DNA from: Bacteroidaceae bacterium
Lineage (GTDB): Bacteria; Bacteroidota; Bacteroidia; Bacteroidales; Bacteroidaceae
Length of the DNA: 64,000 bases
NCBI GenBank assembly: GCA_017547165.1
Contig: JAFYQK010000001.1
Coordinates: 95,422 to 159,421 of the forward strand
Direction of reading: 5' to 3'
The position numbers and the translations under genes are program-made. Positions 1 through 64,000 of this stretch are shown in pieces (positions within the stretch are counted from its first letter, which is position 1; every line of letters starts with the position of its first letter). Below the pieces are notes generated by a model. The model was not told the DNA's origin, did not search any database, and saw only the letters and a program-made list of their open reading frames with translations.

Positions 1-196
1 CGACATAGACGCCGTCATAATGGGTGGAGGCATTACCTTCAAGGGTGGTCCGAAAAGGGAGAAGAATCCCCGCGAGCCAGAGAAGGTAAAGACCAAGGCC
101 AAGAAGAAACAATATATCACAGGTGCTCATGGTAGTGGTGCGGCCAAGAAGAAAGCCGATATCCGTCGCCAGAGAGCCAATCGCCATAAGAAATGA
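1..196 (+). CDS. 3' end of an unidentified CDS entering from upstream (Lys/Arg-rich C-terminal tail)
   Basis: The frame is open from the window edge and reads ...DAVIMGGGITFKGGPKREKNPREPEKVKTKAKKKQY...RRQRANRHKK*. The TGA at 194-196 overlaps the ATG at 193 of the next gene (ATGA). Confidence 0.4.
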   Translation, partial: DIDAVIMGGGITFKGGPKREKNPREPEKVKTKAKKKQYITGAHGSGAAKKKADIRRQRANRHKK

Positions 197-2247
197 ACCT
201 TAGGAGTATTTTGCTTATACTCAATATAATTTTCCCTCTTCTGATATTTTCTCAGGAGAGGGACTCTATTATGGCACCTTCGCTTGAGTACGATAGTATA
301 TTTAGTATGTCTGAACTGAGTGTCTATGCTCGTCGTGCCGATGAAATTGTTCCCAGTCAGCGTCTTAGTGGCAAACGTTTGGAGGCACTCTCAACTCATT
401 CTGTTGCTGATGCCTTGCGTTATTTTAGCGGAGTGCAGATAAAGGATTATGGTGGGGTAGGAGGTCTGAAGACCATAGATATTCGTAGTATGGGCACTAA
501 TCATATGGGAGTATTCTATGACGGAATACAATTAGGAAATGCCCAGAATGGATTAGTCGATCTCGGTCGTTTTTCTCTGGATAATGTAGAGGAAATAGCT
601 TTGTACAACGGACAGAAAGCACAGATATTCCAACCAGCCCGAGATTATGGAACATCAGGCTCCGTATACATTCGTACGCGACGTCCTCGTTTTGACGAAG
701 GTAAGAACTATAACTTGCGCACCACGCTCAAAGGTGGTAGTTTTGGACTTCTCAATCCCTCATTGGTGTGGGAACAAAAATGGAATTCCAGCATCACCTC
801 CAGCATTAGTGCAGAGTATACCAATGCTTCTGGTAAGTATAAGTTTCGATATCGTCGTGTTCTTCCTTCCGGACAAGTGGCATGGGACACTACGGCTGTG
901 CGACAGAATGGTGATATACAAGCCTATCGCATTGAGGGAGCTGTTTTTGGTAAAACTTCCGATGGAACATGGAATGCCAAAGCATATTACTACGACTCGG
1001 AACGAGGCATTCCTGGCGCTATTGTGAATAATGTATGGAACCATGCCCAACGGCAGTGGGACAAAAACTTTTTTGTACAAGCTCAGTGGACTAAACACAT
1101 CAGCAATCGATACAAGTTTCAAATCAATGGCAAGTTTGCCAACGATCGCATGCGTTATCTTAATCCCGATACCACGCAAAGATACCAGGATAATCGTTTC
1201 TGTCAGAACGAGTTTTATCTAAGTACATCTCACTATGTGGAACTTTTGCCTGGGTGGCAGATGAACATGGCTGCAGATTATCAGTATAACAGTCTTTCGG
1301 CATCGCTTGCCAACTTTGCTCCTCCTCAGCGTCACACATTGCTCTTGGCCCTTGCAACTCAATACGAGTACGGTCGTATGCGCCTGATGGCATCGCTTCT
1401 CGGTACCAATGTATGGGATAGGGTAGATTTTGCTAACAATATCACCACGTCCGGTAATTTCCTCTCTCGTTGGTCACCAGCTCTATATCTTTCGTATAAG
1501 CCCTTAGCACAATTAGAAGATTTCTCTTTGCGTGCATTTTATAAGAGCATCTTCCGTTTGCCTACATTTAATGATTTATATTATACAGAGATAGGAAACA
1601 CCCAACTCAAACCAGAGAATACCCATCAGTGGAATCTTGGCTTTATCTACGCTCGTGATTGGCATCAGGGGATATGTCGCCATATAGAGATAAAGTCAGA
1701 TGCATATTTTAATCTTGTCGATAATAAAATCATTGGCGTGCCAAAAGGTTCGGGCCAATACCGATGGATGATGATGAATTTGGGTAAGGTGCATATATTT
1801 GGTATTGAGAGTACTGCCGAGACTGTTCTGCGTCTTCAACGCCACACAAACTTATTGCTTTCGGCCAACTATACCTATCAATCCGCTACCGACCATACCA
1901 ATCCAACGGATAATGATCCATACTATGGCACTTATGGCGGTCAGATAGCTTACGTTCCTTGGCATAGTGCCAGTTTGGCAGGAACACTTTCGTGGAAATC
2001 TGCTTCTCTAAATTACTCGTTTATTTATGTAGGAGAACGCTACCATACAAGTGCTAACACAAGAGAAAACTACGAACAACCTTGGTATACCCACGATATT
2101 TCTGCCTCCTACCGATTGCAAAGGCGCAAGTTCACTCTTGTCTTCACTCTCGAGTGTAACAATCTCTTCAATCAACAATACGAAGTTATTCTTAATTATC
2201 CTATGCCGGGCAGAAGCTGGAAAGGAATATTAAGAGCTGAGTTTTAA
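193..2247 (+). CDS. TonB-dependent outer-membrane receptor (BtuB/CirA size class)
   Basis: 684-aa ORF with a signal peptide (..LLIFSQE). Plug-domain motifs are present (DIRSMG, GVFYDGIQLGN, EEIALYNG). A long beta-barrel region ends in a terminal aromatic residue (..LRAEF). Confidence 0.85.
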   Translation: MNLRSILLILNIIFPLLIFSQERDSIMAPSLEYDSIFSMSELSVYARRADEIVPSQRLSGKRLEALSTHSVADALRYFSGVQIKDYGGVGGLKTIDIRSMGTNHMGVFYDGIQLGNAQNGLVDLGRFSLDNVEEIALYNGQKAQIFQPARDYGTSGSVYIRTRRPRFDEGKNYNLRTTLKGGSFGLLNPSLVWEQKWNSSITSSISAEYTNASGKYKFRYRRVLPSGQVAWDTTAVRQNGDIQAYRIEGAVFGKTSDGTWNAKAYYYDSERGIPGAIVNNVWNHAQRQWDKNFFVQAQWTKHISNRYKFQINGKFANDRMRYLNPDTTQRYQDNRFCQNEFYLSTSHYVELLPGWQMNMAADYQYNSLSASLANFAPPQRHTLLLALATQYEYGRMRLMASLLGTNVWDRVDFANNITTSGNFLSRWSPALYLSYKPLAQLEDFSLRAFYKSIFRLPTFNDLYYTEIGNTQLKPENTHQWNLGFIYARDWHQGICRHIEIKSDAYFNLVDNKIIGVPKGSGQYRWMMMNLGKVHIFGIESTAETVLRLQRHTNLLLSANYTYQSATDHTNPTDNDPYYGTYGGQIAYVPWHSASLAGTLSWKSASLNYSFIYVGERYHTSANTRENYEQPWYTHDISASYRLQRRKFTLVFTLECNNLFNQQYEVILNYPMPGRSWKGILRAEF

Positions 2248-2283
2248 AACGATAGAGGAAATGACCAGCAACACACGCATAGC

Positions 2284-3450
2284 ATGAATATTTTCAAACA
2301 CCTCAGGCTTATCCTAATAATTGGGATTATTTTTTCCTCCCTTTCATCGTGTCGCCACGATATTATTATCTGGCCCACTGACCAGGAGCAGATAGGTTCA
2401 AGTCAAACAACCAGTATTTCGGCATTCTATTTGCTTAATGAAGGCAATTGGGGAAGCAATAAATGCACCCTTGACCACTATGATTATGCCACGGCAACAT
2501 ATACGCGCAATATTTACTCATGGGCAAATCCGTCTGTTGTAGCCGGTTTGGGCGATGTCGGTAACGACCTTCAAGTTTATGGCTCTCGGCTTTGGGCAAT
2601 AATAAACTGTAGCAACAAGATTGAGGTGATGGATGCACGAACTGCTTCTCGTGTGGGACAGGTAAACCTTGCCAGTCCGCGTTATATTGCTTTTCATCAA
2701 GGTTATGCTTATGTGACAAGTTATGCAGGACCTGTACAGGAAGGAAATTCATATAATCAATTAGGTATTGTCGTTAAGATTGATACACTTACTCTCGAGA
2801 AAGTAGATACTTGTGTTGTTGGTTTTCAACCTGACGGCATTGCTGTGGTTGGCAACAGACTTTATGTAGCGAATAGCGGTGGATATCTCGTGCCAAATTA
2901 CGAAAACACTCTTTCGGTTATTGACCTTCAAACATTTTCCGAAACAGGGCGTATAGCCGTAGATACCAACCTGCATCGCATTTTACCCGACAAATATGGC
3001 AATCTGTGGGTATCCTCTCGAAGTGATTATTACGATAAACCAAGTGCCCTCTATCGCATCTCTAACCTGAACGATACTCCACTCATTAACCATATTTCGG
3101 CATCTAACTCAAGTAACATTGTTGTCTCCAATATGGCGCTCAAGGGGGACTCGCTCTTTGTGATAGGAAATGATTTCTCTTATACCACCAACCTCGCAAC
3201 GCGCAATTTCGCAATCGTGAATGTTCGTACGGCTCAAGTGCTTACAACTAATTTTATCTCTGATGACACCGACAACGAAATACTTGATGCCTATGGTTTG
3301 GCGGTAAATCCTTATAGTGGAGAGATTTTCATCACCGACGCTAATGGATATGTCAATCCTGGAATACTAAGATGTTATTCTCCTCAAGGACTATTGCAAT
3401 GGAAGATACGCACTGGCGATATTCCTGCACATATAGCGTTTATGCCCTAA
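2284..3450 (+). CDS. Surface lipoprotein, YncE/DUF5074-like beta-propeller (BtuG-like architecture, putative)
   Basis: 388-aa ORF with a lipobox (..SLSSC). Repeated blade-like segments occur (GNRLYVANSGG, GEIFITDANG). It lies immediately downstream of the TBDR. Confidence 0.55.
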   Translation: MNIFKHLRLILIIGIIFSSLSSCRHDIIIWPTDQEQIGSSQTTSISAFYLLNEGNWGSNKCTLDHYDYATATYTRNIYSWANPSVVAGLGDVGNDLQVYGSRLWAIINCSNKIEVMDARTASRVGQVNLASPRYIAFHQGYAYVTSYAGPVQEGNSYNQLGIVVKIDTLTLEKVDTCVVGFQPDGIAVVGNRLYVANSGGYLVPNYENTLSVIDLQTFSETGRIAVDTNLHRILPDKYGNLWVSSRSDYYDKPSALYRISNLNDTPLINHISASNSSNIVVSNMALKGDSLFVIGNDFSYTTNLATRNFAIVNVRTAQVLTTNFISDDTDNEILDAYGLAVNPYSGEIFITDANGYVNPGILRCYSPQGLLQWKIRTGDIPAHIAFMP

Positions 3451-3497
3451 TAATATAGATTTAAACATAGTATCTCACAATACACCTTATTATATAT

Positions 3498-4565
3498 ATG
3501 AGCAATACACACCCACAACCATCCATACTTATAATCTATACAGGTGGTACTATAGGCATGATTGAGGATCCTGAAACTGGTGCCTTGCTAAATTTCGACT
3601 TTGAACATTTCCGTCATTATGTTCCCGAACTCAAACGCTTCGATTATCGTATAGAGTCCTACACCTTCTCTCCTCCAATCGATTCCAGCGACATGGAACC
3701 CAAGCATTGGGTCAAGATTGCTCAGGTTATCTCCGATAACTATAATCTTTACGATGGTTTTGTTGTTCTGCATGGTACGGATACTATGGCTTACACGGCT
3801 TCGGCTCTAAGTTTTATGCTTGAGAATCTCGGTAAGCCTGTCATCATCACAGGTGCGCAGTTGCCCATAGGTAAACTTCGTACCGACGGCAAGGAAAACC
3901 TTCTTACATCCATAGAAATCGCTGCAGCTCGCAATGCCGAGGGGTTGCCTATGGTACCCGAGGTGTGCATCTTCTTCGAGAATCGTTTGATGCGCGGCAA
4001 TCGTACGACCAAAATCAATGCCGAGGGATTTAACGCTTTCCGTTCGTTTAACTTCCCCTCTCTTGCCGATGCTGGTATTCGCATAAAATATGATACGAAA
4101 CTCATTCGTCGTCCGGTTGCTGGTGCTCCTTTGCGTGTTCATCATTTGTTAGATACCAGCATCTTTATTCTTACTCTTTTTCCTGGTATACAAAGGGAGT
4201 ATGTTGATGCTGTTATGCAGATGCCCAATCTCCGTGCACTTGTTATAAAGACTTATGGTTCGGGCAATGCTCCCCAGAAACCTTGGCTTTTTGAGAAGTT
4301 ACGACAGCTCGACCAGCGAGGTGTCATTATCGTTAATATCACCCAATGTTCTCAAGGTTCTGTTGAGATGCGCCGTTATGCAACGGGACTTCAACTTCTT
4401 CAGGCAGGTGTTGTCAATGGTTATGATGGAACCCTCGAGGGCACCGTCACCAAACTCATGTATCTTCTGGGACAAAACCTTACCAAGGCAGAGATACTCC
4501 AGCAACTCAATACTAATATTGCAGGTGAAATAACATTATCAGACGAAAATTCAATACCGAACTGA
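3498..4565 (+). CDS. ansA: L-asparaginase, type I (cytoplasmic)
   Basis: 355 aa. The N-terminal IYTGGTIGM threonine motif and the HGTDTMAYTASAL motif are present. Confidence 0.9.
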   Translation: MSNTHPQPSILIIYTGGTIGMIEDPETGALLNFDFEHFRHYVPELKRFDYRIESYTFSPPIDSSDMEPKHWVKIAQVISDNYNLYDGFVVLHGTDTMAYTASALSFMLENLGKPVIITGAQLPIGKLRTDGKENLLTSIEIAAARNAEGLPMVPEVCIFFENRLMRGNRTTKINAEGFNAFRSFNFPSLADAGIRIKYDTKLIRRPVAGAPLRVHHLLDTSIFILTLFPGIQREYVDAVMQMPNLRALVIKTYGSGNAPQKPWLFEKLRQLDQRGVIIVNITQCSQGSVEMRRYATGLQLLQAGVVNGYDGTLEGTVTKLMYLLGQNLTKAEILQQLNTNIAGEITLSDENSIPN

Positions 4566-4645
4566 TTTCTTTTTCATTTCATACATCAAACAAGGCATTT
4601 TGTACAACGCCCTCTTTTTTGCTTTGTCAACGGATAAAAGCGATA

Positions 4646-4653
4646 TATCTTTG
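4646..4653 (+). promoter_or_regulatory. Bacteroidetes -7 promoter motif TAnnTTTG (TATCTTTG)
   Basis: Exact match to the TAnnTTTG consensus, about 75 nt upstream of the ATG at 4727. Confidence 0.4.
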
Positions 4654-4726
4654 CAATGTCAAAACAGAACAACAACAGCTAAGACATAGCAAGATATAAA
4701 GTTTAACCCTATAAAACAAAAAAGTT

Positions 4727-5050
4727 ATGAAAAAGATTTTTATTGCTCTTCTCACATGTGTAAGCCTCAATGCAAGTGCTGCAACCGATTTCGACAAGTG
4801 GTTTGGTATACTGAAGCAGGATCCAGTAGGTACCACCTATGGCGTAACCTCCAAGAAAAATGGTAATTTCGTCATTGCTACCCCAATCAAGACTTTCGAG
4901 GTAAAACGTACAGCCAAGAATACTTATGAGGTGCTGGGCATGACAGTTGGCGTGAAGCAGCACAATGCCCATACTTTCACATTAACCACACCTTTAGGCA
5001 CTTGGAAGGTAGACACTCGCAAAGCTACGGTTGTTAAGACAGAGAAATAA
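4727..5050 (+). CDS. Small secreted hypothetical protein
   Basis: 107-aa ORF with a signal peptide (MKKIFIALLTCVSLNASA). A promoter motif lies upstream and a hairpin terminator downstream. Confidence 0.55.
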   Translation: MKKIFIALLTCVSLNASAATDFDKWFGILKQDPVGTTYGVTSKKNGNFVIATPIKTFEVKRTAKNTYEVLGMTVGVKQHNAHTFTLTTPLGTWKVDTRKATVVKTEK

Positions 5051-5116
5051 TCTTTGCGAAGTGCCAGAGTGTAAATATTTAGGTAGGTTCTATAAATTAC
5101 CTTTGGTAAATGTTAT

Positions 5117-5159
5117 CCGCCAGACTTGGACGTAATGCCAGGTGTGGCGGTTTGATGTT
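5117..5159 (+). terminator. Intrinsic terminator-like hairpin
   Basis: CCGCCAGACTTGG (5117-5129) pairs with CCAGGTGTGGCGG (5138-5150), followed by TTTGATGTT. Confidence 0.55.
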
Positions 5160-5240
5160 ATAATTGAAATTCTAAAAAAGCTGTCTTCACACTTGAACCG
5201 AAATAAGATTCATATCTCACTTATATTCAACCATACAATG

Positions 5241-5290
5241 AAGGGAACCTTATGAATTGATACCATAACGTTCCCTTTGTTTTTGTTTTC
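5241..5290 (+). terminator. Second intrinsic terminator-like hairpin in the same gene-free gap
   Basis: AAGGGAAC..TTATG / CATAA..GTTCCCTT extended stem (5241-5277), followed by TGTTTTTGTTTT. Confidence 0.6.
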
Positions 5291-5605
5291 CCTAAGAAGC
5301 AATCTTTTATAACAATATGTCGATTTGTTCTCGGTAAGTTGAAAAATAATAGAGTTACCGATAAAGAATCTACGGATTAAAAAAGAACATGTACAGCGGA
5401 ACCGTACAAAGCGAAGTTGTACTTGATGATCTTTTTATAGAATAGCCAAAAATGTGATGGTCTCTTGTAGTATCTCTTATAATGATAGCAATAATTTTCT
5501 CAAAGATAGCATAAATTTTAGCATTTCGCCATACCTATGTCCTGCTAATCTCCTGAAGGGGGGTAAAAAACAAGGGAGTTCATTGTAACTCTCTGTAAAC
5601 TTCCG

Positions 5606-5613
5606 TATATTTG
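5606..5613 (+). promoter_or_regulatory. -7 promoter motif TATATTTG
   Basis: TAnnTTTG match 22 nt upstream of the ATG at 5635. Confidence 0.45.
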
Positions 5614-5634
5614 TCTTTGTAAAAACGTATATCT

Positions 5635-6069
5635 ATGCCAAAGAAAACATACACCACTTTGCCGGAACATTTTTCGGGATGTATTCATTCCGATTGCCCC
5701 ATGGCAGCTGCATGCCTTCGTCAGCTAGCTTATTCCACGATGATGGAGGATGAGGATTTTCTTCGCATGGTAAACCCTCGCCATTGTTCTATGGACAAGG
5801 ATTGTAAGTTCTACCGAGATGCCGCCCCCGCACGCTATGCCAAGGGATTTACCAATTTCCAGAAGAAGATGTTCCCAGAGCAGTATCGTGATTTTATGTC
5901 TACGCTCATTGTGCACTTTGGACGTTCGGCTTATTTCGAACGACGTAGTGGCGAAACACTCCTTTCTCCCACCGAACAGGAAATAGTTCTTGACGCCTTG
6001 CATCAGGTGGGTGTGAAAGAAGATTTCAAGTTTGATGACTATGTTGAATTATACAACTGGTTTAACTAA
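5635..6069 (+). CDS. Hypothetical Cys-rich small protein (conserved Bacteroidales DUF-type, unassigned)
   Basis: 144-aa ORF with its own promoter motif. Five Cys residues fall in the first ~60 aa (..GCIHSDCPMAAACLRQ.., ..HCSMDKDCKFY..). Confidence 0.5.
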   Translation: MPKKTYTTLPEHFSGCIHSDCPMAAACLRQLAYSTMMEDEDFLRMVNPRHCSMDKDCKFYRDAAPARYAKGFTNFQKKMFPEQYRDFMSTLIVHFGRSAYFERRSGETLLSPTEQEIVLDALHQVGVKEDFKFDDYVELYNWFN

Positions 6070-6128
6070 ATCAGTTCTATAGTATTCCTTACCGTATTCC
6101 ATAGAATAACGTACCGCACTCTTAATCC

Positions 6129-6249
6129 AGTCCTTTAGTATTCGGACTAGAGTCCTCCTATATTCGGACTGCAGTCCTTCAGCGTAAGGACTGCAGTTTG
6201 GGCGTAGTGGTACTGAAATAAGTCCTCTGTCCCCATAAGAGATGGACTT
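6129..6249. repeat. Array of four AGTCC(T)...(A)GGACT hairpins; the first three are tandem with ~22-bp period
   Basis: Hairpin 1 is agtcctttagtattcggact (6129-6148). Hairpin 2 is agtcctcctatattcggact (6151-6170). Hairpin 3 is gcagtccttcagcgtaaggactgc (6171-6194). Hairpin 4 is aagtcc..ggactt (6220-6249). Confidence 0.7.
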
Positions 6250-6372
6250 TGTGGAGCGTCAAGCGATTAATGGTAATGTGGAGCGGAGATTAATTGTCCA
6301 CTTCGCACTTTGTGCTTGTCTCCCATAATTTCGGTGGATAGTCTTTGAGCGGTGAGCGGAAATAAAAAGTGA

Positions 6373-6409
6373 AGAGCACCTTGTGGCGAGAATATCAACA
6401 GGGTGCTCT
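6373..6409 (-). terminator. Intrinsic terminator of the serine-hydrolase gene
   Basis: AGAGCACCTTGT / ACAGGGTGCTCT stem. On the minus strand it is followed by TCACTTTTTATTT. Confidence 0.55.
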
Positions 6410-6440
6410 ATTAGTGTAATAAAAATGGTGTGAAGGTGCA

Positions 6441-7919
6441 TTATCGGGTTGTGACTTGCACTTTTTTGCCTGTGTCGTGAGGTGTGATGGTGATTGTGGG
6501 GGATGATTGCTCGGAGAAGTGAATCTGCAAGGAGGCACTGGTGAGCCAGTCTGTCCAATGAAGCTGGATGTTGAGGGTGGTGGTGTCTGTCCAGCCGTAG
6601 GAACCCGACACGTGCCAGATAGTGGGAAGGTTGCTGAAGTTGCCCTGGAAGGGTGGGTTGTAGTAGGGAAGGGCATTGAACTCGCTTTCTATCCATTGGC
6701 CATGACCCAGGGCGATGGTGTATGCCTTTTCCTGGGTGTCCTGGATGTGCACGAACAGGGTGTCGGCATTGTTACCGAAACGCAGGCGTTTCCAATTCAG
6801 TGGGTTTTTGCTAAGGGTGAGCCATGTGCAGTCAAGAGGTTTGTGTGGTGCCTCTTCTCCTTGGGCAAGGGGTAGAGTATAGTCGCAGAAGGAGGTTACA
6901 AGGTTGCTCTGGGGCAGAGTATCAGCCTTACAATTGTCAACAAGCATAGTCTTTATCCACTCTTTCACGGGGGCAGATTTACCTGTGCATTGCGTCAGGC
7001 TTACCACCATGTCTGCCTCGGGGATGATGAAGATGTACTGACCATAAGCACCATTGGCTTCTGCCCAACCGGGGTATTGTGTTTGCCAGATGTGGTAACT
7101 ATATCGCCCGTTAGAGGTTTGCGGTTTCATCATTTCCCCCACCCACCACGAGGGTACGATTTCCTTGCCCATCCATGTGCCCTTATTCAAAAGCAATTGT
7201 CCGAGCATGGGCATTGTTTCGGGACGGATGTATAGTCCCCAACCTCCGCAGGTGATGCCTTCGGGGCTCTCTTCCCATAGAGCGTCGGTGATGCCGAGGG
7301 GGTGGAAGAGTCTTTCCTGGAGGAGGTCCATGAGAGTTTGTCCGGTGACTTTTTGTACTATGGCAGAAAGCAGGTAGGACATGATGCTGTCGTATGCCCA
7401 TCGTGTGCCGGGGGCTGAGGTGGGTTTCTTGGAAAGGTAGGCATGGAGCCATTGGGTTTCGCGAATCCTCATCTTGGTATCCACGGGGATTCCGCTCTGC
7501 ATGGTGAGCAGGTCGCGCACGGTGATGGTGCGTATGCCCTGGGAGGCATGGGGTGGGATGCTGAGGAACTTGCCAATGGTATCATTGAGGGCGATGAGGC
7601 TGTCTGCCAGGCACATGCCCACGGCCAGAGAGGTGAAGGTCTTGGAGATGGAGTAGGTGGTGTGGCGGTAGTCCTTGCGCCAGGGGTGGGGGTACATCTC
7701 GGCAACCACATGGCCGTGCCTCATGACGATGCACGAATGCACCTCGGTGCGAGAGTCCTGCATCAGGGTGTCCATGAACTCTTGTATGTAGGCAGATGAA
7801 ATTCCCTGTACCTCAGGGATGGAGCGAGGCAAGAGATCTTCTGCGCTGGTCCTATTAAAAAACGCACTACCAATGAGTAGTGCGATTATAAAGTGTATGA
7901 TGCGATATGGGGTATGCAT
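6441..7919 (-). CDS. Serine hydrolase, beta-lactamase/transpeptidase-like family (class C-type fold)
   Basis: 492 aa with a signal peptide and the S-x-x-K motif (YSISKTFTS). The many opposite-strand ORFs in this interval are shadows. Confidence 0.8.
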   Translation of the reverse strand: MHTPYRIIHFIIALLIGSAFFNRTSAEDLLPRSIPEVQGISSAYIQEFMDTLMQDSRTEVHSCIVMRHGHVVAEMYPHPWRKDYRHTTYSISKTFTSLAVGMCLADSLIALNDTIGKFLSIPPHASQGIRTITVRDLLTMQSGIPVDTKMRIRETQWLHAYLSKKPTSAPGTRWAYDSIMSYLLSAIVQKVTGQTLMDLLQERLFHPLGITDALWEESPEGITCGGWGLYIRPETMPMLGQLLLNKGTWMGKEIVPSWWVGEMMKPQTSNGRYSYHIWQTQYPGWAEANGAYGQYIFIIPEADMVVSLTQCTGKSAPVKEWIKTMLVDNCKADTLPQSNLVTSFCDYTLPLAQGEEAPHKPLDCTWLTLSKNPLNWKRLRFGNNADTLFVHIQDTQEKAYTIALGHGQWIESEFNALPYYNPPFQGNFSNLPTIWHVSGSYGWTDTTTLNIQLHWTDWLTSASLQIHFSEQSSPTITITPHDTGKKVQVTTR

Positions 7920-7988
7920 AGAGTACAGATTGAGGTAGAGAAAGTGGGATTTATATCTTTTCTATACTTTATATAAGTTATCGGAGTA

Positions 7989-8031
7989 CCTAAGAGAACC
8001 TAAGATGGCATGTTTTTTGCTCACTGCTCAC
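7989..8031. repeat. Short word repeats: CCTAAGAGAA/CCTAAGATGG (10-bp period) followed by GCTCACTGCTCAC
   Basis: Read directly from the sequence. On the sense (minus) strand the upstream gene ends TAG-TGAGCAGTGAGC. Confidence 0.6.
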
Positions 8032-9356
8032 TATTCAATTTCCATGGGTTCCGACTCGTTGCCAAAGTCGTCAAGTTTGGTTATTGCAAGGTGTTTGTTA
8101 AAAAGGCGTGCCATGAGTGTGTTATATTGTGGCTTGCCCCAAAAGATGCGCACGATATTCTCCGGATTGTTGGTGTCTACAGGATAAGTGTCCGAGGCAT
8201 AAAGAACATATCGTGGCGTGCGTTTCTTTTCTGTTGGATATTCCTTCGTGTTCTTCAGCGGCGGATGCAAGGCTGGGGTAGTGTAGTAATGGTTACGCAC
8301 CCATGTTTCCAATCCTTTAACATTTCTCAAAAGAAACTGAGCACGGAAGTATGCCGCTCCACCCATGTTCATTTGGCGAATGAACTGCAACTCGCGAGTG
8401 ACTTCGTGGAGATCCCAATCCTTCTCTTCGGGAGCAAGGAAATAGATACCAAGACCAGGTGCTATAACCTTACCACTACTGCGCTCTTGCCAATCTGCAG
8501 CAAAGGGGAAGAAGTGATTACCCTTGAAATACATCATAGGCGAGATCATATCCATAATGCCCTCCTTAAGCCAAAGTGCCGCATCTTGATATACTGCATG
8601 GTACGCATTCCATCCACGAGCCGAGTATCTTGATACATCACGATATTTTCCCACTGGACTGCATGAGACCTTTATCCAAGGTTTCTCCTGTTTGATGGCG
8701 TGGTAGAGTTGGCGTACTATGCGCGTGATGTTATTGCGTCTCCAGTCCTCTTGGTTCTTCTCCGTTTTCTCGGGGTAGCGGATATAGTCAAAATGAATGC
8801 CGTCAATATCGTATCGGCTAGCTATTTCTCTGCATAGTCGCTCCAAATAATCTGCTGTCCCTTTTTTTGCGGGATCCATATAATAAGTCCCATTCTTCTT
8901 ATATAGAAGTTCAGGATGAGTGTAAATGAGAGCTTTTTTGCCGAGGATTTTAGGGTTGGGGATTTTAAATGCCGGAATAGTTACTAACCAGGCATGGCAC
9001 TCCATACCACGTTTGTGGCATTCGTCAATAGCAAATTGCAGAGGGTCGTAACCGGGATTCTTGTCATATTTTCCGGTAAGAGATATATCCCAGGGTTCTA
9101 TGTTTGAAGGATATATGACTGCTCCTCGGGTGCGCGTTTGCAAATATATTGTGTTGATGCCATCTTGTTGCAGACGGTCGAGAATGGTGCAGAGTTCTTG
9201 TTGTTGTGCTTTGCGCCCAGCATCAGAATTTGCTTTTGCCTTAGGCCAATCAAGTGATTCTATAGTAGTGAGCCAAACGGCGCGAACCTCATGTTTAGGC
9301 ATAGCATATACTGCCATGCTCCATAATATCATAAATAATGTAAAAAAGCATTTCAT
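8031..9356 (-). CDS. COG1649 / glycoside-hydrolase-like 10 (YngK-like) family protein, secreted
   Basis: Start chosen at MKCFFTLFMILWSMAVYA (signal peptide); the ORF track extends to 9419. It shares motifs with its paralogue at 22300-23817 (EVRAVWLTT, GMECHAW, DGIHFDYIRYP). Confidence 0.7.
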   Translation of the reverse strand: MKCFFTLFMILWSMAVYAMPKHEVRAVWLTTIESLDWPKAKANSDAGRKAQQQELCTILDRLQQDGINTIYLQTRTRGAVIYPSNIEPWDISLTGKYDKNPGYDPLQFAIDECHKRGMECHAWLVTIPAFKIPNPKILGKKALIYTHPELLYKKNGTYYMDPAKKGTADYLERLCREIASRYDIDGIHFDYIRYPEKTEKNQEDWRRNNITRIVRQLYHAIKQEKPWIKVSCSPVGKYRDVSRYSARGWNAYHAVYQDAALWLKEGIMDMISPMMYFKGNHFFPFAADWQERSSGKVIAPGLGIYFLAPEEKDWDLHEVTRELQFIRQMNMGGAAYFRAQFLLRNVKGLETWVRNHYYTTPALHPPLKNTKEYPTEKKRTPRYVLYASDTYPVDTNNPENIVRIFWGKPQYNTLMARLFNKHLAITKLDDFGNESEPMEIE

Positions 9357-9382
9357 GTTGACAAAGGTAATAAAAAAGTTTG

Positions 9383-9390
9383 TATATTTG
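9383..9390 (+). promoter_or_regulatory. -7 promoter motif TATATTTG
   Basis: TAnnTTTG match upstream of the ATG at 9459. Confidence 0.4.
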
Positions 9391-9458
9391 TTCCTAGAAA
9401 CTAAAATAAGTGCTTCCATGTATGGAGTAAAATAAAACTAAGAAAATATAATATTGCT

Positions 9459-10043
9459 ATGAAGAAAATTTTTATTCTTTTGATTGCTGTTGTTGTCAGC
9501 ATAGGTGCAAAGGCTCAGTTTGAGAAGGGTACCCAATATGCAAATGCCAGTTTGACTGGTTTTGGTATTGGTTACGAGAAGGGATCGTTCGCCGTTGGCC
9601 TTTCAAGCGAATTAGGTTATTTCGTTGCTGATGGTTGGATGCTATCTGGTGCCTTAGGTTATAAGTATAAGAGTGGTGTTGGTGGTGACGCTGGTGGAGG
9701 TGTTTATGATCCTTCTGATGACGAGGAATGGGGAAGCCGTAATTTAGGAAGTGTATATGGTGCCAGTGGTTCTTCTCACTCTTTATTGCTGAAGGCTGCC
9801 TTTAGATACTCTTTCGTACAGAATGGTTTGAATTTAGGATGTGGTCTTCAATTTGAGCATGCAGGAACAGCTCAAAATTATATCCAGCTTTGTCCCCAAT
9901 TCGGTTATACATTCTATTTGAACAACAAGGTAAGCATAGAACCTGCTCTTTATGCCGATTTGTGCATGAATGATTTCAAGTATGGCACAAGCGTTGGTCT
10001 TAAGGTAGGTGTTGGCTTGTACAATTTGTTCAAGAAAAAGTAA
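9459..10043 (+). CDS. Small outer-membrane beta-barrel protein (OmpA-like barrel/porin family)
   Basis: 194 aa with a signal peptide ending ..AKAQ. Amphipathic beta strands alternate along the sequence, and there is a Gly-rich loop. Confidence 0.6.
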   Translation: MKKIFILLIAVVVSIGAKAQFEKGTQYANASLTGFGIGYEKGSFAVGLSSELGYFVADGWMLSGALGYKYKSGVGGDAGGGVYDPSDDEEWGSRNLGSVYGASGSSHSLLLKAAFRYSFVQNGLNLGCGLQFEHAGTAQNYIQLCPQFGYTFYLNNKVSIEPALYADLCMNDFKYGTSVGLKVGVGLYNLFKKK

Positions 10044-10063
10044 TAATATCAAGTATCATATAT

Positions 10064-10099
10064 AACAAAAACTCGTCTCATGTGAGGCGAGTTTTTGTT
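10064..10099. terminator. Bidirectional intrinsic terminator between convergent genes
   Basis: AACAAAAACTCGTCTCA / TGAGGCGAGTTTTTGTT stem with one G:U pair. An A-run and a T-run lie on either side. Confidence 0.7.
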
Positions 10100-10118
10100 A
10101 TATATAAGTCTGTATGAT

Positions 10119-11156
10119 TTAGATTAGAGGCATACCAGCTTCGCGACATTTTGTACGCATCTCATCTGGCCATATGCTTGATTGTGTTTCACCGACATGG
10201 GCTTTGTGCAGGAGTATCATGCACAGACGACTTTGACCGATACCTCCGCCAATGCTTAAAGGCAATGTTCCGTCAAGAAGTCGTTTGTGGAAATAAAGAT
10301 TTTTTCTCTCCTCCTTGCCTTGTATATCCAATTGATGCATCAGTGCCTTGGCATCAACACGTATACCCATTGATGATAGTTCTATGCTACGATTCAGAAT
10401 TGGATACCAAATCAGTAAATCTCCATTAAGACCGATGTGTCCGTCGCTATTGGGAGTACTCCAGTCATCATAGTCAGGAGCACGGTTATCGTGAGGTTCG
10501 CCATTAGAAAGTTTGTTGCCAATGCCAATGATAAATACCGCTCCGTATTTTTGGCAAATCAGGTCTTCCCTTTCCTTTGCACTCTTGTTCGGATACATCT
10601 GTGCCAGTTCCTCGCTATGTATGAAGTAAATCTCTTCGGGGAGGAATGGACGAAGTTGTGGGTAAGTCTCGCAGATATAGAATTCTGTACGAAGTATGGT
10701 GCCGTAGATGCGGCGTACCATTTGTTTAAGGAATTCAACATTTCTTTGACCGGCGGTCATTGTTCGCTCCCAGTCCCATTGGTCTACATAGAGAGAGTGC
10801 AGGTTGTCCAATTCCTCATCGGCTCTGATGGCATTCATGTCTGTAATGATACCGTAGCCAGGCTCAACATTGTATTCTGCTAAAGTAACGCGTTTCCATT
10901 TTGCTAAAGAGTGCACTACTTCCGCCATGGATTCATTCATGTCCTTAATTGGAAACGAAACAGGGCGTTCTGTTCCATTTAGATCGTCGTTTAGACCAAG
11001 TCCGCGCAACACAAATAGCGGTGCAGTTACGCGACGAAGACGCAATTCTGTGGAGAAACTGCGTAGGAAGAAATCTTTTATCTGCTTTATTGCTAACTCT
11101 GTTTGTTTTAGGTCAAGAGCTGCATGATAATTCTCGGGGATAAGTAAATTACTCAT
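10119..11156 (-). CDS. asnA: Aspartate--ammonia ligase (asparagine synthetase A)
   Basis: 345 aa. The N-terminus (..LDLKQTELAIKQIKDFF..) and overall length are typical of AsnA. Confidence 0.85.
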   Translation of the reverse strand: MSNLLIPENYHAALDLKQTELAIKQIKDFFLRSFSTELRLRRVTAPLFVLRGLGLNDDLNGTERPVSFPIKDMNESMAEVVHSLAKWKRVTLAEYNVEPGYGIITDMNAIRADEELDNLHSLYVDQWDWERTMTAGQRNVEFLKQMVRRIYGTILRTEFYICETYPQLRPFLPEEIYFIHSEELAQMYPNKSAKEREDLICQKYGAVFIIGIGNKLSNGEPHDNRAPDYDDWSTPNSDGHIGLNGDLLIWYPILNRSIELSSMGIRVDAKALMHQLDIQGKEERKNLYFHKRLLDGTLPLSIGGGIGQSRLCMILLHKAHVGETQSSIWPDEMRTKCREAGMPLI

Positions 11157-11180
11157 TGTGCTTTTGTGTCAAATTGTCTA

Positions 11181-11188
11181 CAAAGTTA
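11181..11188 (-). promoter_or_regulatory. -7 promoter motif (TAACTTTG on minus strand) for asnA
   Basis: The plus strand reads caaagtta. The motif is ~25 nt upstream of the ATG at 11156. Confidence 0.45.
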
Positions 11189-11380
11189 TGAAAAATAAAT
11201 GAAATTGTACTCTATTGCTTCGTAATAATGCCAGTATATTATAAATATGAGTATTAAAATAGAAAAATGATATGCATTAGGTTCTTGCATAGATATGTTA
11301 ATTTTAAACTTTTGCTGTTAATTTAATTTTATAAATAGGTAATTAACCTTGTCTTATTTATCCAGTTCATTTCTTTTTCG

Positions 11381-11388
11381 TAACTTTG
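11381..11388 (+). promoter_or_regulatory. -7 promoter motif TAACTTTG
   Basis: About 30 nt upstream of the ATG at 11419. Confidence 0.45.
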
Positions 11389-11418
11389 CATCGTTTTAAT
11401 CAAGAAATTGAAGAAATA

Positions 11419-12309
11419 ATGAAGACAATGAAGTTTATGCTTATAGCTGCCGCAAGTGCTTTTGTATTGAGCAGCTGTGTTAGTAAGAAGGAATTGGTTG
11501 CAGCTCAGCAGAAGTTGCAGGAATGCCAGGATAATAGCAAGTCTCTTGGTCAGAAGTATTATGAATCTCAACTTCAGTTGACTGAGTATAAGACTAAAAA
11601 TGAAAATCTACAGGCGCAGATTGATGATAAGAACGCATTGCTGAAGGAGAAGACCGAGGCTATGCAGATTATGCAGAAGACACTCGACCAGAGTATCTAT
11701 CAGGGTGGAGCCAACATCAGTAAGCTTGTTGATGAGATCAATGCAAGCAACAAGTACATCAAGCAGTTGGTAGAAGCAAAGAGCAAGAGTGATTCGTTGA
11801 ATGTTGCTTTGACAAACAATTTGACTCGCAGTCTGTCACGCGAGGAATTGAAGGATGTTGACATTCAAGTGTTAAAAGGTGTAGTGTACATTTCTTTGAA
11901 TGACAATATGCTTTATAAGAGTGGTTCTTATGAGATAAGTCCTAAGGCAAGTGAGACTCTTGCTAAGATTGCAAAGATTATTACCGATTACGACGATTAT
12001 GAGGTGCTGGTAGAGGGTAATACCGATAATGTACCCATCAGCCGTCAGAATATTCGTAACAACTGGGACCTCTCAGCATTACGCGCAAGTAGCGTTGTTC
12101 AGGAGTTACAGAACAAATATGGTGTTAATCCAAGTCGTTTGAGTGCTGCTGGTCGTGGTGAATATAATACCGTTGCAGATAATGACACTCCTGAGGGGCG
12201 TGCCAAGAACCGTCGCACACAGATAATAATCACTCCCAAATTGGATCAATTCCTTGAGTTGATTGACAAGGCTCCTGCTTCAGAACAGGTATCTGAAGTT
12301 ACAGAATAA
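11419..12309 (+). CDS. OmpA-family lipoprotein with N-terminal coiled coil
   Basis: Start chosen at MKTMKFMLIAAASAFVLSSC (lipobox). The C-terminal OmpA-like domain carries NTDNVPI.., NWDLSALRASSV and NRRTQIII. Confidence 0.8.
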   Translation: MKTMKFMLIAAASAFVLSSCVSKKELVAAQQKLQECQDNSKSLGQKYYESQLQLTEYKTKNENLQAQIDDKNALLKEKTEAMQIMQKTLDQSIYQGGANISKLVDEINASNKYIKQLVEAKSKSDSLNVALTNNLTRSLSREELKDVDIQVLKGVVYISLNDNMLYKSGSYEISPKASETLAKIAKIITDYDDYEVLVEGNTDNVPISRQNIRNNWDLSALRASSVVQELQNKYGVNPSRLSAAGRGEYNTVADNDTPEGRAKNRRTQIIITPKLDQFLELIDKAPASEQVSEVTE

Positions 12310-12349
12310 TTGATTGTCTGGCATTAAATACTAACAAGCAAGCCAACTG

Positions 12350-12907
12350 ATGAAGATGAAAAAAATATTGTCGTTAGTGATTTTGTCTGTTGTTATATTC
12401 GCGTCGTGCACAAAAAACGTCAGAACCGAAGAAAAACCAGAACCTTACAGACCTGTCACAACTGCATCCGGAAATGAAGTTCAGCGTATGCAAAGTCTTT
12501 GTCTGCAAGACACACTACTTGTTGGTAGTAATAAATATACATGGGTTGTGGAGCGTCAGCCTTGTGATTCATTAGGCATAATTGAAGACGAGATGGGAGA
12601 CAAATATGCTGAAAACATATTGAAACTCAATGTCAAGAAAAATGGCAATGTACTATTATCACACACGTTCTACAAAAAGGAGTTTAAATCGTTGTTGGAC
12701 AAGAAATTCTATTCTTATAGTATCATAGATGGGTGCAGGTTCCTTTATGTCAAGGAGGGCAAGATAGTGTTTTCTTTATGCTTGTCTTATCCTGATACCG
12801 ATATGTCTCGCCCCTTCCATTTGATTATACATCCCGACGGAAGTTACAAGCTGGAGAAGGATGATATCATGGACGATGATTTTGTTACGGATACAATCAC
12901 TTCATAA
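12350..12907 (+). CDS. Hypothetical lipoprotein
   Basis: 185 aa with a lipobox (..VIFASC). No recognisable catalytic motif. Confidence 0.55.
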   Translation: MKMKKILSLVILSVVIFASCTKNVRTEEKPEPYRPVTTASGNEVQRMQSLCLQDTLLVGSNKYTWVVERQPCDSLGIIEDEMGDKYAENILKLNVKKNGNVLLSHTFYKKEFKSLLDKKFYSYSIIDGCRFLYVKEGKIVFSLCLSYPDTDMSRPFHLIIHPDGSYKLEKDDIMDDDFVTDTITS

Positions 12908-12932
12908 CACAGAACATAAATAAATGAACAAT

Positions 12933-12965
12933 AAAGGATGCCCAATCAGGCATCCTTTATTGATT
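12933..12965 (+). terminator. Intrinsic terminator
   Basis: AAAGGATGCC / GGCATCCTTT stem followed by ATTGATTT. Confidence 0.6.
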
Positions 12966-13185
12966 TAAGTGACAATCATAAAATAACCAGCTCCGTTTTT
13001 AATGAATATGGTTTTATATGTAAGAATGTCTTTTAGCAGCTTTCTCTCTTGTTCACCAGTCAGACAGTCCGCTATGCTCCTTCTTTATAAGCGAAAAAAC
13101 ACAGTTTAAAGCGATGTGTCTTATTATTTTCAGGTCATTAAGTGGTGACTGATGTTTTTTTCTGCTTGTTGTTACTTTCAAAAAA

Positions 13186-13932
13186 TCAGTTGCACGACAT
13201 TTTTGCAAGTGTTTTCAGAAAACATTCGTGGTCAGGGAATACTATATCAGCTCCGGCATCATAAAGTATAGCATCGTCCAATGGACCAGTGTTTATCGCT
13301 ACAGTGAATATTCCTGCTGCTTTTGCCGAATTGATGCCCAACGGTGCATTCTCCACAACAATGGCATCTTTTGCTTCTACTCCGGCCTTTTCCAGTCCCA
13401 TCAAATAAGGTTCGGGATGAGGTTTGCCATGTTTCACATCAAATGCTGTCACCATCAGTTGTGGGGTGAATATGCCGGGGAAATTATTTTCGAGTCTCTC
13501 CAGCAAACTTTTTTGTCCACTGCCAGTTACAATGACACGTTGCATCCCAAGAGTTTTCACATATTGCAGAAGTTCCGCCGAACCTGATATCTGCTCAACA
13601 TGGGGTAGGGTGTTGAAGATCTCGCTCTTTACCTTATATATATGTTCTTTCTCTTCATCGGTAGCTTCGCGTCCCCATTGTTCTTTTGCAAAAATGTCAA
13701 TGGTGCCGGCTCCAGTCCTTCCCTCATTCATATAAACATCTTCACGCGACATTGTCAATCCGTTCTCTTTCATAGCTCTTACCCATGCTTCGGCATGATT
13801 CTTCATGCTGTCAAACAAGACTCCGTCCATGTCGAAGAGAAATGCTTTTGTGTGTCCGAGTTGGCAAGACATCTTATCAAGAAAGGAAGGGCAAATTGCC
13901 CTCCCTTTGCTATCTGTATTATAACTGTTCAT
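13186..13932 (-). CDS. HAD-IA family hydrolase (beta-phosphoglucomutase-like)
   Basis: The FLFDMDGVLFDS motif I is present. The true start may be the internal ATG at 13872 (MSCQLG..), which would place DxD near the N-terminus. Confidence 0.75.
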   Translation of the reverse strand: MNSYNTDSKGRAICPSFLDKMSCQLGHTKAFLFDMDGVLFDSMKNHAEAWVRAMKENGLTMSREDVYMNEGRTGAGTIDIFAKEQWGREATDEEKEHIYKVKSEIFNTLPHVEQISGSAELLQYVKTLGMQRVIVTGSGQKSLLERLENNFPGIFTPQLMVTAFDVKHGKPHPEPYLMGLEKAGVEAKDAIVVENAPLGINSAKAAGIFTVAINTGPLDDAILYDAGADIVFPDHECFLKTLAKMSCN

Positions 13933-13941
13933 CCTATATTA

Positions 13942-15276
13942 TTAAAGGCGTGCCTTAATTGCTTCGGTTTCCGCTTCATAACCGGGCTTGCCGAGAAGAG
14001 CAAACATATTCTTTTTGTAAGCCTCTACACCAGGTTGGTCAAATGGGTTAACGCCCAAGACAATGCCACTGATACCACAGGCACGCTCAAACATATAAAT
14101 CAACTGGCCAATGTGGTATTCGTCCAAACGGGTGATGCTGATTAGGATATTAGGTACACCGCCATCTACATGAGCCAATTTTGTTCCAAGTTCTGCCATC
14201 TTGTTTACCTGGTCGATGCGGCGTCCAGCAAGGAAGTTCAAACCATCAAGATTTTCCTCATCGCTTGGAACTTCAAGGCATGTGTTGGGTTGCTCTACAC
14301 TGATAACTGTTTCGAAGATAGTGCGTTCACCATCCTGAATCCACTGTCCCATAGAGTGCAGGTCGGTGGTAAGGTCTACGCTTGCAGGGAAGATACCCTT
14401 GCCGTCCTTACCCTCGCTCTCGCCATAGAGCTGCTTCCACCATTCTCCAAGGTTGTGCAACTTGGGTTGGTAGTTGGCAAGGATCTCAATCTTCTTGCCC
14501 TGCTGATACAACGCATTACGGATAGCGGCGTATACGGCGGCAGGGTTCTCCATGAAGGGAATCTCGGGTGCGGTCTGTGCCTCCATGTCCTGTGCACCCT
14601 TCACCAAAGCTGTGATATCAAAACCAGCTACGGCAATGGGGAGCAAACCTACTGGGGTAAGAACGCTGAAACGTCCGCCTACATTGTCAGGAATGATGAA
14701 TGACTTATAGCCTTCCTTGTCTGCAGTAATACGTGCAGCACCACGTTTAGCATCAGTTACAGCTACTATCACTTTTGCTGCTTCTTCCTTGCCACGCTGT
14801 TGCTCACAAAGAGTCTTCAACAAACGGAATGTAATGGCTGTTTCGGTGGTTGTACCGCTTTTTGAAATATTGATGATACCAAAGCGGACGGTCTTAAGGT
14901 ATGCAATCAGTTCCGACAAATAATCCTCACCAATGTTATTACCGGCGAAAAGTATACGGGGATAGTTGCTGCTCTGCAACCAACCGAATGTGTTACTTAA
15001 TGCATCAAGTACCATGCGAGCACCAAGGTATGAACCGCCGATGCCAGCTACAACAACAGCATCACATTCCTGTTGCAGAGTTTTTGCTGTCTCGTTGATT
15101 TCTGCAATGAATTCGGGGGTAATGCTGCTTGGCAAGTGCATCCAACCCAAATAGTCATTGCCTTTACATGTACCCTCTTCCAGAGCTTTCTGTGCCTCTG
15201 CTACAGGAGCTTCAAATTTAGCTATCGCATCGCAACCAAGAAACTGGGTTGCCTTTGAAATATCAAGTGTTACCAT
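13942..15276 (-). CDS. pgi: Glucose-6-phosphate isomerase
   Basis: 444 aa, the short bacterial PGI type (..[12 protein letters not shown].., ..[13 protein letters not shown]..). Confidence 0.9.
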
Positions 15277-15336
15277 TTTGTTTTAATGTTATTCGATTTT
15301 ATATTTATATTTTAAAGTTACTTTATTAAGGTGATA

Positions 15337-16326
15337 TTATCTGAAAGATTCAGAGAGAAGTTTGATTTCTATATTTGGACTGATACGCTCGTACAATATG
15401 TTGTATACAGAGTCCAAAATGGGCATATTCACTCTAAGGTGTTTGTTGATGTCCTTCATGCACTTGGTGCCAAAATATCCCTCGGCAATCATTTCCATTT
15501 CCAATTGTGCGCTTTTTACCGAATAGCCTTTACCTATCATAGTTCCGAATACCCTGTTGCGGGAGAAATTTGAGTATCCCGTAACAAGCAGGTCACCGCA
15601 ATAAACACTGTCGGTAATGTTTCTTTCCAATGGGAATACGGCGGTAAGCAGTCGCGTCATCTCCTGCAAGGCGTTAGAAATAAGTACAGCCTGGAAATTA
15701 TCACCATATTTTAAACCATGACAGATACCAGATGCAATGCTGTATACATTCTTTAGCACGCTTGCATATTCAATGCCGACTACATCCTGCGAAATTTTTG
15801 TTTTGACATAGTGATTCTCAATGCAATTTGCAAAAGCCTGCGCCTTTTCTTTGTCAGTACATCCAATAGTAAGGTATGTTAACCTGTTCAGCGCAACTTC
15901 CTCTGCATGACTTGGACCACCTATAACAGCAAGATTCTCGTCAGGCACATTGTAAACCTGATGGAAGTATTCTGAGCAAATCAGGTTTTCGTCAGGCACG
16001 ATACCCTTAATCGCTGTTACCAGGAACTTATCGCTCAAACGCACTTTAAGTTTCTTTAAGTGCCCCTTCAAATATGGTGAAGGTGTGACAAAAACAAGCG
16101 TTTGGCAATTCTTTACAACCTCGTTGATATCGGAGGAGAAAGTGATGCGGTTCACATCAAAATGAACACTTGTTAGATAGGCTGGGTTATGACCGAGGCG
16201 CTTGAATTCCTCAATGCGGTCGTCGCGTCTGAGATACCACCATATACGCTCGTTTTTCTCAAGCAATATCTTTGCGATAGCTGTGGCCCAACTTCCACCA
16301 CCCATTACTGCTATTGTACCAATCAT
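15337..16326 (-). CDS. gpsA: NAD(P)H-dependent glycerol-3-phosphate dehydrogenase
   Basis: 329 aa with the N-terminal Rossmann motif GGGSWATAIAKIL. Confidence 0.85.
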   Translation of the reverse strand: MIGTIAVMGGGSWATAIAKILLEKNERIWWYLRRDDRIEEFKRLGHNPAYLTSVHFDVNRITFSSDINEVVKNCQTLVFVTPSPYLKGHLKKLKVRLSDKFLVTAIKGIVPDENLICSEYFHQVYNVPDENLAVIGGPSHAEEVALNRLTYLTIGCTDKEKAQAFANCIENHYVKTKISQDVVGIEYASVLKNVYSIASGICHGLKYGDNFQAVLISNALQEMTRLLTAVFPLERNITDSVYCGDLLVTGYSNFSRNRVFGTMIGKGYSVKSAQLEMEMIAEGYFGTKCMKDINKHLRVNMPILDSVYNILYERISPNIEIKLLSESFR

Positions 16327-16404
16327 GTTTTGTCCTTCATTCTCACTCTGCCATAACTCCTTGATAAGAGTAGGGCAGAATGTAGTGTTTGTTAGTGAAA
16401 ATGA

Positions 16405-18018
16405 TTACTTGCTATCTTCTTCGTCTGCCTTTGGGGTATTTGCTGACGCAGAAGTTTTTTCGGGTTTCATCTGAGGGAAGAATAGAACTTCCTGGATGAA
16501 AGGTTTGCCAGTCATGAGCATTACCAGACGGTCGATGCCAATACCGATACCGCTGGTAGGAGGCATACCATACTGGAGTGCACGGAGGAAGTCCTGATCA
16601 ATGATCATTGCCTCGTCGTCGCCCTTGTCGGCCAAGCGCATCTGCTCGCGGAAGCGCTCTTCTTGGTCGATGGGGTCGTTCAACTCGGAGTATGCATTTG
16701 CCAACTCCTTGCCGTTCACCATCAGCTCGAAACGCTCGGTCAGACCGGGCTTGGTGCGGTGCTTCTTGGTGAGGGGAGACATCTCTATGGGATAGTCGGT
16801 GATGAAGGTTGGCTGGATGAAAGTGCCCTCGCAGGTCTCGCCGAAGATTTCGTCTATCAGCTTGCCCTTGCCCATGGTAGAGTCAACCTCTACACCGCAT
16901 TTCTTTGCCACCTCGCGCATCTCGTCCTCGCTCATTCCCTCCAGATCGTATCCGGTCTTTTCCTTGATAGCCTCAAGGATTGGCAGGCGGCGGAAGGGAG
17001 CCTTGAAGGAGATGACTTTACCGTCTATCTCTGTTTCGGGCTTGCCGTTTACGGCTATACAGATGCGTTCAAGAACCTTCTCGGTGAATGACATCATCCA
17101 GTTGTAGTCCTTGTACTGAACGTAAAGCTCCATGCAGGTGAACTCGGGGTTGTGGTTCTTGTCCATACCCTCGTTGCGGAAGTTCTTGCCAATCTCATAT
17201 ACACCCTCGAAACCACCAACGATGAGGCGCTTCAAGTACAATTCTGTGGCAATACGGCAATAGAGATCAATGTCCAGGCTGTTGTGGTGAGTGATAAATG
17301 GGCGTGCACTTGCACCGCCTGCAATGCTCTGCAAAATGGGAGTTTCCACCTCGGTGTAACCAGCTTCGTCCAGGCATTGGCGCAAGGTACTGATTACCTT
17401 TGTGCGCTTCAGGAAGGTTTCTTTCACGCCCTCGTTAACGATAAGGTCAACATAGCGCTGACGGAAACGGAGTTCGGGGTCGGAGAAGGCGTCAAATACA
17501 TTACCCTCAGAGTCGGTCTTTACCACGGGAAGGGGGCGCAGGCTCTTTGCCAATACGGTCAGTTCCATACAATGGATGCTGATTTCTCCTGTCTTTGTGC
17601 GGAACACATAACCCTTCACACCGATGAAGTCACCAAGGTCGAGCAACTTCTTGAACACGGTGTTGTACATCGTTGTGTCTTCGGCATTGGGACAAAGAGC
17701 ATCGCGAGTCACATATACTTGGATACGACCCTTGCTGTCCATAAGTTCCACGAAACTTGCCTTGCCCATAATACGGCGGCTCATCATACGACCTGCTACG
17801 CACACCATGCGACTATTCTCGGGTGTGGCAGGTGTGGGAACTTCCTCGCCCTGCTCGTTGGTCATTGTGGGCAGGTCAATAAACTCTGCCTTGATATCTG
17901 TAGAGAATGCATCGGTGGGATACTCGGCAGCAGGATATGGGTCAATGCCCAAGTCGCGCATCTGCTGAAGATTGCCACGACGGACTATCTCCTGTTCGCT
18001 TAATTCTTGTACACTCAT
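16405..18018 (-). CDS. lysS: Lysine--tRNA ligase (class II)
   Basis: Start chosen at [14 protein letters not shown].. The ORF track's 36-aa N-terminal extension overlaps the predicted promoter. OB-fold and class II motifs are present. Confidence 0.9.
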
Positions 18019-18063
18019 ATTTTGTTTTTTATTTATGTTACAATAATTATTACATATCGCGCA

Positions 18064-18071
18064 CAAAGATA
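18064..18071 (-). promoter_or_regulatory. -7 promoter motif (TATCTTTG on minus strand) for lysS
   Basis: The plus strand reads caaagata. Confidence 0.45.
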
Positions 18072-18114
18072 CAAAAAAATGAACTAATTCCGAGGGTGAA
18101 TCGTTAAATAATAT

Positions 18115-18122
18115 TATCTTTG
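18115..18122 (+). promoter_or_regulatory. -7 promoter motif TATCTTTG for porin gene
   Basis: 30 nt upstream of the ATG at 18152. Confidence 0.45.
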
Positions 18123-18151
18123 TCAATGCTTTGTAACAAAAACGTTAAAAT

Positions 18152-19345
18152 ATGAATATCAAACATGCAGCATTGGTCATTATTTTGGCCATATTTACAA
18201 CCTCTTCAGTTAAGGCGCAGTTGGTGATGAACGAAGAGTTTATTGATGGATATGATCATTCCCTTCAAAACTATCTCACGGAGAAAATAGCCACTTGGAA
18301 ATCGAAGGCGGAAGAAGCTGATAAGAAGAATACTGAGGGAAAAAAGAAGTGGAAGATTGCCGATTATGTCACTGTACCCAAGTTTGGCGGATATGTTGTA
18401 GCAACTTACAAATACGATAGCCAGGAGGGAAAAAATGGCGGTGATGGTTTTGGATTGCGTTATCTTCGCCTTTATCTTGATGGTAAGGTATTCAATGATT
18501 TTAGCTATCGTGTGCAGATGAATGTTTCAGGAGAACCAGGGACAAAGAATGGTGCTCGTGTCATTGATGCCTTTGTTGCGTGGCAGAAATGGAAATTCAT
18601 CGGTGTTAAGATCGGTGAGTACAAAAGATGTTTCACCTTTGAGAATCCTATGAATCCATGGGATGTTTGTCTTGGTGACTATACCCAACTTACCAAGCAT
18701 TTCGCTGGTATGGGTGGCGATTTTTATAAAGGTGCGGCAAATAGTGGTGGTCGCGACCTCGGTGTACAGATCTATGGTGATGCGATAAAGGTTGGCAAGA
18801 CCCAGCATTATTTGCTACATTATCAGGCTGGTATCTATAATGGTCAAGGTATTAATACCTCTGATAAGGACAAGGAAAAGGATTATATCGCTACATTGCA
18901 GGTGCAACCCATTAAAGGACTTTATGTAGGTCTTTTTGGTTGGAGCGGTTCTTTCTTTGATGGTGCGCAGAGCAATTACTTCAAGCGTTGGGCTGCAGGC
19001 GTGTCATACGAAGGACTCTTTTCTGCCCGTGCCGAGTATGCAAGAAACATCTATGCCAATGGAGCAAACACCAATGGTCTCGGACAAAAATCAGATGCAT
19101 GGTACATCCGTATGGGCATTCCCACATGGCGTTGGTTGCGTGTGAATCTGGGTTATGATGCTTATCGCTCTGATATGTCCAGTTGGACCTCGTTGAATTC
19201 TATCTATAGCCTTGCATTACAGGCTCGTCCCCACAAGAATCTTCAATTCCAGGTTCAGTGGAACTATTGCCACAACAATGGAGATGCAACTAAACTTGAC
19301 AAGAACTACCATCAGTTGTGGACCCAAGCATATATCCGATTCTAA
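18152..19345 (+). CDS. Outer-membrane porin (phosphate-selective porin O/P-like family, putative)
   Basis: 397 aa with a signal peptide ending ..VKAQ. The sequence is beta-rich and ends in the terminal ..AYIRF. Confidence 0.6.
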   Translation: MNIKHAALVIILAIFTTSSVKAQLVMNEEFIDGYDHSLQNYLTEKIATWKSKAEEADKKNTEGKKKWKIADYVTVPKFGGYVVATYKYDSQEGKNGGDGFGLRYLRLYLDGKVFNDFSYRVQMNVSGEPGTKNGARVIDAFVAWQKWKFIGVKIGEYKRCFTFENPMNPWDVCLGDYTQLTKHFAGMGGDFYKGAANSGGRDLGVQIYGDAIKVGKTQHYLLHYQAGIYNGQGINTSDKDKEKDYIATLQVQPIKGLYVGLFGWSGSFFDGAQSNYFKRWAAGVSYEGLFSARAEYARNIYANGANTNGLGQKSDAWYIRMGIPTWRWLRVNLGYDAYRSDMSSWTSLNSIYSLALQARPHKNLQFQVQWNYCHNNGDATKLDKNYHQLWTQAYIRF

Positions 19346-19353
19346 AGATAAAA

Positions 19354-19390
19354 CAAAAAAAGAGAGGTTTGAGCCTCTCTTTTTTGTTTT
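19354..19390. terminator. Bidirectional intrinsic terminator
   Basis: AAAAAAAGAGAGG-tttgag-CCTCTCTTTTTTGTTTTT. Confidence 0.8.
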
Positions 19391-19425
19391 TGGTTACATC
19401 CTCTATAAAGGATTGTTTAATCTCA

Positions 19426-20433
19426 TTAGATTAGGGAACAAGCTACATTGATCTTTTCAAGTTCTTCTTCTGAGAAGGGCATACTATCTATAGCCTTAAG
19501 GTTTTGCGACAGCTGTGTGGTAGAACTTGCACCAACGATTACGCTGGTTATTAGTTTGTTGTTCAGAATCCAGGCTAAAGACATCTCCGCCAAACTTTGT
19601 CCGCGACTATCGGCAATATCGTTCAATGCCTTTATGCGTTTCAATGTAGTTTCTGTCAAGGAGTCCTTTTTTAGATGTCCGCCATTGGCTATGCGAGAGT
19701 TGTCGGGAATACCTTGCAAATATTTGTTTGTAAGTAGACCTTGTGCAAGTGGTGAGAAAGATATGAATCCGGCTCCATTGTCATGCGCTTGTTGCATAAC
19801 ACCGCTCTCTTCCGGTTCCCTGTCGAAGATATTGTATCGGCCTTGGAATATCAGGCAAGGCACATCTCTCTCCCTTAAATATTTGTATGCAAAGTCTGTT
19901 GCCTCATGAGGCCATCGCGATATACCTATATAAAGAGCCTTTCCCTGTTTTACTATATCTACAAGGGTTTGCAGAGTTTCTTCAAGAGGTGTAATCGGGT
20001 CATATCTGTGAATGTAGAATAGATCTACATACTCCAGATTCATGCGCTTTAGACTTTGGTTCAAACTTGCGATGAGATATTTCCTCGATCCCCAGTTTCC
20101 ATACGGACCTTCCCACATGTCATATCCCGCTTTTGTAGAAATGAAAAGCTCGTCTCTAAATGGATGTAGCGAGGTCTTCATTATATTCCCGAAATTTTCC
20201 TCGGCAGCACCATATGGAGGTCCATAATTATTTGCAAGGTCGAAATGTGTTATGCCATTGTCGAAAGCATGGTGTATGATTTCAGCACACTCTGCATGAC
20301 TTTTGCTTTTACCAAAGTTGTGCCAAAGTCCTAATGATATTTCTGGGAGCAATATTCCGCTTTTGCCGCATCTACGGTATTTCATCCCTCCGCTATATCT
20401 GTTTGTGCTGGGTATGTATTGTGAAATAGCCAT
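19426..20433 (-). CDS. Aldo/keto reductase (YghZ/Kv-beta-like subgroup)
   Basis: 335 aa with AKR motifs (..HFDLANNYGPPYG.., ..YIHRYDP..). Confidence 0.8.
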   Translation of the reverse strand: MAISQYIPSTNRYSGGMKYRRCGKSGILLPEISLGLWHNFGKSKSHAECAEIIHHAFDNGITHFDLANNYGPPYGAAEENFGNIMKTSLHPFRDELFISTKAGYDMWEGPYGNWGSRKYLIASLNQSLKRMNLEYVDLFYIHRYDPITPLEETLQTLVDIVKQGKALYIGISRWPHEATDFAYKYLRERDVPCLIFQGRYNIFDREPEESGVMQQAHDNGAGFISFSPLAQGLLTNKYLQGIPDNSRIANGGHLKKDSLTETTLKRIKALNDIADSRGQSLAEMSLAWILNNKLITSVIVGASSTTQLSQNLKAIDSMPFSEEELEKINVACSLI

Positions 20434-20455
20434 ACAAAGATGTGTGAAATAACTT

Positions 20456-21532
20456 TTAAATTCGTTTTGTGCGATTGATAAGATAGTAATCCAGAATGGT
20501 CATGGCCGTCATGGCTTCCACTATGGGAACGGCACGCGGAAGCACGCATGCATCGTGGCGGCCACGGGCTTTCAGTGTGGTGGATTGTCCGTCTTCGGTT
20601 ATTGTGGGTTGTTCCATAAGGAGTGTGGCCACGGGTTTGAAGGCAACGCGGAAGTAGATGTCCTGTCCGTTTGAAATGCCTCCCTGTATGCCACCGCTAC
20701 GGTTCGTTTGGGTGGTGATGCCTCCTATACCGTCTGGAATAAAGATGTCGTTCTGTTGACTTCCTCTAAGGTTCATGCCAGAGAACCCCATGCCATATTC
20801 AAAGCCCTTCACGGCATTTATGCTGAGCATGGCATGACCAAGGGCAGCATGCAATTTGCCGAAACATGGCTCGCCAAGACCTGTGGGACAACCTTTTACT
20901 ACACATGTGATTATGCCTCCAATAGTGTCACCCTTTGCCTTCACCTCCATGATGAGGTCTGCCATGCGTTGGGCAATGTCAGGGTCGGGACATCGTACGG
21001 CATTTTCTTCGGCAAGTCCGAGGTTATAGTCCTGATATCCCCCAGGCAAGGCGATATCGCCTACCTGTGATGTGTAGGCACAAACGCTGATGCCAAGTTG
21101 CCTTAATGCCAATGTTGCAAAGGCTCCACCAACAACACGACTTATTGTTTCTCGTGCCGAGGAGCGTCCTCCTCCACGATGGTCGCGTATACCATATTTT
21201 GTAGCATAGGTATAGTCGGCATGCGATGGACGGAACACGTTGCGCATGTTCTCGTAATCGGAACTATGCTGATTGGTATTCCTTACCATGAAACCTATGG
21301 GGCAACCCGTGGTATGTCCTTCAAACACACCGCTGAGTATTTCCAGTTGGTCCTCCTCCTTGCGTGCAGTTGTAAGACGACTCTGTCCGGGGCGTCGGCG
21401 TGCCAATTCGCCCTGAATAAAATCAAGGTCCACTTCTATGCCGGCCGGCATGCCGTCAATAACGCCACCTACGGCTTCGCCATGGCTCTCACCAAAGGTG
21501 GTAAGGCGGAATATGTTGCCAAATGTGTTCAC
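20456..21532 (-). CDS. aroC: Chorismate synthase
   Basis: 358 aa. The N-terminal [11 protein letters not shown] signature is present. The start codon is GTG. Confidence 0.9.
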
Positions 21533-21550
21533 TTGTAAAAAATGCTTTTC

Positions 21551-22135
21551 TTAATTACAGCAACATCCTCCGTCACCGCACGAACCTCCGTCACCGCACG
21601 AACCTCCGCAATCGCCGCCTCCGCAACCGCCACATCCTCCGCAACCACCTTGACTATTCAGGTAGTCCTGGATTTCCTGGTTGGTGGCAAGACGATTCTC
21701 TGTAACACTGCCCTCAAAGGTTAGTTCCTTGCCAGCCAAGGGGTGGTTGAGGTCTACTACAACAACCTTCTCCTTTATCTCTGCTATGGTACCATTGAAA
21801 CGTTCACCATCAGCATTCATCAAGGGAACAACGGCTCCCTCATAGATATGCTCGGTATCCAATTTGCCTTCGATGAAGAAAGCTTCGAGAGGAACCTCCT
21901 GTACACCCTCGGGAATGTAGGGACCATAAGCCTCGTCTTCGGTCAGTGTGATTTTGAAATTCTCGCCAGCTTGTAATGGCTGAAGTTTGTTTTCCAAAGC
22001 TTCAAGCACCATGCCCATGCCACTGATAAACTGGAAAGGCATGTCGGGGCGAGTTTCTTCAATCATTTCTATCTTTTTCTCCTCGCCCATGGGAGCGTAG
22101 AGCTTGTACTGAACTTTAATGTTACGATTTTCCAT
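21551..22135 (-). CDS. slyD: FKBP-type peptidyl-prolyl isomerase, SlyD-like, with Cys/Gly/Asp-rich C-terminal tail
   Basis: 194 aa with an FKBP plus IF-domain-like core. The tail is GGCGGCGGCGGGDCGGSCGDGGSCGDGGCCCN. Confidence 0.8.
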   Translation of the reverse strand: MENRNIKVQYKLYAPMGEEKKIEMIEETRPDMPFQFISGMGMVLEALENKLQPLQAGENFKITLTEDEAYGPYIPEGVQEVPLEAFFIEGKLDTEHIYEGAVVPLMNADGERFNGTIAEIKEKVVVVDLNHPLAGKELTFEGSVTENRLATNQEIQDYLNSQGGCGGCGGCGGGDCGGSCGDGGSCGDGGCCCN

Positions 22136-22171
22136 TTTTATTTTGACTAATTTAGTTTATGCATTCTTGTG

Positions 22172-22179
22172 CAAATATA
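22172..22179 (-). promoter_or_regulatory. -7 promoter motif (TATATTTG on minus strand) for slyD
   Basis: The plus strand reads caaatata. Confidence 0.4.
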
Positions 22180-22284
22180 CGAAAAAACTCTCTATTCTAT
22201 ATTTTATGTTTGCCTAAAAACTCTTGATGTCATCTTTTTGAATGAAAAATAATACGCCTTCAGACAGACTTGACCAAAAAATAT

Positions 22285-22292
22285 TAACTTTG
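22285..22292 (+). promoter_or_regulatory. -7 promoter motif TAACTTTG
   Basis: Only ~8 nt upstream of the ATG at 22300, implying a very short leader. Confidence 0.35.
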
Positions 22293-22299
22293 TACCTTG

Positions 22300-23817
22300 A
22301 TGAAATATGTATTGTTACTTGTGGTTTTCCTGATGGCCACCATTTGCGAGGCAAAGATGCCTTTGTCGGAAAAGAGCCTGAATGTAGTTGCGAATAGTAG
22401 TCAATCACCCAAAAGAGAATTTCGAGGTGCTTGGATTCAGTGTGTTAATAACCAATGGACAGGTATTGGTAGAGACCGTATGCAACAGACTCTTCTCATG
22501 CAACTCGATGAGCTTAAGCGTTGTGGTATCAATGCCATCATGTTTCAGGTGCGTGCCGAGGCTGATGCTCTTTATGAGAGTCAGTACGAACCCTGGAGCC
22601 GATATCTTACCGCCGAGCAGGGTAGTGCGCCTCTGCCTTACTGGGATCCTCTTGCCTGGATGGTAGAGGAATGTCATCGCCGTGGTATGGAATGTCATGC
22701 ATGGATAAACCCATACCGTGCCAAGACTAAAGGAACTAAAAACCTTGCATCAAATCATCCTTATTTTAAGAATCCAGAGAGATTTTTCGAATACGATGGT
22801 TTGCTCCTTTTTGATCCCGGTATTCCCGAGAATTGCGAATACATCTGCACCATTGCAAAAGACATTGTTGAGAGGTACGATGTTGATGGTCTTCATATCG
22901 ACGACTATTTCTACCCCTATCCTGCCAACGGACTTCCTATTCCAGACGATGCCTCTTACGCTAAATACGGCAATGGCATGTCGCGCGATGATTGGCGCCG
23001 TGATAATGTCAATAAGTTTATCAAGCAACTGAACGAGTCGGTAAAGAGCGTTAAACCCTGGTGCAAGTTCGGTGTAAGTCCTTTCGGTATATTCCGCAAC
23101 AAGACTTCCGACCCCAATGGCTCCGATACCCGAGGATTGCAAAACTATGACGACCTATATGCCGATGTTCTCGAGTGGGTGCGCCAGGGTTGGGTTGATT
23201 ACAATATTCCCCAGATATATTGGCAGATAGGACATCCTACCGCCGACTATGAAACCCTCATAAGGTGGTGGAGCGAAAATGCTGGTGCCCGACACCTGTA
23301 TATCGGTCAGGATGTGGAACGTACCGTTAAGTACAACGATCTGCGCAATGCCAACGAGCATCAGATGCGTGCCAAGTATGACCTGCAACGCGAGTTGCCC
23401 GGAGTGGAGGGAAGTTGCCAATGGTATGCCAAAGCCGTGGTGGACAATATAGGCAACTATGCCACTATGCTCAAGAGTTCGTATCACCGTTATCCCGTTC
23501 TTGCGCCTCTTATGCCCTGGATAGACAACAAGGCTCCCAAGAAAGTGCGTAAGCCTGCCATCATAGCCACCAAGGATGGTCCTACACTCTTCTGGACAGC
23601 ACCCAAGGCCAAGACGCCTATGGATCAGGCCGCATGGTATGCCGTTTACCGCTTCCGTAAGGGTGAGAAGCAGAATCTTGATGATGCCACCAAATTGGTG
23701 CATATTACACGCAATACATTCTATAATCTGCCTGATGATGCTTTGGGGCATGTGTATGTAATCACCGCTCTCGACCACATGCAGAATGAGAGCAAGGGTG
23801 TTAAGGTAAAGTTGTAG
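22300..23817 (+). CDS. COG1649 / glycoside-hydrolase-like 10 (YngK-like) family protein, secreted
   Basis: Start chosen at the ATG at 22300 (MKYVLLLVVFLMATICEA); the ORF track begins at the TTG at 22297. It is a paralogue of 8031-9356 (EFRGAWIQ, GMECHAW, DGLHIDDYFYP). Confidence 0.7.
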   Translation: MKYVLLLVVFLMATICEAKMPLSEKSLNVVANSSQSPKREFRGAWIQCVNNQWTGIGRDRMQQTLLMQLDELKRCGINAIMFQVRAEADALYESQYEPWSRYLTAEQGSAPLPYWDPLAWMVEECHRRGMECHAWINPYRAKTKGTKNLASNHPYFKNPERFFEYDGLLLFDPGIPENCEYICTIAKDIVERYDVDGLHIDDYFYPYPANGLPIPDDASYAKYGNGMSRDDWRRDNVNKFIKQLNESVKSVKPWCKFGVSPFGIFRNKTSDPNGSDTRGLQNYDDLYADVLEWVRQGWVDYNIPQIYWQIGHPTADYETLIRWWSENAGARHLYIGQDVERTVKYNDLRNANEHQMRAKYDLQRELPGVEGSCQWYAKAVVDNIGNYATMLKSSYHRYPVLAPLMPWIDNKAPKKVRKPAIIATKDGPTLFWTAPKAKTPMDQAAWYAVYRFRKGEKQNLDDATKLVHITRNTFYNLPDDALGHVYVITALDHMQNESKGVKVKL

Positions 23818-23893
23818 ACTTTGAATCTTAACTCTTGAAAGTTTTTGGGTATTTTTTGCCAACTGCTAATAGCTAACCCCCAACCGCTATCCT

Positions 23894-26797
23894 ATGGAAA
23901 GTATAAGTATTAAAGGCGCCAGGGTCAACAACCTGAAGAACATCGATGTGGAGATACCTCGTGACAAACTGATTGTTGTTACGGGTGTTTCTGGTTCCGG
24001 CAAGTCAAGTCTTGCCTTCGATACTTTGTATGCCGAGGGACAACGCCGTTATGTGGAAAGTCTTTCCAGTTATGCACGCCAGTTCCTTGGTCGCATGGGC
24101 AAACCCGAATGTGACTATATCAAGGGCATCCCCCCTGCCATTGCCATAGAACAGAAGGTCACCAGTCGCAATCCACGCTCCACCGTTGGCACCAGCACCG
24201 AGATATACGAATACATGCGCATGCTCTTTGCCAGAGTGGGTCATACTTTCAGTCCCATCAGTGGAGACGAGGTGAAGAAGCACGGAGTGGAGGATGTCTT
24301 GCGTTGTGTTATGTCATATACGCCAGGTACGCGCTATGTTGTTCTCTCGCCTTTGCATTTGTGTAAGGAAAAGGGAACTGCTTCCCTTCAGGAATGTTTA
24401 AAAAAATATCTCCAACAAGGTTTTGTTCGTATCGAAGCAAACGGACAGATAACCACCATCGAGGAATATCTTGCCTCTGCTGATGCAAAACCTACCGATG
24501 AGGTTCATCTGGTTATCGACCGACTCTCGGTGCGCGATGACAATGACTCTATCTCACGTCTTACCGATAGTGCAGAGACGGCCTTCTATGAGGGTGGGGG
24601 AGAGATGATGCTCAGGTTCCTTCCTGCCGGCATTCTTCATAAGTTCAATTCTCGTTTCGAGGCAGATGGCATCGTCTTTCAGGAACCCACCGACCAACTA
24701 TTTGCCTTCAACTCCCCAATAGGAGCTTGTCCTGAATGCGAGGGATTTGGCAAGATTATGGGTATCGACGAGAAACTCGTTATCCCCAACTCGGCACTTT
24801 CTCTCTACGAAGGGTGTGTTCAGTGTTGGCGAGGCGAGAAGATGAGCGAGTGGAAGACATGGTTCATTCGTTTCAATTCCGAACGCGGTTTCCCCATCCA
24901 CAAACCATACTACGAACTCACTCAAACCGAGAAAGATTGGCTTTGGCATGGTAAACCCAGCGACAGGCAGGCATCGGAATGGACTCTTACTCCCGAGGAA
25001 AAGGAGTGGGGACTTATTTCCATAGATGCATTTTTTGAAATGCTCAAGGCCGGGCAATATAAGATACAGAACCGTGTTATGCTCTCGCGCTATCGCGGCA
25101 AGACAACATGTCCCAAGTGCTGGGGTCGAAGATTGCGACCCGAGGCAGAGTATGTCCGTGTTGCAGGCCGAACCATTACCGATCTGGTTGAATGGCCTAT
25201 ATCCAAACTGCTCAAATGGTTCTCTGATGAGGTTGAACAGCATTTCACCGACGATGAGAAGAAAATAGCACATCGCCTTTTGCTAGAAATACGCTCACGC
25301 CTCCAGTTCCTTGTAGATGTAGGCTTGCCCTATCTTACACTCAACCGCTTGTCAAATACCTTATCAGGTGGTGAGTCCCAGCGCATCAACCTTGCCACCT
25401 CTTTAGGCTCTGCCCTCGTAGGAAGTCTCTATATCCTTGATGAACCCTCCATCGGTCTGCACTCACGCGATACGGAGAAACTTATCAAAGTGTTGACTCA
25501 ATTGCGCAATCTGGGCAATACGGTTATTGTCGTCGAGCACGACGAGGAGATAATGCGAGCCGCCGACTGGATTATCGATGTAGGCCCCGAAGCAGGTCGC
25601 CTCGGAGGACGGATAGTCTATAACGGAAATCTCATCGCCCACCCTCTTTGTCGCCCTGAGACAGGGTGGACGAGCGAAGCGGAGGGGGTGGATAAAATCG
25701 CTCACCTCTCACCTCTCACCGCTATAAATTCCCACACTCTCGACTTCCTCACCGGCAAGGATAGCATCCCAGTCCCAGAAGGCCGTCGTCGTTGGAATAG
25801 ATACATCGAAGTTTGCGGTGCACGCGCCAATAACCTGAAGGGCATAGATGTCCGTTTCCCCCTGAATGTGATGACATGCGTTACTGGTGTCTCTGGTTCT
25901 GGCAAGTCAAGTCTTGTGCGAGATATACTCTTCAATGCACTAAAGAGGCAGTTAGACGAGGTTGGCGACCGCCCAGGCGAGTTTGCTTCCCTTCGTGGAG
26001 ATGTCTCTGCCATCCATGCCGTAGAGTTTGTCGACCAAAATCCTATAGGAAAGAGTTCGCGTTCCAATCCCGTCACCTATGTCAAAGCATGGGATGAGAT
26101 TCGTAAGCTATATGCACAACAGGCCTTGGCTCAACAGATGGGCTTCACCGCCGCCTATTTTAGTTTCAATGCCTCGGGTGGACGATGCGAGGAGTGTAAT
26201 GGCGAAGGCACCGTCACCGTCGAGATGCAATTCATGGCCGACCTTGTTCTTGAATGCGAGTCGTGCCATGGCAAGCGTTTCAAGGGAGAGGTGCTCGAGG
26301 TTCGTTTCCACGAAAAGAATGTCTTCGATATCCTTGATATGACCATAAACCAGGCCATCGAGTTCTTTACCGAGTGGAACGAAAAGAAGATAGTCAAACT
26401 CCTTAAACCCCTTCAGGATGTAGGATTGGGATACATCAAGTTGGGACAATCCAGCAGTACCCTCTCTGGTGGTGAGAATCAGCGCGTAAAGTTGGCATAC
26501 TATCTTGGTATGGACAAGCACGCTCCCACAATGTTTATCTTCGACGAACCCACCACAGGTTTGCATTTCCACGACATCAAGAAACTCCTTGCCGCCTTCG
26601 ATGCACTCATTCAGAAGGGGCATACCATAGTCATAATCGAGCACAATATGGATGTCATCAAGTGTGCCGATCATATCATCGATATCGGTCCCGAAGGTGG
26701 TGAAAAGGGTGGCAACCTCGTCGTTTGTGGCACTCCCGAAGAAGTCTCACAATGCAATCAGAGCTATACCGCCCGCTTCTTGAAAGAGAAGCTATAA
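23894..26797 (+). CDS. uvrA: Excinuclease ABC subunit A
   Basis: 967 aa with two ABC ATPase modules ([10 protein letters not shown] twice, LSGGE signatures) and zinc-finger Cys pairs. Confidence 0.9.
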
Positions 26798-26830
26798 TCC
26801 CAAATCTGCCAGAACGGTGAACGGTTAAAA

Positions 26831-26864
26831 ATAAATCCGCTGAACTAAGACTCAGCGGATTTAT
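26831..26864. terminator. Bidirectional intrinsic terminator between uvrA and the LRR gene
   Basis: ATAAATCCGCTGA / TCAGCGGATTTAT stem flanked by an A-run and T-rich sequence. Confidence 0.7.
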
Positions 26865-26893
26865 TGGTTTATAATGGGCCTAAATGTAAGGTC

Positions 26894-29554
26894 TTACTTT
26901 ATGAACTTTTTGCCATTCTGTATGTATATACCTTTCGTGGCATTCTGCACACGGCGGCCAGAGAGGTCGTAGACTGCGGTTTTCACATTTCCGTTTTCAG
27001 TTTTCACATCCTCAATTCCTGTCAGCACATCCTCGATGAAGAAGAACTCCTTCCATTGGTCGGCTGCCTGATAGGCACTCAGACTGTTCTGGGGAATCTT
27101 CAACACGCACTCCCACTTGTTGATGTCGTCCAATGCCATGCTGCCGCAGGTGGGAGGAACTTCGGCATAACTGATCAGCTTGGTCAGGTTGGTGCAATCC
27201 GAGAAGGCCTCGTCTCCTATGCTCTGCATGCCACTGCCAAAGTTGAAGTAGTCCAGATTGCTGCAACCCGAGAATGCCCAATTGCCAATCTTCTTCACGC
27301 CATCGCCCATGGTTACATTCTTCAGGTTGGTGCATCCATAGAACTCTTTGTTGTAGATTTCCTCCTCGTCCGTAATCACTATGGTACGCAGAGAGGTATT
27401 GCGATAGAAGGGGGAATAGCCACTTGAACTTGAGGTGTTGTACTTTATCTTACCACCGATGTAGACAGAATCCAAGGGACAAGAAGCGAACAAGGGAGAA
27501 GAACCATTTGAACCTAAAGTCAGTTCACTTGTGCGGTCCTCTATCACAACATCAGCCAGGCTGCTGCAATTATTAAAGGTATAGTTGCCAATGCTGGTAA
27601 CACTTGCTGGAATAGAGATTTCGGGCATACTGCATCCGCTAAAGCAATACTGACCGATAGTTTTCAAACCATTACCCAAATCAATATTAGCGAGCAATGA
27701 GTTCCCTGAGAAGCAATATCCGCCCAATAAAGTTGTTTTGTTAGGAATTGTCACTTCAGCCAGTTTAGAACAGCCATAGAAGGAGTAATCCCCAATTGAT
27801 TTGATACCTTCACCCAAGGTGATGCTTGAAAGATTGTTACATCCTCTGAATGCCTCATGGCCTATTGAAAGTGATGCATGTGCCCCTCCACCAACTAACT
27901 TGATATTAGAAACCTTCGCCTTGTCTTGACCACGGCTATTTGAATTGTCTTTAGAATATTTCACAACCAGTGTATGCGAACCGCTTCCTACTGTTTTTGT
28001 AAAAGTTCCGCTGTAGGTATCTCCGCTCTTATCTAAAATAGTAGTTCCGTCCAGTGTTACAATCAATTTGTCATAGCCAGCCTGGCTGCTTACCCACCAG
28101 TCAAAAGACAGGGTTGCTTCTCCATGTACAGTAAATGTGTAAGTTTTTGAACTGACAGAACCGTGTGCCGTATTTGTTGAAGTCCAATCGTCAAAAGTTA
28201 AAGGATCAGAAGTGTCTTCTGTGTCTTCTCCACTAACGATGTTGATTTCAGCAGTTTTTAGGTTAGTACACCCATAGAAAGCATAGTCGCCAATGCCGCA
28301 TTTAGGTGAAAGATTTAATGTCTTGACGGTTGTTTGTCCATATGCCGTATAGGGCATAACATTCTCCACACTCATAGCAATTCCTTTATAGAAAACTATC
28401 TCGTCAATGCTTATGGATGTTACGGTGCTGTCGTAGCTGCATGAGATAGCATCACATGTTCGAGCGGAAGGATTCACAGGAACATATATTATGTTATTAA
28501 CCTCAAAGTAGGAACTCAGGTATTTATATACCTTTATATTTGAAAGCTGTGTGTAGTTGTCATTAGCTACATAGTTTATAGTGCCTGCTAAATTTGCGTA
28601 TCCATTGGGAGGTGTGTTAGTCAACCAAATAACCTTGGTGGGGTTTGACTGATTAGAACCAATGGACAAGACACCTGTGCCAATAATGAGATTCTTTAAA
28701 TTACAACCACTGAAAGCATAATCCCCTATGCTCGTCACACTATTGGGGATAGTAACCGAGGTCAAACCAGAGCAATCATAGAAAGCATGAGACCCAATGA
28801 TATAATTCTCTCCCTTATATTTTTCTGGTAGTTGGAGATTTGTATCCGTACCCATATAACCATACAATGCGTATGTGTTACCATTGGGAGCAAATACATA
28901 ATTATCGATAAGTTCTGCATTATTTGCTACCACATAAGCATAATATCCAACATAACCGTAACCGCCACTTCCTTTGCTAATATTCAATTTTGAAAAATTA
29001 AGAACCTTCCTTAATGAAGAGCAACGTTCAAAAGCATAATCCCCAATGCTCGTCACACTATTACCAATAGTCACCGAGGTCAAACCAGAGCACCAATTGA
29101 AAGCAGAAGACCCTATGCTCGTCACACTATTGGGGATAGTAACCGAGGTCAAACCATCGCAATTAGAGAAAGCACCACGCTCTATGCTCGTCACACTATT
29201 GGGGATAGTCACCGAGGTCAAACCAGTGCAACCCAAGAAAGCATCCTTCCCTATGCTCGTCACACTATTGGGGATAGTAACCGAGGTCAAACGATCGCAA
29301 ACATAGAAAGCTTCATCCCCTATGCTCGTCACACTATATTCCTTTCCTGAATATCTAACAGCAGAAGGAATAACAACATTGCCATAATATTCATGGATAT
29401 AGTTTTCGGAGTATTCACCCCGATAAGTAACACTGACCTCTGTATTGGAGGTTCGGGTGTAATAAATTCCGTCCACCACAAAGTCGTGGGCGTTTGCTGT
29501 GATGCTGCACAATAGCACTGCTATCGTTGCCAGCCATGTTTTAATTGTTCTCAT
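26894..29554 (-). CDS. BspA-like leucine-rich-repeat surface protein with T9SS C-terminal sorting domain
   Basis: Start chosen at MRTIKTWLATIAVLLCSITANA. It carries many 23-aa LRRs (LTSVTIPNSVTSIG..) and a central non-LRR beta domain. The C-terminus is ..VYDLSGRRVQNATKGIYIQNGKKFIK. Confidence 0.85.
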   Translation of the reverse strand: MRTIKTWLATIAVLLCSITANAHDFVVDGIYYTRTSNTEVSVTYRGEYSENYIHEYYGNVVIPSAVRYSGKEYSVTSIGDEAFYVCDRLTSVTIPNSVTSIGKDAFLGCTGLTSVTIPNSVTSIERGAFSNCDGLTSVTIPNSVTSIGSSAFNWCSGLTSVTIGNSVTSIGDYAFERCSSLRKVLNFSKLNISKGSGGYGYVGYYAYVVANNAELIDNYVFAPNGNTYALYGYMGTDTNLQLPEKYKGENYIIGSHAFYDCSGLTSVTIPNSVTSIGDYAFSGCNLKNLIIGTGVLSIGSNQSNPTKVIWLTNTPPNGYANLAGTINYVANDNYTQLSNIKVYKYLSSYFEVNNIIYVPVNPSARTCDAISCSYDSTVTSISIDEIVFYKGIAMSVENVMPYTAYGQTTVKTLNLSPKCGIGDYAFYGCTNLKTAEINIVSGEDTEDTSDPLTFDDWTSTNTAHGSVSSKTYTFTVHGEATLSFDWWVSSQAGYDKLIVTLDGTTILDKSGDTYSGTFTKTVGSGSHTLVVKYSKDNSNSRGQDKAKVSNIKLVGGGAHASLSIGHEAFRGCNNLSSITLGEGIKSIGDYSFYGCSKLAEVTIPNKTTLLGGYCFSGNSLLANIDLGNGLKTIGQYCFSGCSMPEISIPASVTSIGNYTFNNCSSLADVVIEDRTSELTLGSNGSSPLFASCPLDSVYIGGKIKYNTSSSSGYSPFYRNTSLRTIVITDEEEIYNKEFYGCTNLKNVTMGDGVKKIGNWAFSGCSNLDYFNFGSGMQSIGDEAFSDCTNLTKLISYAEVPPTCGSMALDDINKWECVLKIPQNSLSAYQAADQWKEFFFIEDVLTGIEDVKTENGNVKTAVYDLSGRRVQNATKGIYIQNGKKFIK
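29040..29340. repeat. Near-identical 69-bp tandem repeats (about 5 copies) encoding LRR units
   Basis: atgctcgtcacacta recurs at 29046, 29115, 29184, 29253 and 29322. A dispersed copy lies at ~28722-28790. Confidence 0.9.
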
Positions 29555-29561
29555 TAGCTTG

Positions 29562-30272
29562 TTATTTAAATTGTTTATAAAGTTTGTAAATATCATGTAT
29601 GCTTTTTCCTATTCTTTCTTGATTGGAGTTGGGGAGGATGTGTTTGACACCATGGTCGTCTACGATATAGTCTATAGGGCGAATAGGCTCGGTAAGAAAT
29701 GCTGATGCTTTTGTTGTCATCAATATGTTTAGTTCCTGGTCTGTAAGATATTCCTTCAGGGTGAGCAGAAAGCCAATTTGGGTACTAATTTTGATGGCAT
29801 TTTGGTTAAGCAAATCAAGATAGTCGCATGGATGAGTTAGATCCTTCTCGCAAAACTCCCTAACGAATCTTCTTCTTGACGCTGGACTCTGACTGATCGT
29901 CCTTAAATCATACATATAGACACCTCCGATGCATTGCCCTATGCAAATCTTTATTTCTGCAAATGCACATTCAATCTGTCTTCTGAGTATTCTTTTACGA
30001 TATTGTCCAGGAATATATACCATCACAATATGGAAGAATATTGCTGCCAGATAGCTGTAAGACAGGTTTAAGATGATTTCATTTATTGCTTCATGTCTGC
30101 TTGCCGAACCCAGGGGACGCCATTCCGTTAATTGTATAGTGACGATAGCGAAAATAGAGCATAGGGCAACAATCCACTTGATATATTCTGCTACTTCTAA
30201 CGCTTTATCCCCATATTTGCGCTTTGCGAAACTTAAATTCTTCTTTATAAAAAGCAACATAATCTGCCACAA
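29562..30272 (-). CDS. Hypothetical 2-TM membrane protein with unknown cytoplasmic domain
   Basis: 236-aa ORF with a TTG start (an internal ATG lies 4 codons in). Two hydrophobic helices are present (YIKWIVALCSIFAIVTIQL and ILNLSYSYLAAIFFHIVMVYI). Its stop is 8 nt upstream of the LRR gene start. Confidence 0.5.
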   Translation of the reverse strand: MWQIMLLFIKKNLSFAKRKYGDKALEVAEYIKWIVALCSIFAIVTIQLTEWRPLGSASRHEAINEIILNLSYSYLAAIFFHIVMVYIPGQYRKRILRRQIECAFAEIKICIGQCIGGVYMYDLRTISQSPASRRRFVREFCEKDLTHPCDYLDLLNQNAIKISTQIGFLLTLKEYLTDQELNILMTTKASAFLTEPIRPIDYIVDDHGVKHILPNSNQERIGKSIHDIYKLYKQFK

Positions 30273-30355
30273 TGCCCCTTCTCCCTATATGGCCCTAATC
30301 ATGTTTCACTAACGGATATAAAAAGACGTGGGAGAAACTTCCTCGCTTATCCCAC

Positions 30356-30655
30356 TCATCTGGCCTTCGCATTGCCTTTTCCTAACGAGATAAGCAACTC
30401 AGCCAGCCCACGCCAAAGGGTATTATATATGATGTATGAACATTGTTTCCCTATGGCATAGGGTACAATATGTGCATACGGGTATAATACACCCAGCATG
30501 GACGCCTCGTTGCGGTATCTTCTGTTAGGATCAAAGTTGCGAAGTTTGATGAGTAGAAGATAACGTCCGAAAACGTCCTTTTCTGCTCCTAATGGAGCAT
30601 GTTCCAATAAGAATTGACCCACCCATCCCCTAAGGAACTGACTGAGTCGGTGCAA
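30356..30655 (-). CDS. Doubtful short ORF or gene remnant
   Basis: 99 codons with a TTG start, and an in-frame stop only 6 codons upstream. No recognisable family. Confidence 0.2.
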   Translation of the reverse strand: MHRLSQFLRGWVGQFLLEHAPLGAEKDVFGRYLLLIKLRNFDPNRRYRNEASMLGVLYPYAHIVPYAIGKQCSYIIYNTLWRGLAELLISLGKGNAKAR

Positions 30656-31031
30656 AGGTAGTGAAAAATATTATAGATAATTTAAAAAAGTTTAAGAAAA
30701 TGATTTTTCGGCATAGTTTTATCCAAATCTGCCACCCTGGAAGAAATAGTCAAGTGCAAGCAGAGCTACATAGGGTCGTTTTATGAAAGAGAAACTGTTG
30801 TCGTGAGTTGTAGAGTTGTATGTAAATATTTTTCTGATATGTTTGGATGTCAGTATCAATAATGTCTAAATGTTTGATGTTGTTGAAGAATATGAAGAGA
30901 AGCTTTTTCTGCTTGTTTGCCAAAATAGATGTGGTGTTTGTGTAAGATGTTGTATATGAGTGTAATAGCTTGCTTTTATGTGTCTTTTCAAGATAATAAC
31001 GACTATCTATTATGGTCATGGAAAAAGGTTC

Positions 31032-31125
31032 CCCTAATCTTCATGTAAAGACATTACATTCTTATGGGCAGAAGATTGTAATCTTATGAACGGAAGATTG
31101 TAATCTTACTGCCCGAAGATTAGGG
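31032..31125 (-). other. Compound palindromic structure downstream of the CotH gene
   Basis: The outer stem is CCCTAATCTTC (31032-42) paired with GAAGATTAGGG (31115-25). It encloses the hairpin ATGTAA-agaca-TTACAT (31043-59). It also encloses two copies of GAAGATTGTAATCTTA (31071-86 and 31093-108) spaced 22 bp apart. On the minus strand the structure is followed by GAACCTTTTTCC. Confidence 0.5.
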
Positions 31126-31241
31126 CGTCTTTTAGAAAGGATTTGGATGTTCAGGCAATGTAAATATTTTGTACCATAAAAATGACATGTGCCTCATCCT
31201 TTGGAGGGGTGAGGCACATGGATTAGATATAGGTGTAAATT

Positions 31242-33863
31242 TTATTGTACGATTGTTGTCTTTCCATCGATGACATAGATGCCAGGAGCAAGACCATTGG
31301 TGCTCTGCAGGTAGGGAACCTGACGGCGTACCAGGATACCGCTCATTGTGTAGACATTTACAGGGCGGTTGATGTTGTTGGCAGAGGTGGCATCCTCGAT
31401 GTCGGTGGGCTGACCATAGTCTTCGGGTTGAACGATGTCGGGTGAGATGTCGAACTTTGTCAGGTTGTTGAAGATGTAGTTAGCGCGATCTGTAATCCAC
31501 TTCTTGCTTGTTTTGGCCTGTTTCTCGTAGTCGGTGTAGTTCATCTCGGAGATGTTGGCAGAGTTGTTGTGCAGGATGCTGGGCAGGGCAAACTGTGTGT
31601 AATCGTCGATATACTCGCATAATTCCTGCAGACGGCCTTCGGCCATGAAGTTCACCCACTCCTTGTAGTAGGCGCGTTGGCCAGCCTCGGTAGCGCGGAT
31701 GGCGCTAAAGAACTTATTGCCAGCCTTGGGGGTAGAATATTCGAACTTGCTGTAAAGGTCTTCTTCGGCACCAGCTATGAAATAGGTATGTGTCTCTTCG
31801 TAACCGAATGCCCAGTCGAAGTCCCATGCAGGACCGAATTTCCACTTCTCGCCACCTGGTACATCGGGATTGAAGAGGTAGCAGCTCTTGGGGTGGTGTG
31901 TCTCGACATTGCGCACGAGGTCGTTGACGAGCCAGAACTTTGCCCATGACTCCATATCGATATGCTGGGTGATGTCGCCGCCGGCGTTGAGGGTGGACGC
32001 GAGGCTGTTGAATGAGTTCTTCACGTCGGTGAAGGTGATGAGACGCTCGTCATCTTCCTCGCCGAAGTCGGGGTCCTTGACATTTACGGGGAGGTTGTAG
32101 GTGGGGTCCTTGAAGCGGAAGTCCTCGTCGTAATAGTCGTCAAGCTCCAGAAGGCAACCTGTGGTTTCGTCGATGGCAACGCTATTGTCGGCAATGCCAA
32201 TCTTCTCAGTGAAGCAATAAGAACCACGATAGTGACCGTTGATATACACATCCACGGGAATCATGTGGCAGAGAGCCTCGGCATCCACCATAGCGGCAAC
32301 TTTCTGAGCAATGGAATTGGTTGTCATTGAACCGTTCTGCTTGTTGGCGATGAATACCCACTGGCGGTCTTGGGTAAGGTTGAAGGGAGCCTGTTTGTTT
32401 TTCTTGGGGAACTTGATGCGGAAGGGATTCTTGCTCATGTAGCTCCATGTCCAACTGCTATTGCCACGGCCACGTATCTCGCAACCTTCTACGGTGTCGA
32501 TGTCGGGCCAGATGCCAGCACCGTCCAGACGGAAGGTACAATCCTCAATCCACTCTTCCTTGGTGTTGGTACCGTCAGGCAAGGTCATACCAATCCACTG
32601 ACTGCTGTTCCAACTCACACCATCACCAAAAGTGACATAAATGGTTGGAATCTTGTATTCGCCAGTTGCATGGTCGGTGAGATACTTGACACTAACCTTG
32701 CATGGACGGCCGAATGGAACGAACTCCTTTTTAACAATCTTTTCGGAGCTGCGTGCCATGCTTTCGTCCTTGATGCAACTGAAGAGAGCAAACTCGGAGA
32801 TGACCATGTAGTTTTTGTAGGAAGCCTTGGTGAGTTCGAATCGGACGTGAGAATACTCCTCGCCAAGAGTGTAGATGTTAGAAGAGAATTCGGTGAGGTA
32901 GGATTGAGGCAGATTGTCCTCGGATTGAGAAAGGGTGCCTATCTTGTCCCAACTGCCGGTGTTGGTGTTGTAGGCGGTGATGTACCAGCCTTGTGGGAAA
33001 CGATCGTTATGAGAGGAGGTGGTGTAGGAGAAATAGAAGTTTTCGATAGCCTCCTCGAGTTCGATTTCGAGATAGGGCCACTCGGTGATGCCATCGCCCC
33101 AGGTGCCTCCATCTATCCAATTGAGCTTTTTATAATAACCGTCACCCCAGGTAGAGTGGTATAGGGTGCCCCAATTATTGTCCCAGATATTTTCCAGTCT
33201 CTGCTCGGTGTTATTGCTGGGTGCATTGGTGGTGGTGATGGATGAGATGTCTACTGGAGTTACTATCCAACCCTCGGTGCTGTTCTCTATATTGTCGTCG
33301 TCAGTCTCCTTGTCCTCCTCGTCGGTAACCTCGGTAACCTGGTAAATCCAGTGCTTGGGCTGAGCAAGAGTGTATACAACGGGTGAGGTGAAGCGTTGGC
33401 TTGACTGACCGCTGACCTGCTGTTCGTTGCCTACCCACATTGTGGCTCCCTCGCTGAGAGTGAACGAGGGACGCAGGCGCTTGCCAAGGACGGGAACATC
33501 GGCGCTGACGATGATGGTATCCTCCATCTCGGTGATGGTGGCTTTTACATCCTTGTAAACCTGATCGTTGTCGGCATGTGTGAATTCGAATGACTTAAGA
33601 CTGGCATGAGTGCCAGTGTAGTTGTTGCTGATGCTGGCAATGTCGTCTGTAGAGTATACGAAGGTTGTATCGCCTTCAAGTGTGAGGGTGCATATACCTG
33701 CTTTCAACTCTTCCTTAAGGATATACTTTTCTGGAATGGCAACAACCTGACCATCCTTGAAGGTGAGGTAGCGATTGGAGTTGATGACGCTTCTTGTTGA
33801 TTGTGCATTGGCACACAAACAAGATACCATGAGCATTAGCAATAGGGTAGAGAGTTGTTTCAT
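31242..33863 (-). CDS. CotH-family (atypical kinase fold) secreted protein with F5/8-type-C-like domain and T9SS C-terminal sorting domain
   Basis: 873 aa with a signal peptide. The CotH-like core reads ..FRIKFPKKNKQ..WVFIANKQNGSMTTN..VDVYINGHYRGSYCFTEKIG..HHPKSCYLF... The C-terminus is ..VYTMSGILV..GIYVIDGKTTIVQ. Confidence 0.75.
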   Translation of the reverse strand: MKQLSTLLLMLMVSCLCANAQSTRSVINSNRYLTFKDGQVVAIPEKYILKEELKAGICTLTLEGDTTFVYSTDDIASISNNYTGTHASLKSFEFTHADNDQVYKDVKATITEMEDTIIVSADVPVLGKRLRPSFTLSEGATMWVGNEQQVSGQSSQRFTSPVVYTLAQPKHWIYQVTEVTDEEDKETDDDNIENSTEGWIVTPVDISSITTTNAPSNNTEQRLENIWDNNWGTLYHSTWGDGYYKKLNWIDGGTWGDGITEWPYLEIELEEAIENFYFSYTTSSHNDRFPQGWYITAYNTNTGSWDKIGTLSQSEDNLPQSYLTEFSSNIYTLGEEYSHVRFELTKASYKNYMVISEFALFSCIKDESMARSSEKIVKKEFVPFGRPCKVSVKYLTDHATGEYKIPTIYVTFGDGVSWNSSQWIGMTLPDGTNTKEEWIEDCTFRLDGAGIWPDIDTVEGCEIRGRGNSSWTWSYMSKNPFRIKFPKKNKQAPFNLTQDRQWVFIANKQNGSMTTNSIAQKVAAMVDAEALCHMIPVDVYINGHYRGSYCFTEKIGIADNSVAIDETTGCLLELDDYYDEDFRFKDPTYNLPVNVKDPDFGEEDDERLITFTDVKNSFNSLASTLNAGGDITQHIDMESWAKFWLVNDLVRNVETHHPKSCYLFNPDVPGGEKWKFGPAWDFDWAFGYEETHTYFIAGAEEDLYSKFEYSTPKAGNKFFSAIRATEAGQRAYYKEWVNFMAEGRLQELCEYIDDYTQFALPSILHNNSANISEMNYTDYEKQAKTSKKWITDRANYIFNNLTKFDISPDIVQPEDYGQPTDIEDATSANNINRPVNVYTMSGILVRRQVPYLQSTNGLAPGIYVIDGKTTIVQ

Positions 33864-34017
33864 GTTATTTGATTTTTAAGTTGTTTTGCTTATAGTGTTG
33901 TAGTTTAGTCTTTGTGGGTTTAGTGTGTTTCTCGTTTTGTGTTTAGGAGTTTTGGATGGTGGTGTGGTATTTGACAAATTTCTATAAATAATGTGTAAAT
34001 ATACACTTGTAGGCATG

Positions 34018-34025
34018 CAAATATA
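34018..34025 (-). promoter_or_regulatory. -7 promoter motif (TATATTTG on minus strand) for the CotH gene
   Basis: The plus strand reads caaatata. This implies a ~150-nt C/A-rich, G-poor leader. Confidence 0.35.
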
Positions 34026-34119
34026 TAAAAAATATGTACAAGCAATATTGTAGTGCCCTATTTTTTTATTTTTATTTAAAAAGTGCTATTTCTCGTCAGT
34101 ATCGTTTTATATTTTTTTA

Positions 34120-34127
34120 TATCTTTG
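34120..34127 (+). promoter_or_regulatory. -7 promoter motif TATCTTTG for the amidase gene
   Basis: About 29 nt upstream of the ATG at 34156. Confidence 0.45.
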
Positions 34128-34155
34128 CACCACTGATAAAATGCCCTAATCCGTA

Positions 34156-34917
34156 ATGAAACGAATTGCCCTGATAATAACAACCTTTTTGCTCTGTACA
34201 CTGAATGTGTTGGCCTATACCGTGGTCATCGATGCCGGGCATGGTGGCAGAGATGTTGGAGCATTGGGTGTTAAGGCAAGAGAAAAGGATATAAACCTGA
34301 AGGTGGCACTGGCTCTGGGAAAACTTATTAAACAGAACTATCCTGGCATAAATATCGTGTACACCCGCAGTACTGACAAGTTCGTTGAATTGGGACGCAG
34401 AGCAGCTATAGCCAACAAGGCAAAAGCCGACTTGTTTATCTCGATACATACAAACAGTACCGCCGCCGGAAAAAAGGGTACAAAGGCTCAGGGAACGGAG
34501 ACATATACTTTAGGTATGCACCGCGCAGCAGACAACCTTGAGGTGGCAAAGCGCGAGAACTCCGTTATCACACTGGAGTCGGACTATAAGCAGAGATACG
34601 AGGATTTTGACCCCAATAGCAGCGAGTCGTATATCATCTTCGAATTCATGCAAGACCAGTATATGGCATCGAGTGTGAAATTTGCACAATTGATACAAAA
34701 TCAGTTTGCAAAAACGGCAAAGCGCATCAACAAGGGTGTGCATCAGGCAGGTTTTCTTGTGTTGCGCGAGGTGAGCATGCCAAGCGTATTGGTGGAATTA
34801 GGATTTATAAACAACCGACAGGAAGAAAAATATCTTGCAAGCGAATGGGGGCAAAAGCAATTGGCCAAAAGCATATATAATGCCTTTGACGCTTACTATA
34901 GGAAATCGGAAAAGTAA
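34156..34917 (+). CDS. N-acetylmuramoyl-L-alanine amidase (Amidase_3 family)
   Basis: 253 aa with a signal peptide and the motifs VVIDAGHGGRDVGA and ..LFISIHTNS... Confidence 0.85.
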   Translation: MKRIALIITTFLLCTLNVLAYTVVIDAGHGGRDVGALGVKAREKDINLKVALALGKLIKQNYPGINIVYTRSTDKFVELGRRAAIANKAKADLFISIHTNSTAAGKKGTKAQGTETYTLGMHRAADNLEVAKRENSVITLESDYKQRYEDFDPNSSESYIIFEFMQDQYMASSVKFAQLIQNQFAKTAKRINKGVHQAGFLVLREVSMPSVLVELGFINNRQEEKYLASEWGQKQLAKSIYNAFDAYYRKSEK

Positions 34918-34928
34918 AGGCGAAGACT

Positions 34929-35813
34929 ATGAAAAAGGAATTTAAGATAGGTTTGGCTGGCATAGTGGCTTTAGTAACTTTATTCTTTGGCATAAAGTTT
35001 TTAAAGGGTAAGTCATTGTTCAGTGTTACAAATGAATACTATGTTACATTTGTGGATGCGAAGGGGCTGACGAAAAGCAGTACTGTGTTTGTTGATGGAT
35101 TCGAAGCCGGTATAGTTTCCAATATCCAATACGACTATGCAAGACCCGGACATATCGTTGTTGAGGTAAGTCTTGATCCCAAGATGGTGTTGTGTGAGGG
35201 AACAAAGGTTATGCTTAATTCCGGTCTGATGGGCGGATGCCATATGAATATCGTGCCAGCACCTATAAGTGACAAGAGATATATGCCTGGCGATACCATT
35301 CCGGGTATGGAGGAATTCAGCCTGATGGGTGAGGCCGAAAACCTGGTTCCCAAAATAAACGACATTGCCAATAAACTGGATACGCTGATAACATCGTTGA
35401 ATACCCTCGTTAACAATCCAAGTTTGCCTAAAATACTAAACAATGTTGAGCAGGTAACACAAGACCTCACGGTGACAACACATCACCTGAACACTATAGT
35501 AGGAAAGGACTTGCCAACTTTGACAAATACATATAACAAGGTGGGTGAGAATGTACTCGCTCTTACCGATAACCTAAAGTCGGTGGATTTCCATGCCACA
35601 ATGGATAGCGTGAACATGACACTAAGCAATGTCAACGGCATCATGAAGCAGATTGCCAATCCCGAAGGCACACTTGGCGCTTTGATGTACGACCGAGGCT
35701 TGTACAACTCATTACACAAAACGGTGGGAAGCATCGATTCGCTCATGGTTGACATAAAGGCTCGTCCTAAACGCTATGTGCATTTCTCGGTATTCGGAAG
35801 CAAGACAAAATAA
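34929..35813 (+). CDS. MlaD/MCE-family protein
   Basis: 294 aa with an N-terminal TM segment (KIGLAGIVALVTLFFGIKFLKG) followed by an MCE domain. Confidence 0.75.
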   Translation: MKKEFKIGLAGIVALVTLFFGIKFLKGKSLFSVTNEYYVTFVDAKGLTKSSTVFVDGFEAGIVSNIQYDYARPGHIVVEVSLDPKMVLCEGTKVMLNSGLMGGCHMNIVPAPISDKRYMPGDTIPGMEEFSLMGEAENLVPKINDIANKLDTLITSLNTLVNNPSLPKILNNVEQVTQDLTVTTHHLNTIVGKDLPTLTNTYNKVGENVLALTDNLKSVDFHATMDSVNMTLSNVNGIMKQIANPEGTLGALMYDRGLYNSLHKTVGSIDSLMVDIKARPKRYVHFSVFGSKTK

Positions 35814-35927
35814 TAAAGCCTGTTTCGCCGATGCCTTGAAAGTGGAGAGAAGAGGCAGTTGCCTTCCTTCCCCCCCTACACCTAAACAAACCCCATTACT
35901 CATCATCTTAAACGCGATAGATAATTG

Positions 35928-37319
35928 ATGACAACTCCGCAAGATCAGTGGAAAAGGTGTCTGGAACTTATTCGCTCCAGACTGAACCAACAGCAATTCA
36001 CCACTTGGTTTGACCCAATATCGTTCAAGTCGTACGATTTTCAAACCAAGGAGGTTGCCATATATGTGCCCAGCCAGTTCTTTTACGAGTATCTTGAGGA
36101 GCACTACCGACAGCTTATATATCTTGCCTTGTATCATGTGTTCGGCAAGGATACACGCCTGGTGTATCAGGTAGCCGTGATACAGAACGAGGTGGTGCGC
36201 GAGGAAGGCAATAGTGCCACTCTTTTGCGGGAACCTGCCTCTAGCCGTATGCATAACAGAGCCCCTGGAGTGATGCACACCATCATTCCGGCATCGGATT
36301 TTGAAAGTTATCTTAACCATGCGCAAAACTTTGATAACTTTCTTGAGGGTATGTCAAATCGTCTTCCAAGAAGTGTTGGTCAGAGTGTTGCTGATTATCC
36401 GGCCCGTAAGACTTTCAATCCTTTGTTTATATATGGTCCAAGCGGATGTGGTAAAACTCACTTGGTGAATGCCATTGGTGTTCGTCTTCGTCAGCAGCAT
36501 CCCGAAAAAAGGGTGTTGTATGTATCAGCAAACCTTTTCCAGGTGCAATATGTAGATGCCCGACTCAATAACAAGACTAACGATTTCATCCACTTCTATC
36601 AAAGCATAGATTGCTTGATAGTTGATGATGTTCAGGAGTTTTCGGGCAAGGAGAAGACGATGGAGGCCTTCTTCCATATTTTCAACCATCTGCATCTTAA
36701 CGGAAGACAGATTATAATGACCAGCGACCGTCCTCCTGTGGAACTGAAGGACGTGGAGGAGCGCATGCTGACTCGCTTCAAGTGGGGTATGCTTGCCGAG
36801 CTTGAGGCTCCAGACAAGCAGTTGCGCCGAGATATATTGACACGACTTGTTCGTAAGGATGGTTTGGATATTTCGGAGGATGTGATAGACTATGTTGCCG
36901 AGCATTTGCAGGACAATGTGCGTGAGCTGGAAGGCTTCGTAAACTCTATGCTTGCATATAGTGTGGTGAATGGTACACACATCGACCTGGAGTTTGCCAA
37001 AAAGATTCTCAAGGCCAATACAAGATATCGTCGCCGTGCTCTCACCATAGAGGATATTATGGAAGCTGTGTGCCGACAATATAAGGTTACCAACGAAGAG
37101 TTGTGCGGACAATCTCGCAAGGCCGAGTTTGTTATGGCTCGTCAGGTGGCAATGTATTTGGCGCAGAAGCATACGGGCGACACCGTAAAGCATATCGGAC
37201 ATATCATAGGTAGAAGAACTCATGCTACCGTGATTCACGGCATACAAACTATTGAGGCAAAGATAAAGTCGAACCCAACCTTCAAGAAGGAACTTAAGGA
37301 TTTGGAGAAGAAGATGTAA
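35928..37319 (+). CDS. dnaA: Chromosomal replication initiator protein DnaA
   Basis: Start chosen at the ATG at 35928; the track's TTG is at 35925. The AAA+ Walker A motif GPSGCGKTHL is present, as is the C-terminal DNA-binding domain (..VMARQVAMYLAQKHT..). Confidence 0.92.
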   Translation: MTTPQDQWKRCLELIRSRLNQQQFTTWFDPISFKSYDFQTKEVAIYVPSQFFYEYLEEHYRQLIYLALYHVFGKDTRLVYQVAVIQNEVVREEGNSATLLREPASSRMHNRAPGVMHTIIPASDFESYLNHAQNFDNFLEGMSNRLPRSVGQSVADYPARKTFNPLFIYGPSGCGKTHLVNAIGVRLRQQHPEKRVLYVSANLFQVQYVDARLNNKTNDFIHFYQSIDCLIVDDVQEFSGKEKTMEAFFHIFNHLHLNGRQIIMTSDRPPVELKDVEERMLTRFKWGMLAELEAPDKQLRRDILTRLVRKDGLDISEDVIDYVAEHLQDNVRELEGFVNSMLAYSVVNGTHIDLEFAKKILKANTRYRRRALTIEDIMEAVCRQYKVTNEELCGQSRKAEFVMARQVAMYLAQKHTGDTVKHIGHIIGRRTHATVIHGIQTIEAKIKSNPTFKKELKDLEKKM

Positions 37320-37404
37320 TTCTCTCTCACTCCCTATGTCCGGCAGAGTTTACTGAAGGAAGGTGCAACCATCTGTCATCTGTAACCATAGTCTTAAAAA
37401 CAAA

Positions 37405-38634
37405 ATGAGAGCATCTGTAAGAAAATATACTTCGCAACCTGTTAGCGACGAGTTGCTGAACTCTTTGTTGGAGGAGGCATTGCACACCCAAACTATGGGC
37501 AATTTGCAATTGTATAGTGTTGTGGTAACACGCGATGAGGAAAAGAAGAGTATACTTGCTCCTGCTCATTTCTCCCAACCAATGGTGATGGGGGCACCTG
37601 TGGTGCTTACATTTTGTGCCGATTTTCGTCGTACTACGGATTGGGCTTTGAATCGTGATGCTCATCCAGGATACGACAATCTGATATCTTTTCAGAATGC
37701 CGCAACAGATGCTTTGCTCTTTTGCCAAAGATTTTGTGACCTGGCCGAAGCAAAGGGACTGGGCTTGTGTTTTTTGGGTACTACCATATATAACTCACAA
37801 CAGATTGTAGAGGCGCTCGAATTGCCACAACTGACATTTCCCGTGGCAACAATAACGCTGGGGTGGCCTGCCGAACAACCCAAACCCTCCGATCGTCTTC
37901 CGCTTGAGGCTATTGTTCATCACGAAACTTATGCTCCATATACTCCGGAAAGAATAGACAAGTTTTATTCGCATAAGGAGTCGCTCGAAGAGAACAAACG
38001 GTTTGTTGAGATAAATGCAAAGGAAACTCTGGCACAGGTATTTACCGATATAAGATATACCGCTGAGGCTAATGAGACTTTCTCTGTTAACATGCTTGAG
38101 GCTATGCGTCGTCAGGGCTTCTTGAATGGCAATATGACAACCAAGAAGGTTGGTCGTCCGGAGATGTTGGAATGTGATGTTGTCAGATTCCAGAACAAGA
38201 AGGACCGTTGGGTTGCTTTTGTAGGTTTGCTTAACGGCCGTCCTTACGAAATATTTACAGGTATATTGGATGATGATGAGGGTATTATGGTGCCAAAAAG
38301 CGTTAGCGACGGATATATAATTCGCCGTGTCTTGCGCGATGGTTCTCGTAGATATGATTTCCAGTTTACCAACAAGCGTGGGTACAAGATTGTCATAGAA
38401 GGTCTTTCGGAGCGTTTTAACCCAGAATATTGGAACTATGCAAAGCTGATTTCGGGCATTTTGCGTTATGGTATGCCTCTTGACAATGTTATTTCTTTGG
38501 TTTCGTCGCTTCAATTGGACTCTGATAATATGAATACCTGGGTCTCTGGTGTTGCCAAGGCATTGAAACGCTATATTGCTCCTGCATCTGATGCAGAGGC
38601 AAATGTTTCAGATAGCGAGGAGGAAAATGATTAA
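37405..38634 (+). CDS. Nitroreductase-family (NfsA/FRP-like) domain fused to a ~170-aa C-terminal domain resembling the C-terminal segment of class II ribonucleotide reductase
   Basis: Start chosen at MRASVRKYTSQPV.. (a typical nitroreductase N-terminus). The C-terminal part reads GRPEMLECDVV..NGRPYEIFTG..YAKLISGILRYGMPLDNVISLVSSL. Confidence 0.7.
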   Translation: MRASVRKYTSQPVSDELLNSLLEEALHTQTMGNLQLYSVVVTRDEEKKSILAPAHFSQPMVMGAPVVLTFCADFRRTTDWALNRDAHPGYDNLISFQNAATDALLFCQRFCDLAEAKGLGLCFLGTTIYNSQQIVEALELPQLTFPVATITLGWPAEQPKPSDRLPLEAIVHHETYAPYTPERIDKFYSHKESLEENKRFVEINAKETLAQVFTDIRYTAEANETFSVNMLEAMRRQGFLNGNMTTKKVGRPEMLECDVVRFQNKKDRWVAFVGLLNGRPYEIFTGILDDDEGIMVPKSVSDGYIIRRVLRDGSRRYDFQFTNKRGYKIVIEGLSERFNPEYWNYAKLISGILRYGMPLDNVISLVSSLQLDSDNMNTWVSGVAKALKRYIAPASDAEANVSDSEEEND

Positions 38635-38989
38635 CACCATACACATAGAGCGTCTTGCGTTGCATGGATATCATGGCGTTATGTCTCAGGAGAGAAAGAT
38701 AGGCGCCATGTTTTATGTAACTCTGCATATCGATGTAGAGGTAACGGATGAGGCTCTCCACAATGATAATCTTAATGGAACCGTTTCGTATGCCGATGTA
38801 ATAGCATCGGTGCGCGAAGAGATGTCCACACCGGCAGCTCTGCTTGAGCACCTCGCATACAGGGTGGGGCAGAGATTGCTTTATGACTTTTCGGCAATAA
38901 AATCCTTGTCAGTCCGTATCGACAAGGAGAATCCCCCATGTGGTGTGTGTGTTGACAATATTGGAGTGTCCATGAATTTATGCAGATAA
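38627..38989 (+). CDS. folB: Dihydroneopterin aldolase
   Basis: Start chosen at MINTIHIERLALHGYHGV.. It overlaps the previous stop by 8 nt. About 120 aa, typical of FolB. Confidence 0.85.
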   Translation: MINTIHIERLALHGYHGVMSQERKIGAMFYVTLHIDVEVTDEALHNDNLNGTVSYADVIASVREEMSTPAALLEHLAYRVGQRLLYDFSAIKSLSVRIDKENPPCGVCVDNIGVSMNLCR

Positions 38990-39064
38990 AAGAAAAGAGG
39001 AGATAAATTTTAGAATATATAATTTGTCGGCTAAATTTTGTTCTTTTATTTTTATTTTTTTCAA

Positions 39065-39072
39065 TAGCTTTG
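39065..39072 (+). promoter_or_regulatory. -7 promoter motif TAGCTTTG inside a gene-free region
   Basis: TAnnTTTG match preceded by a long T-rich tract. Confidence 0.4.
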
Positions 39073-39077
39073 CGTCG

Positions 39078-39249
39078 CATTTGGTTCGTTGGTTCGCTAA
39101 CGATTAAAAGGGAATGGGGTGTGAGTCTGCGGGTAACGGATTGGCGAGAGGCAAGGTTTTAGTATTGTTGATTGACGCATTTCTGCGATAATTGGTTGAT
39201 TCTTATATGTTGGACAACTAATTGAAGGCAGAGATGCGATATTTTTTTT
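39078..39249 (+). ncRNA. Candidate ~170-nt small RNA or cis-regulatory leader (family unknown)
   Basis: The interval is bounded by the promoter motif at 39065-72 and the strong terminator at 39176-39249. It has no plausible ORF. Confidence 0.3.
39176..39249 (+). terminator. Strong intrinsic terminator (about 21 bp interrupted stem plus T8)
   Basis: CGCATTTCTGC pairs with GCAGAGATGCG, and TAATTGGTTG pairs with CAACTAATTG. The stem is followed by ATATTTTTTTT. Confidence 0.7.
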
Positions 39250-39341
39250 GTAATAAGGGTACACAGGTCGTCGCACGACACGTCCGACAAAGGGTATATT
39301 CATTAAAAATGGTAGGAAGGTCGTGATGACCAGGTAAAAAA

Positions 39342-39349
39342 TATATTTG
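39342..39349 (+). promoter_or_regulatory. -7 promoter motif TATATTTG
   Basis: TAnnTTTG match ~20 nt upstream of the second terminator hairpin. Confidence 0.3.
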
Positions 39350-39366
39350 TTATTTTGCTTATGTTT

Positions 39367-39414
39367 GCTCCACTCCTGTGCGGATTTAATCCTAAGGAGT
39401 GGAGCTTGTTTTGT
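39367..39414 (+). terminator. Second intrinsic terminator in the same intergenic region
   Basis: GCTCCACTCCT / AGGAGTGGAGC stem followed by TTGTTTTGTT. Confidence 0.65.
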
Positions 39415-39455
39415 TAGTGCGAGTCAAATTATTTGCTTTTTCACTCACTTATTTG

Positions 39456-39463
39456 TATCTTTG
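39456..39463 (+). promoter_or_regulatory. -7 promoter motif TATCTTTG, likely the oadGAB promoter
   Basis: About 97 nt upstream of the ATG at 39560. Confidence 0.45.
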
Positions 39464-39559
39464 CCAACTCAAATAGGTGATTCGCTTATATATAATGTGT
39501 AAAATTGTCAATATTTGATGTTATTGCACAAAAAGTAAAAACAAAAATACACAAATAAA

Positions 39560-39826
39560 ATGGAACATATGACTCTTGGACTGCAATTATTGGTAGTAGG
39601 TATGCTAACAGTATTTGCCATCCTTTTGATAGTAATTTTTGGAGGCAAGTTGTTGATCAGTTTGGTCAATATGATAGCTCCTGAGGAGGTCGTGTCTGCA
39701 AAAAAGAAGGTCGCTTCAGCAAACACAGACAATAGTGTGGATTCCTCTACCATGGCAATACTTCAGGAAGTAGTAAAGCAGATTACTGGTGGAAAGGGTA
39801 GAGTAGAGAGCGCAAAGAAAGTGTAA
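39560..39826 (+). CDS. OadG-family small membrane subunit of Na+-translocating decarboxylase
   Basis: 88 aa with a single N-terminal TM segment (LQLLVVGMLTVFAILLIVIFGG). It is the first gene of the decarboxylase operon. Confidence 0.75.
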   Translation: MEHMTLGLQLLVVGMLTVFAILLIVIFGGKLLISLVNMIAPEEVVSAKKKVASANTDNSVDSSTMAILQEVVKQITGGKGRVESAKKV

Positions 39827-39856
39827 TGTTGAACGGTTAGCGTTTAATGATAATAA

Positions 39857-39892
39857 GTCCTTAAGGTCCTTAAGGTCCTTATCCTCCCTAAA
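39857..39892. repeat. 9-bp tandem words GTCCTTAAG x2 plus degenerate copies, between oadG and oadA
   Basis: gtccttaag gtccttaag gtccttatc ctccctaaa, read directly from the sequence. Confidence 0.7.
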
Positions 39893-39922
39893 TTAATAAT
39901 TAGATAAAAAGAAAACAACAAT

Positions 39923-41767
39923 ATGAGAGAAGTAAAGTTTAGTTTAGTCTTCCGCGATATGTGGCAGAGTGCTGGTAAGTATCAGCCCCGTGTTGACCAA
40001 TTGTTGAAAGTAGCTCCAGCTATCATACGCATGGGTTGCTTTGATCGTGTGGAGACAAATGGTGGTGGTTTTGAACAGGTGAATCTGCTCTATGGCGAGA
40101 ATCCCAATAAGAGTGTGCGCGAGTGGACAAAGCCTTTCCATGAGGCTGGCATACAGACACACATGCTGGACCGTGCTTTGAACGGTCTGCGCATGAGTCC
40201 ATGTCCCAAGGATCTCCGCAAACTCTTCTACAAGGTGAAGAAGGCGCAGGGAACTGACATCACCCGTATCTTCTGTGGTTTGAACGACGTGCGCAATGTA
40301 ATCCCCTCAATCAAGTATGCTAAGGAGGCTGGTATGATAGCCCAGGCTTCTTTGAGTATCACCCATAGTCCCATACACACCGTAGAGTACTATGTGAACC
40401 TGGCAAAGACCTTCATCGATGCAGGTGCTGATGAGATCTGTTTGAAGGATATGGCTGGTATCGGTCGTCCTGTTAGTCTGGGCAAGATCGTGGAGGGTAT
40501 CAAGGCATACAAAAAGGATATCATCATCCAGTACCACTCACATGCAGGTCCTGGTTTCTGTGTGGCATCTATCCTTGAAGTGGCAAAGGCTGGTTGCGAC
40601 TATGTGGACACTGGTATGTCTCCGCTTGCTTGGGGTACAGGTCATGCCGACATCATCACTGTGCAGGAGATGCTGAAGGATGCCGGTTTCAAGGTTAAGG
40701 ACATCAATATGGAGGCTTATATGGAGGCACGCACCCTGATTCAGGAGATGTACGACGACTTCCTCGGATACTATATCCCTGCACTCAATCATATCAACAA
40801 TGCACTTCTTGTTAAGCCCGGTCTGCCTGGTGGTATGATGGGGTCGCTGATGACCGACCTGGAGGATAACCTCAAGAGTTTGAACAAGTGGAAGGCGAAG
40901 AATGGCCAGCCCGAACTGACCACCGACCAGTTGCTCGTGAAACTCTTCGATGAAGTGGCTTATGTATGGCCCAAGGTGGGTTATCCTTGTTTAGTTACTC
41001 CTTTCAGTCAGTATGTCAAGAATCTGGCTCTGATGAATGTCATTCAGATGGAGAAGGGTAAGGAGCGCTGGAGCATGATAGCTGACAACATCTGGGATAT
41101 GATTCTCGGCAAGAGCGGTCAGTTGCCAGGTCCTGTAGCACCCGAAATAGTTGCTATGGCCAAGGAGCAGGGACGCGAGTTTGAGACCGACGATCCCCAG
41201 AACTACTATCCCGATGATTTGGAGGATTACAAGAAGAAGATGTTGGAGAAGGGTTGGGAACTTGGCGAGGACCTTGAGGAACTCTTCGAGTATTCCATGC
41301 ACCCATCTCAGTATGAGGCATACAAGAGTGGCAAGGCAAAGGCTGACTTTGAGAAGGACCTTGCTGAGCGTAAGGCAAAGAAGAATGCTCCTGCTGCCGG
41401 TGTGGCAGAGTTGCCTAAGACCATCAAGGTGAGCGTGAACGGTCAGACCTACGAGGTGAACATTGCTTATGGTAACGAGGCACCTGCCGCCACATCTGCT
41501 GGTGCTCAGGCTCCCGTGGCAATGGGCGAGGGTGAGGATATCCTTGCACCTTTGGAGGGTAAGTTCTACCGTACCAAGGACACTCAGGAACAACCCATTC
41601 AGGTTGGCCAGGAGGTGAAGGTGGGTGACACACTCGGCTATATCGAGGCCATGAAGACCTACAATGCCATCCGTGCCGACTTTGACGGTATACTGACCGC
41701 CGTGGTGGTGAACTCTGGCGACTCCGTAGAGGAGGACGATGTGATAATGAAGGTACAGAGAAAGTAA
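39923..41767 (+). CDS. oadA: Oxaloacetate decarboxylase alpha subunit / biotin-containing carboxyltransferase (pyruvate carboxylase subunit B-like)
   Basis: 614 aa with an HMGL-like/PYC_OADA N-terminal domain. The C-terminal biotinyl domain carries the EAMKT biotinylation motif. Confidence 0.85.
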   Translation: MREVKFSLVFRDMWQSAGKYQPRVDQLLKVAPAIIRMGCFDRVETNGGGFEQVNLLYGENPNKSVREWTKPFHEAGIQTHMLDRALNGLRMSPCPKDLRKLFYKVKKAQGTDITRIFCGLNDVRNVIPSIKYAKEAGMIAQASLSITHSPIHTVEYYVNLAKTFIDAGADEICLKDMAGIGRPVSLGKIVEGIKAYKKDIIIQYHSHAGPGFCVASILEVAKAGCDYVDTGMSPLAWGTGHADIITVQEMLKDAGFKVKDINMEAYMEARTLIQEMYDDFLGYYIPALNHINNALLVKPGLPGGMMGSLMTDLEDNLKSLNKWKAKNGQPELTTDQLLVKLFDEVAYVWPKVGYPCLVTPFSQYVKNLALMNVIQMEKGKERWSMIADNIWDMILGKSGQLPGPVAPEIVAMAKEQGREFETDDPQNYYPDDLEDYKKKMLEKGWELGEDLEELFEYSMHPSQYEAYKSGKAKADFEKDLAERKAKKNAPAAGVAELPKTIKVSVNGQTYEVNIAYGNEAPAATSAGAQAPVAMGEGEDILAPLEGKFYRTKDTQEQPIQVGQEVKVGDTLGYIEAMKTYNAIRADFDGILTAVVVNSGDSVEEDDVIMKVQRK

Positions 41768-41789
41768 AAATAGAGGAGGAATACGATTT

Positions 41790-43040
41790 ATGTTTAACGA
41801 GATTCTGGAAAACCTCTATAGCATGACCGCCTTTCAGGCCATTGCCGAGAACCCTTTGTTTCTGGTGATGTACCTGTTGGCTTTCGTGCTCCTGTACTTG
41901 GGTATTGTAAAGAAGTACGAACCCCTGCTTCTGGTTCCCATCGCTTTCGGTGTGCTCATCGCCAACTTCCCTGGTGGAGGTATGGGCGTGACACAGGCAG
42001 ATAGCGAGGGCATGGTGGAGTTCATGAAGAACGGAGTGATGGTAAAGAAGGACATATATTCCATGCCCCTGCACGAGATTGCACACGACCTGGGATTGAT
42101 GAACTACCTCTACTATGCACTCATCAAGAGCGGTCTTCTGCCTCCCATCATCTTCATGGGTGTGGGTGCACTGACTGACTTTGGCCCTATGCTCCGCAAC
42201 CTCAAGCTTGCTATCTTCGGTGCTGCCGCACAGATGGGTATCTTTGCCGTGCTCTTGGCGGCTCTGGCTCTTGGTTTCACACCTCAGGAGGCTGCTTCGC
42301 TGGGTATCATCGGTGGTGCTGATGGTCCTACCGCCATCTTCACAACCATCAAACTGGCTCCCCACTTGCTTGGCCCCATTGCCATTGCGGCATATAGTTA
42401 CATGGCCCTTGTGCCAGTGATAATTCCCATGGTAGTCAAGGCTTTGTGTTCCGAGAAGGAACTGCGCATCAATATGAAGGAGCAGGACCGCCTTTATCCT
42501 GATGGAACAGAGATAAAGAACATGCGTGTGCTGAAGATTATCTTCCCTATAGCAGTTACCACCATCGTGGCTATTTTTGTACCATCTGCTGTTAGTTTGG
42601 TGGGTATGCTCATGTTTGGTAATTTGGTTAAAGAGATTGGTAATGACACTTCACGCTTGTTTGATGCTGCATCCAATGGTGTTATGAATGCCGCCACAAT
42701 CTTCCTGGGCCTCTGTGTGGGTGCCACCATGACCGTGGAAGCCTTCATCAACGTGCAGACCCTGGGCATCGTTGCCGGTGGTTTCTGTGCCTTTGCACTG
42801 AGCATCGCTTCCGGTATCTGTATGGTGAAGGTATGGAACCTCTTTGCCAAGAAGAAGATTAATCCGCTTATCGGTGCTACTGGTCTCAGTGCTGTGCCCA
42901 TGGCAAGCCGTGTGTGCAATATAATTTCTACTAAGTACGACCCCAAGAACCATGTGCTCAACTACTGCATGTCGTCCAACATATCTGGTGTTATCGGTTC
43001 GGCTGTAGCCGCAGGTGTGCTCATCTCCTTCCTGGGATAA
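41790..43040 (+). CDS. oadB: Na+-translocating decarboxylase beta subunit
   Basis: 416 aa, polytopic, OadB/GcdB/MmdB-like (..FGAAAQMGIF.., ..GGADGPTAIF..). Confidence 0.85.
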   Translation: MFNEILENLYSMTAFQAIAENPLFLVMYLLAFVLLYLGIVKKYEPLLLVPIAFGVLIANFPGGGMGVTQADSEGMVEFMKNGVMVKKDIYSMPLHEIAHDLGLMNYLYYALIKSGLLPPIIFMGVGALTDFGPMLRNLKLAIFGAAAQMGIFAVLLAALALGFTPQEAASLGIIGGADGPTAIFTTIKLAPHLLGPIAIAAYSYMALVPVIIPMVVKALCSEKELRINMKEQDRLYPDGTEIKNMRVLKIIFPIAVTTIVAIFVPSAVSLVGMLMFGNLVKEIGNDTSRLFDAASNGVMNAATIFLGLCVGATMTVEAFINVQTLGIVAGGFCAFALSIASGICMVKVWNLFAKKKINPLIGATGLSAVPMASRVCNIISTKYDPKNHVLNYCMSSNISGVIGSAVAAGVLISFLG

Positions 43041-43053
43041 AAGTGCAGACACT

Positions 43054-43557
43054 ATGGAAATATCTAAGATAGGATTTTATACAGGCCTCTGTTGGAGTGC
43101 CTCGTTCATACTGGCCATGCTTAGCCTCACGCAACCAGCGTGGGGCTTTGCCGGTAATTTTTTGGGTGTGCTCAGTATCTGGGTAGCAGCTGTGCAATTG
43201 CGTGCTGCTCAGGCATCCATGCCCAAGGAGGAAAAACCTTGGGGAGTGCGCCAGCGTTGGCATAAATCCTTGCAGGTTCAGCTGCTGGCTGCCTTTGTGT
43301 GCACTTTTGTCCAGTACATCTATTTCCGCTATGTTGACAATGGGCGTATGCTTACTGCACTTACGGAAGTGTACATGAATCCCGAATATACAGAACTGAT
43401 GAAGCAGGCGATGCCCGAATACAAACCTCAGGATGTGCTCAACCTGCTTTCAGATATATCGCTTCGCGACCTGGCGGTCAACTTCATGCTAATGAACTCC
43501 TTTCTGGCCATCGTGCTCAGTATTCCTACTGCTTTCGTGGCAAGGTTCAGAAAGTAA
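43054..43557 (+). CDS. Hypothetical 4-TM membrane protein (DUF4199-like from memory)
   Basis: Start chosen at MEISKIGFYTGLCW..; the track start at 43015 overlaps oadB. Confidence 0.55.
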   Translation: MEISKIGFYTGLCWSASFILAMLSLTQPAWGFAGNFLGVLSIWVAAVQLRAAQASMPKEEKPWGVRQRWHKSLQVQLLAAFVCTFVQYIYFRYVDNGRMLTALTEVYMNPEYTELMKQAMPEYKPQDVLNLLSDISLRDLAVNFMLMNSFLAIVLSIPTAFVARFRK

Positions 43558-43588
43558 TAAGGTAAAATAATCTAAACATTCCATAATT

Positions 43589-45328
43589 ATGAAGAAAATT
43601 CTTTCGCTTATCATGCTTTGTGCAACATCGTTTGTTGCCTCGGCACAGATTGCTGCGCTCAGTGAGGTTTCAACAGATAAGGCCTACACTTTGTACAACG
43701 AGCATTACACCACCTATGCTGTTTACAATTCCCAAAAGAGCACTTCTTTGGTATGGGCGGCAGGTATGACATCTCCTGACCATACCATTAGTGACAACAG
43801 TTACAAGCAGACTCCCGATCTTTCTGCTCCCTCTTCATCCTGGATGATAGTTGAGTTCCGTGGCCAGTGGTATGTCTATAATCTTGGAGCAAAAAAGTTT
43901 ATGGCAGTAGGTTATGATGCTGAAAAGTCCGCTACAGCTTCTGCTAAGTTGCAAGATACTCCTGTTGCCGTAGAGTTTACCTCTAATGGCAATGGCGGAT
44001 TCTATCTTCGTAGCTATGTTGGTGACAAGAACTTTCTTTGCGTAGCACCTCAATTGGCATATCCTATAAGTATATGGACTAACTCTGATAATGGTTCCAC
44101 ATGGCAAATTAAGGAAAATTCCAATGTTGAAGCTGACTATGAAACCTGTATCCAGAAGCTTGAGAATGCCTTCCCTGAAATGGTAAACCTTACTATTGAT
44201 GCCCGCAATGGATATATGTGGAGCGGTTCTTCCAATGGAGCTTTACCCAATAGTATTCGCAAAGGACAGGATTTTACTTTTTATGTTCGTGCACGAGCAG
44301 GTTGGAATTGTAATGACGGTGTCATCATTAAGCATGGCACAGAAGAATATGTTGTAACCGAAATAAAACCAGGAGCAAATTATACTATGATAACTATTCC
44401 TGCAGAAAAGGTACATGATGACATAACAATCTCTGCCACATGGGAACGTGATGATACTTACACCAATGCCAGGGTACTTTCTTTCTGTGAGGAATTTGAT
44501 GGTGAGGGCGAACCTACATCCGAGTGGTGGAAGCGTACCGAGCGTCAAGGTGCTACATGGAACCGCTGGTGCTCTAACTCTCCCTTGGTAGTGTACCAGG
44601 AAGGCGGTGCATTGCATTGCCGTGCCATTCCCAATCCCGACCGCAGTACTGACAATGTTCCAATGATTACCGGTGGTGTGAAGACTCAGGGTAAATTCTC
44701 CTTCCAATGGGGCAGGGTAGAGGCTCGCATCAAGACTATTCCCCACCGTGGCACCTTCCCCGCTTTTTGGATGATGCCTGCCGATAATAGCCTTGGATGG
44801 CCCAACAATGGTGAAATAGACATATGGGAAACCATAGACAACGGTGATGTCGCATACGGCACTGTACATACCAACTGGACTTATAATCTCAATATGGGTG
44901 GCAATGGTGGCAATATGGGTGGTATAGACTACTCATTGTGGCATGTATATGCTATTGAATGGAATGCAACATCCATTACATGGTATGTTGATGGAAAGAA
45001 AATGTGGACCTACAACAAAAGCTCGGACCAGAATGCTCTCAACAAGGGACAGTGGCCTTTTGATGCTCCCTTCTACATTATTCTAAACCAGAGTGTTGGT
45101 AATGGTTCATGGGCCGCTCCTGCCGATGAGTCCTTTACCTACGAAACACTTTTTGACTGGGTGCGTGTTTATCAGAATCCAGAGCACACCGCTATTGAAG
45201 ACATCATTGATGATCCAAAGACATCGTCAGCATCTTTTTATGATTATTTTGATATGAGTGGTCGTAAACTTACATCACTTCCTTCTAAGGGTGTCTATAT
45301 TCTCGATGGTAAGGTAGTTTTGAGATAG
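43589..45328 (+). CDS. GH16 family beta-glucanase-like protein with N-terminal extra domains and T9SS C-terminal sorting domain
   Basis: 579 aa with a signal peptide. The GH16 catalytic motif is present (NGEIDIWE, i.e. ExDxxE). The C-terminus is ..FDMSGRKLTSLPSKGVYILDGKVVLR. Confidence 0.8.
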   Translation: MKKILSLIMLCATSFVASAQIAALSEVSTDKAYTLYNEHYTTYAVYNSQKSTSLVWAAGMTSPDHTISDNSYKQTPDLSAPSSSWMIVEFRGQWYVYNLGAKKFMAVGYDAEKSATASAKLQDTPVAVEFTSNGNGGFYLRSYVGDKNFLCVAPQLAYPISIWTNSDNGSTWQIKENSNVEADYETCIQKLENAFPEMVNLTIDARNGYMWSGSSNGALPNSIRKGQDFTFYVRARAGWNCNDGVIIKHGTEEYVVTEIKPGANYTMITIPAEKVHDDITISATWERDDTYTNARVLSFCEEFDGEGEPTSEWWKRTERQGATWNRWCSNSPLVVYQEGGALHCRAIPNPDRSTDNVPMITGGVKTQGKFSFQWGRVEARIKTIPHRGTFPAFWMMPADNSLGWPNNGEIDIWETIDNGDVAYGTVHTNWTYNLNMGGNGGNMGGIDYSLWHVYAIEWNATSITWYVDGKKMWTYNKSSDQNALNKGQWPFDAPFYIILNQSVGNGSWAAPADESFTYETLFDWVRVYQNPEHTAIEDIIDDPKTSSASFYDYFDMSGRKLTSLPSKGVYILDGKVVLR

Positions 45329-45360
45329 TAGTAATTGCTAATAATTTCGCATCAAAAGCT

Positions 45361-45400
45361 AATAAGGACCTGTTTTATGACAGGTCCTTATTTCTTTTTT
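45361..45400 (+). terminator. Intrinsic terminator
   Basis: TAAGGACCTG / CAGGTCCTTA stem followed by TTTCTTTTTT. Confidence 0.8.
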
Positions 45401-45497
45401 ATTGACTATAGTCTACCATAAAATAGTGATTATGCTATGACTGAATAGAACTTAACTTTACCATTTTTTGAGTATTGCGAGGTTTGGCGAATAGATG

Positions 45498-45505
45498 TAA
45501 TTTTG
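45498..45505 (+). promoter_or_regulatory. -7 promoter motif TAATTTTG for the 8-gene operon
   Basis: 22 nt upstream of the ATG at 45527. It overlaps the track's TTG start at 45503, which argues for the ATG at 45527. Confidence 0.45.
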
Positions 45506-45526
45506 CCGCCAGAAAATTTTGTACTT

Positions 45527-48502
45527 ATGAACCGAGCAATATATTATATTTATCTTTGTTTCTTTATTCTCTTTATGAGAGTAAATGGCATTACAGCTCA
45601 AACGCATAGTGAGGCACAATTGAGCGGTAGTGTCACAGATGCGCGTACCTCTAAACCTTTGGAGGGTGTGATGATAGCTGTGCTGAATACTGGATTGTGG
45701 ACTATCAGTGATGAGAAAGGTCAATTTCTAATAGATGGTATTCCGTATGCTAAATTCACCGTGAGGTTTAATCTTATGGGCTATAAGGAGGAAAAATATG
45801 ATTTGACCTTTGTTCAGAGAGAAAACATAATGGATATCTCTATGCATGAAAAGACACTTTCGTTAAGTGAAGTAGTTGTAACGGCACAGAGAAGAGTTGA
45901 GACACAAACTACCTCCTATATCATTGACCGTCAAGCTTTGAACCACTCGCAGATTATCAATCTCAATCAGATTACAACCTTGTTGCCAGGAGGAAAAACT
46001 ATTGGCGACCAGAATCTCGCCGGCCAGTCTTCCAGAGTAGCTTTGCATGCCGGCGTAGCAAGTGAAATGGGTAATGCTTCCTTTGGTACGGCAATAGAAG
46101 TGGATGGACAGCGACTTGAGAACAATGCTGTAATGAACGAGACAAAAGGTACTGACCTACGCAATGTAGGAACCTCTAATATAGAGTCCGTGGAGGTGGT
46201 ATTAGGAATACCATCTGTGGAATATGGTGATATTTCAAATGGTATGGTGAAGATTAATACACGTAAAGGTCGTACTCCATTCATGGCAGAGGTAATGTTT
46301 GAACCAAAAACCAAGATGCTGGCTATAGGTAAGGGATTTTCCTTACCAGGTAAACTTGGTGTGCTTAATGTCAGTGCCGAACACACCCGTTCGGTGAACG
46401 ACCTATCTTCGCCACATACCGCATACATGCGCAACAATATTGAGGTTGTATACTCAAATACTTTTCGCGATAAGGTCGGACGCCCACTATACATCTCGAC
46501 TCAATTGGCAGGTAATATTGGAGGTTTCAATTCTAAGTCAGACCCAGACGAGTTTCTTAATAATTATACAAAGATAAGTGATAATATGCTCCGAGGTGGA
46601 GCAAAGATGAATTGGCTACTTAATAAGAGTTGGATATCTAACATTTCACTTCAGGCCAACTTTTCCTATCGCAATATGCAGGAGGAAACAAATGCCAATA
46701 AAAGTTCAGCATCTACTCAACCATATATTCACACAACAGAGTATGGTTATCATGTTGCACAGAGCTATGATGAGAATCCCAATGCAGACATAGTGTTGGG
46801 GCCGACGGGCTATTGGTATGTACGCTCTTTCACTGACTCCAGACCCTTGACATACTCGTTCAAGCTAAAGGCAGACTGGTCAAGAAAATGGAAAGACATC
46901 TCGAACCGTATGATGCTTGGTGTTGAAGTAAACGGAAGTGGTAATTTAGGTCGAGGACACTATTATGAAAACATGCGCACTGCACCCACATGGCGCGAAT
47001 ATCGCTATGATAGTTTGCCGTTTATGAATAACATTGCTCTGTTTTTTGAGGATAAGTTTAGTTCCAACATTGGCACGAAGTCCACTTTACACATTACCGC
47101 TGGTTTGCGAACCGATATGACTCTTATCAGCAATAGTGCCTATGGTGCCAAGCTGAATCTGTCTCCACGCCTAAATACGAAGTATGTCTTTTGGCAAGGA
47201 CAAGAAGCTTTGATTAGCGACATGGCTATTTATGCTGGATGGGGACGCTCTGTAAAGCAACCCTCATTTACTGTTCTCTATCCTGCACCTACATATAGCG
47301 ACAAACTCTCTTTTGCTCCAGGTACCACAGCAGACGGCCATACCTTCTATGCTTATTACACACAACCCGTCACTCCTGTTTATAATCCCAACTTGAAGTG
47401 GCAATCTACTCATCAGAGTGAAATAGGGATAGAGACAGCTATTGGTGGCACACGCATATCGTTGTCTGCCTATAACAACAAGACCTTCAATCCTTATATG
47501 AGTCGTACGCTCTATACTCCTTATTCCTATCGCCTGACTACGCAGGCAGATATTGAGGTTGGCTGTACTATACCATCTGCTAACAGACAATATCTCGTTG
47601 ACAAGAATACAGGTATAGTAACCGTAAGAGATATCACCGGAAGGCATGCAGACCAGGTATTGGGATACAGGCAACAGAATACATTTGCTACACAAACGGA
47701 GTATACAAACGGCTCGCCCGTAGTAAGACGAGGTTTAGACTGGATTGTTGACTTTGCACAGATTCGTCCTTTGCGTACAAGCATTCGCATAGATGGAAAC
47801 TTTTATCACTACAAGGGTGTGAATCAGACCATTGTTTCGTCGACAGGTTGGGCATCTGCATCTATGGATGGTACACCTTATAAATATATAGGGTACTATG
47901 CTGGCTCTTCAACGGCAAGTAATGGAAATCTTTCTCAGCAGCTTAATGCTAACCTTACACTGGTGACTCATATCCCAAAGATTCGTATGGTCTTTTCCTT
48001 GCGTTTGGAAAGTACTCTATATACCTATAGGCAAAACCTGTCGGAGTATGCAGATGGCAGTTTAAGGGGTTATCTGCTCGAAGCTGCCGATGATTTCCAC
48101 GGTAGTCAGCAACAAGGTATTTACAATAAAGATGCATACGTAGCGGTATATCCAGAATACTATACATCGTGGAATGCACCAGAGGAAAAGGTTCCATTCT
48201 TAGAGAGGTTCATTTGGGCAAGAGAGAATGATAAGGAATTGTATCAAGATCTATCAAAACTGGTAGTGAAATCAAACACTTCGTACTATTTCAATGAAGA
48301 GCGTGTTACGGCATACTATGCCGCCAATTTGAATATAACAAAGGAGATTGGCAATGTGGCTTCCATAACCTTTTATGCCAGAAACTTCTTCTATCAGATG
48401 GGTAAGGTGAAGTCCTCTCAGACTGGACTTGAAAGTTCGCTATATGAAAGTAGACTTGTGCCTAAATTCTATTATGGATTGAGTTTGAGACTTAAACTAT
48501 AG
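45527..48502 (+). CDS. TonB-dependent receptor with N-terminal carboxypeptidase-regulatory-like domain (SusC-like layout, no SusD partner)
   Basis: The signal peptide ends ..GITAQ. A CarbopepD_reg-like segment follows (GSVTDARTSKPLEGVMIAVLNTGLWTISDEKGQFLIDGIP), then a plug and a large barrel. Confidence 0.85.
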   Translation: MNRAIYYIYLCFFILFMRVNGITAQTHSEAQLSGSVTDARTSKPLEGVMIAVLNTGLWTISDEKGQFLIDGIPYAKFTVRFNLMGYKEEKYDLTFVQRENIMDISMHEKTLSLSEVVVTAQRRVETQTTSYIIDRQALNHSQIINLNQITTLLPGGKTIGDQNLAGQSSRVALHAGVASEMGNASFGTAIEVDGQRLENNAVMNETKGTDLRNVGTSNIESVEVVLGIPSVEYGDISNGMVKINTRKGRTPFMAEVMFEPKTKMLAIGKGFSLPGKLGVLNVSAEHTRSVNDLSSPHTAYMRNNIEVVYSNTFRDKVGRPLYISTQLAGNIGGFNSKSDPDEFLNNYTKISDNMLRGGAKMNWLLNKSWISNISLQANFSYRNMQEETNANKSSASTQPYIHTTEYGYHVAQSYDENPNADIVLGPTGYWYVRSFTDSRPLTYSFKLKADWSRKWKDISNRMMLGVEVNGSGNLGRGHYYENMRTAPTWREYRYDSLPFMNNIALFFEDKFSSNIGTKSTLHITAGLRTDMTLISNSAYGAKLNLSPRLNTKYVFWQGQEALISDMAIYAGWGRSVKQPSFTVLYPAPTYSDKLSFAPGTTADGHTFYAYYTQPVTPVYNPNLKWQSTHQSEIGIETAIGGTRISLSAYNNKTFNPYMSRTLYTPYSYRLTTQADIEVGCTIPSANRQYLVDKNTGIVTVRDITGRHADQVLGYRQQNTFATQTEYTNGSPVVRRGLDWIVDFAQIRPLRTSIRIDGNFYHYKGVNQTIVSSTGWASASMDGTPYKYIGYYAGSSTASNGNLSQQLNANLTLVTHIPKIRMVFSLRLESTLYTYRQNLSEYADGSLRGYLLEAADDFHGSQQQGIYNKDAYVAVYPEYYTSWNAPEEKVPFLERFIWARENDKELYQDLSKLVVKSNTSYYFNEERVTAYYAANLNITKEIGNVASITFYARNFFYQMGKVKSSQTGLESSLYESRLVPKFYYGLSLRLKL

Positions 48503-48542
48503 ACAGACAAGGATTATAAACTAAATTAAATATATTACTACA

Positions 48543-49901
48543 ATGAAAAACCTATTCACTTTATTTGTGTTTGCAACACTTCTATTTTCATTTTTGGCAT
48601 GTACAGAGGAGGAATCACAGAATTATACCACATACGACGTATCGGTACGCCTCGTCGCTCCTGCAGAGATAACAGAAACTCCGTTTGAAGGTGTGGAAAT
48701 CCAGGCACATGGAAATACCGGTCTGACATTGAAGGCAAAGACTAATGCCTTGGGGATAGCATCGTTTAGCTTGCCAGAAGACATATATAATTTCAGTGCC
48801 TCCCACAAGTTTACAGAAGGTGGTACCGTCTTTCAAGTAAACTACCAACTGCAGAGAGCTGTCACAAGGCAGGATTTTGTAAATACTGCTTCTTTAGTAT
48901 TGGAAATGACTCCTATGCTTAGTCAGGGTTGGAAGCAAATTATTCTGAAGGAACTTTATGTCGGTGGATGTGCTAAAGACGATGGCTCGGGAAACTATCA
49001 GTATGACAAGTTTGTGGTAATCTATAATAATTCGGACAAGGTGGCGGAAGTACCCAATTTCTGTATTTCAAATGTAGGTCCATACAATGCACATGGCAAT
49101 AATGCAAACTATGTTGATGGCAAACTCGTCTATGCCGAAGAAGATTATACTCCTGCTTATGCCTATGTGTTCTATTTGCCAAGAACGCTTGTAATGCAAC
49201 CCTACACCTCGGCTACCATTGCTTTGAGCGGAGCTATTGACCACACTGCTACTTATACAAAATCTGTAGACTTGAGTGTGGCAGATTTGGTCTGCTATGA
49301 TGCTGAAGACTTCTGGAGCACAAGTTATCATCCTGTTCCTTCGGAGAAAATTCCTTCAGAAAACTATATGCTTGCTTCAAAGTTATGTGCTGCCGGACAG
49401 AATGCTGCATCATGGAGTATGATAGCCCCAGGCATATTCATTTTCTCAACAGGCGACAATGATCCCTTGGCCTTTACCCAAAGTATGGATAACCGATACT
49501 ATATGCCAGGTAAACAGGATAATCCCGTATATGCTTGTGCAAAGATTCCCAATGATTGGATCTTTGATGCCGTAGATATCTGGGGGGCAGATTATGTGGG
49601 TGAATCTATGCCACGCTTTTCTCCTTCACTTGAAAGTGGTTCAATCTACATGATTAACAAACAAGGTTATTCAATATATCGTAATGTGGATAGGGAGGCA
49701 ACAGAGGCTTTGCCCGAGAATGAAGGAAAGTTGGTGTATAACTATAACCTCGGTACCACTGACAACCAGGGGGCTCCCTCAACAGACCTCAGTGGTATTG
49801 ATGCCGAGACTTCCATTGCAAATGGTGCACATATAGTGTATATGGATACGAACAATTCCCAAAACGACTTTCATCAGCGCAGAACAGCAAGTTTGAAGTG
49901 A
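48543..49901 (+). CDS. Lipoprotein with Ig-like N-terminal domain and lamin-tail-domain-like segment (DUF4876-like from memory)
   Basis: 452 aa with a lipobox (..SFLAC). An LTD-like stretch is present (KELYVGGCAKDDGSGNYQYDKFVVIYNNSDKVAEV). Confidence 0.65.
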   Translation: MKNLFTLFVFATLLFSFLACTEEESQNYTTYDVSVRLVAPAEITETPFEGVEIQAHGNTGLTLKAKTNALGIASFSLPEDIYNFSASHKFTEGGTVFQVNYQLQRAVTRQDFVNTASLVLEMTPMLSQGWKQIILKELYVGGCAKDDGSGNYQYDKFVVIYNNSDKVAEVPNFCISNVGPYNAHGNNANYVDGKLVYAEEDYTPAYAYVFYLPRTLVMQPYTSATIALSGAIDHTATYTKSVDLSVADLVCYDAEDFWSTSYHPVPSEKIPSENYMLASKLCAAGQNAASWSMIAPGIFIFSTGDNDPLAFTQSMDNRYYMPGKQDNPVYACAKIPNDWIFDAVDIWGADYVGESMPRFSPSLESGSIYMINKQGYSIYRNVDREATEALPENEGKLVYNYNLGTTDNQGAPSTDLSGIDAETSIANGAHIVYMDTNNSQNDFHQRRTASLK

Positions 49902-49947
49902 TAAAAACACTAATTATATCGCATTGTATTAAGGACGAACTAATAAT

Positions 49948-51579
49948 ATGAAATGGAGATATCTTCCCACCTTACTCATCGTATGGACTCTAACAACCGG
50001 CATTATGGCTCTTGAACCAGAACGAAAGTCTGGTCTAAGAGTGGACTCGCTTGACTGGCAGCGTATATCTAAAATGCGTTCAGGACAGGGGTGCTTGCAT
50101 AGCGAGAATGCGGCATGGCTTACGGACTTTAGTCAGAGGACGATGTCCGAAGTGAATTTGTATGGTAAGATGAATGGTGGAGATTTCAAGAACTACTTTA
50201 CTTCTTCTTCCGAACTTTCTTTTGGTGTAGATGCCTCATCAATCTGTCGTTTGTCAAAGCGTGTAGCTTTGGAGGGTAGAGTTGGGTATTGCAATACGCA
50301 ACACTCTGCTCTTGCTGGCTCTGCCTTTATTGACCCTACACAAACACCTTTCGACATAGTTGAATTTACCGATGAGAATCGTGGTGACAAGAAGACAGAG
50401 CAATATTCACTTCTCGGACGTGTGGGAGTAGATGTTTCCCAACGTATTGCTCTTGGTGCCTCTTTCTCCTATGTTGCGGCCAACTATGCAAAGTATAAGG
50501 ATTTGCGTCATACAAATTCGTTGATGGCTATGGACCTTACATTAGGCACACTGTTCAGGCTGGGCAAGGGTGTAAGTGTGGGTTTGGATTATGCCTATAC
50601 CCGTCGTATTGAGAGTATTAGCTTTAATACCTATGGAACTCAGGACAAGGCCTATGCATCACTCTTGAATTATGGAGCCTTCTTTGGTAAAAAAGAAGTG
50701 TTTGGTGATATGGGCTATACTAAGTCTGGGGAAACAAAACCCTTGCTTGATGTTTATCATGGAGGTGCGATACAGCTTTCGTGGGAGATTACAGAAAATT
50801 TGCGATGGTTCAACGAGGCTGGTTTTCGTACACGCAATGGCTATTACGGAAATCCCTCGCAAAGCACCGTGATGTATGCCGAGCATGGGGGGATGGAGTA
50901 TTACTATAAGAGTGTGCTAAATACAATACATTTATTGAATCGACACAATGTATTCTTCGACCTCAGACACTACGGTGTCTCAACTCAGGAGAATGTATAT
51001 GCCTTTCGCAACGAAGAAACGGGACTTGACTATATCGAGTATCTTGGACAAAGGGAAGTTGGTAATCGTAAACTAACAACGTTTTCTCTTGCTTACGAGG
51101 GATTTTTTCATGAAAGGAACGGCATTGCACAATGGCAGAGTTGTGCAAGGATGTATTATAATAATCGTGCCATTCATGCCTCAAATTATCCAGATTATCG
51201 TAAGCAAAACCTTAACTGGTGGAGCATAGAGGCTTCTGCCACGCGAAATATCGTGAACAAGGAGAAAAACTGCTACTCGCTATCTTTGCTCGCTCTTTAT
51301 GGTGGTGGAGCAGGAAAACCTTATAATGACGGCAAGTATGTACAAACGGCAGATGGTGGCGCGCTGACCTATATGCGCAACGACCTATTGTATCAAGAAT
51401 GGGAATACCTCACTGCCACACAAATCGGATATGGTGCCGCCATTGAATACTCGCGCCATCTTGGTAAGGCAATATTGAATGTTGCTCTTTCGGGTAATGT
51501 TCGTCATGCATTTAACACCCAGTATCTGACTAACCCAATGCGATACGAACTGGCTCTGAATATAGGTTGCAGATTTTAA
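49948..51579 (+). CDS. Orphan outer-membrane beta-barrel protein (DUF6850-like from memory)
   Basis: 543 aa with a signal peptide. Alternating aromatic beta-strand patterns run throughout, and the C-terminus is ..NIGCRF. Confidence 0.6.
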   Translation: MKWRYLPTLLIVWTLTTGIMALEPERKSGLRVDSLDWQRISKMRSGQGCLHSENAAWLTDFSQRTMSEVNLYGKMNGGDFKNYFTSSSELSFGVDASSICRLSKRVALEGRVGYCNTQHSALAGSAFIDPTQTPFDIVEFTDENRGDKKTEQYSLLGRVGVDVSQRIALGASFSYVAANYAKYKDLRHTNSLMAMDLTLGTLFRLGKGVSVGLDYAYTRRIESISFNTYGTQDKAYASLLNYGAFFGKKEVFGDMGYTKSGETKPLLDVYHGGAIQLSWEITENLRWFNEAGFRTRNGYYGNPSQSTVMYAEHGGMEYYYKSVLNTIHLLNRHNVFFDLRHYGVSTQENVYAFRNEETGLDYIEYLGQREVGNRKLTTFSLAYEGFFHERNGIAQWQSCARMYYNNRAIHASNYPDYRKQNLNWWSIEASATRNIVNKEKNCYSLSLLALYGGGAGKPYNDGKYVQTADGGALTYMRNDLLYQEWEYLTATQIGYGAAIEYSRHLGKAILNVALSGNVRHAFNTQYLTNPMRYELALNIGCRF

Positions 51580-51643
51580 TTTTATATTTCTGCCTCAATA
51601 GAATAAAACAAATCAAAATAAATCAGACAAAATATATACAATT

Positions 51644-52216
51644 ATGAAACTGAAAAACTTATTCATTTTGGCTATCTCAGCCATAGTGCTTGCTTCATGT
51701 GGAAGTAAGACAAACGAAAGTAAGAGTGAGGTAACGGAAGAACTGTCCTCCTCTCTCTCTGTAGATGATCTCCTTTTAAATGCCGATTCCTTGACTGATC
51801 AGGAAATTCTTATCGAAGGTATCTGCACACACACCTGTAAGCATGGTGCAACAAAAATCTTCGTGATGGGCAGCGACGATACAAAGACTATACGTGTGGA
51901 GGCGGCAAGTCTAGGTTCTTTCGACCAAAAATGCATCAACAGCATTGTTCGCATCAAAGGTATTCTTCGTGAGGAAAGGGTGGATGAGGCTTATCTGCAA
52001 CGCTGGGAAGCGGCATCTTCCGTTCAGGCAGAACAGCATGGGGAGACTGAAGCGGGATGCGATACGGAGAAAGCTGCTCGTGGAGAAAAAGGCAATAGTG
52101 TAGTAGAGCGCATAGCTGATTTCCGCGCAAAGATAGCGGCACGCAAGGAAGTTTGTGGTAAGGAATACCTTTCTTTCTACTTTGTAGAGGCTTTGGCATA
52201 TGAAATTCTCGAGTAG
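51644..52216 (+). CDS. Small lipoprotein, OB-fold-like core with CTHTCKH motif and acidic/Ala-rich tail
   Basis: 190 aa with a lipobox (..VLASC). The core segment is EILIEGICTHTCKHGATKIFVMGSDD..IVRIKGIL. Confidence 0.6.
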   Translation: MKLKNLFILAISAIVLASCGSKTNESKSEVTEELSSSLSVDDLLLNADSLTDQEILIEGICTHTCKHGATKIFVMGSDDTKTIRVEAASLGSFDQKCINSIVRIKGILREERVDEAYLQRWEAASSVQAEQHGETEAGCDTEKAARGEKGNSVVERIADFRAKIAARKEVCGKEYLSFYFVEALAYEILE

Positions 52217-52769
52217 TAAGTTGCGCACATGGTGTCGCACCATTCATCGTGATTTGTCATACTTCTTCTCGGGTATGGTACTCATCTATGCTATTTCGGG
52301 ATTGGTGATGAACCATCGCGACACTATAAATCCGCACTATTCAGTATCGCTTATCGAAAGACAGGTGCATGACCTCCCATCGCAAAGCGAATTCGGCCGT
52401 CCACAGGTGGAGGAACTTATGCTAATGGTTGGTGTGACGGAGCGCTATACGAAGCATTACTTCCCGCGACCTGGGCATTTGAAAGTCTTCCTCAAAGGAG
52501 GCTCTTCGTTGGAGGCGAACATAGTTACTGGTCATGTGGTGTACGAGTCCTTGACGCGTCGTCCTCTGCTCAGTACTATGACCACCTTGCATTATAACCC
52601 TGGCAAGTGGTGGACATGGTTTGGCGATGCTTTTGCCATTTCACTCGTGATGATCACCCTCACTGGCATTTTCATGATAAAAGGCAAGAAGGGGCTGTGG
52701 GGTAGAGGTGGAATAGAACTTGTGGTGGGTATGCTCATCCCTGTTCTTCTGATCTTATTCATTAAATAA
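52200..52769 (+). CDS. PepSY-associated TM-helix protein (short PiuB/FoxB-like)
   Basis: 189 aa. The RTIHRDLSYFFSGMVLIYAISGLVMNH motif is present, with further TM helices. It overlaps the upstream gene by 17 nt. Confidence 0.65.
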   Translation: MKFSSSKLRTWCRTIHRDLSYFFSGMVLIYAISGLVMNHRDTINPHYSVSLIERQVHDLPSQSEFGRPQVEELMLMVGVTERYTKHYFPRPGHLKVFLKGGSSLEANIVTGHVVYESLTRRPLLSTMTTLHYNPGKWWTWFGDAFAISLVMITLTGIFMIKGKKGLWGRGGIELVVGMLIPVLLILFIK

Positions 52770-52789
52770 CAGTTTGTTTTCATAGGATT

Positions 52790-53668
52790 ATGGAAAATAT
52801 CATAGAATGCCGTAACCTTACACATTATTACGGTAAACGTTTGATTTACGAAAATCTTTCTTTCAATGTGCCTCGTGGTCGTATCCTTGGTCTTCTTGGA
52901 AAGAATGGTACAGGTAAGACAACGACGATAAACATACTGAGCGGTTTCCTACAACCTCGTAGCGGCGAATGCCGTATATTAGGTGAGAAGATAGGTGAGA
53001 TGAATCCGTTCACACGACGTAAGATAGGTCTGCTCATTGAGGGACATGTTCAATATCAGTTCATGAATATCGAAGAGATAGAGCGTTTCTATGCCTCGTT
53101 CTATCCCAATTGGAAGCGTGAGGCGTACTACGAACTTATGAGCCGTCTGAAGGTGGCACCGCACCAGCGCATCAACCGTATGTCGTGCGGACAGCGGTCG
53201 CAAGTGGCACTGGGCCTCATTCTGGCTCAAGATCCAGAGGTACTTGTTTTGGACGATTTCTCTTTGGGACTCGACCCCGGCTATCGTCGTCTGTTCGTTG
53301 ATTATATGCGTGAGTATGCCAAGGCCGAGGACAAGACAGTCTTCCTAACCTCTCACATTATACAGGACATGGAGCGATTGGTGGACGATTGCATAGTGAT
53401 GGACTATGGCAAGATACTCGTGCAGATGCCGGTTAAGGAACTGCTTGGCACCTTCCGCAGATACACGGCACAGGTGGGTGATGGTTTTGAAATGCAGGAG
53501 ATTCCAGACATGTACAATCCATCGGTTATACGTCAGACTTTGGAAGTTTTCTCTATGCATCCTGAAGATGAAGTGAAGGCACAACTCTCACTCTTGGGAG
53601 TAAACAATGTTCAGGCAGAACATGTTGGACTGGAGGATGCCTTCATCGGACTGACAGGTAAATACTAA
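52790..53668 (+). CDS. ABC transporter ATP-binding protein
   Basis: 292 aa with Walker A (GKNGTGKTT), a degenerate signature (MSCGQRSQ) and Walker B (VLVLDD). Confidence 0.85.
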   Translation: MENIIECRNLTHYYGKRLIYENLSFNVPRGRILGLLGKNGTGKTTTINILSGFLQPRSGECRILGEKIGEMNPFTRRKIGLLIEGHVQYQFMNIEEIERFYASFYPNWKREAYYELMSRLKVAPHQRINRMSCGQRSQVALGLILAQDPEVLVLDDFSLGLDPGYRRLFVDYMREYAKAEDKTVFLTSHIIQDMERLVDDCIVMDYGKILVQMPVKELLGTFRRYTAQVGDGFEMQEIPDMYNPSVIRQTLEVFSMHPEDEVKAQLSLLGVNNVQAEHVGLEDAFIGLTGKY

Positions 53669-53688
53669 CAACTAATATTGCCAAAATC

Positions 53689-54360
53689 ATGATAAAAGCT
53701 ATATTTTATAAAGAATGGATAAAGACAAGGTGGTATCTGTTGCTTGCCTTTGTCGTATCCATGGGTTTTGCCATCTACGCTATGTTGCGCATATCTCGTG
53801 TATGCTCTTTAAAGGGAGTAGACCACTTGTGGGTGGTGATGATGCAGCGTGATGCCATATTCGTTGAACTATTACAATATGTTCCCATGATACTTGGTCT
53901 TATTCTTGCCATTGTCCAGTTTGCACCTGAGATGCACCATCGCTCGTTCAAACTGACATTGCATCTGCCCATCCGTGCTACCAAGGCACTTGCCTCCATG
54001 CTATCATTCGGAATGATGGTTTTGCTGCTGACGTTTCTTCCAGCCTTGTTGCTCATGTGGGGCTATTTGCAAACTATTCTCGCACCAGAACTCTATTGGC
54101 ACATTCTGCTCAGTGTCTTGCCATGGTATCTTGCTGGTGTCGCGGCATATCTGCTTGCATGTTGGGTGGCATTAGAACCCACATGGGGCAGGAGGGTGTC
54201 AAATCTTGTAATCGGAATATTGTTGCTGCGCATGTACTTTCTTGCACCGGCACCAGAGGCATATAACGAGTTCTTGCCGCTTCTCGTTATAGTGACTTTA
54301 TCTTATAGTCTATTGTCAGTGCTCTCTCTAACACGCTTCCGTGATGGTAGACAAGATTGA
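53689..54360 (+). CDS. ABC-2-type-like integral membrane protein (about 6 TM)
   Basis: 223 aa and very hydrophobic. It lies directly after the ATPase with a 20-nt gap. Confidence 0.6.
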   Translation: MIKAIFYKEWIKTRWYLLLAFVVSMGFAIYAMLRISRVCSLKGVDHLWVVMMQRDAIFVELLQYVPMILGLILAIVQFAPEMHHRSFKLTLHLPIRATKALASMLSFGMMVLLLTFLPALLLMWGYLQTILAPELYWHILLSVLPWYLAGVAAYLLACWVALEPTWGRRVSNLVIGILLLRMYFLAPAPEAYNEFLPLLVIVTLSYSLLSVLSLTRFRDGRQD

Positions 54361-54385
54361 ATAATCTGTATTAAACTAAACTTTT

Positions 54386-55420
54386 ATGTTCAAGATAAGT
54401 AAAATATTATTTTCACTTATAGTCATGTTTCTGCTTGTATGGCAGCTGCCGGCATGCTATAACTTCTTTATGTCCACACCGGTAGACACTCCTTTTACCT
54501 TGTATAGCTCCATAGCTAGAGACTTTGCTTCTTTGCAAACAGATGAAAACAAGAAGATGCATTACAGAGATGCATCTGGCAATGAATACACCGAAGAGCA
54601 GTTCGACTCCATCCTGCCTGCCTTCTATTATCGTCAGTTGGTAACAGACGGCAGATTTCCGGACACAATCTGTGGTATTTCTGTCACTCCACGACAGATT
54701 CAGTTGGCAAATTTTACCATGCGCCTATCTCCTTTGGACCTTAATAAACCCAAATTGGGATTATGGCAGATGCTCGAAACCATGTCGGGACGCGTAGATT
54801 TGGAGTTACCCGACGATGCATTCCGTATTACCTCTGACGGCATTGAGTTTGTGAAGATGGAAACAAACACCGTGGACGTTGACAAGAGTCAGCGCTTTAC
54901 CAAGGCGATGAAACAGAAAGGATTCGAGTTTCCTGCTCTATCTCTCTCGGGCAATCCTACCGACAGAAAGGAATATGACGAGGGATATGCCATGCTGGAT
55001 GCAGTCAAGAAGCTGTACCATGTAAAGCAAACGGTAGGCCGTCCTTATGTCAAGGCAATCAGTTTGCCAGAAGGACTGGTGCCCCAGCATTTGTTTATCA
55101 CAGAATTTCCTTCGCGAAAATGGTTGTGTTTCCTTACCGATGTTGAAGGTTATCTATGGGTGGTTGAGCGAGAATCCTATGCTGTCAAACCTACGGAGAT
55201 TCCTTCGTTCAATCCCAGCGAGGAATCAGCACTCATCATCGGCAATATGTTTGACTGGACTGTTAAGGTAAACCGTGCCGAAAGAGAATGCTATTATGCT
55301 ATCTCGGCAAAGGATTATTCTCTCATTGATTCCCTAAGCTATGAGACTCCGGTGCATCGCATGCTTGGCCTGACTTTCACCACCTCAAAGGATAAGTTTG
55401 TTAAACCACGATTTAAATAG
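54386..55420 (+). CDS. N-terminally TM-anchored protein of unknown function (DUF4857-like from memory)
   Basis: 344 aa with a single N-terminal helix (ILFSLIVMFLLVWQLPA). It is the last gene of the operon. Confidence 0.6.
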   Translation: MFKISKILFSLIVMFLLVWQLPACYNFFMSTPVDTPFTLYSSIARDFASLQTDENKKMHYRDASGNEYTEEQFDSILPAFYYRQLVTDGRFPDTICGISVTPRQIQLANFTMRLSPLDLNKPKLGLWQMLETMSGRVDLELPDDAFRITSDGIEFVKMETNTVDVDKSQRFTKAMKQKGFEFPALSLSGNPTDRKEYDEGYAMLDAVKKLYHVKQTVGRPYVKAISLPEGLVPQHLFITEFPSRKWLCFLTDVEGYLWVVERESYAVKPTEIPSFNPSEESALIIGNMFDWTVKVNRAERECYYAISAKDYSLIDSLSYETPVHRMLGLTFTTSKDKFVKPRFK

Positions 55421-55439
55421 CACTCCTAATTCTATACAG

Positions 55440-55483
55440 AAAACGGAAAACGCAGAACTTTCACATTCTCGTTTTCCGTTTTT
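55440..55483. terminator. Bidirectional intrinsic terminator between convergent operons
   Basis: AAAACGGAAAACG / CGTTTTCCGTTTT 13-bp stem. Confidence 0.75.
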
Positions 55484-55538
55484 CATTTAATGAACCTATA
55501 TAGTTTTCGTTAATCTCGAACTGTTAAACTTTCCACGC

Positions 55539-56795
55539 TCACTCCAGATACTTCATTATATCACCCGAAATCTGGCGGAGGGAAATCTCGCATAGTTTGG
55601 TGTTGTACTGGGCTTCCAGGATGCGTTCTTCTGCATCGAGGAGCGATTGCTGGGCTTCGCGCATCTCTATACCAGAGAGTGAACCAAGCATATAGCGCTC
55701 GTGTGCAATGTAGTGGTTCTCTTTTGCTGTGATGAGGTTCTCACGCTCCAGAGAAAGCAAGCGAAGGTTGTTCTTGTAGGCCTGCCACAGGTCGGCAAGG
55801 TCGGAGCGCAGGGATTGCTCCAGTTGCATGCGTGCCAGGTCGGCATTCTCAATGTTCAGTCGTGCATTGCGCTTCTGGCTTGTACGCTTGCCGTCGAAGA
55901 TATTATAGCCCACCTTCACACCGAAGTCCACACCACCTCGACCATTACCATCTATGGTATGCTGGTAGTTATATCCGGCATTGAGTTTGATGTATGGATA
56001 GTCGCGGCTCATTGTGGCCTTGTAATCCAGTTCTGCCAAACGAATGTCGTGCTTCTTGTTCAAAAGTTCGGCATTAAGTTGCATTGTTGCCTCAAGGAGA
56101 GAGTCGTGCATAAGGGTGGCATCAACCTCTATTGCTGAGTCGTTCAGCATCAAGGGGGTTTGCATATCCTTCACCGCCATCAGTTCGTAAAGACGAATGC
56201 GCGATGTTGCCATCAGTTCGTGTTGCTTCAAGCTCTGCGCACTATCGGCGTTGAAGTCCACCTGTGCCTGCTGGAGGTCAAGGCGCGAAGCACTACCTAT
56301 GCTATAACGCTCGAGCACAATGCGCAGACGCTCCTTGGAGAGTTTTACGGCATTGTTGAGGTTGCGCATGCGAATCTTTTGCTGTATAAGGTTGTAGTAC
56401 TCAGCTGTAAGTGTGGCCACATAATCCTCTATAGACAAGCGGGTGCGTGTGGCACCCTGGCGCTTCAGTTCCTGTAGTTTGCTATATGTTGCCTGTATCT
56501 TGAATCCGTCGAACAGAGTCCATTCGGCATTAACACCTGCCTGAAGGCCATGGCCCAGTTGTCCCTCCCCAGTGTCCAACGTGCCACTGTAGCCAACAGT
56601 GGCATTCACAGTGGGCAGGTATCCGGCATTTGCCGCGGTGGCATTGTTGGCACTGATTGCCTCCTCGTTGCGTGCTATCTTTAGGTTGTAGTTGTTCTCC
56701 AGACCAGTGGCTATAAAGTCGGCCAGTGTCTGTCCCCCCATCTTTCCGCATACGGGTATGGCGAGGACTATCAAAAGGTATCTAAGGTGTTTCAT
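55539..56795 (-). CDS. TolC-family outer-membrane efflux protein
   Basis: 418 aa with a signal peptide and two OEP repeats. It overlaps the pump gene by 4 nt (ATGA). Confidence 0.85.
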   Translation of the reverse strand: MKHLRYLLIVLAIPVCGKMGGQTLADFIATGLENNYNLKIARNEEAISANNATAANAGYLPTVNATVGYSGTLDTGEGQLGHGLQAGVNAEWTLFDGFKIQATYSKLQELKRQGATRTRLSIEDYVATLTAEYYNLIQQKIRMRNLNNAVKLSKERLRIVLERYSIGSASRLDLQQAQVDFNADSAQSLKQHELMATSRIRLYELMAVKDMQTPLMLNDSAIEVDATLMHDSLLEATMQLNAELLNKKHDIRLAELDYKATMSRDYPYIKLNAGYNYQHTIDGNGRGGVDFGVKVGYNIFDGKRTSQKRNARLNIENADLARMQLEQSLRSDLADLWQAYKNNLRLLSLERENLITAKENHYIAHERYMLGSLSGIEMREAQQSLLDAEERILEAQYNTKLCEISLRQISGDIMKYLE

Positions 56796-59700
56796 CTTTG
56801 TAGTTTCTTTTGGAGTGATGTTGCCACATATGAGTATATGGCTGGAACAACAAACATGGTGAGTACGGTGGAGATGAGCATACCGCCCACAACGGCCGTA
56901 CCCATGGCCACACGTCCTGCCGAACCTTCGCCCGAGGCAAACATCAAGGGCAAGAGGCCCAGGATGGTTGAAACGGAGGTCATCAGAATGGGACGCAAGC
57001 GCTGAACCGAAGCCTCGCGTATGGCGGTCATCTTGTCCTCACCCATGCGCTGACGCTGGTTGGCAAACTCCACTATGAGAATACCGTTCTTCGCCACCAG
57101 ACCTATGAGCATGATGATACCAATCTGGCTGAAGATGTTCATCGTCTGTCCGCCCACGAGCATGAATATCAATGCACCGGCAATGGCCAAAGGCACGGTG
57201 AGCATGATGACGAAGGGGTCCTTGAAACTCTCGAACTGAGCAGCCAGAATCAGATAGATGAGCACCAGTGCCAGACCGAAGGCAAAGAGCAGGCTTGATG
57301 AACTTTCGCGGAACTCCTTTGAGTCGCCCGACAGAGCTGTGCGGAAGGTATCGTCAAGCACATCCTTGGCAATCTTGTCCATCTCGTCTAGTCCGTCGCC
57401 TATGGTATGCCCGGGTGTGAGACCAGCCGAGATTGTGGCAGACACGAAACGGTTGTAGCGATACAGTTTTGGAGGAGCGATGCTCTCCACCAGGTCTACC
57501 AGGTTCTCCATCTGCACCATCTTGCCATCAGTAGAGCGCATGTATATGGCTTTGAGGTTGGTGGGGTCGTTGCGTTGCTGACGGTTTATCTCGCCCACGA
57601 TTTCGTACTGCTTGCCGTTGAGATAGAGATAACCCATACGCTGACCGCTAAGACCATACTGAAGCGTCTGTGCTATGTCCTTGGTGGACACGCCCATGAG
57701 GTTGGCTTTCTCGCGGTTCACGCTCAGGCGCACCTCGGGTTTGGAGAATTTCAAGTCTACATCCGCCATCTGGAAGACTGGGTTGTCATACACACGAGCC
57801 ATGAACTGAGGCAGAACCTTCTCCAACTTCTCAATGCTTGTGGCCTGAAGGACATACTGCACTGGCATGGAGCCGCGTCGTCCGCCAAAGGTGCTTTGCT
57901 GTTGCACGAAGGCACGCGCATCGGTCTTTCCTCTCACGGCCTTACTCAGCTTCTCTGCCACCTCCATCTGCGAATAGTCGCGTTCGGCAAGGTCCTTTAG
58001 CGTAATCTGTATGTTACCGCCACCGTCCGACACACGGGCCGTGATGAACTCGGCATCGGGCATGAGCGAGTCGGCCAGACGGTTGATGTCCTCGGTGTAA
58101 TCGCGCATGTATTCGTAGGTCACACCCTCGGGACCCATAGTGCGTATGGTTATGCTGGAGCGGTCCTCCAAGGGGGCCATCTCCGAAGGCACGTTCATCC
58201 ACATTGCCACACAGGCACCCAGAGCAACCACCATCAGGGGTATTGCCATCCAGCGGCGGCGCAGGAAGGCATTGAGGCATCTGGTGTAGATATTGTTCAG
58301 TCCCTCAAAGAAGGGTTCCGTCTTGCGGTAGAACCAGTTTTTCTCCTCTCTGTTCACCAGCAGTTTTGTTGCCAGCATGGGAGTGATGGTAAGGGCGGCA
58401 AACGAAGATATCACAACCGAACCAGCCACAACGAAACTGAACTCGCGGAAGAGTCGTCCTGTCTGTCCTTCCATAAACACGATGGGGAGGAACACCGCCA
58501 GCAGGGTTACGGTAGTTGATATTACAGCAAAGAAAATCTCCTTGGCACCCTCAATACCGGCCTCAAACGGACGCATGCCTCGCTCTATTCGTATGTAGAT
58601 GTTCTCCGTCATCACAATGGCATCGTCCACCACCAGACCCACCGAAAGCACCACGGCCAGCATGGAGAGCACATTGATGGAGAAGTCGAGCAGATACATC
58701 ACGAAGAATGCACCGATGAGCGACACGGGGATAACGAGGCATGGGATGAGCGTCACACGCCAGTCTCTGAGGAACAGGAAGATGATGATGATAACGAGCA
58801 CGAAGGCCTCGTACACGGTTGTCTCTACCTCGGCAATTGAGGCGCGTATGAACTTTGTGTTATCAAAGCCATAGTCGTAGTGCACATCCTCGGGCAGGTC
58901 CTTTTCCATCATTGCCATGCGCTCGTGCACGGCATCGGAGATGTCGATGTGGTTTGCACCGGGCTGGGGGATAACAACCACACCCACCATGGGCACACCG
59001 TTCATCTTCATGTAACTCTTTATGTCGCGGGCCGAGAGTTCGGCACGACCAATGTCGCTGAAGCGAATGATACGGCCTTCGGACTCCTTGATTACAAGGT
59101 TATTGAACTCCTCGGTGGTGGACATCTGACCCATGGTGCGGATGCTCAGTTCTCGGGTGTTGCCCTCGATAGAACCAGAGGGAAGTTCCACATTCTCTCT
59201 GTCTAGAGCGCTCTTCACGTCCATGGGTGTCACACCATAGCCCGACATCTTCACAGGGTCGAGCCATAGGCGCATGCAATATTTCTTCTCACCCCATATC
59301 ATCACGCTCGATACATCGGGGATGGTCTGCAACTGCTCCTTCACCGTAAGGTCGGCAATCTCGCTCAGCTCAAGCAAGTTTCGCTTGTCGCTCTGCAAGG
59401 CAACCATCAGGATGGGCATGGCATCGGCATCGGCCTTTGACACGGTGGGAGGGTCGCAATCTCGAGGCAGGAAGCGCTGTGCACGCGAAACCTTGTCGCG
59501 CACGTCGTTGGCAGCCGTTTCCAGGTCTACCGAGAGTTCAAACTCTACTGTTATTCGGCACGAACCCTGCTGGCTCACACTCGTCAGCGAGCGAATGCCG
59601 GGTATACCGTTGATATTCTGCTCCAGGGGTTCCGTTATCTGGTTCTCTATCACATCGGCATTGGCACCGGGATATGAGCACGATACGGAGATTATCGGGT

Positions 59701-59824
59701 TGTCCACCGAGGGGTATTCCCTCACGCCCAGCGACATATAGCCCACGGCACCGAAGATGAGTATGAGCAGTGTCATCACCGTGGCAAGCACCGGTCGTCG
59801 GATGGAAAGTTCAGATATGTTCAT
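56792..59824 (-). CDS. RND efflux transporter permease (HAE1/AcrB family)
   Basis: 1010 aa with the N-terminus MNISELSIRRPVLATVMTLL.. and 12-TM AcrB architecture. Confidence 0.92.
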   Translation of the reverse strand: MNISELSIRRPVLATVMTLLILIFGAVGYMSLGVREYPSVDNPIISVSCSYPGANADVIENQITEPLEQNINGIPGIRSLTSVSQQGSCRITVEFELSVDLETAANDVRDKVSRAQRFLPRDCDPPTVSKADADAMPILMVALQSDKRNLLELSEIADLTVKEQLQTIPDVSSVMIWGEKKYCMRLWLDPVKMSGYGVTPMDVKSALDRENVELPSGSIEGNTRELSIRTMGQMSTTEEFNNLVIKESEGRIIRFSDIGRAELSARDIKSYMKMNGVPMVGVVVIPQPGANHIDISDAVHERMAMMEKDLPEDVHYDYGFDNTKFIRASIAEVETTVYEAFVLVIIIIFLFLRDWRVTLIPCLVIPVSLIGAFFVMYLLDFSINVLSMLAVVLSVGLVVDDAIVMTENIYIRIERGMRPFEAGIEGAKEIFFAVISTTVTLLAVFLPIVFMEGQTGRLFREFSFVVAGSVVISSFAALTITPMLATKLLVNREEKNWFYRKTEPFFEGLNNIYTRCLNAFLRRRWMAIPLMVVALGACVAMWMNVPSEMAPLEDRSSITIRTMGPEGVTYEYMRDYTEDINRLADSLMPDAEFITARVSDGGGNIQITLKDLAERDYSQMEVAEKLSKAVRGKTDARAFVQQQSTFGGRRGSMPVQYVLQATSIEKLEKVLPQFMARVYDNPVFQMADVDLKFSKPEVRLSVNREKANLMGVSTKDIAQTLQYGLSGQRMGYLYLNGKQYEIVGEINRQQRNDPTNLKAIYMRSTDGKMVQMENLVDLVESIAPPKLYRYNRFVSATISAGLTPGHTIGDGLDEMDKIAKDVLDDTFRTALSGDSKEFRESSSSLLFAFGLALVLIYLILAAQFESFKDPFVIMLTVPLAIAGALIFMLVGGQTMNIFSQIGIIMLIGLVAKNGILIVEFANQRQRMGEDKMTAIREASVQRLRPILMTSVSTILGLLPLMFASGEGSAGRVAMGTAVVGGMLISTVLTMFVVPAIYSYVATSLQKKLQR

Positions 59825-59840
59825 CTGTTATTGATTTTTA

Positions 59841-59900
59841 GAGTTTAGGGTTTTCTAGGTTCTCTTAGGGTGTCCTAGGCTTTCCTGGAATTTCCTAATA
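59841..59900. repeat. Six degenerate 10-bp-periodic words (..TAGG/TAGGG..) between the adaptor and pump genes
   Basis: gagttTAGGg ttttcTAGGt tctctTAGGg tgtccTAGGc tttccTGGAa tttccTAATa. Confidence 0.8.
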
Positions 59901-59914
59901 AAATCGCTCAGCGC

Positions 59915-60997
59915 TCATCTCTCACCATTTACAGATACCCTCACTGCCTGTCCAGCGCGCAACTGCATGGTGCCGCTAGTTATCACGGTGTCGCCCACGC
60001 TGAGACCGCGCAATACCTGCACCTGTGCATCGGTGCGGAGTCCCTTTGTTATCTCCACGGGTTCTGCCTTGCCATTGCGATACAGATACACCTTGTCTAT
60101 ACCCATTTCCGAAACGATAGCCTCGCTGGGTACTGCCAGGGCATTGGAGTATTCGCGTGTTGTCAGGCGCACGCTGGCATAGCGTCCGGGCACCAGTTTG
60201 CCGTCCTTGTTGTCATACAAGGCACGCACGGTAAAGGTGCGGGTGTTCTCGTCCACACGAGAGTCAGAGGCATATACCTTGGCCATGCGAGGTGTCAGGT
60301 CGCCCTCCACGGTAAACTCCAGCGAAGCACCGTCGGGCAGAGTGCCGGCATAGCGCTCGGGCACACTGAACTCCACCTTCAGCGGACTGCGCTTGGTGAG
60401 CATTGCCACGGCCGTCTGTGTGGTGGCATAGGCACCCACGCTGACCTGGCGCAAACCTATCACACCAGAGAAGGGTGCTCTCAGTTCAGTCTGTGCTATC
60501 TCGGCCTTCACACCGTCAATCTCCGCCTTCAGGGCAGAGAGGTTTGCTTCTGCCTCCTGGAAAGCCTCCTTACTCACCGCCTCCTTCTCCAACAGAGCCT
60601 TGGCACGGAACACACGGTCCTGCATCAGTCGCAACTGTGCTTCCTTGCGGCGCAATTCCGCTTGCAGAGGAGCATCGTTTATCTTTGCCAGCAACTGACC
60701 CTTCTCCACCATCGAACCCTCCTTGAAGTAGATGTCTGTTATCTTGCCCGAAGTTTCGAACGACAGACTAACCTCCTCATCGGGAACCAGCGAACCGCTC
60801 ATTGCCAGAGCATCGGTTATCAACTGCTCACCTATTACCACGCCTCTCACATTGAGAGCCTGGCCCTGTTGTTTGCGCTCCTTTGCCGGAGCCTCTTTCA
60901 AATCACTGTTCTCCTTAGGCATGAAAGCGTTGTATGCCAAAGCGGCACAGCCCACCACAATAATGCCTATGATACTGATTTTTGTAATTTTGTTCAT
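59915..60997 (-). CDS. RND efflux periplasmic adaptor (membrane fusion protein)
   Basis: 360 aa with an N-terminal anchor, a coiled-coil hairpin (..EAELRRKEAQLRLMQDR..) and beta-barrel domains. Confidence 0.88.
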   Translation of the reverse strand: MNKITKISIIGIIVVGCAALAYNAFMPKENSDLKEAPAKERKQQGQALNVRGVVIGEQLITDALAMSGSLVPDEEVSLSFETSGKITDIYFKEGSMVEKGQLLAKINDAPLQAELRRKEAQLRLMQDRVFRAKALLEKEAVSKEAFQEAEANLSALKAEIDGVKAEIAQTELRAPFSGVIGLRQVSVGAYATTQTAVAMLTKRSPLKVEFSVPERYAGTLPDGASLEFTVEGDLTPRMAKVYASDSRVDENTRTFTVRALYDNKDGKLVPGRYASVRLTTREYSNALAVPSEAIVSEMGIDKVYLYRNGKAEPVEITKGLRTDAQVQVLRGLSVGDTVITSGTMQLRAGQAVRVSVNGER

Positions 60998-61020
60998 TTT
61001 TTTGCTCGTATGTTCAAGGT

Positions 61021-61070
61021 TTCCCTAGGTTATCCTAGAATATCCTAGAATATCCTAGGTTTCCTATACC
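61021..61070. repeat. Five 10-bp-periodic words (TATCCTAGAA-type) upstream of the RND operon
   Basis: ttcccTAGGt tatccTAGAa tatccTAGAa tatccTAGGt ttccTATAcc. Confidence 0.8.
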
Positions 61071-61090
61071 AACAGTTCACCGCTCACCGT

Positions 61091-62398
61091 TTATTTAAGG
61101 AATTCCGCAAATGCCTTTATGCAGTTCTCGTGATCCTGAACGCTTGCTGTCTCGCGGGCAGAGTGCATACCCCAGATGGGATTGCCCATGTCCACACCCT
61201 TCACGGGGAAGGAAGAGGACAGTATGTTGCCCAGAGTGCTGCCACCAGCCACATCGCTATGGTTCACGAAGGTCTGATAAGGCGAACCAGCCTTCTTGCA
61301 AGCCTGCATGAACACGCTGGCACCCACGGCATCGCTCAGGTACTTCTGGCTGGCATTGTACTTAATCACAGGACCGCCGCCCATCACGGGATGGTTCGTG
61401 GGGTCGTACTTCTCGCTATAGTTGGGATGCCATGCATGAGCATTGTCGGCACTCACCATGAACGACTTCTCTACGCACATGGCAAAGCCCTCGAAACCAT
61501 CGCCCTCTGCCTGACGTGCCACCAATCTCTGCACTAGCGAAGCAAAGAAGGGAGAACCTGCACCCTGCTTTGTCTGGCTTCCTGTCTCCTCATTGTCGAA
61601 GATGGCCAGGCACTTTGTCACCTCGGGTGTATCGGTCTCTGTAAGCAAGGCCTCCATACCGGCATGCGCCATGCTCAGGTCGTCCAGGCGGCCGCTCTGT
61701 ATCAGTTCGCCATACAGACCCACGCGCTGAGCAGGTGTGGTATCGTACAGATAGAGGTCGAAGTCCAGAATCTCCCCGGCATCCACACCCAGTTCCTCAG
61801 CAACCAGGTTCTTCAGTATGCCACCGCTCACCGCTCCACGCTCACCGCTCACCGATAGCTGGGTTGTCAACACCGGCAACATATCCTTCTGCTTGGAGAG
61901 CGCCACGCCATCGTTCACCTGACGGTTGAAGTGAATGGCCAGATTGGGGATGGTGAGTATGGGGCGCTCTATGCGAACCAGGCGCACCACAGGCTCGGTG
62001 ATGTTGCCCTCTGCCGAAGCCAGCACCACACGACCTGCCAACGACAGGGGACGGTCCATCCAGGTGGACATTATGGCACCGCCATATAGTTCGGTGTTCA
62101 GTTTCACCAAACCGCCCTCGCACTTGATCTCTGCATTGGGTTTCACACGGAAACAAGGACTGTCCGAGTGTGCCGAAATGATGCGCATGCCACCCTCAGC
62201 CAATGTCTTCTTGCCCATATGGAAAGCGAAGATGGCAGAACCGTTCTTCGTAACGAAGAGCTTGTCGCCCTCCTTCACCTCGGGACAAGTCTCCTCGGCC
62301 CTCCACTCCTTGTAACCAGCCTCGCAGAGGCACTTCTTTATTGTCTCCACCGCAAAGAAGTTCACGGGCGAGGCATTCATAAAATCTTCAAGTCTCAT
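61091..62398 (-). CDS. M18-family aminopeptidase
   Basis: 435 aa. The length and motifs (..SAHSDSPCFRVKP.., ..DNEETGS.., ..MHSARE..) are typical of aspartyl aminopeptidase-like M18 enzymes. Confidence 0.8.
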   Translation of the reverse strand: MRLEDFMNASPVNFFAVETIKKCLCEAGYKEWRAEETCPEVKEGDKLFVTKNGSAIFAFHMGKKTLAEGGMRIISAHSDSPCFRVKPNAEIKCEGGLVKLNTELYGGAIMSTWMDRPLSLAGRVVLASAEGNITEPVVRLVRIERPILTIPNLAIHFNRQVNDGVALSKQKDMLPVLTTQLSVSGERGAVSGGILKNLVAEELGVDAGEILDFDLYLYDTTPAQRVGLYGELIQSGRLDDLSMAHAGMEALLTETDTPEVTKCLAIFDNEETGSQTKQGAGSPFFASLVQRLVARQAEGDGFEGFAMCVEKSFMVSADNAHAWHPNYSEKYDPTNHPVMGGGPVIKYNASQKYLSDAVGASVFMQACKKAGSPYQTFVNHSDVAGGSTLGNILSSSFPVKGVDMGNPIWGMHSARETASVQDHENCIKAFAEFLK

Positions 62399-62607
62399 AT
62401 CTTGTATGTTTTTATTGTTTTAGGTTATGATACGAAATATCAAATATTTGATTGCTAAGATACAAAAAAGTTTACCTACAACCATAATAAATTAGGATTT
62501 ATTAAGAAAAAGGATTGTAGGTGCCATTCTTGAAAATGTAATCGCCTTGTCTTGCGTATAATAACAAGTACCTATCAATTATGTAAGATGCATTAAAATT
62601 AAAGAAA

Positions 62608-62639
62608 GCAGGAAGATGCCTTTGTGACGATCTTCCTGC
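62608..62639 (-). terminator. Intrinsic terminator downstream of tRNA-Arg
   Basis: GCAGGAAGAT / ATCTTCCTGC stem. On the minus strand it is followed by TTTCTTTAATTTT. Confidence 0.6.
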
Positions 62640-62649
62640 ATAAAAATAG

Positions 62650-62723
62650 TGACCTCGCTGGGACTCTAACCCAGGACCTTCGGAACCGGAATCCGACGCT
62701 CTATACAACTAAGCTACGAGGCC
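62650..62723 (-). tRNA. tRNA-Arg (anticodon CCG)
   Basis: I folded the cloverleaf by hand as GGCCTCG-TA-GCTT-AGTTGTATA-GAGC-G-TCGGA-TTCCGGT-TCCGA-AGGTC-CTGGG-TTAGAGT-CCCAG-CGAGGTC-A. No CCA is encoded. ORF 62502-62708 overlapping it is spurious. Confidence 0.85.
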
Positions 62724-62734
62724 GTTATCGAACG

Positions 62735-62776
62735 GAAAACGGAAAGGTGAAAACGGAAAGGTGAAAACGGAAAGGT
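62735..62776. repeat. Perfect tandem 14-mer GAAAACGGAAAGGT x3 between the DPP-IV stop and the tRNA
   Basis: The three copies are at 62735-48, 62749-62 and 62763-76. Confidence 0.9.
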
Positions 62777-62784
62777 GTAGTTAA

Positions 62785-62818
62785 TCGCTCATCCGCTCAC
62801 CGCTCATCCGTTCACCGT
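62785..62818. repeat. TGAGCGG/TGAACGG word array immediately after the DPP-IV stop codon
   Basis: The sense strand reads TAA-ACGGTGAACGGATGAGCGGTGAGCGGATGAGCGA. Confidence 0.8.
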
Positions 62819-64000
62819 TTACTTCATACTGTCCTTAAAGTGGTTTACCAACTGGCGGAAGAGGTGGTTGCGGGTGTTGCCGCCATAGATGGAGTGGTTG
62901 CGGTTGGTGTAGGTGAGCTGGCGGAAGTCCTTGTCGGCATGAACGAGGGCTTCGGTGTACTCTGCCACATTGCGGTAGTGGACGTTGTCGTCGGCAGAGC
63001 CGTGGATGATGAGCAGGCTGCCGCTTAGGTTCTTGGCACGTGAGATAGGACTGCAATCATAGCCTTCGGGGTTCTCCTTAGGTGTGCGCATGAAACGCTC
63101 GGTGTACACCGTGTCGTAGTAGCGCCATGAGGTGGGAGGTGCCACCGCCACACCGGCGTAGAACACGGGGCGTCCCTCGGACATGCTCATCAGTGTGTTG
63201 AAACCACCGAAACTCCATCCCCAGATGCCTATGTGCTTGGCATCAACCCAGGGCTGCTTGCCGAGGTAGATGGCTGTCTCCACCTGGTCGTGGCTCTCCA
63301 GCTGACCCAGTTTGAGGTAGGTCTGCTTCTCGAACTCGGCACCACGGCCGCCTGTGCCGCGTCCGTCGACGATGACGCTGACGAAACCTTCCTGTGCCAG
63401 GTATCTCTCCAGAAGGGCAGCAGAGCAGTTGCCTGCATACCATGAGTCCTGTACCTGCTGAGAACCAGGACCGCTATACTGGAAGAGGATGACGGGGTAC
63501 TTCTTGCTGGCGTCGAAGTTGGCTGGCTTCACCATTATGCCGTTGAGGTCTACGCCATCCTGAGTCTGGAAGTTGAAGAACTCTATGCTTGCAAGGTTCA
63601 TGCCGTCTATCTTCTGTTTCAGGGGTGCATTGTCCTGGAGTGTCTTTGTCACCTTGCCCTTGGCATCGCGAAGGGTGTAGGTGGGAGGTGTGGTGGCAGA
63701 ATGGTGTGTGAGCATCAGGTGCTTGAAATTCTTGGAGAATATGGCAGAGTTCTGGCCGGCCTCGGTGCTGATGGGAGTTACCTTGCTTTTGGCATCGCAC
63801 TTGTACACACCGGTGCGCAGAGGACCGCCGTCCTTGGCCTGATAGTAGTAGGTGCCTGTATTCTCGTCATAACCGTAGAAATCGGTGATGATGTCGGTAC
63901 CCTTGCCAATCTCGCGCTTCTGTGTGCCCAAGAGGTTGTACTGATACAGATGGGCATAGCCGGAGCGCTCGCTGAGCAGGATGAAACCGTCCTGTATGGT
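62819..64000 (-). CDS. Dipeptidyl-peptidase IV / S9B prolyl oligopeptidase family, C-terminal part (gene continues beyond the window)
   Basis: The frame stays open from 63931 to the window edge (..SERSGYAHLYQYNL..). The catalytic triad context is present (GWSFGG, GSADDNVH, NRNHSI). Confidence 0.88.
   Translation of the reverse strand, partial: TIQDGFILLSERSGYAHLYQYNLLGTQKREIGKGTDIITDFYGYDENTGTYYYQAKDGGPLRTGVYKCDAKSKVTPISTEAGQNSAIFSKNFKHLMLTHHSATTPPTYTLRDAKGKVTKTLQDNAPLKQKIDGMNLASIEFFNFQTQDGVDLNGIMVKPANFDASKKYPVILFQYSGPGSQQVQDSWYAGNCSAALLERYLAQEGFVSVIVDGRGTGGRGAEFEKQTYLKLGQLESHDQVETAIYLGKQPWVDAKHIGIWGWSFGGFNTLMSMSEGRPVFYAGVAVAPPTSWRYYDTVYTERFMRTPKENPEGYDCSPISRAKNLSGSLLIIHGSADDNVHYRNVAEYTEALVHADKDFRQLTYTNRNHSIYGGNTRNHLFRQLVNHFKDSMK

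Follow-up and report, generated by a model that had tools for sequence, protein, structure and literature searches.

Described counterparts of the locus

The operon analysed here, from a gut Bacteroidaceae bacterium, has a described counterpart in the locus BT3625-BT3633 of Bacteroides thetaiotaomicron, which holds the same gene families in the same order and one extra gene (BT3630). Dipyridyl at 150 µM induces BT3625-BT3633 36.7-128-fold, and data from mouse colitis show a 14-19-fold rise; xus, hmu and fldA are co-induced with it (PMC10434189). All nine of its genes are co-induced, and the dipyridyl induction occurred with hemin in the medium. Mutants of BT3632 and BT3633 gave no clear phenotype across 519 fitness assays. 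The signal peptide of BT3630 sends cargo to vesicles and supernatant. In Porphyromonas gingivalis a pair of a TonB-dependent receptor and a DUF4876 protein, PG1019-20, occurs without the DUF4857 module and is called an 'uncharacterized transport system' in a 2026 paper; the pair responds to haem limitation with induction, and does so in a hemH mutant as well. For DUF4876 proteins, a role as lids on non-SusC TonB transporters has been predicted (bioRxiv 10.1101/2023.03.17.533168). AlphaFold-Multimer models made by others place the DUF4876 proteins BT3632 and BT1938 on the outer receptor face with an opening of ~20 Å, and a homolog of BT1938 in B. fragilis is surface-exposed. Behind other TonB receptors, FoxB, FpvG and XusC have been shown or proposed to be periplasm-facing ferric reductases.

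An earlier note on this DNA considered the system a candidate undescribed one. This view has to be given up, since its ortholog is the published iron-starvation- and colitis-induced locus mentioned above. Identities to the B. thetaiotaomicron-type locus (L035) are 61% for g4, 58% for g5, 74% for g6, 57% for g7, 54% for g8 and 37% for g1. The induction data thus come from a relative with 37-74% identity and were obtained with a chelator in place of defined iron limitation.

Organization of the operon

ORF calling on the window (the whole stretch of 64,000 nucleotides that was analysed) yields eight plus-strand genes, g1-g8, and the same eight appear in independent public annotations of identical contigs. 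The distances between successive genes, from g1 to g8, are 40, 46, 64, -17, 20, 20 and 25 nt, as the earlier note had it (eight same-strand ORFs at 45527-55420, spaced by 20-64 nt, with one 17-nt overlap). The upstream hairpin closes a GH16 gene that is unrelated to the operon, and marks the upstream limit of the latter. The terminal hairpin is common to the eight-gene operon and a convergent RND efflux operon. Its folding energies of -20.4 kcal/mol (z = -6.8) on the plus strand and -21.7 kcal/mol (z = -5.0) on the minus strand, together with the U-runs, agree with the strong bidirectional terminator noticed before. The claim that the operon lacks an internal terminator also stands: 11 internal terminator-like matches were found versus 8.5 +/- 3.1 in shuffled sequences, all of them weak and within coding sequence, and none is convincing.

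Table 1. Features of the operon and its flanks (positions in the window)
Feature	Position	Strand	Description
Upstream hairpin	45361-45392	bidirectional	13-14 bp stem, followed by T-runs on both strands
Distal operator-like site	45414-45429	+	TACCAT-AAAA-TAGTGA, degenerate copy of TACCTA-N4-TAGGTA
Proximal operator-like site	45459-45477	+	TACCAT-TTTT-TGAGTA, fused to the -33 TTG (45475-45477)
-7 promoter element	45498-45505	+	Bacteroides-type, TAATTTTG
g1, TonB-dependent receptor	45527-48502	+	991 aa; ATG start, in-frame TTG at 45503; signal peptide, CarboxypepD_reg-like domain, plug, barrel
g2, DUF4876 lipoprotein	48543-49901	+	452 aa; Pfam profile, lipobox FLAC
g3, DUF6850 outer-membrane beta-barrel	49948-51579	+	543 aa; signal peptide, C-terminal ...GCRF
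g4, OB-fold lipoprotein	51644-52216	+	190 aa; lipobox LASC, without acidic export signal
g5, PepSY_TM-like inner-membrane protein	52200-52769	+	189 aa, half-size; 17-nt overlap with g4
g6, ABC ATPase	52790-53668	+	292 aa; ABCA/DrrA/NosF-like group; PF00005 (ABC_tran), 2e-23
g7, six-TM membrane protein	53689-54360	+	223 aa; between g6 and g8 in all loci
g8, DUF4857 protein	54386-55420	+	344 aa; N-terminal TM anchor, beta-rich periplasmic domain
Terminal hairpin	55439-55483	bidirectional	intrinsic terminator with U-runs on both strands

The outer-membrane proteins

The receptor g1 matches PF13715 (CarbopepD_reg_2; 1.7e-16), PF07715 (Plug; 2.3e-6) and PF00593 (TonB barrel; 1.2e-15), in accordance with the carboxypeptidase-regulatory-like N-domain read from the sequence before. 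It does not match the SusC/RagA models and is therefore of the non-SusC type; with the lack of a SusD partner, this upholds the earlier view that the locus is not a polysaccharide utilization locus. Among solved structures, no sequence relatives were found for any of the operon proteins except the generic ATPase g6 (for g1, none in the PDB at E <= 0.01). After the lipobox of g2 comes an acidic stretch, TEEES, similar to a lipoprotein export signal, and g2 is probably a surface-exposed 'lid' of g1. The Ig-like and lamin-tail-like segments previously ascribed to g2 were not confirmed by the profile search. The family labels suggested in the earlier note (DUF4876, DUF6850 and DUF4857) all turned out to be right, for g2, g3 and g8.

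The barrel g3 matches PF21012 (DUF6850) over its full length (1.1e-34), and its relatives carry the NCBI name 'DUF6850 family outer membrane beta-barrel protein'. It had been taken for an orphan, but DUF6850 adjoins the receptor and the DUF4876 gene in all contexts examined and is the constant third member of this trio. Where the g4-g8 module is absent, a PqqL/FusC-type M16 protease adjoins the trio in five of six loci; this protease as the alternative partner of the trio is new here. One trio locus is followed downstream by a ResB/CcsA fusion, a haem-handling protein.

The periplasmic lipoprotein and the PepSY-like protein

No Pfam family was found for g4 in the profile search. Its model (pLDDT 79.6) gives Foldseek matches to OB folds only, which backs the earlier 'OB-like' label, and the CTHTCKH motif is located at residues 61-67 (C61-T-H63-T-C65-K-H67). 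Residues C61, H63, C65, H67, C97 and H132 are invariant. Clustering of the wider family at 50% identity gives 905 clusters. Family-wide, the motif lacks a conserved first Cys, and HxCxH or HxC remains; HxCxH is kept in 84 of the 101 full-length members. Some members have His/Asp-rich inserts, and 13 of the 101 contain at least four His in a 25-residue window. Such Cys/His ligands and His-rich loops suit Zn, Ni, Co and Cu as well as Fe. We regard g4 as a periplasm-facing, putative metal or cofactor chaperone. A periplasmic metallochaperone with an OB fold has an established precedent in CusF.

The assignment of g5 as a PepSY-associated TM protein holds through its match to PF16357 (PepSY_TM_like_2; 1.9e-14), although against PF03929 (PepSY_TM) it scores 26.3 bits, below the gathering cut-off of 28.8, with only profile positions 2-163 of 295 aligned. 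The invariant residues H16, H39 and H131 flank TM helices. FoxB has four TM helices and two PepSY domains with two bis-His haems; g5 is a half-size protein and gives no match to FoxB in the PDB search. By analogy, g5 is a putative haem-dependent ferric reductase that would work as a dimer. Two close relatives of the operon (L007 and L008) have no g5.

These features also bear on the possibility that haem, a porphyrin or a haem-peptide is the cargo, imported by g1 and bound by g4 and g5, with the ABC part acting like CcmAB or CcsBA. PepSY_TM proteins bind haem b, the CxxxCxH of g4 loosely recalls CXXCH, and both the haem response of PG1019-20 and the ResB/CcsA fusion next to one trio point the same way. 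Against this, the wider family has not conserved the first Cys of the g4 motif, a profile scan of the operon revealed no HmuY, HmuS or ChuT-type genes, B. thetaiotaomicron responds to dipyridyl despite hemin in the medium, and the five protease-associated variants indicate protein cargo generally, not haem specifically. We consider a haem-type cargo quite unlikely.

The ABC transporter and DUF4857

The earlier description of g6-g8 as an ABC ATPase, a six-TM protein and a TM-anchored protein is confirmed. The best NCBIfam models for g6 are PmtA, DrrA, GldA and NodI, with every score below cut-off, and the closest solved nucleotide-binding domains are those of ABCA3, ABCA1, ABCA7 and ABCA4, followed by 4yer, MlaF-like chains and NosF. 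This class is typically of the exporter or mechanotransducer type, not of the importer type. The presumed permease partner of g6 is g7, which contains conserved polar motifs and has no Pfam or PDB match. Its 'ABC-2' label was not confirmed by sequence profiles, ABC2_membrane_2 being matched in only one of 19 homologs (E = 0.049). The signature partner of g6 and g7 is g8, which matches PF16149 (DUF4857; 3.7e-105) and has a conserved K-x-Y-D-E-G-Y motif without a Cys/His cluster. The best PDB matches of its model (pLDDT 86.3) are beta-propellers with TM-scores of about 0.2-0.34, so that it has no close structural relative.

The class of g6 raises the question of whether the ABC/DUF4857 part exports a scavenger, a spent apo-carrier or a surface or vesicle lipoprotein, of which the loaded form is retrieved by the TonB receptor and its lid; the DUF6850 barrel may then be the outer-membrane exit. 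Such a cycle would resemble pyoverdine recycling, in which PvdRT-OpmQ acts alongside FpvA. The nearest g6 relatives are indeed exporters or lipid extractors, g3 is plug-less, and variant loci encode extra surface lipoproteins (BT3630 and small lipoproteins with export signals). Likewise, the operon contains no classical substrate-binding protein and, in a profile scan, no FecCD permease, which also sets it apart from Btu, Hmu and siderophore loci, as noted earlier. However, DUF6850 is kept with the receptor and DUF4876 where the ABC module is absent, which ties it to import and not to the ABC transporter. Moreover, genes for scavenger biosynthesis were not found in or near the operon, and model comparison revealed no resemblance of g8 to membrane-fusion adaptors. 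Export followed by recapture is therefore judged unlikely.

Promoter and operator

The single Bacteroides-type promoter proposed before was recovered, with the box lying exactly 20 nt downstream of the -33 TTG. This spacing is modal for promoters of the same type (54 of 126 operator matches in metagenomes). The operators in question conform to the consensus ATACCTA-N4-TAGGTAT-TG, which overlaps the -33 element and precedes the receptor gene at a fixed distance from the -7 box; exact matches in metagenomes are followed 19-20 nt downstream by TAnnTTTG in 59 of 126 cases. In the window both operator copies are degenerate. The proximal site fits 9 of 14 consensus positions and is weak on its own, and the significance of the copies rests on register and tandem arrangement. 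When aligned on the -7 box, the proximal site has a register identical to that of the operator of more than 20 related promoters. The distal site lies 45 bp upstream of the proximal one, and related loci (e.g., L022, L051, L065 and L073) have tandem copies 43 bp apart.

The first genes 3' of the metagenome operators include 10-11 TonB receptors, five FeoA (four of them FeoAB), five CCG Fe-S proteins, four hemerythrin/RIC-like proteins and three AhpC, and a flavodoxin operon is also preceded by the consensus. The consensus operator thus defines an iron/oxidative-stress gene set, and the palindrome common to these operons, feoAB, other TonB receptors, ahpC and flavodoxin genes is new here. Since a palindrome shared with feoAB and iron-homeostasis genes overlaps the -33 element, the operon should be repressed at iron sufficiency.

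The same gene set weighs on a further alternative, in which Zn, Co, Ni, Cu or a metal cofactor is acquired and the chelator produces the apparent iron regulation indirectly. The HxCxH and His/Asp-rich loops of the g4 family, comparable to those of ZnuA, UreE and HypB-like proteins, are in keeping with it, as is the binding of Cu(I) by the OB-fold protein CusF. Similarly, the layout recalls NosL/NosDFY, in which a lipoprotein chaperone, ABC ATPase, permease and periplasmic partner serve copper, and NosF is among the g6 matches. An operator common to feoAB, flavodoxin and RIC-type genes and the co-induction of the ortholog with xus, hmu and fldA speak against this proposal, and a PepSY-type reductase is chemically sensible for Fe(III), not for Zn, Ni or Co. 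A metal other than iron is thus improbable.

Conservation and modularity

A DUF4857 gene is present in 237 species representatives, and co-conservation was counted in the 66 loci whose upstream sequence extends over 9 kb or more. All 66 contain g6, g7 and g8, and DUF4876 is found in 65, g4 in 64, the receptor in 63 and g5 in 62. DUF6850 was detected in 50 of the 66 with our own HMM; a Pfam scan of six loci without such a match showed it in all six. The neighbourhood comparison across Bacteroidota that the earlier note had proposed thus identifies a single co-conserved envelope operon. This operon is a composite of the outer-membrane trio and a more conserved g4-g8 module, which is new here.

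Independence of the two modules, merely adjacent and with the ABC/DUF4857 part as an envelope-stress or detoxification pump, is highly improbable. Separate transcription units occur in some genomes, and two Alistipes MAG contigs (L037 and L057) have g4-g8 without a nearby trio. Nevertheless, the modules are linked in about 63-65 of the 66 loci, in at least four Bacteroidales families and in three arrangements (co-directional, divergent or separated), the same operator precedes both units in split loci, and in B. thetaiotaomicron co-induction extends to all nine genes.

Proposed function

The explanation that we favour, with slightly better than even confidence, is that the eight genes make up a TonB-dependent acquisition system of the iron regulon, which processes iron-bearing cargo in the periplasm. 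Metal acquisition, one of the options of the earlier note, is supported by the iron-induced ortholog and the operator shared with feoAB; surface export, the other option, is less likely. In the proposed mechanism, the surface lipoprotein g2 would cap g1 and help to catch the cargo, which would then be drawn into the periplasm via g1, with g3 as the obligatory third partner of both. There, a g5 dimer may take part in processing as a FoxB-like di-haem ferric reductase, and the released metal, or cofactor, would be taken over by g4 via its HxCxH or Cys/His site. Finally, g6, g7 and g8 would spend ATP on one of two tasks, inward transport of the metal or cofactor, or extraction or clearance of the carrier once it is spent; the second task fits better with their class. 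The whole would be driven by one promoter and repressed through the palindromic operator when iron is sufficient.

Across relatives, conservation is much higher in the inner module, with identities of 69-91% for g6 and 56-71% for g4, than in the outer one, with 22-68% for g1-g3. This gradient fits variable cargo recognition that feeds one common periplasmic step.

Organization of the operon and its flanks

The operon consists of eight consecutive ORFs on the forward strand, in the arrangement that the earlier note had read from the sequence, and the public gene calls of identical contigs contain the same genes, g1 to g8. The intergenic gaps measure 40, 46, 64, 20, 20 and 25 nt, while g4 and g5 overlap by 17 nt. 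The promoter element TAATTTTG claimed in front of the operon is real. The claim that no internal terminator is present also stands: 11 terminator-like matches are found, compared to 8.5 ± 3.1 in shuffled sequences, and all of them are intragenic. The operon is framed by hairpins on both sides. The downstream one was correctly described as a strong bidirectional terminator (-20.4 kcal/mol on one strand and -21.7 kcal/mol on the other; z = -6.8 and -5.0, respectively), and it is common to the operon and a convergent RND efflux operon. The genes of the upstream flank, which encode oxaloacetate decarboxylase subunits, a DUF4199 protein and a GH16 protein, are unrelated to the operon; further downstream of the RND efflux operon lie genes for M18 and S9 peptidases. 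Across window positions 45000-56000 the G+C content of the operon is 0.38-0.47, below that of the oxaloacetate decarboxylase genes (0.49-0.51) and of the RND efflux genes (0.52-0.55), which may reflect either horizontal acquisition or the composition usual for envelope genes.

The family labels DUF4876, DUF6850 and DUF4857 suggested in the earlier note proved to be correct in Pfam. The exact sequences of g3 and g4 are on deposit as hypothetical proteins of a Bacteroidaceae MAG. A role of the operon in anti-phage defence was considered and rejected, PADLOC matching only g6, and this to generic ABC/AAA models.

Features of the operon, its surroundings and related loci (window positions, or positions in the locus named)
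Feature	Sequence	Position	Strand	Remarks
Bidirectional hairpin, strong	window	45361-45392	both	upstream frame of the operon
Operator copy	window	45414-45429		canonical register
Operator copy	window	45459-45474		canonical register; followed by TTG, 20 nt and TAATTTTG
Promoter element TAATTTTG	window	45498-45505		
Operon, g1-g8	window	45527-55420	+	eight ORFs
g1	window			TonB receptor: CarboxypepD_reg-like domain, plug and barrel (Pfam)
g2	window			DUF4876 (Pfam)
g3	window			DUF6850 (Pfam)
g4	window			no Pfam family
g5	window			PepSY_TM_like_2 (Pfam)
g6	window			ABC ATPase (Pfam)
g7	window			no Pfam family
g8	window			DUF4857 (Pfam)
Bidirectional terminator hairpin	window	55439-55483	both	
RND efflux operon, convergent	window	55539-60997	-	TolC-like OEP, AcrB-family pump, membrane-fusion protein; unrelated to the operon
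Region without g5	L007, L008	~7560-8290		g4, then ATPase gene
Operators of a split locus	L064	8282, 13688		one before each transcription unit
M6-like metallopeptidase	L064	11045-13213		directly after DUF4857
Broken DUF6850 gene	L069 (B. nordii)	2002-3578		two ORFs
Operator-like palindrome CCTACCAATATGTAGGTAT	L028-L047 group	~2000-2900		inside the receptor coding region; e.g. L035, 2160
M16 peptidase	L088	10657-13473		
M16 peptidase	L089	13441-16245		
M16 peptidase	L091	13444-16245		
M16 peptidase	L092	1861-4647		
M16 peptidase	L093	10622-13495		
ResB/CcsA fusion	L090	10842-13889		

Outer-membrane proteins

TonB-dependent transporters consist of an N-terminal plug within a 22-strand β-barrel and possess a TonB box that touches TonB. 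The plug-in-barrel arrangement is present in g1, with scores of 28.5 bits for the plug (PF07715, cut-off 23.9) and 58.8 bits for the barrel (PF00593, cut-off 27), and the sequence LSEVVVTAQRR, which resembles the TonB boxes of Bacteroidota, lies at the start of the plug as a candidate TonB box. No SusC/RagA model in NCBIfam, including TIGR04056, matches g1 at E ≤ 0.01, and none of the operon proteins has a SusD match in Pfam. The view of the earlier note that the layout is not a PUL is thus upheld, a SusC-type receptor with an adjacent SusD-like lipoprotein not being encoded. No chain in the PDB matches g1 at E ≤ 0.01, though structures of FusA and YddB have been published; sequence searches of the PDB with g1, g2, g3, g4, g7 and g8, and with profiles of g5 and g7, likewise yielded nothing usable.

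The lipobox of g2 (FLAC) is followed by the acidic stretch TEEES, akin to the lipoprotein export signal of Bacteroidota, and this combination would fit a surface lid. The lamin-tail and Ig-like segments ascribed to g2 were not recovered, since Pfam returns only DUF4876 even at E ≤ 5. With respect to g3, the DUF6850 gene of B. nordii (L069) is broken into two ORFs and represents a frameshift or a pseudogene. In L069 and L044 a protein of 1005-1397 residues with InlB-B-repeat and GLUG motifs is encoded between DUF6850 and g4.

The g4 lipoprotein family

The lipobox of g4 (LASC) is followed by GSKTNES. Since an acidic run after the cysteine is absent, g4 should remain periplasmic. The model of g4 (pLDDT 79.6) consists of an OB barrel and a C-terminal helical hairpin, and a Foldseek search with this model retrieves OB folds only, including tRNA-synthetase anticodon domains, SSB/RPA and YgiW. 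Residues C61, T62, H63, C65, H67, C97 and H132 are invariant in 49 g4 homologs. When 1.84 billion representative proteins are searched with a profile of the family, 905 clusters at 50% identity are obtained; the HxCxH motif is kept in 84 of 101 full-length members, the complete CxHxCxH in 51, and HxC in most of the others. At least four histidines within a 25-residue window occur in 13 of the 101, and in the examples read whole (e.g. the proteins P0402, P0453, P0457 and P0479) stretches rich in His, Asp and Glu follow a conserved W-E motif, at a position that corresponds to a low-confidence loop of the g4 model. This motif pattern is the signature of a metal-binding protein, and the family is likely to bind metal. 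An established precedent for an OB fold in such a role is CusF, a periplasmic Cu(I)/Ag(I) chaperone.

Small extra genes in variant loci were considered as g4 paralogs and rejected, as they encode unrelated small lipoproteins with export signals. A 585-residue DUF4857-g4 'fusion' (P0389) was discounted as Rosetta-stone evidence; it is possibly an artefact of assembly or gene calling, and probably a read-through of adjacent genes because its g4 part retains its own signal peptide. The metagenomic protein P0412, which combines an N-terminal domain resembling g4 with the core of a histidine kinase, may be an artefact of the same type.

Inner-membrane proteins

The g5 protein passes the PepSY_TM_like_2 profile (PF16357) with 54.6 bits (cut-off 27). 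Its score against PepSY_TM (PF03929), the family of FoxB, FpvG and XusC, is 26.3 bits, under the gathering score of 28.8, and the alignment is confined to positions 2-163 of the 295 in the profile, so that g5 is not assigned to this family; a profile search of the PDB with g5 returned no FoxB chain. FoxB is pseudo-symmetric, with four TM helices and two PepSY domains, and binds two b haems with bis-His ligation. With 189 residues, approximately three TM helices and a single periplasmic domain, g5 is half-size. It contains three invariant histidines (H16, H39 and H131) at the ends of TM helices, and by analogy a g5 dimer could supply haem ligands as in FoxB.

The best NCBIfam models for g6 are PmtA, DrrA, GldA and NodI, all under their equivalog cut-offs, and its nearest solved structures are ABCA3/1/7/4, 4yer, MlaF-like chains and NosF (7o0y). 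It is thus a DrrA/ABCA/NosF-like ATPase that groups with the ATPases of exporters and extractors. The g7 protein, which is constantly adjacent to g6, combines six hydrophobic segments with polar motifs that are conserved. It has no Pfam match at E ≤ 0.01 and no PDB match, and ABC2_membrane_2 was matched, at 0.049, in one of 19 g7 homologs. The six segments and the adjacency to g6 would fit a permease of the ABC2_membrane family but do not prove it, and the profiles do not support g7 as a provable ABC-2 permease.

The g8 protein consists of an N-terminal anchor and a β-rich domain (model pLDDT 86.3). The best matches of the model among solved structures are β-propellers with TM-scores of at most 0.34, and no close structural relative is found. 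A NosD-like β-helix was rejected as fold of g8: none is present among the 50 listed Foldseek matches, which include only weak propellers. A K-x-Y-D-E-G-Y motif is invariant in g8, and a Cys/His cluster is absent. Neither FecCD nor Peripla_BP_2 is found by Pfam among the eight proteins, as anticipated in the earlier note, which had pointed out the lack of a FecCD permease and a binding protein.

Conservation of the two modules and possible alternative partners of the trio

A DUF4857 alignment was scanned against one genome per species, which revealed relatives in 237 species, and the best 80 loci were used for analysis of the gene neighbourhood. Bacteroides, Phocaeicola, Alistipes, Parabacteroides, Mediterranea, Dysgonomonadaceae and uncultured Bacteroidaceae are represented among them, and ruminant guts are the source of many. 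Across these 80 loci the order g4-g5-g6-g7-g8 is kept, so that the co-conservation proposed as a check of the operon is indeed observed. The inner module (g4-g8) is well conserved, with identities of 69-91% for g6 and 56-71% for g4, and those of the outer-membrane trio (g1-g3) range from 68% to 22%; the Pfam contexts of low-identity loci show that a TonB receptor, DUF4876 and DUF6850 are still encoded. In an HMM census restricted to those 66 loci whose upstream sequence extends over 9 kb or more, g6, g7 and g8 are present in all 66, DUF4876 in 65, g4 in 64, the TonB receptor in 63 and g5 in 62. DUF6850 was detected in at least 50 of the 66 by our own HMM, which under-detects divergent members; Pfam scans served as correction, and six of the other loci were scanned in this way, all of them positive.

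Several variants of the layout occur. The trio is divergent from g4-g8 in L085, L086 and L087, and some loci contain a small extra lipoprotein. In the close relatives L007 and L008 (g8 71-72% identical) g5 is missing and g4 is followed by the ATPase gene. A rarer variant (L060, L064 and L066) encodes g6-g7-g8, an M6-like metallopeptidase, a small surface lipoprotein and the trio, without g4 and g5. The metallopeptidase (722 residues, with the HExxH motif HEFGH) directly follows DUF4857 in all three, and partial M6-like copies immediately precede the operon in two further Bacteroides loci (L058 and L077). Apart from M6-like genes in five of the loci, genes for M16, S46 and M6 peptidases are absent from the window and the 80 DUF4857 loci.

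Six distant relatives of g3 from the DUF6850 family (30-34% identity) were examined in their contigs, all of which are without the DUF4857 module. In five of these six trio-only loci an M16 peptidase of 928-957 residues adjoins the TBDR-DUF4876-DUF6850 trio, and two also contain an S46 peptidase. The M16 protein of L088 retrieves from the PDB, in this order, an unnamed M16 protein (9ldy), E. coli PqqL (1e-68) and three entries (6b03, 6brs and 6b05; ~1e-36) that were deposited as 'putative zinc protease' and presumably represent Pectobacterium FusC. The trios adjacent to M16 suggest a Bacteroidota version of protease-associated import; the association of trio and M16 in Bacteroidota is an observation of the present analysis, the paper on protease-associated import systems (PAIS) having no Bacteroidota content. 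As M16 never occurs in the 80 DUF4857 loci, the M16 protease and g4-g8 behave as alternative partners of the trio, which for a sample of six and 80 loci is a lead, not proof. In the sixth trio-only locus (L090) an ECF sigma/anti-sigma pair comes first and the trio is followed, instead of by a protease or ABC module, by a cytochrome c synthase-like ResB/CcsA fusion of 1015 residues. Of the trio-only loci, L089 has FUR, flavodoxin and FMN_bind genes nearby, and L091 an iron cluster of the imelysin/DHOR/porin type.

A conserved operator-promoter architecture

When receptor upstream regions are aligned on their -7 boxes, the Bacteroides-type promoter elements, a palindrome (A)ATACCTA-N4-TAGGTAT(TG) emerges that is fused to the -33 TTG. 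This operator is often present in two copies, 43 bp apart, upstream of the receptor genes. In split loci (e.g. L064, L066, L069 and L086) it precedes both transcription units, and it is also located upstream of M16-type trio loci and of a flavodoxin operon. In the window both copies are degenerate (TACCAT for TACCTA), with agreement at 9 of 14 positions for the proximal site, and neither would be significant alone. Metagenome contigs were scanned for the exact pattern of 16 specified bases, which yielded at least 126 matches. In 59 of the 126 listed, TAnnTTTG is located exactly 19-20 nt past the TTG, compared to ~0.06 expected by chance. The first downstream genes, available for 54 of the 59 listed, include 10-11 TonB receptors, 5 FeoA (4 of them FeoAB), 5 CCG-domain (LutA-like) Fe-S proteins, 4 hemerythrin/RIC-like proteins, 3 AhpC and 2 DUF4856 proteins, and because of these gene types the operator is considered to mark an iron and oxidative-stress gene set. 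The architecture is present in gut, marine, lake and sediment metagenomes. A classical Fur box was rejected as the identity of the operator, since the conserved palindrome differs, and no paper describing the palindrome was found in the literature.

The counterpart in Bacteroides thetaiotaomicron

Very little was found in a full-text search of the literature for the names DUF4876, DUF6850 and DUF4857. The B. thetaiotaomicron locus BT3625-BT3633 encodes DUF4857 alongside a hypothetical protein, an ABC ATPase and PepSY-TM proteins, and also BT3630, which belongs to the fimbrillin family, as well as DUF4876 proteins and a TonB receptor; it is up-regulated 36.7-128-fold in BHI with hemin upon addition of 150 µM dipyridyl and 14-19-fold in a mouse colitis data set (PMC10434189). 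All eight families are linked in the same order in the window. In tblastn alignments with the locus of a B. thetaiotaomicron MAG (L035), which also follow this order, the identities are 37% for g1, 26% for g2 and 33% for g3 (with partial coverage), and 61%, 58%, 74%, 57% and 54% for g4 to g8, respectively. A gap of ~1.5 kb in this alignment corresponds to BT3630, an additional surface lipoprotein gene between DUF6850 and g4 that is absent from the window. The B. thetaiotaomicron promoter contains the same type of operator as the related loci, including the window. Separately, a near-perfect operator-like palindrome, CCTACCAATATGTAGGTAT, is conserved within the receptor coding region of the B. 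thetaiotaomicron-type loci, and could be due to chance, to coding constraint or to an internal regulatory site.

A tentative guess put forward for BT3625-BT3633 is that of a 'fimbrillin synthesis/transport locus' (PMC10434189); nothing in the present analysis supports this label. By AlphaFold-Multimer, the DUF4876 proteins BT3632 and BT1938 are predicted to be lids on non-SusC receptors with an opening of ~20 Å; DUF4876/receptor gene pairs are conserved in 59-81 genera, and no clear phenotype was observed for these lid and receptor genes in 519 fitness experiments (10.1101/2023.03.17.533168). The B. thetaiotaomicron locus is known from transcriptomics and this lid prediction alone. The DUF4876/TBDR pair of P. 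gingivalis, PG1019-20, responds to limitation of iron or haem with strong induction, and a paper of March 2026 still refers to it as an 'uncharacterised transport system'. Transcriptomics had already drawn attention to BT3625-BT3633, of which the operon is an ortholog, so that the operon in itself does not count as a new discovery. Nevertheless, the system probably represents a separate, uncharacterised form of iron acquisition through TonB, with four conserved components (DUF6850, the g4 family, g7 and DUF4857) that have no characterised relative.

Comparison with known systems

The operon does not fall within SusCD, Xus, Nos, the type II importers or the protease-associated import systems. 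XusABC (BT2063-65) is a xenosiderophore system of Bacteroides that is induced by iron limitation and colitis (PMC13142918). Like the operon, it combines a TonB receptor that is not of the SusC type with a lipoprotein lid at the surface and an inner-membrane protein of the PepSY type. However, the Xus lid is a DUF4374 β-propeller and the predicted lid of the operon DUF4876, with no DUF4374 detected by Pfam in the operon, and Xus lacks the second barrel, the OB-fold lipoprotein and the ABC/DUF4857 part. XusC is a PepSY domain-containing inner-membrane reductase (PMC13142918), whereas for g5 the match to the PepSY_TM profile extends over just one half.

In the protease-associated import systems Fus (FusA/B/C/D of Pectobacterium) and YddB-PqqL-YddA (E. 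coli) a TonB receptor imports ferredoxin and a protease frees the Fe-S cluster, with an ABC transporter proposed for the inward step (PMC6793856, PMC6042079). The likeness to these systems resides in the trio, which adjoins a PqqL/FusC-clade M16 in five of the six loci without the DUF4857 module. In contrast, no specific relationship of g1 to FusA or YddB was detected and the window contains no protease; FusD and YddA, moreover, are of a different ABC type. As no FusC/PqqL-type M16 accompanies the receptor in the window, the operon is placed beside this family rather than within it.

For iron release from pyoverdine, Pseudomonas employs the FpvG(HJK) reductase, the metal-binding proteins FpvC and FpvF, the ABC transporter FpvDE and the recycling system PvdRT-OpmQ: following TonB-dependent import, a PepSY_TM reductase frees periplasmic Fe(II), which is captured by a periplasmic protein and imported by one ABC transporter, while another system expels the empty carrier. 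The logic is the same as that proposed for the operon, but only the PepSY_TM-like protein is homologous to an operon component; no periplasmic binding-protein fold is encoded in the window, and its ABC transporter is of another class. The NosDFY-NosL machinery for copper delivery combines a lipoprotein that chaperones the metal, a DrrA/NosF-like ATPase, a permease with six TM helices and a further protein as periplasmic partner, to which g4, g6, g7 and g8 would correspond, and in NosDFY ATP is spent on periplasmic metal handling instead of transmembrane transport. Nevertheless, NosD is a β-helix whereas g8 has a different, weakly propeller-like β-rich fold, NosL lacks the OB fold of g4, and Nos is not known to have a TonB receptor or iron regulation. 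With CusF, g4 shares the design of a small periplasmic OB-fold protein; CusF binds its metal on a face of the barrel for hand-over to a transporter. However, CusF is soluble, uses Met/His/Trp ligands and serves an efflux pump, whereas g4 is a lipoprotein with putative His/Cys ligands and a C-terminal helical extension.

Functional implications

The best-supported reading is that the operon is a TonB-dependent acquisition system of the iron regulon, in which the variable outer-membrane trio would recognize the cargo and the conserved g4-g8 module would handle a common intermediate, most simply a metal. Its closest functional analogies are Xus, pyoverdine-iron release and Fus/PqqL, with NosDFY-NosL for the ABC part, and the class of the ABC/DUF4857 part argues against simple import.

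A more specific proposal, which we consider unlikely, is that the trio imports whole iron proteins or bulky iron carriers and that g4-g8 is an ATP-powered, non-proteolytic alternative to the PqqL/FusC protease. The trio would then be a Bacteroidota machine analogous to Fus ferredoxin piracy, and a type-V-like ABC mechanotransducer with DUF4857 as its periplasmic arm would work with g5 and g4. Jointly, the ABC/DUF4857 part, the half-size PepSY reductase and the OB-fold His/Cys lipoprotein would remove the iron or the Fe-S cofactor from the imported cargo and bind it. If true, g4-g8 would be a previously unknown counterpart of the protease of protein-iron piracy.

Whatever its cargo, such an iron-regulon acquisition system would have a bearing on the gut community, which during inflammation is shaped by competition for iron; the orthologous locus is among the most strongly induced operons of B. 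thetaiotaomicron in iron limitation and in colitis. The constant parts of the system are now defined as an outer-membrane trio and a five-gene periplasmic and inner-membrane module. The analysis adds a likely metal-binding family that has no Pfam model and an arrangement of promoter and operator by which a set of iron-homeostasis genes can be recognized across Bacteroidota. The cargo of those TonB receptors of Bacteroides that are neither SusC nor Xus, the release and hand-over of iron in the periplasm of Bacteroidota and the regulator of the iron regulon have thereby become testable.
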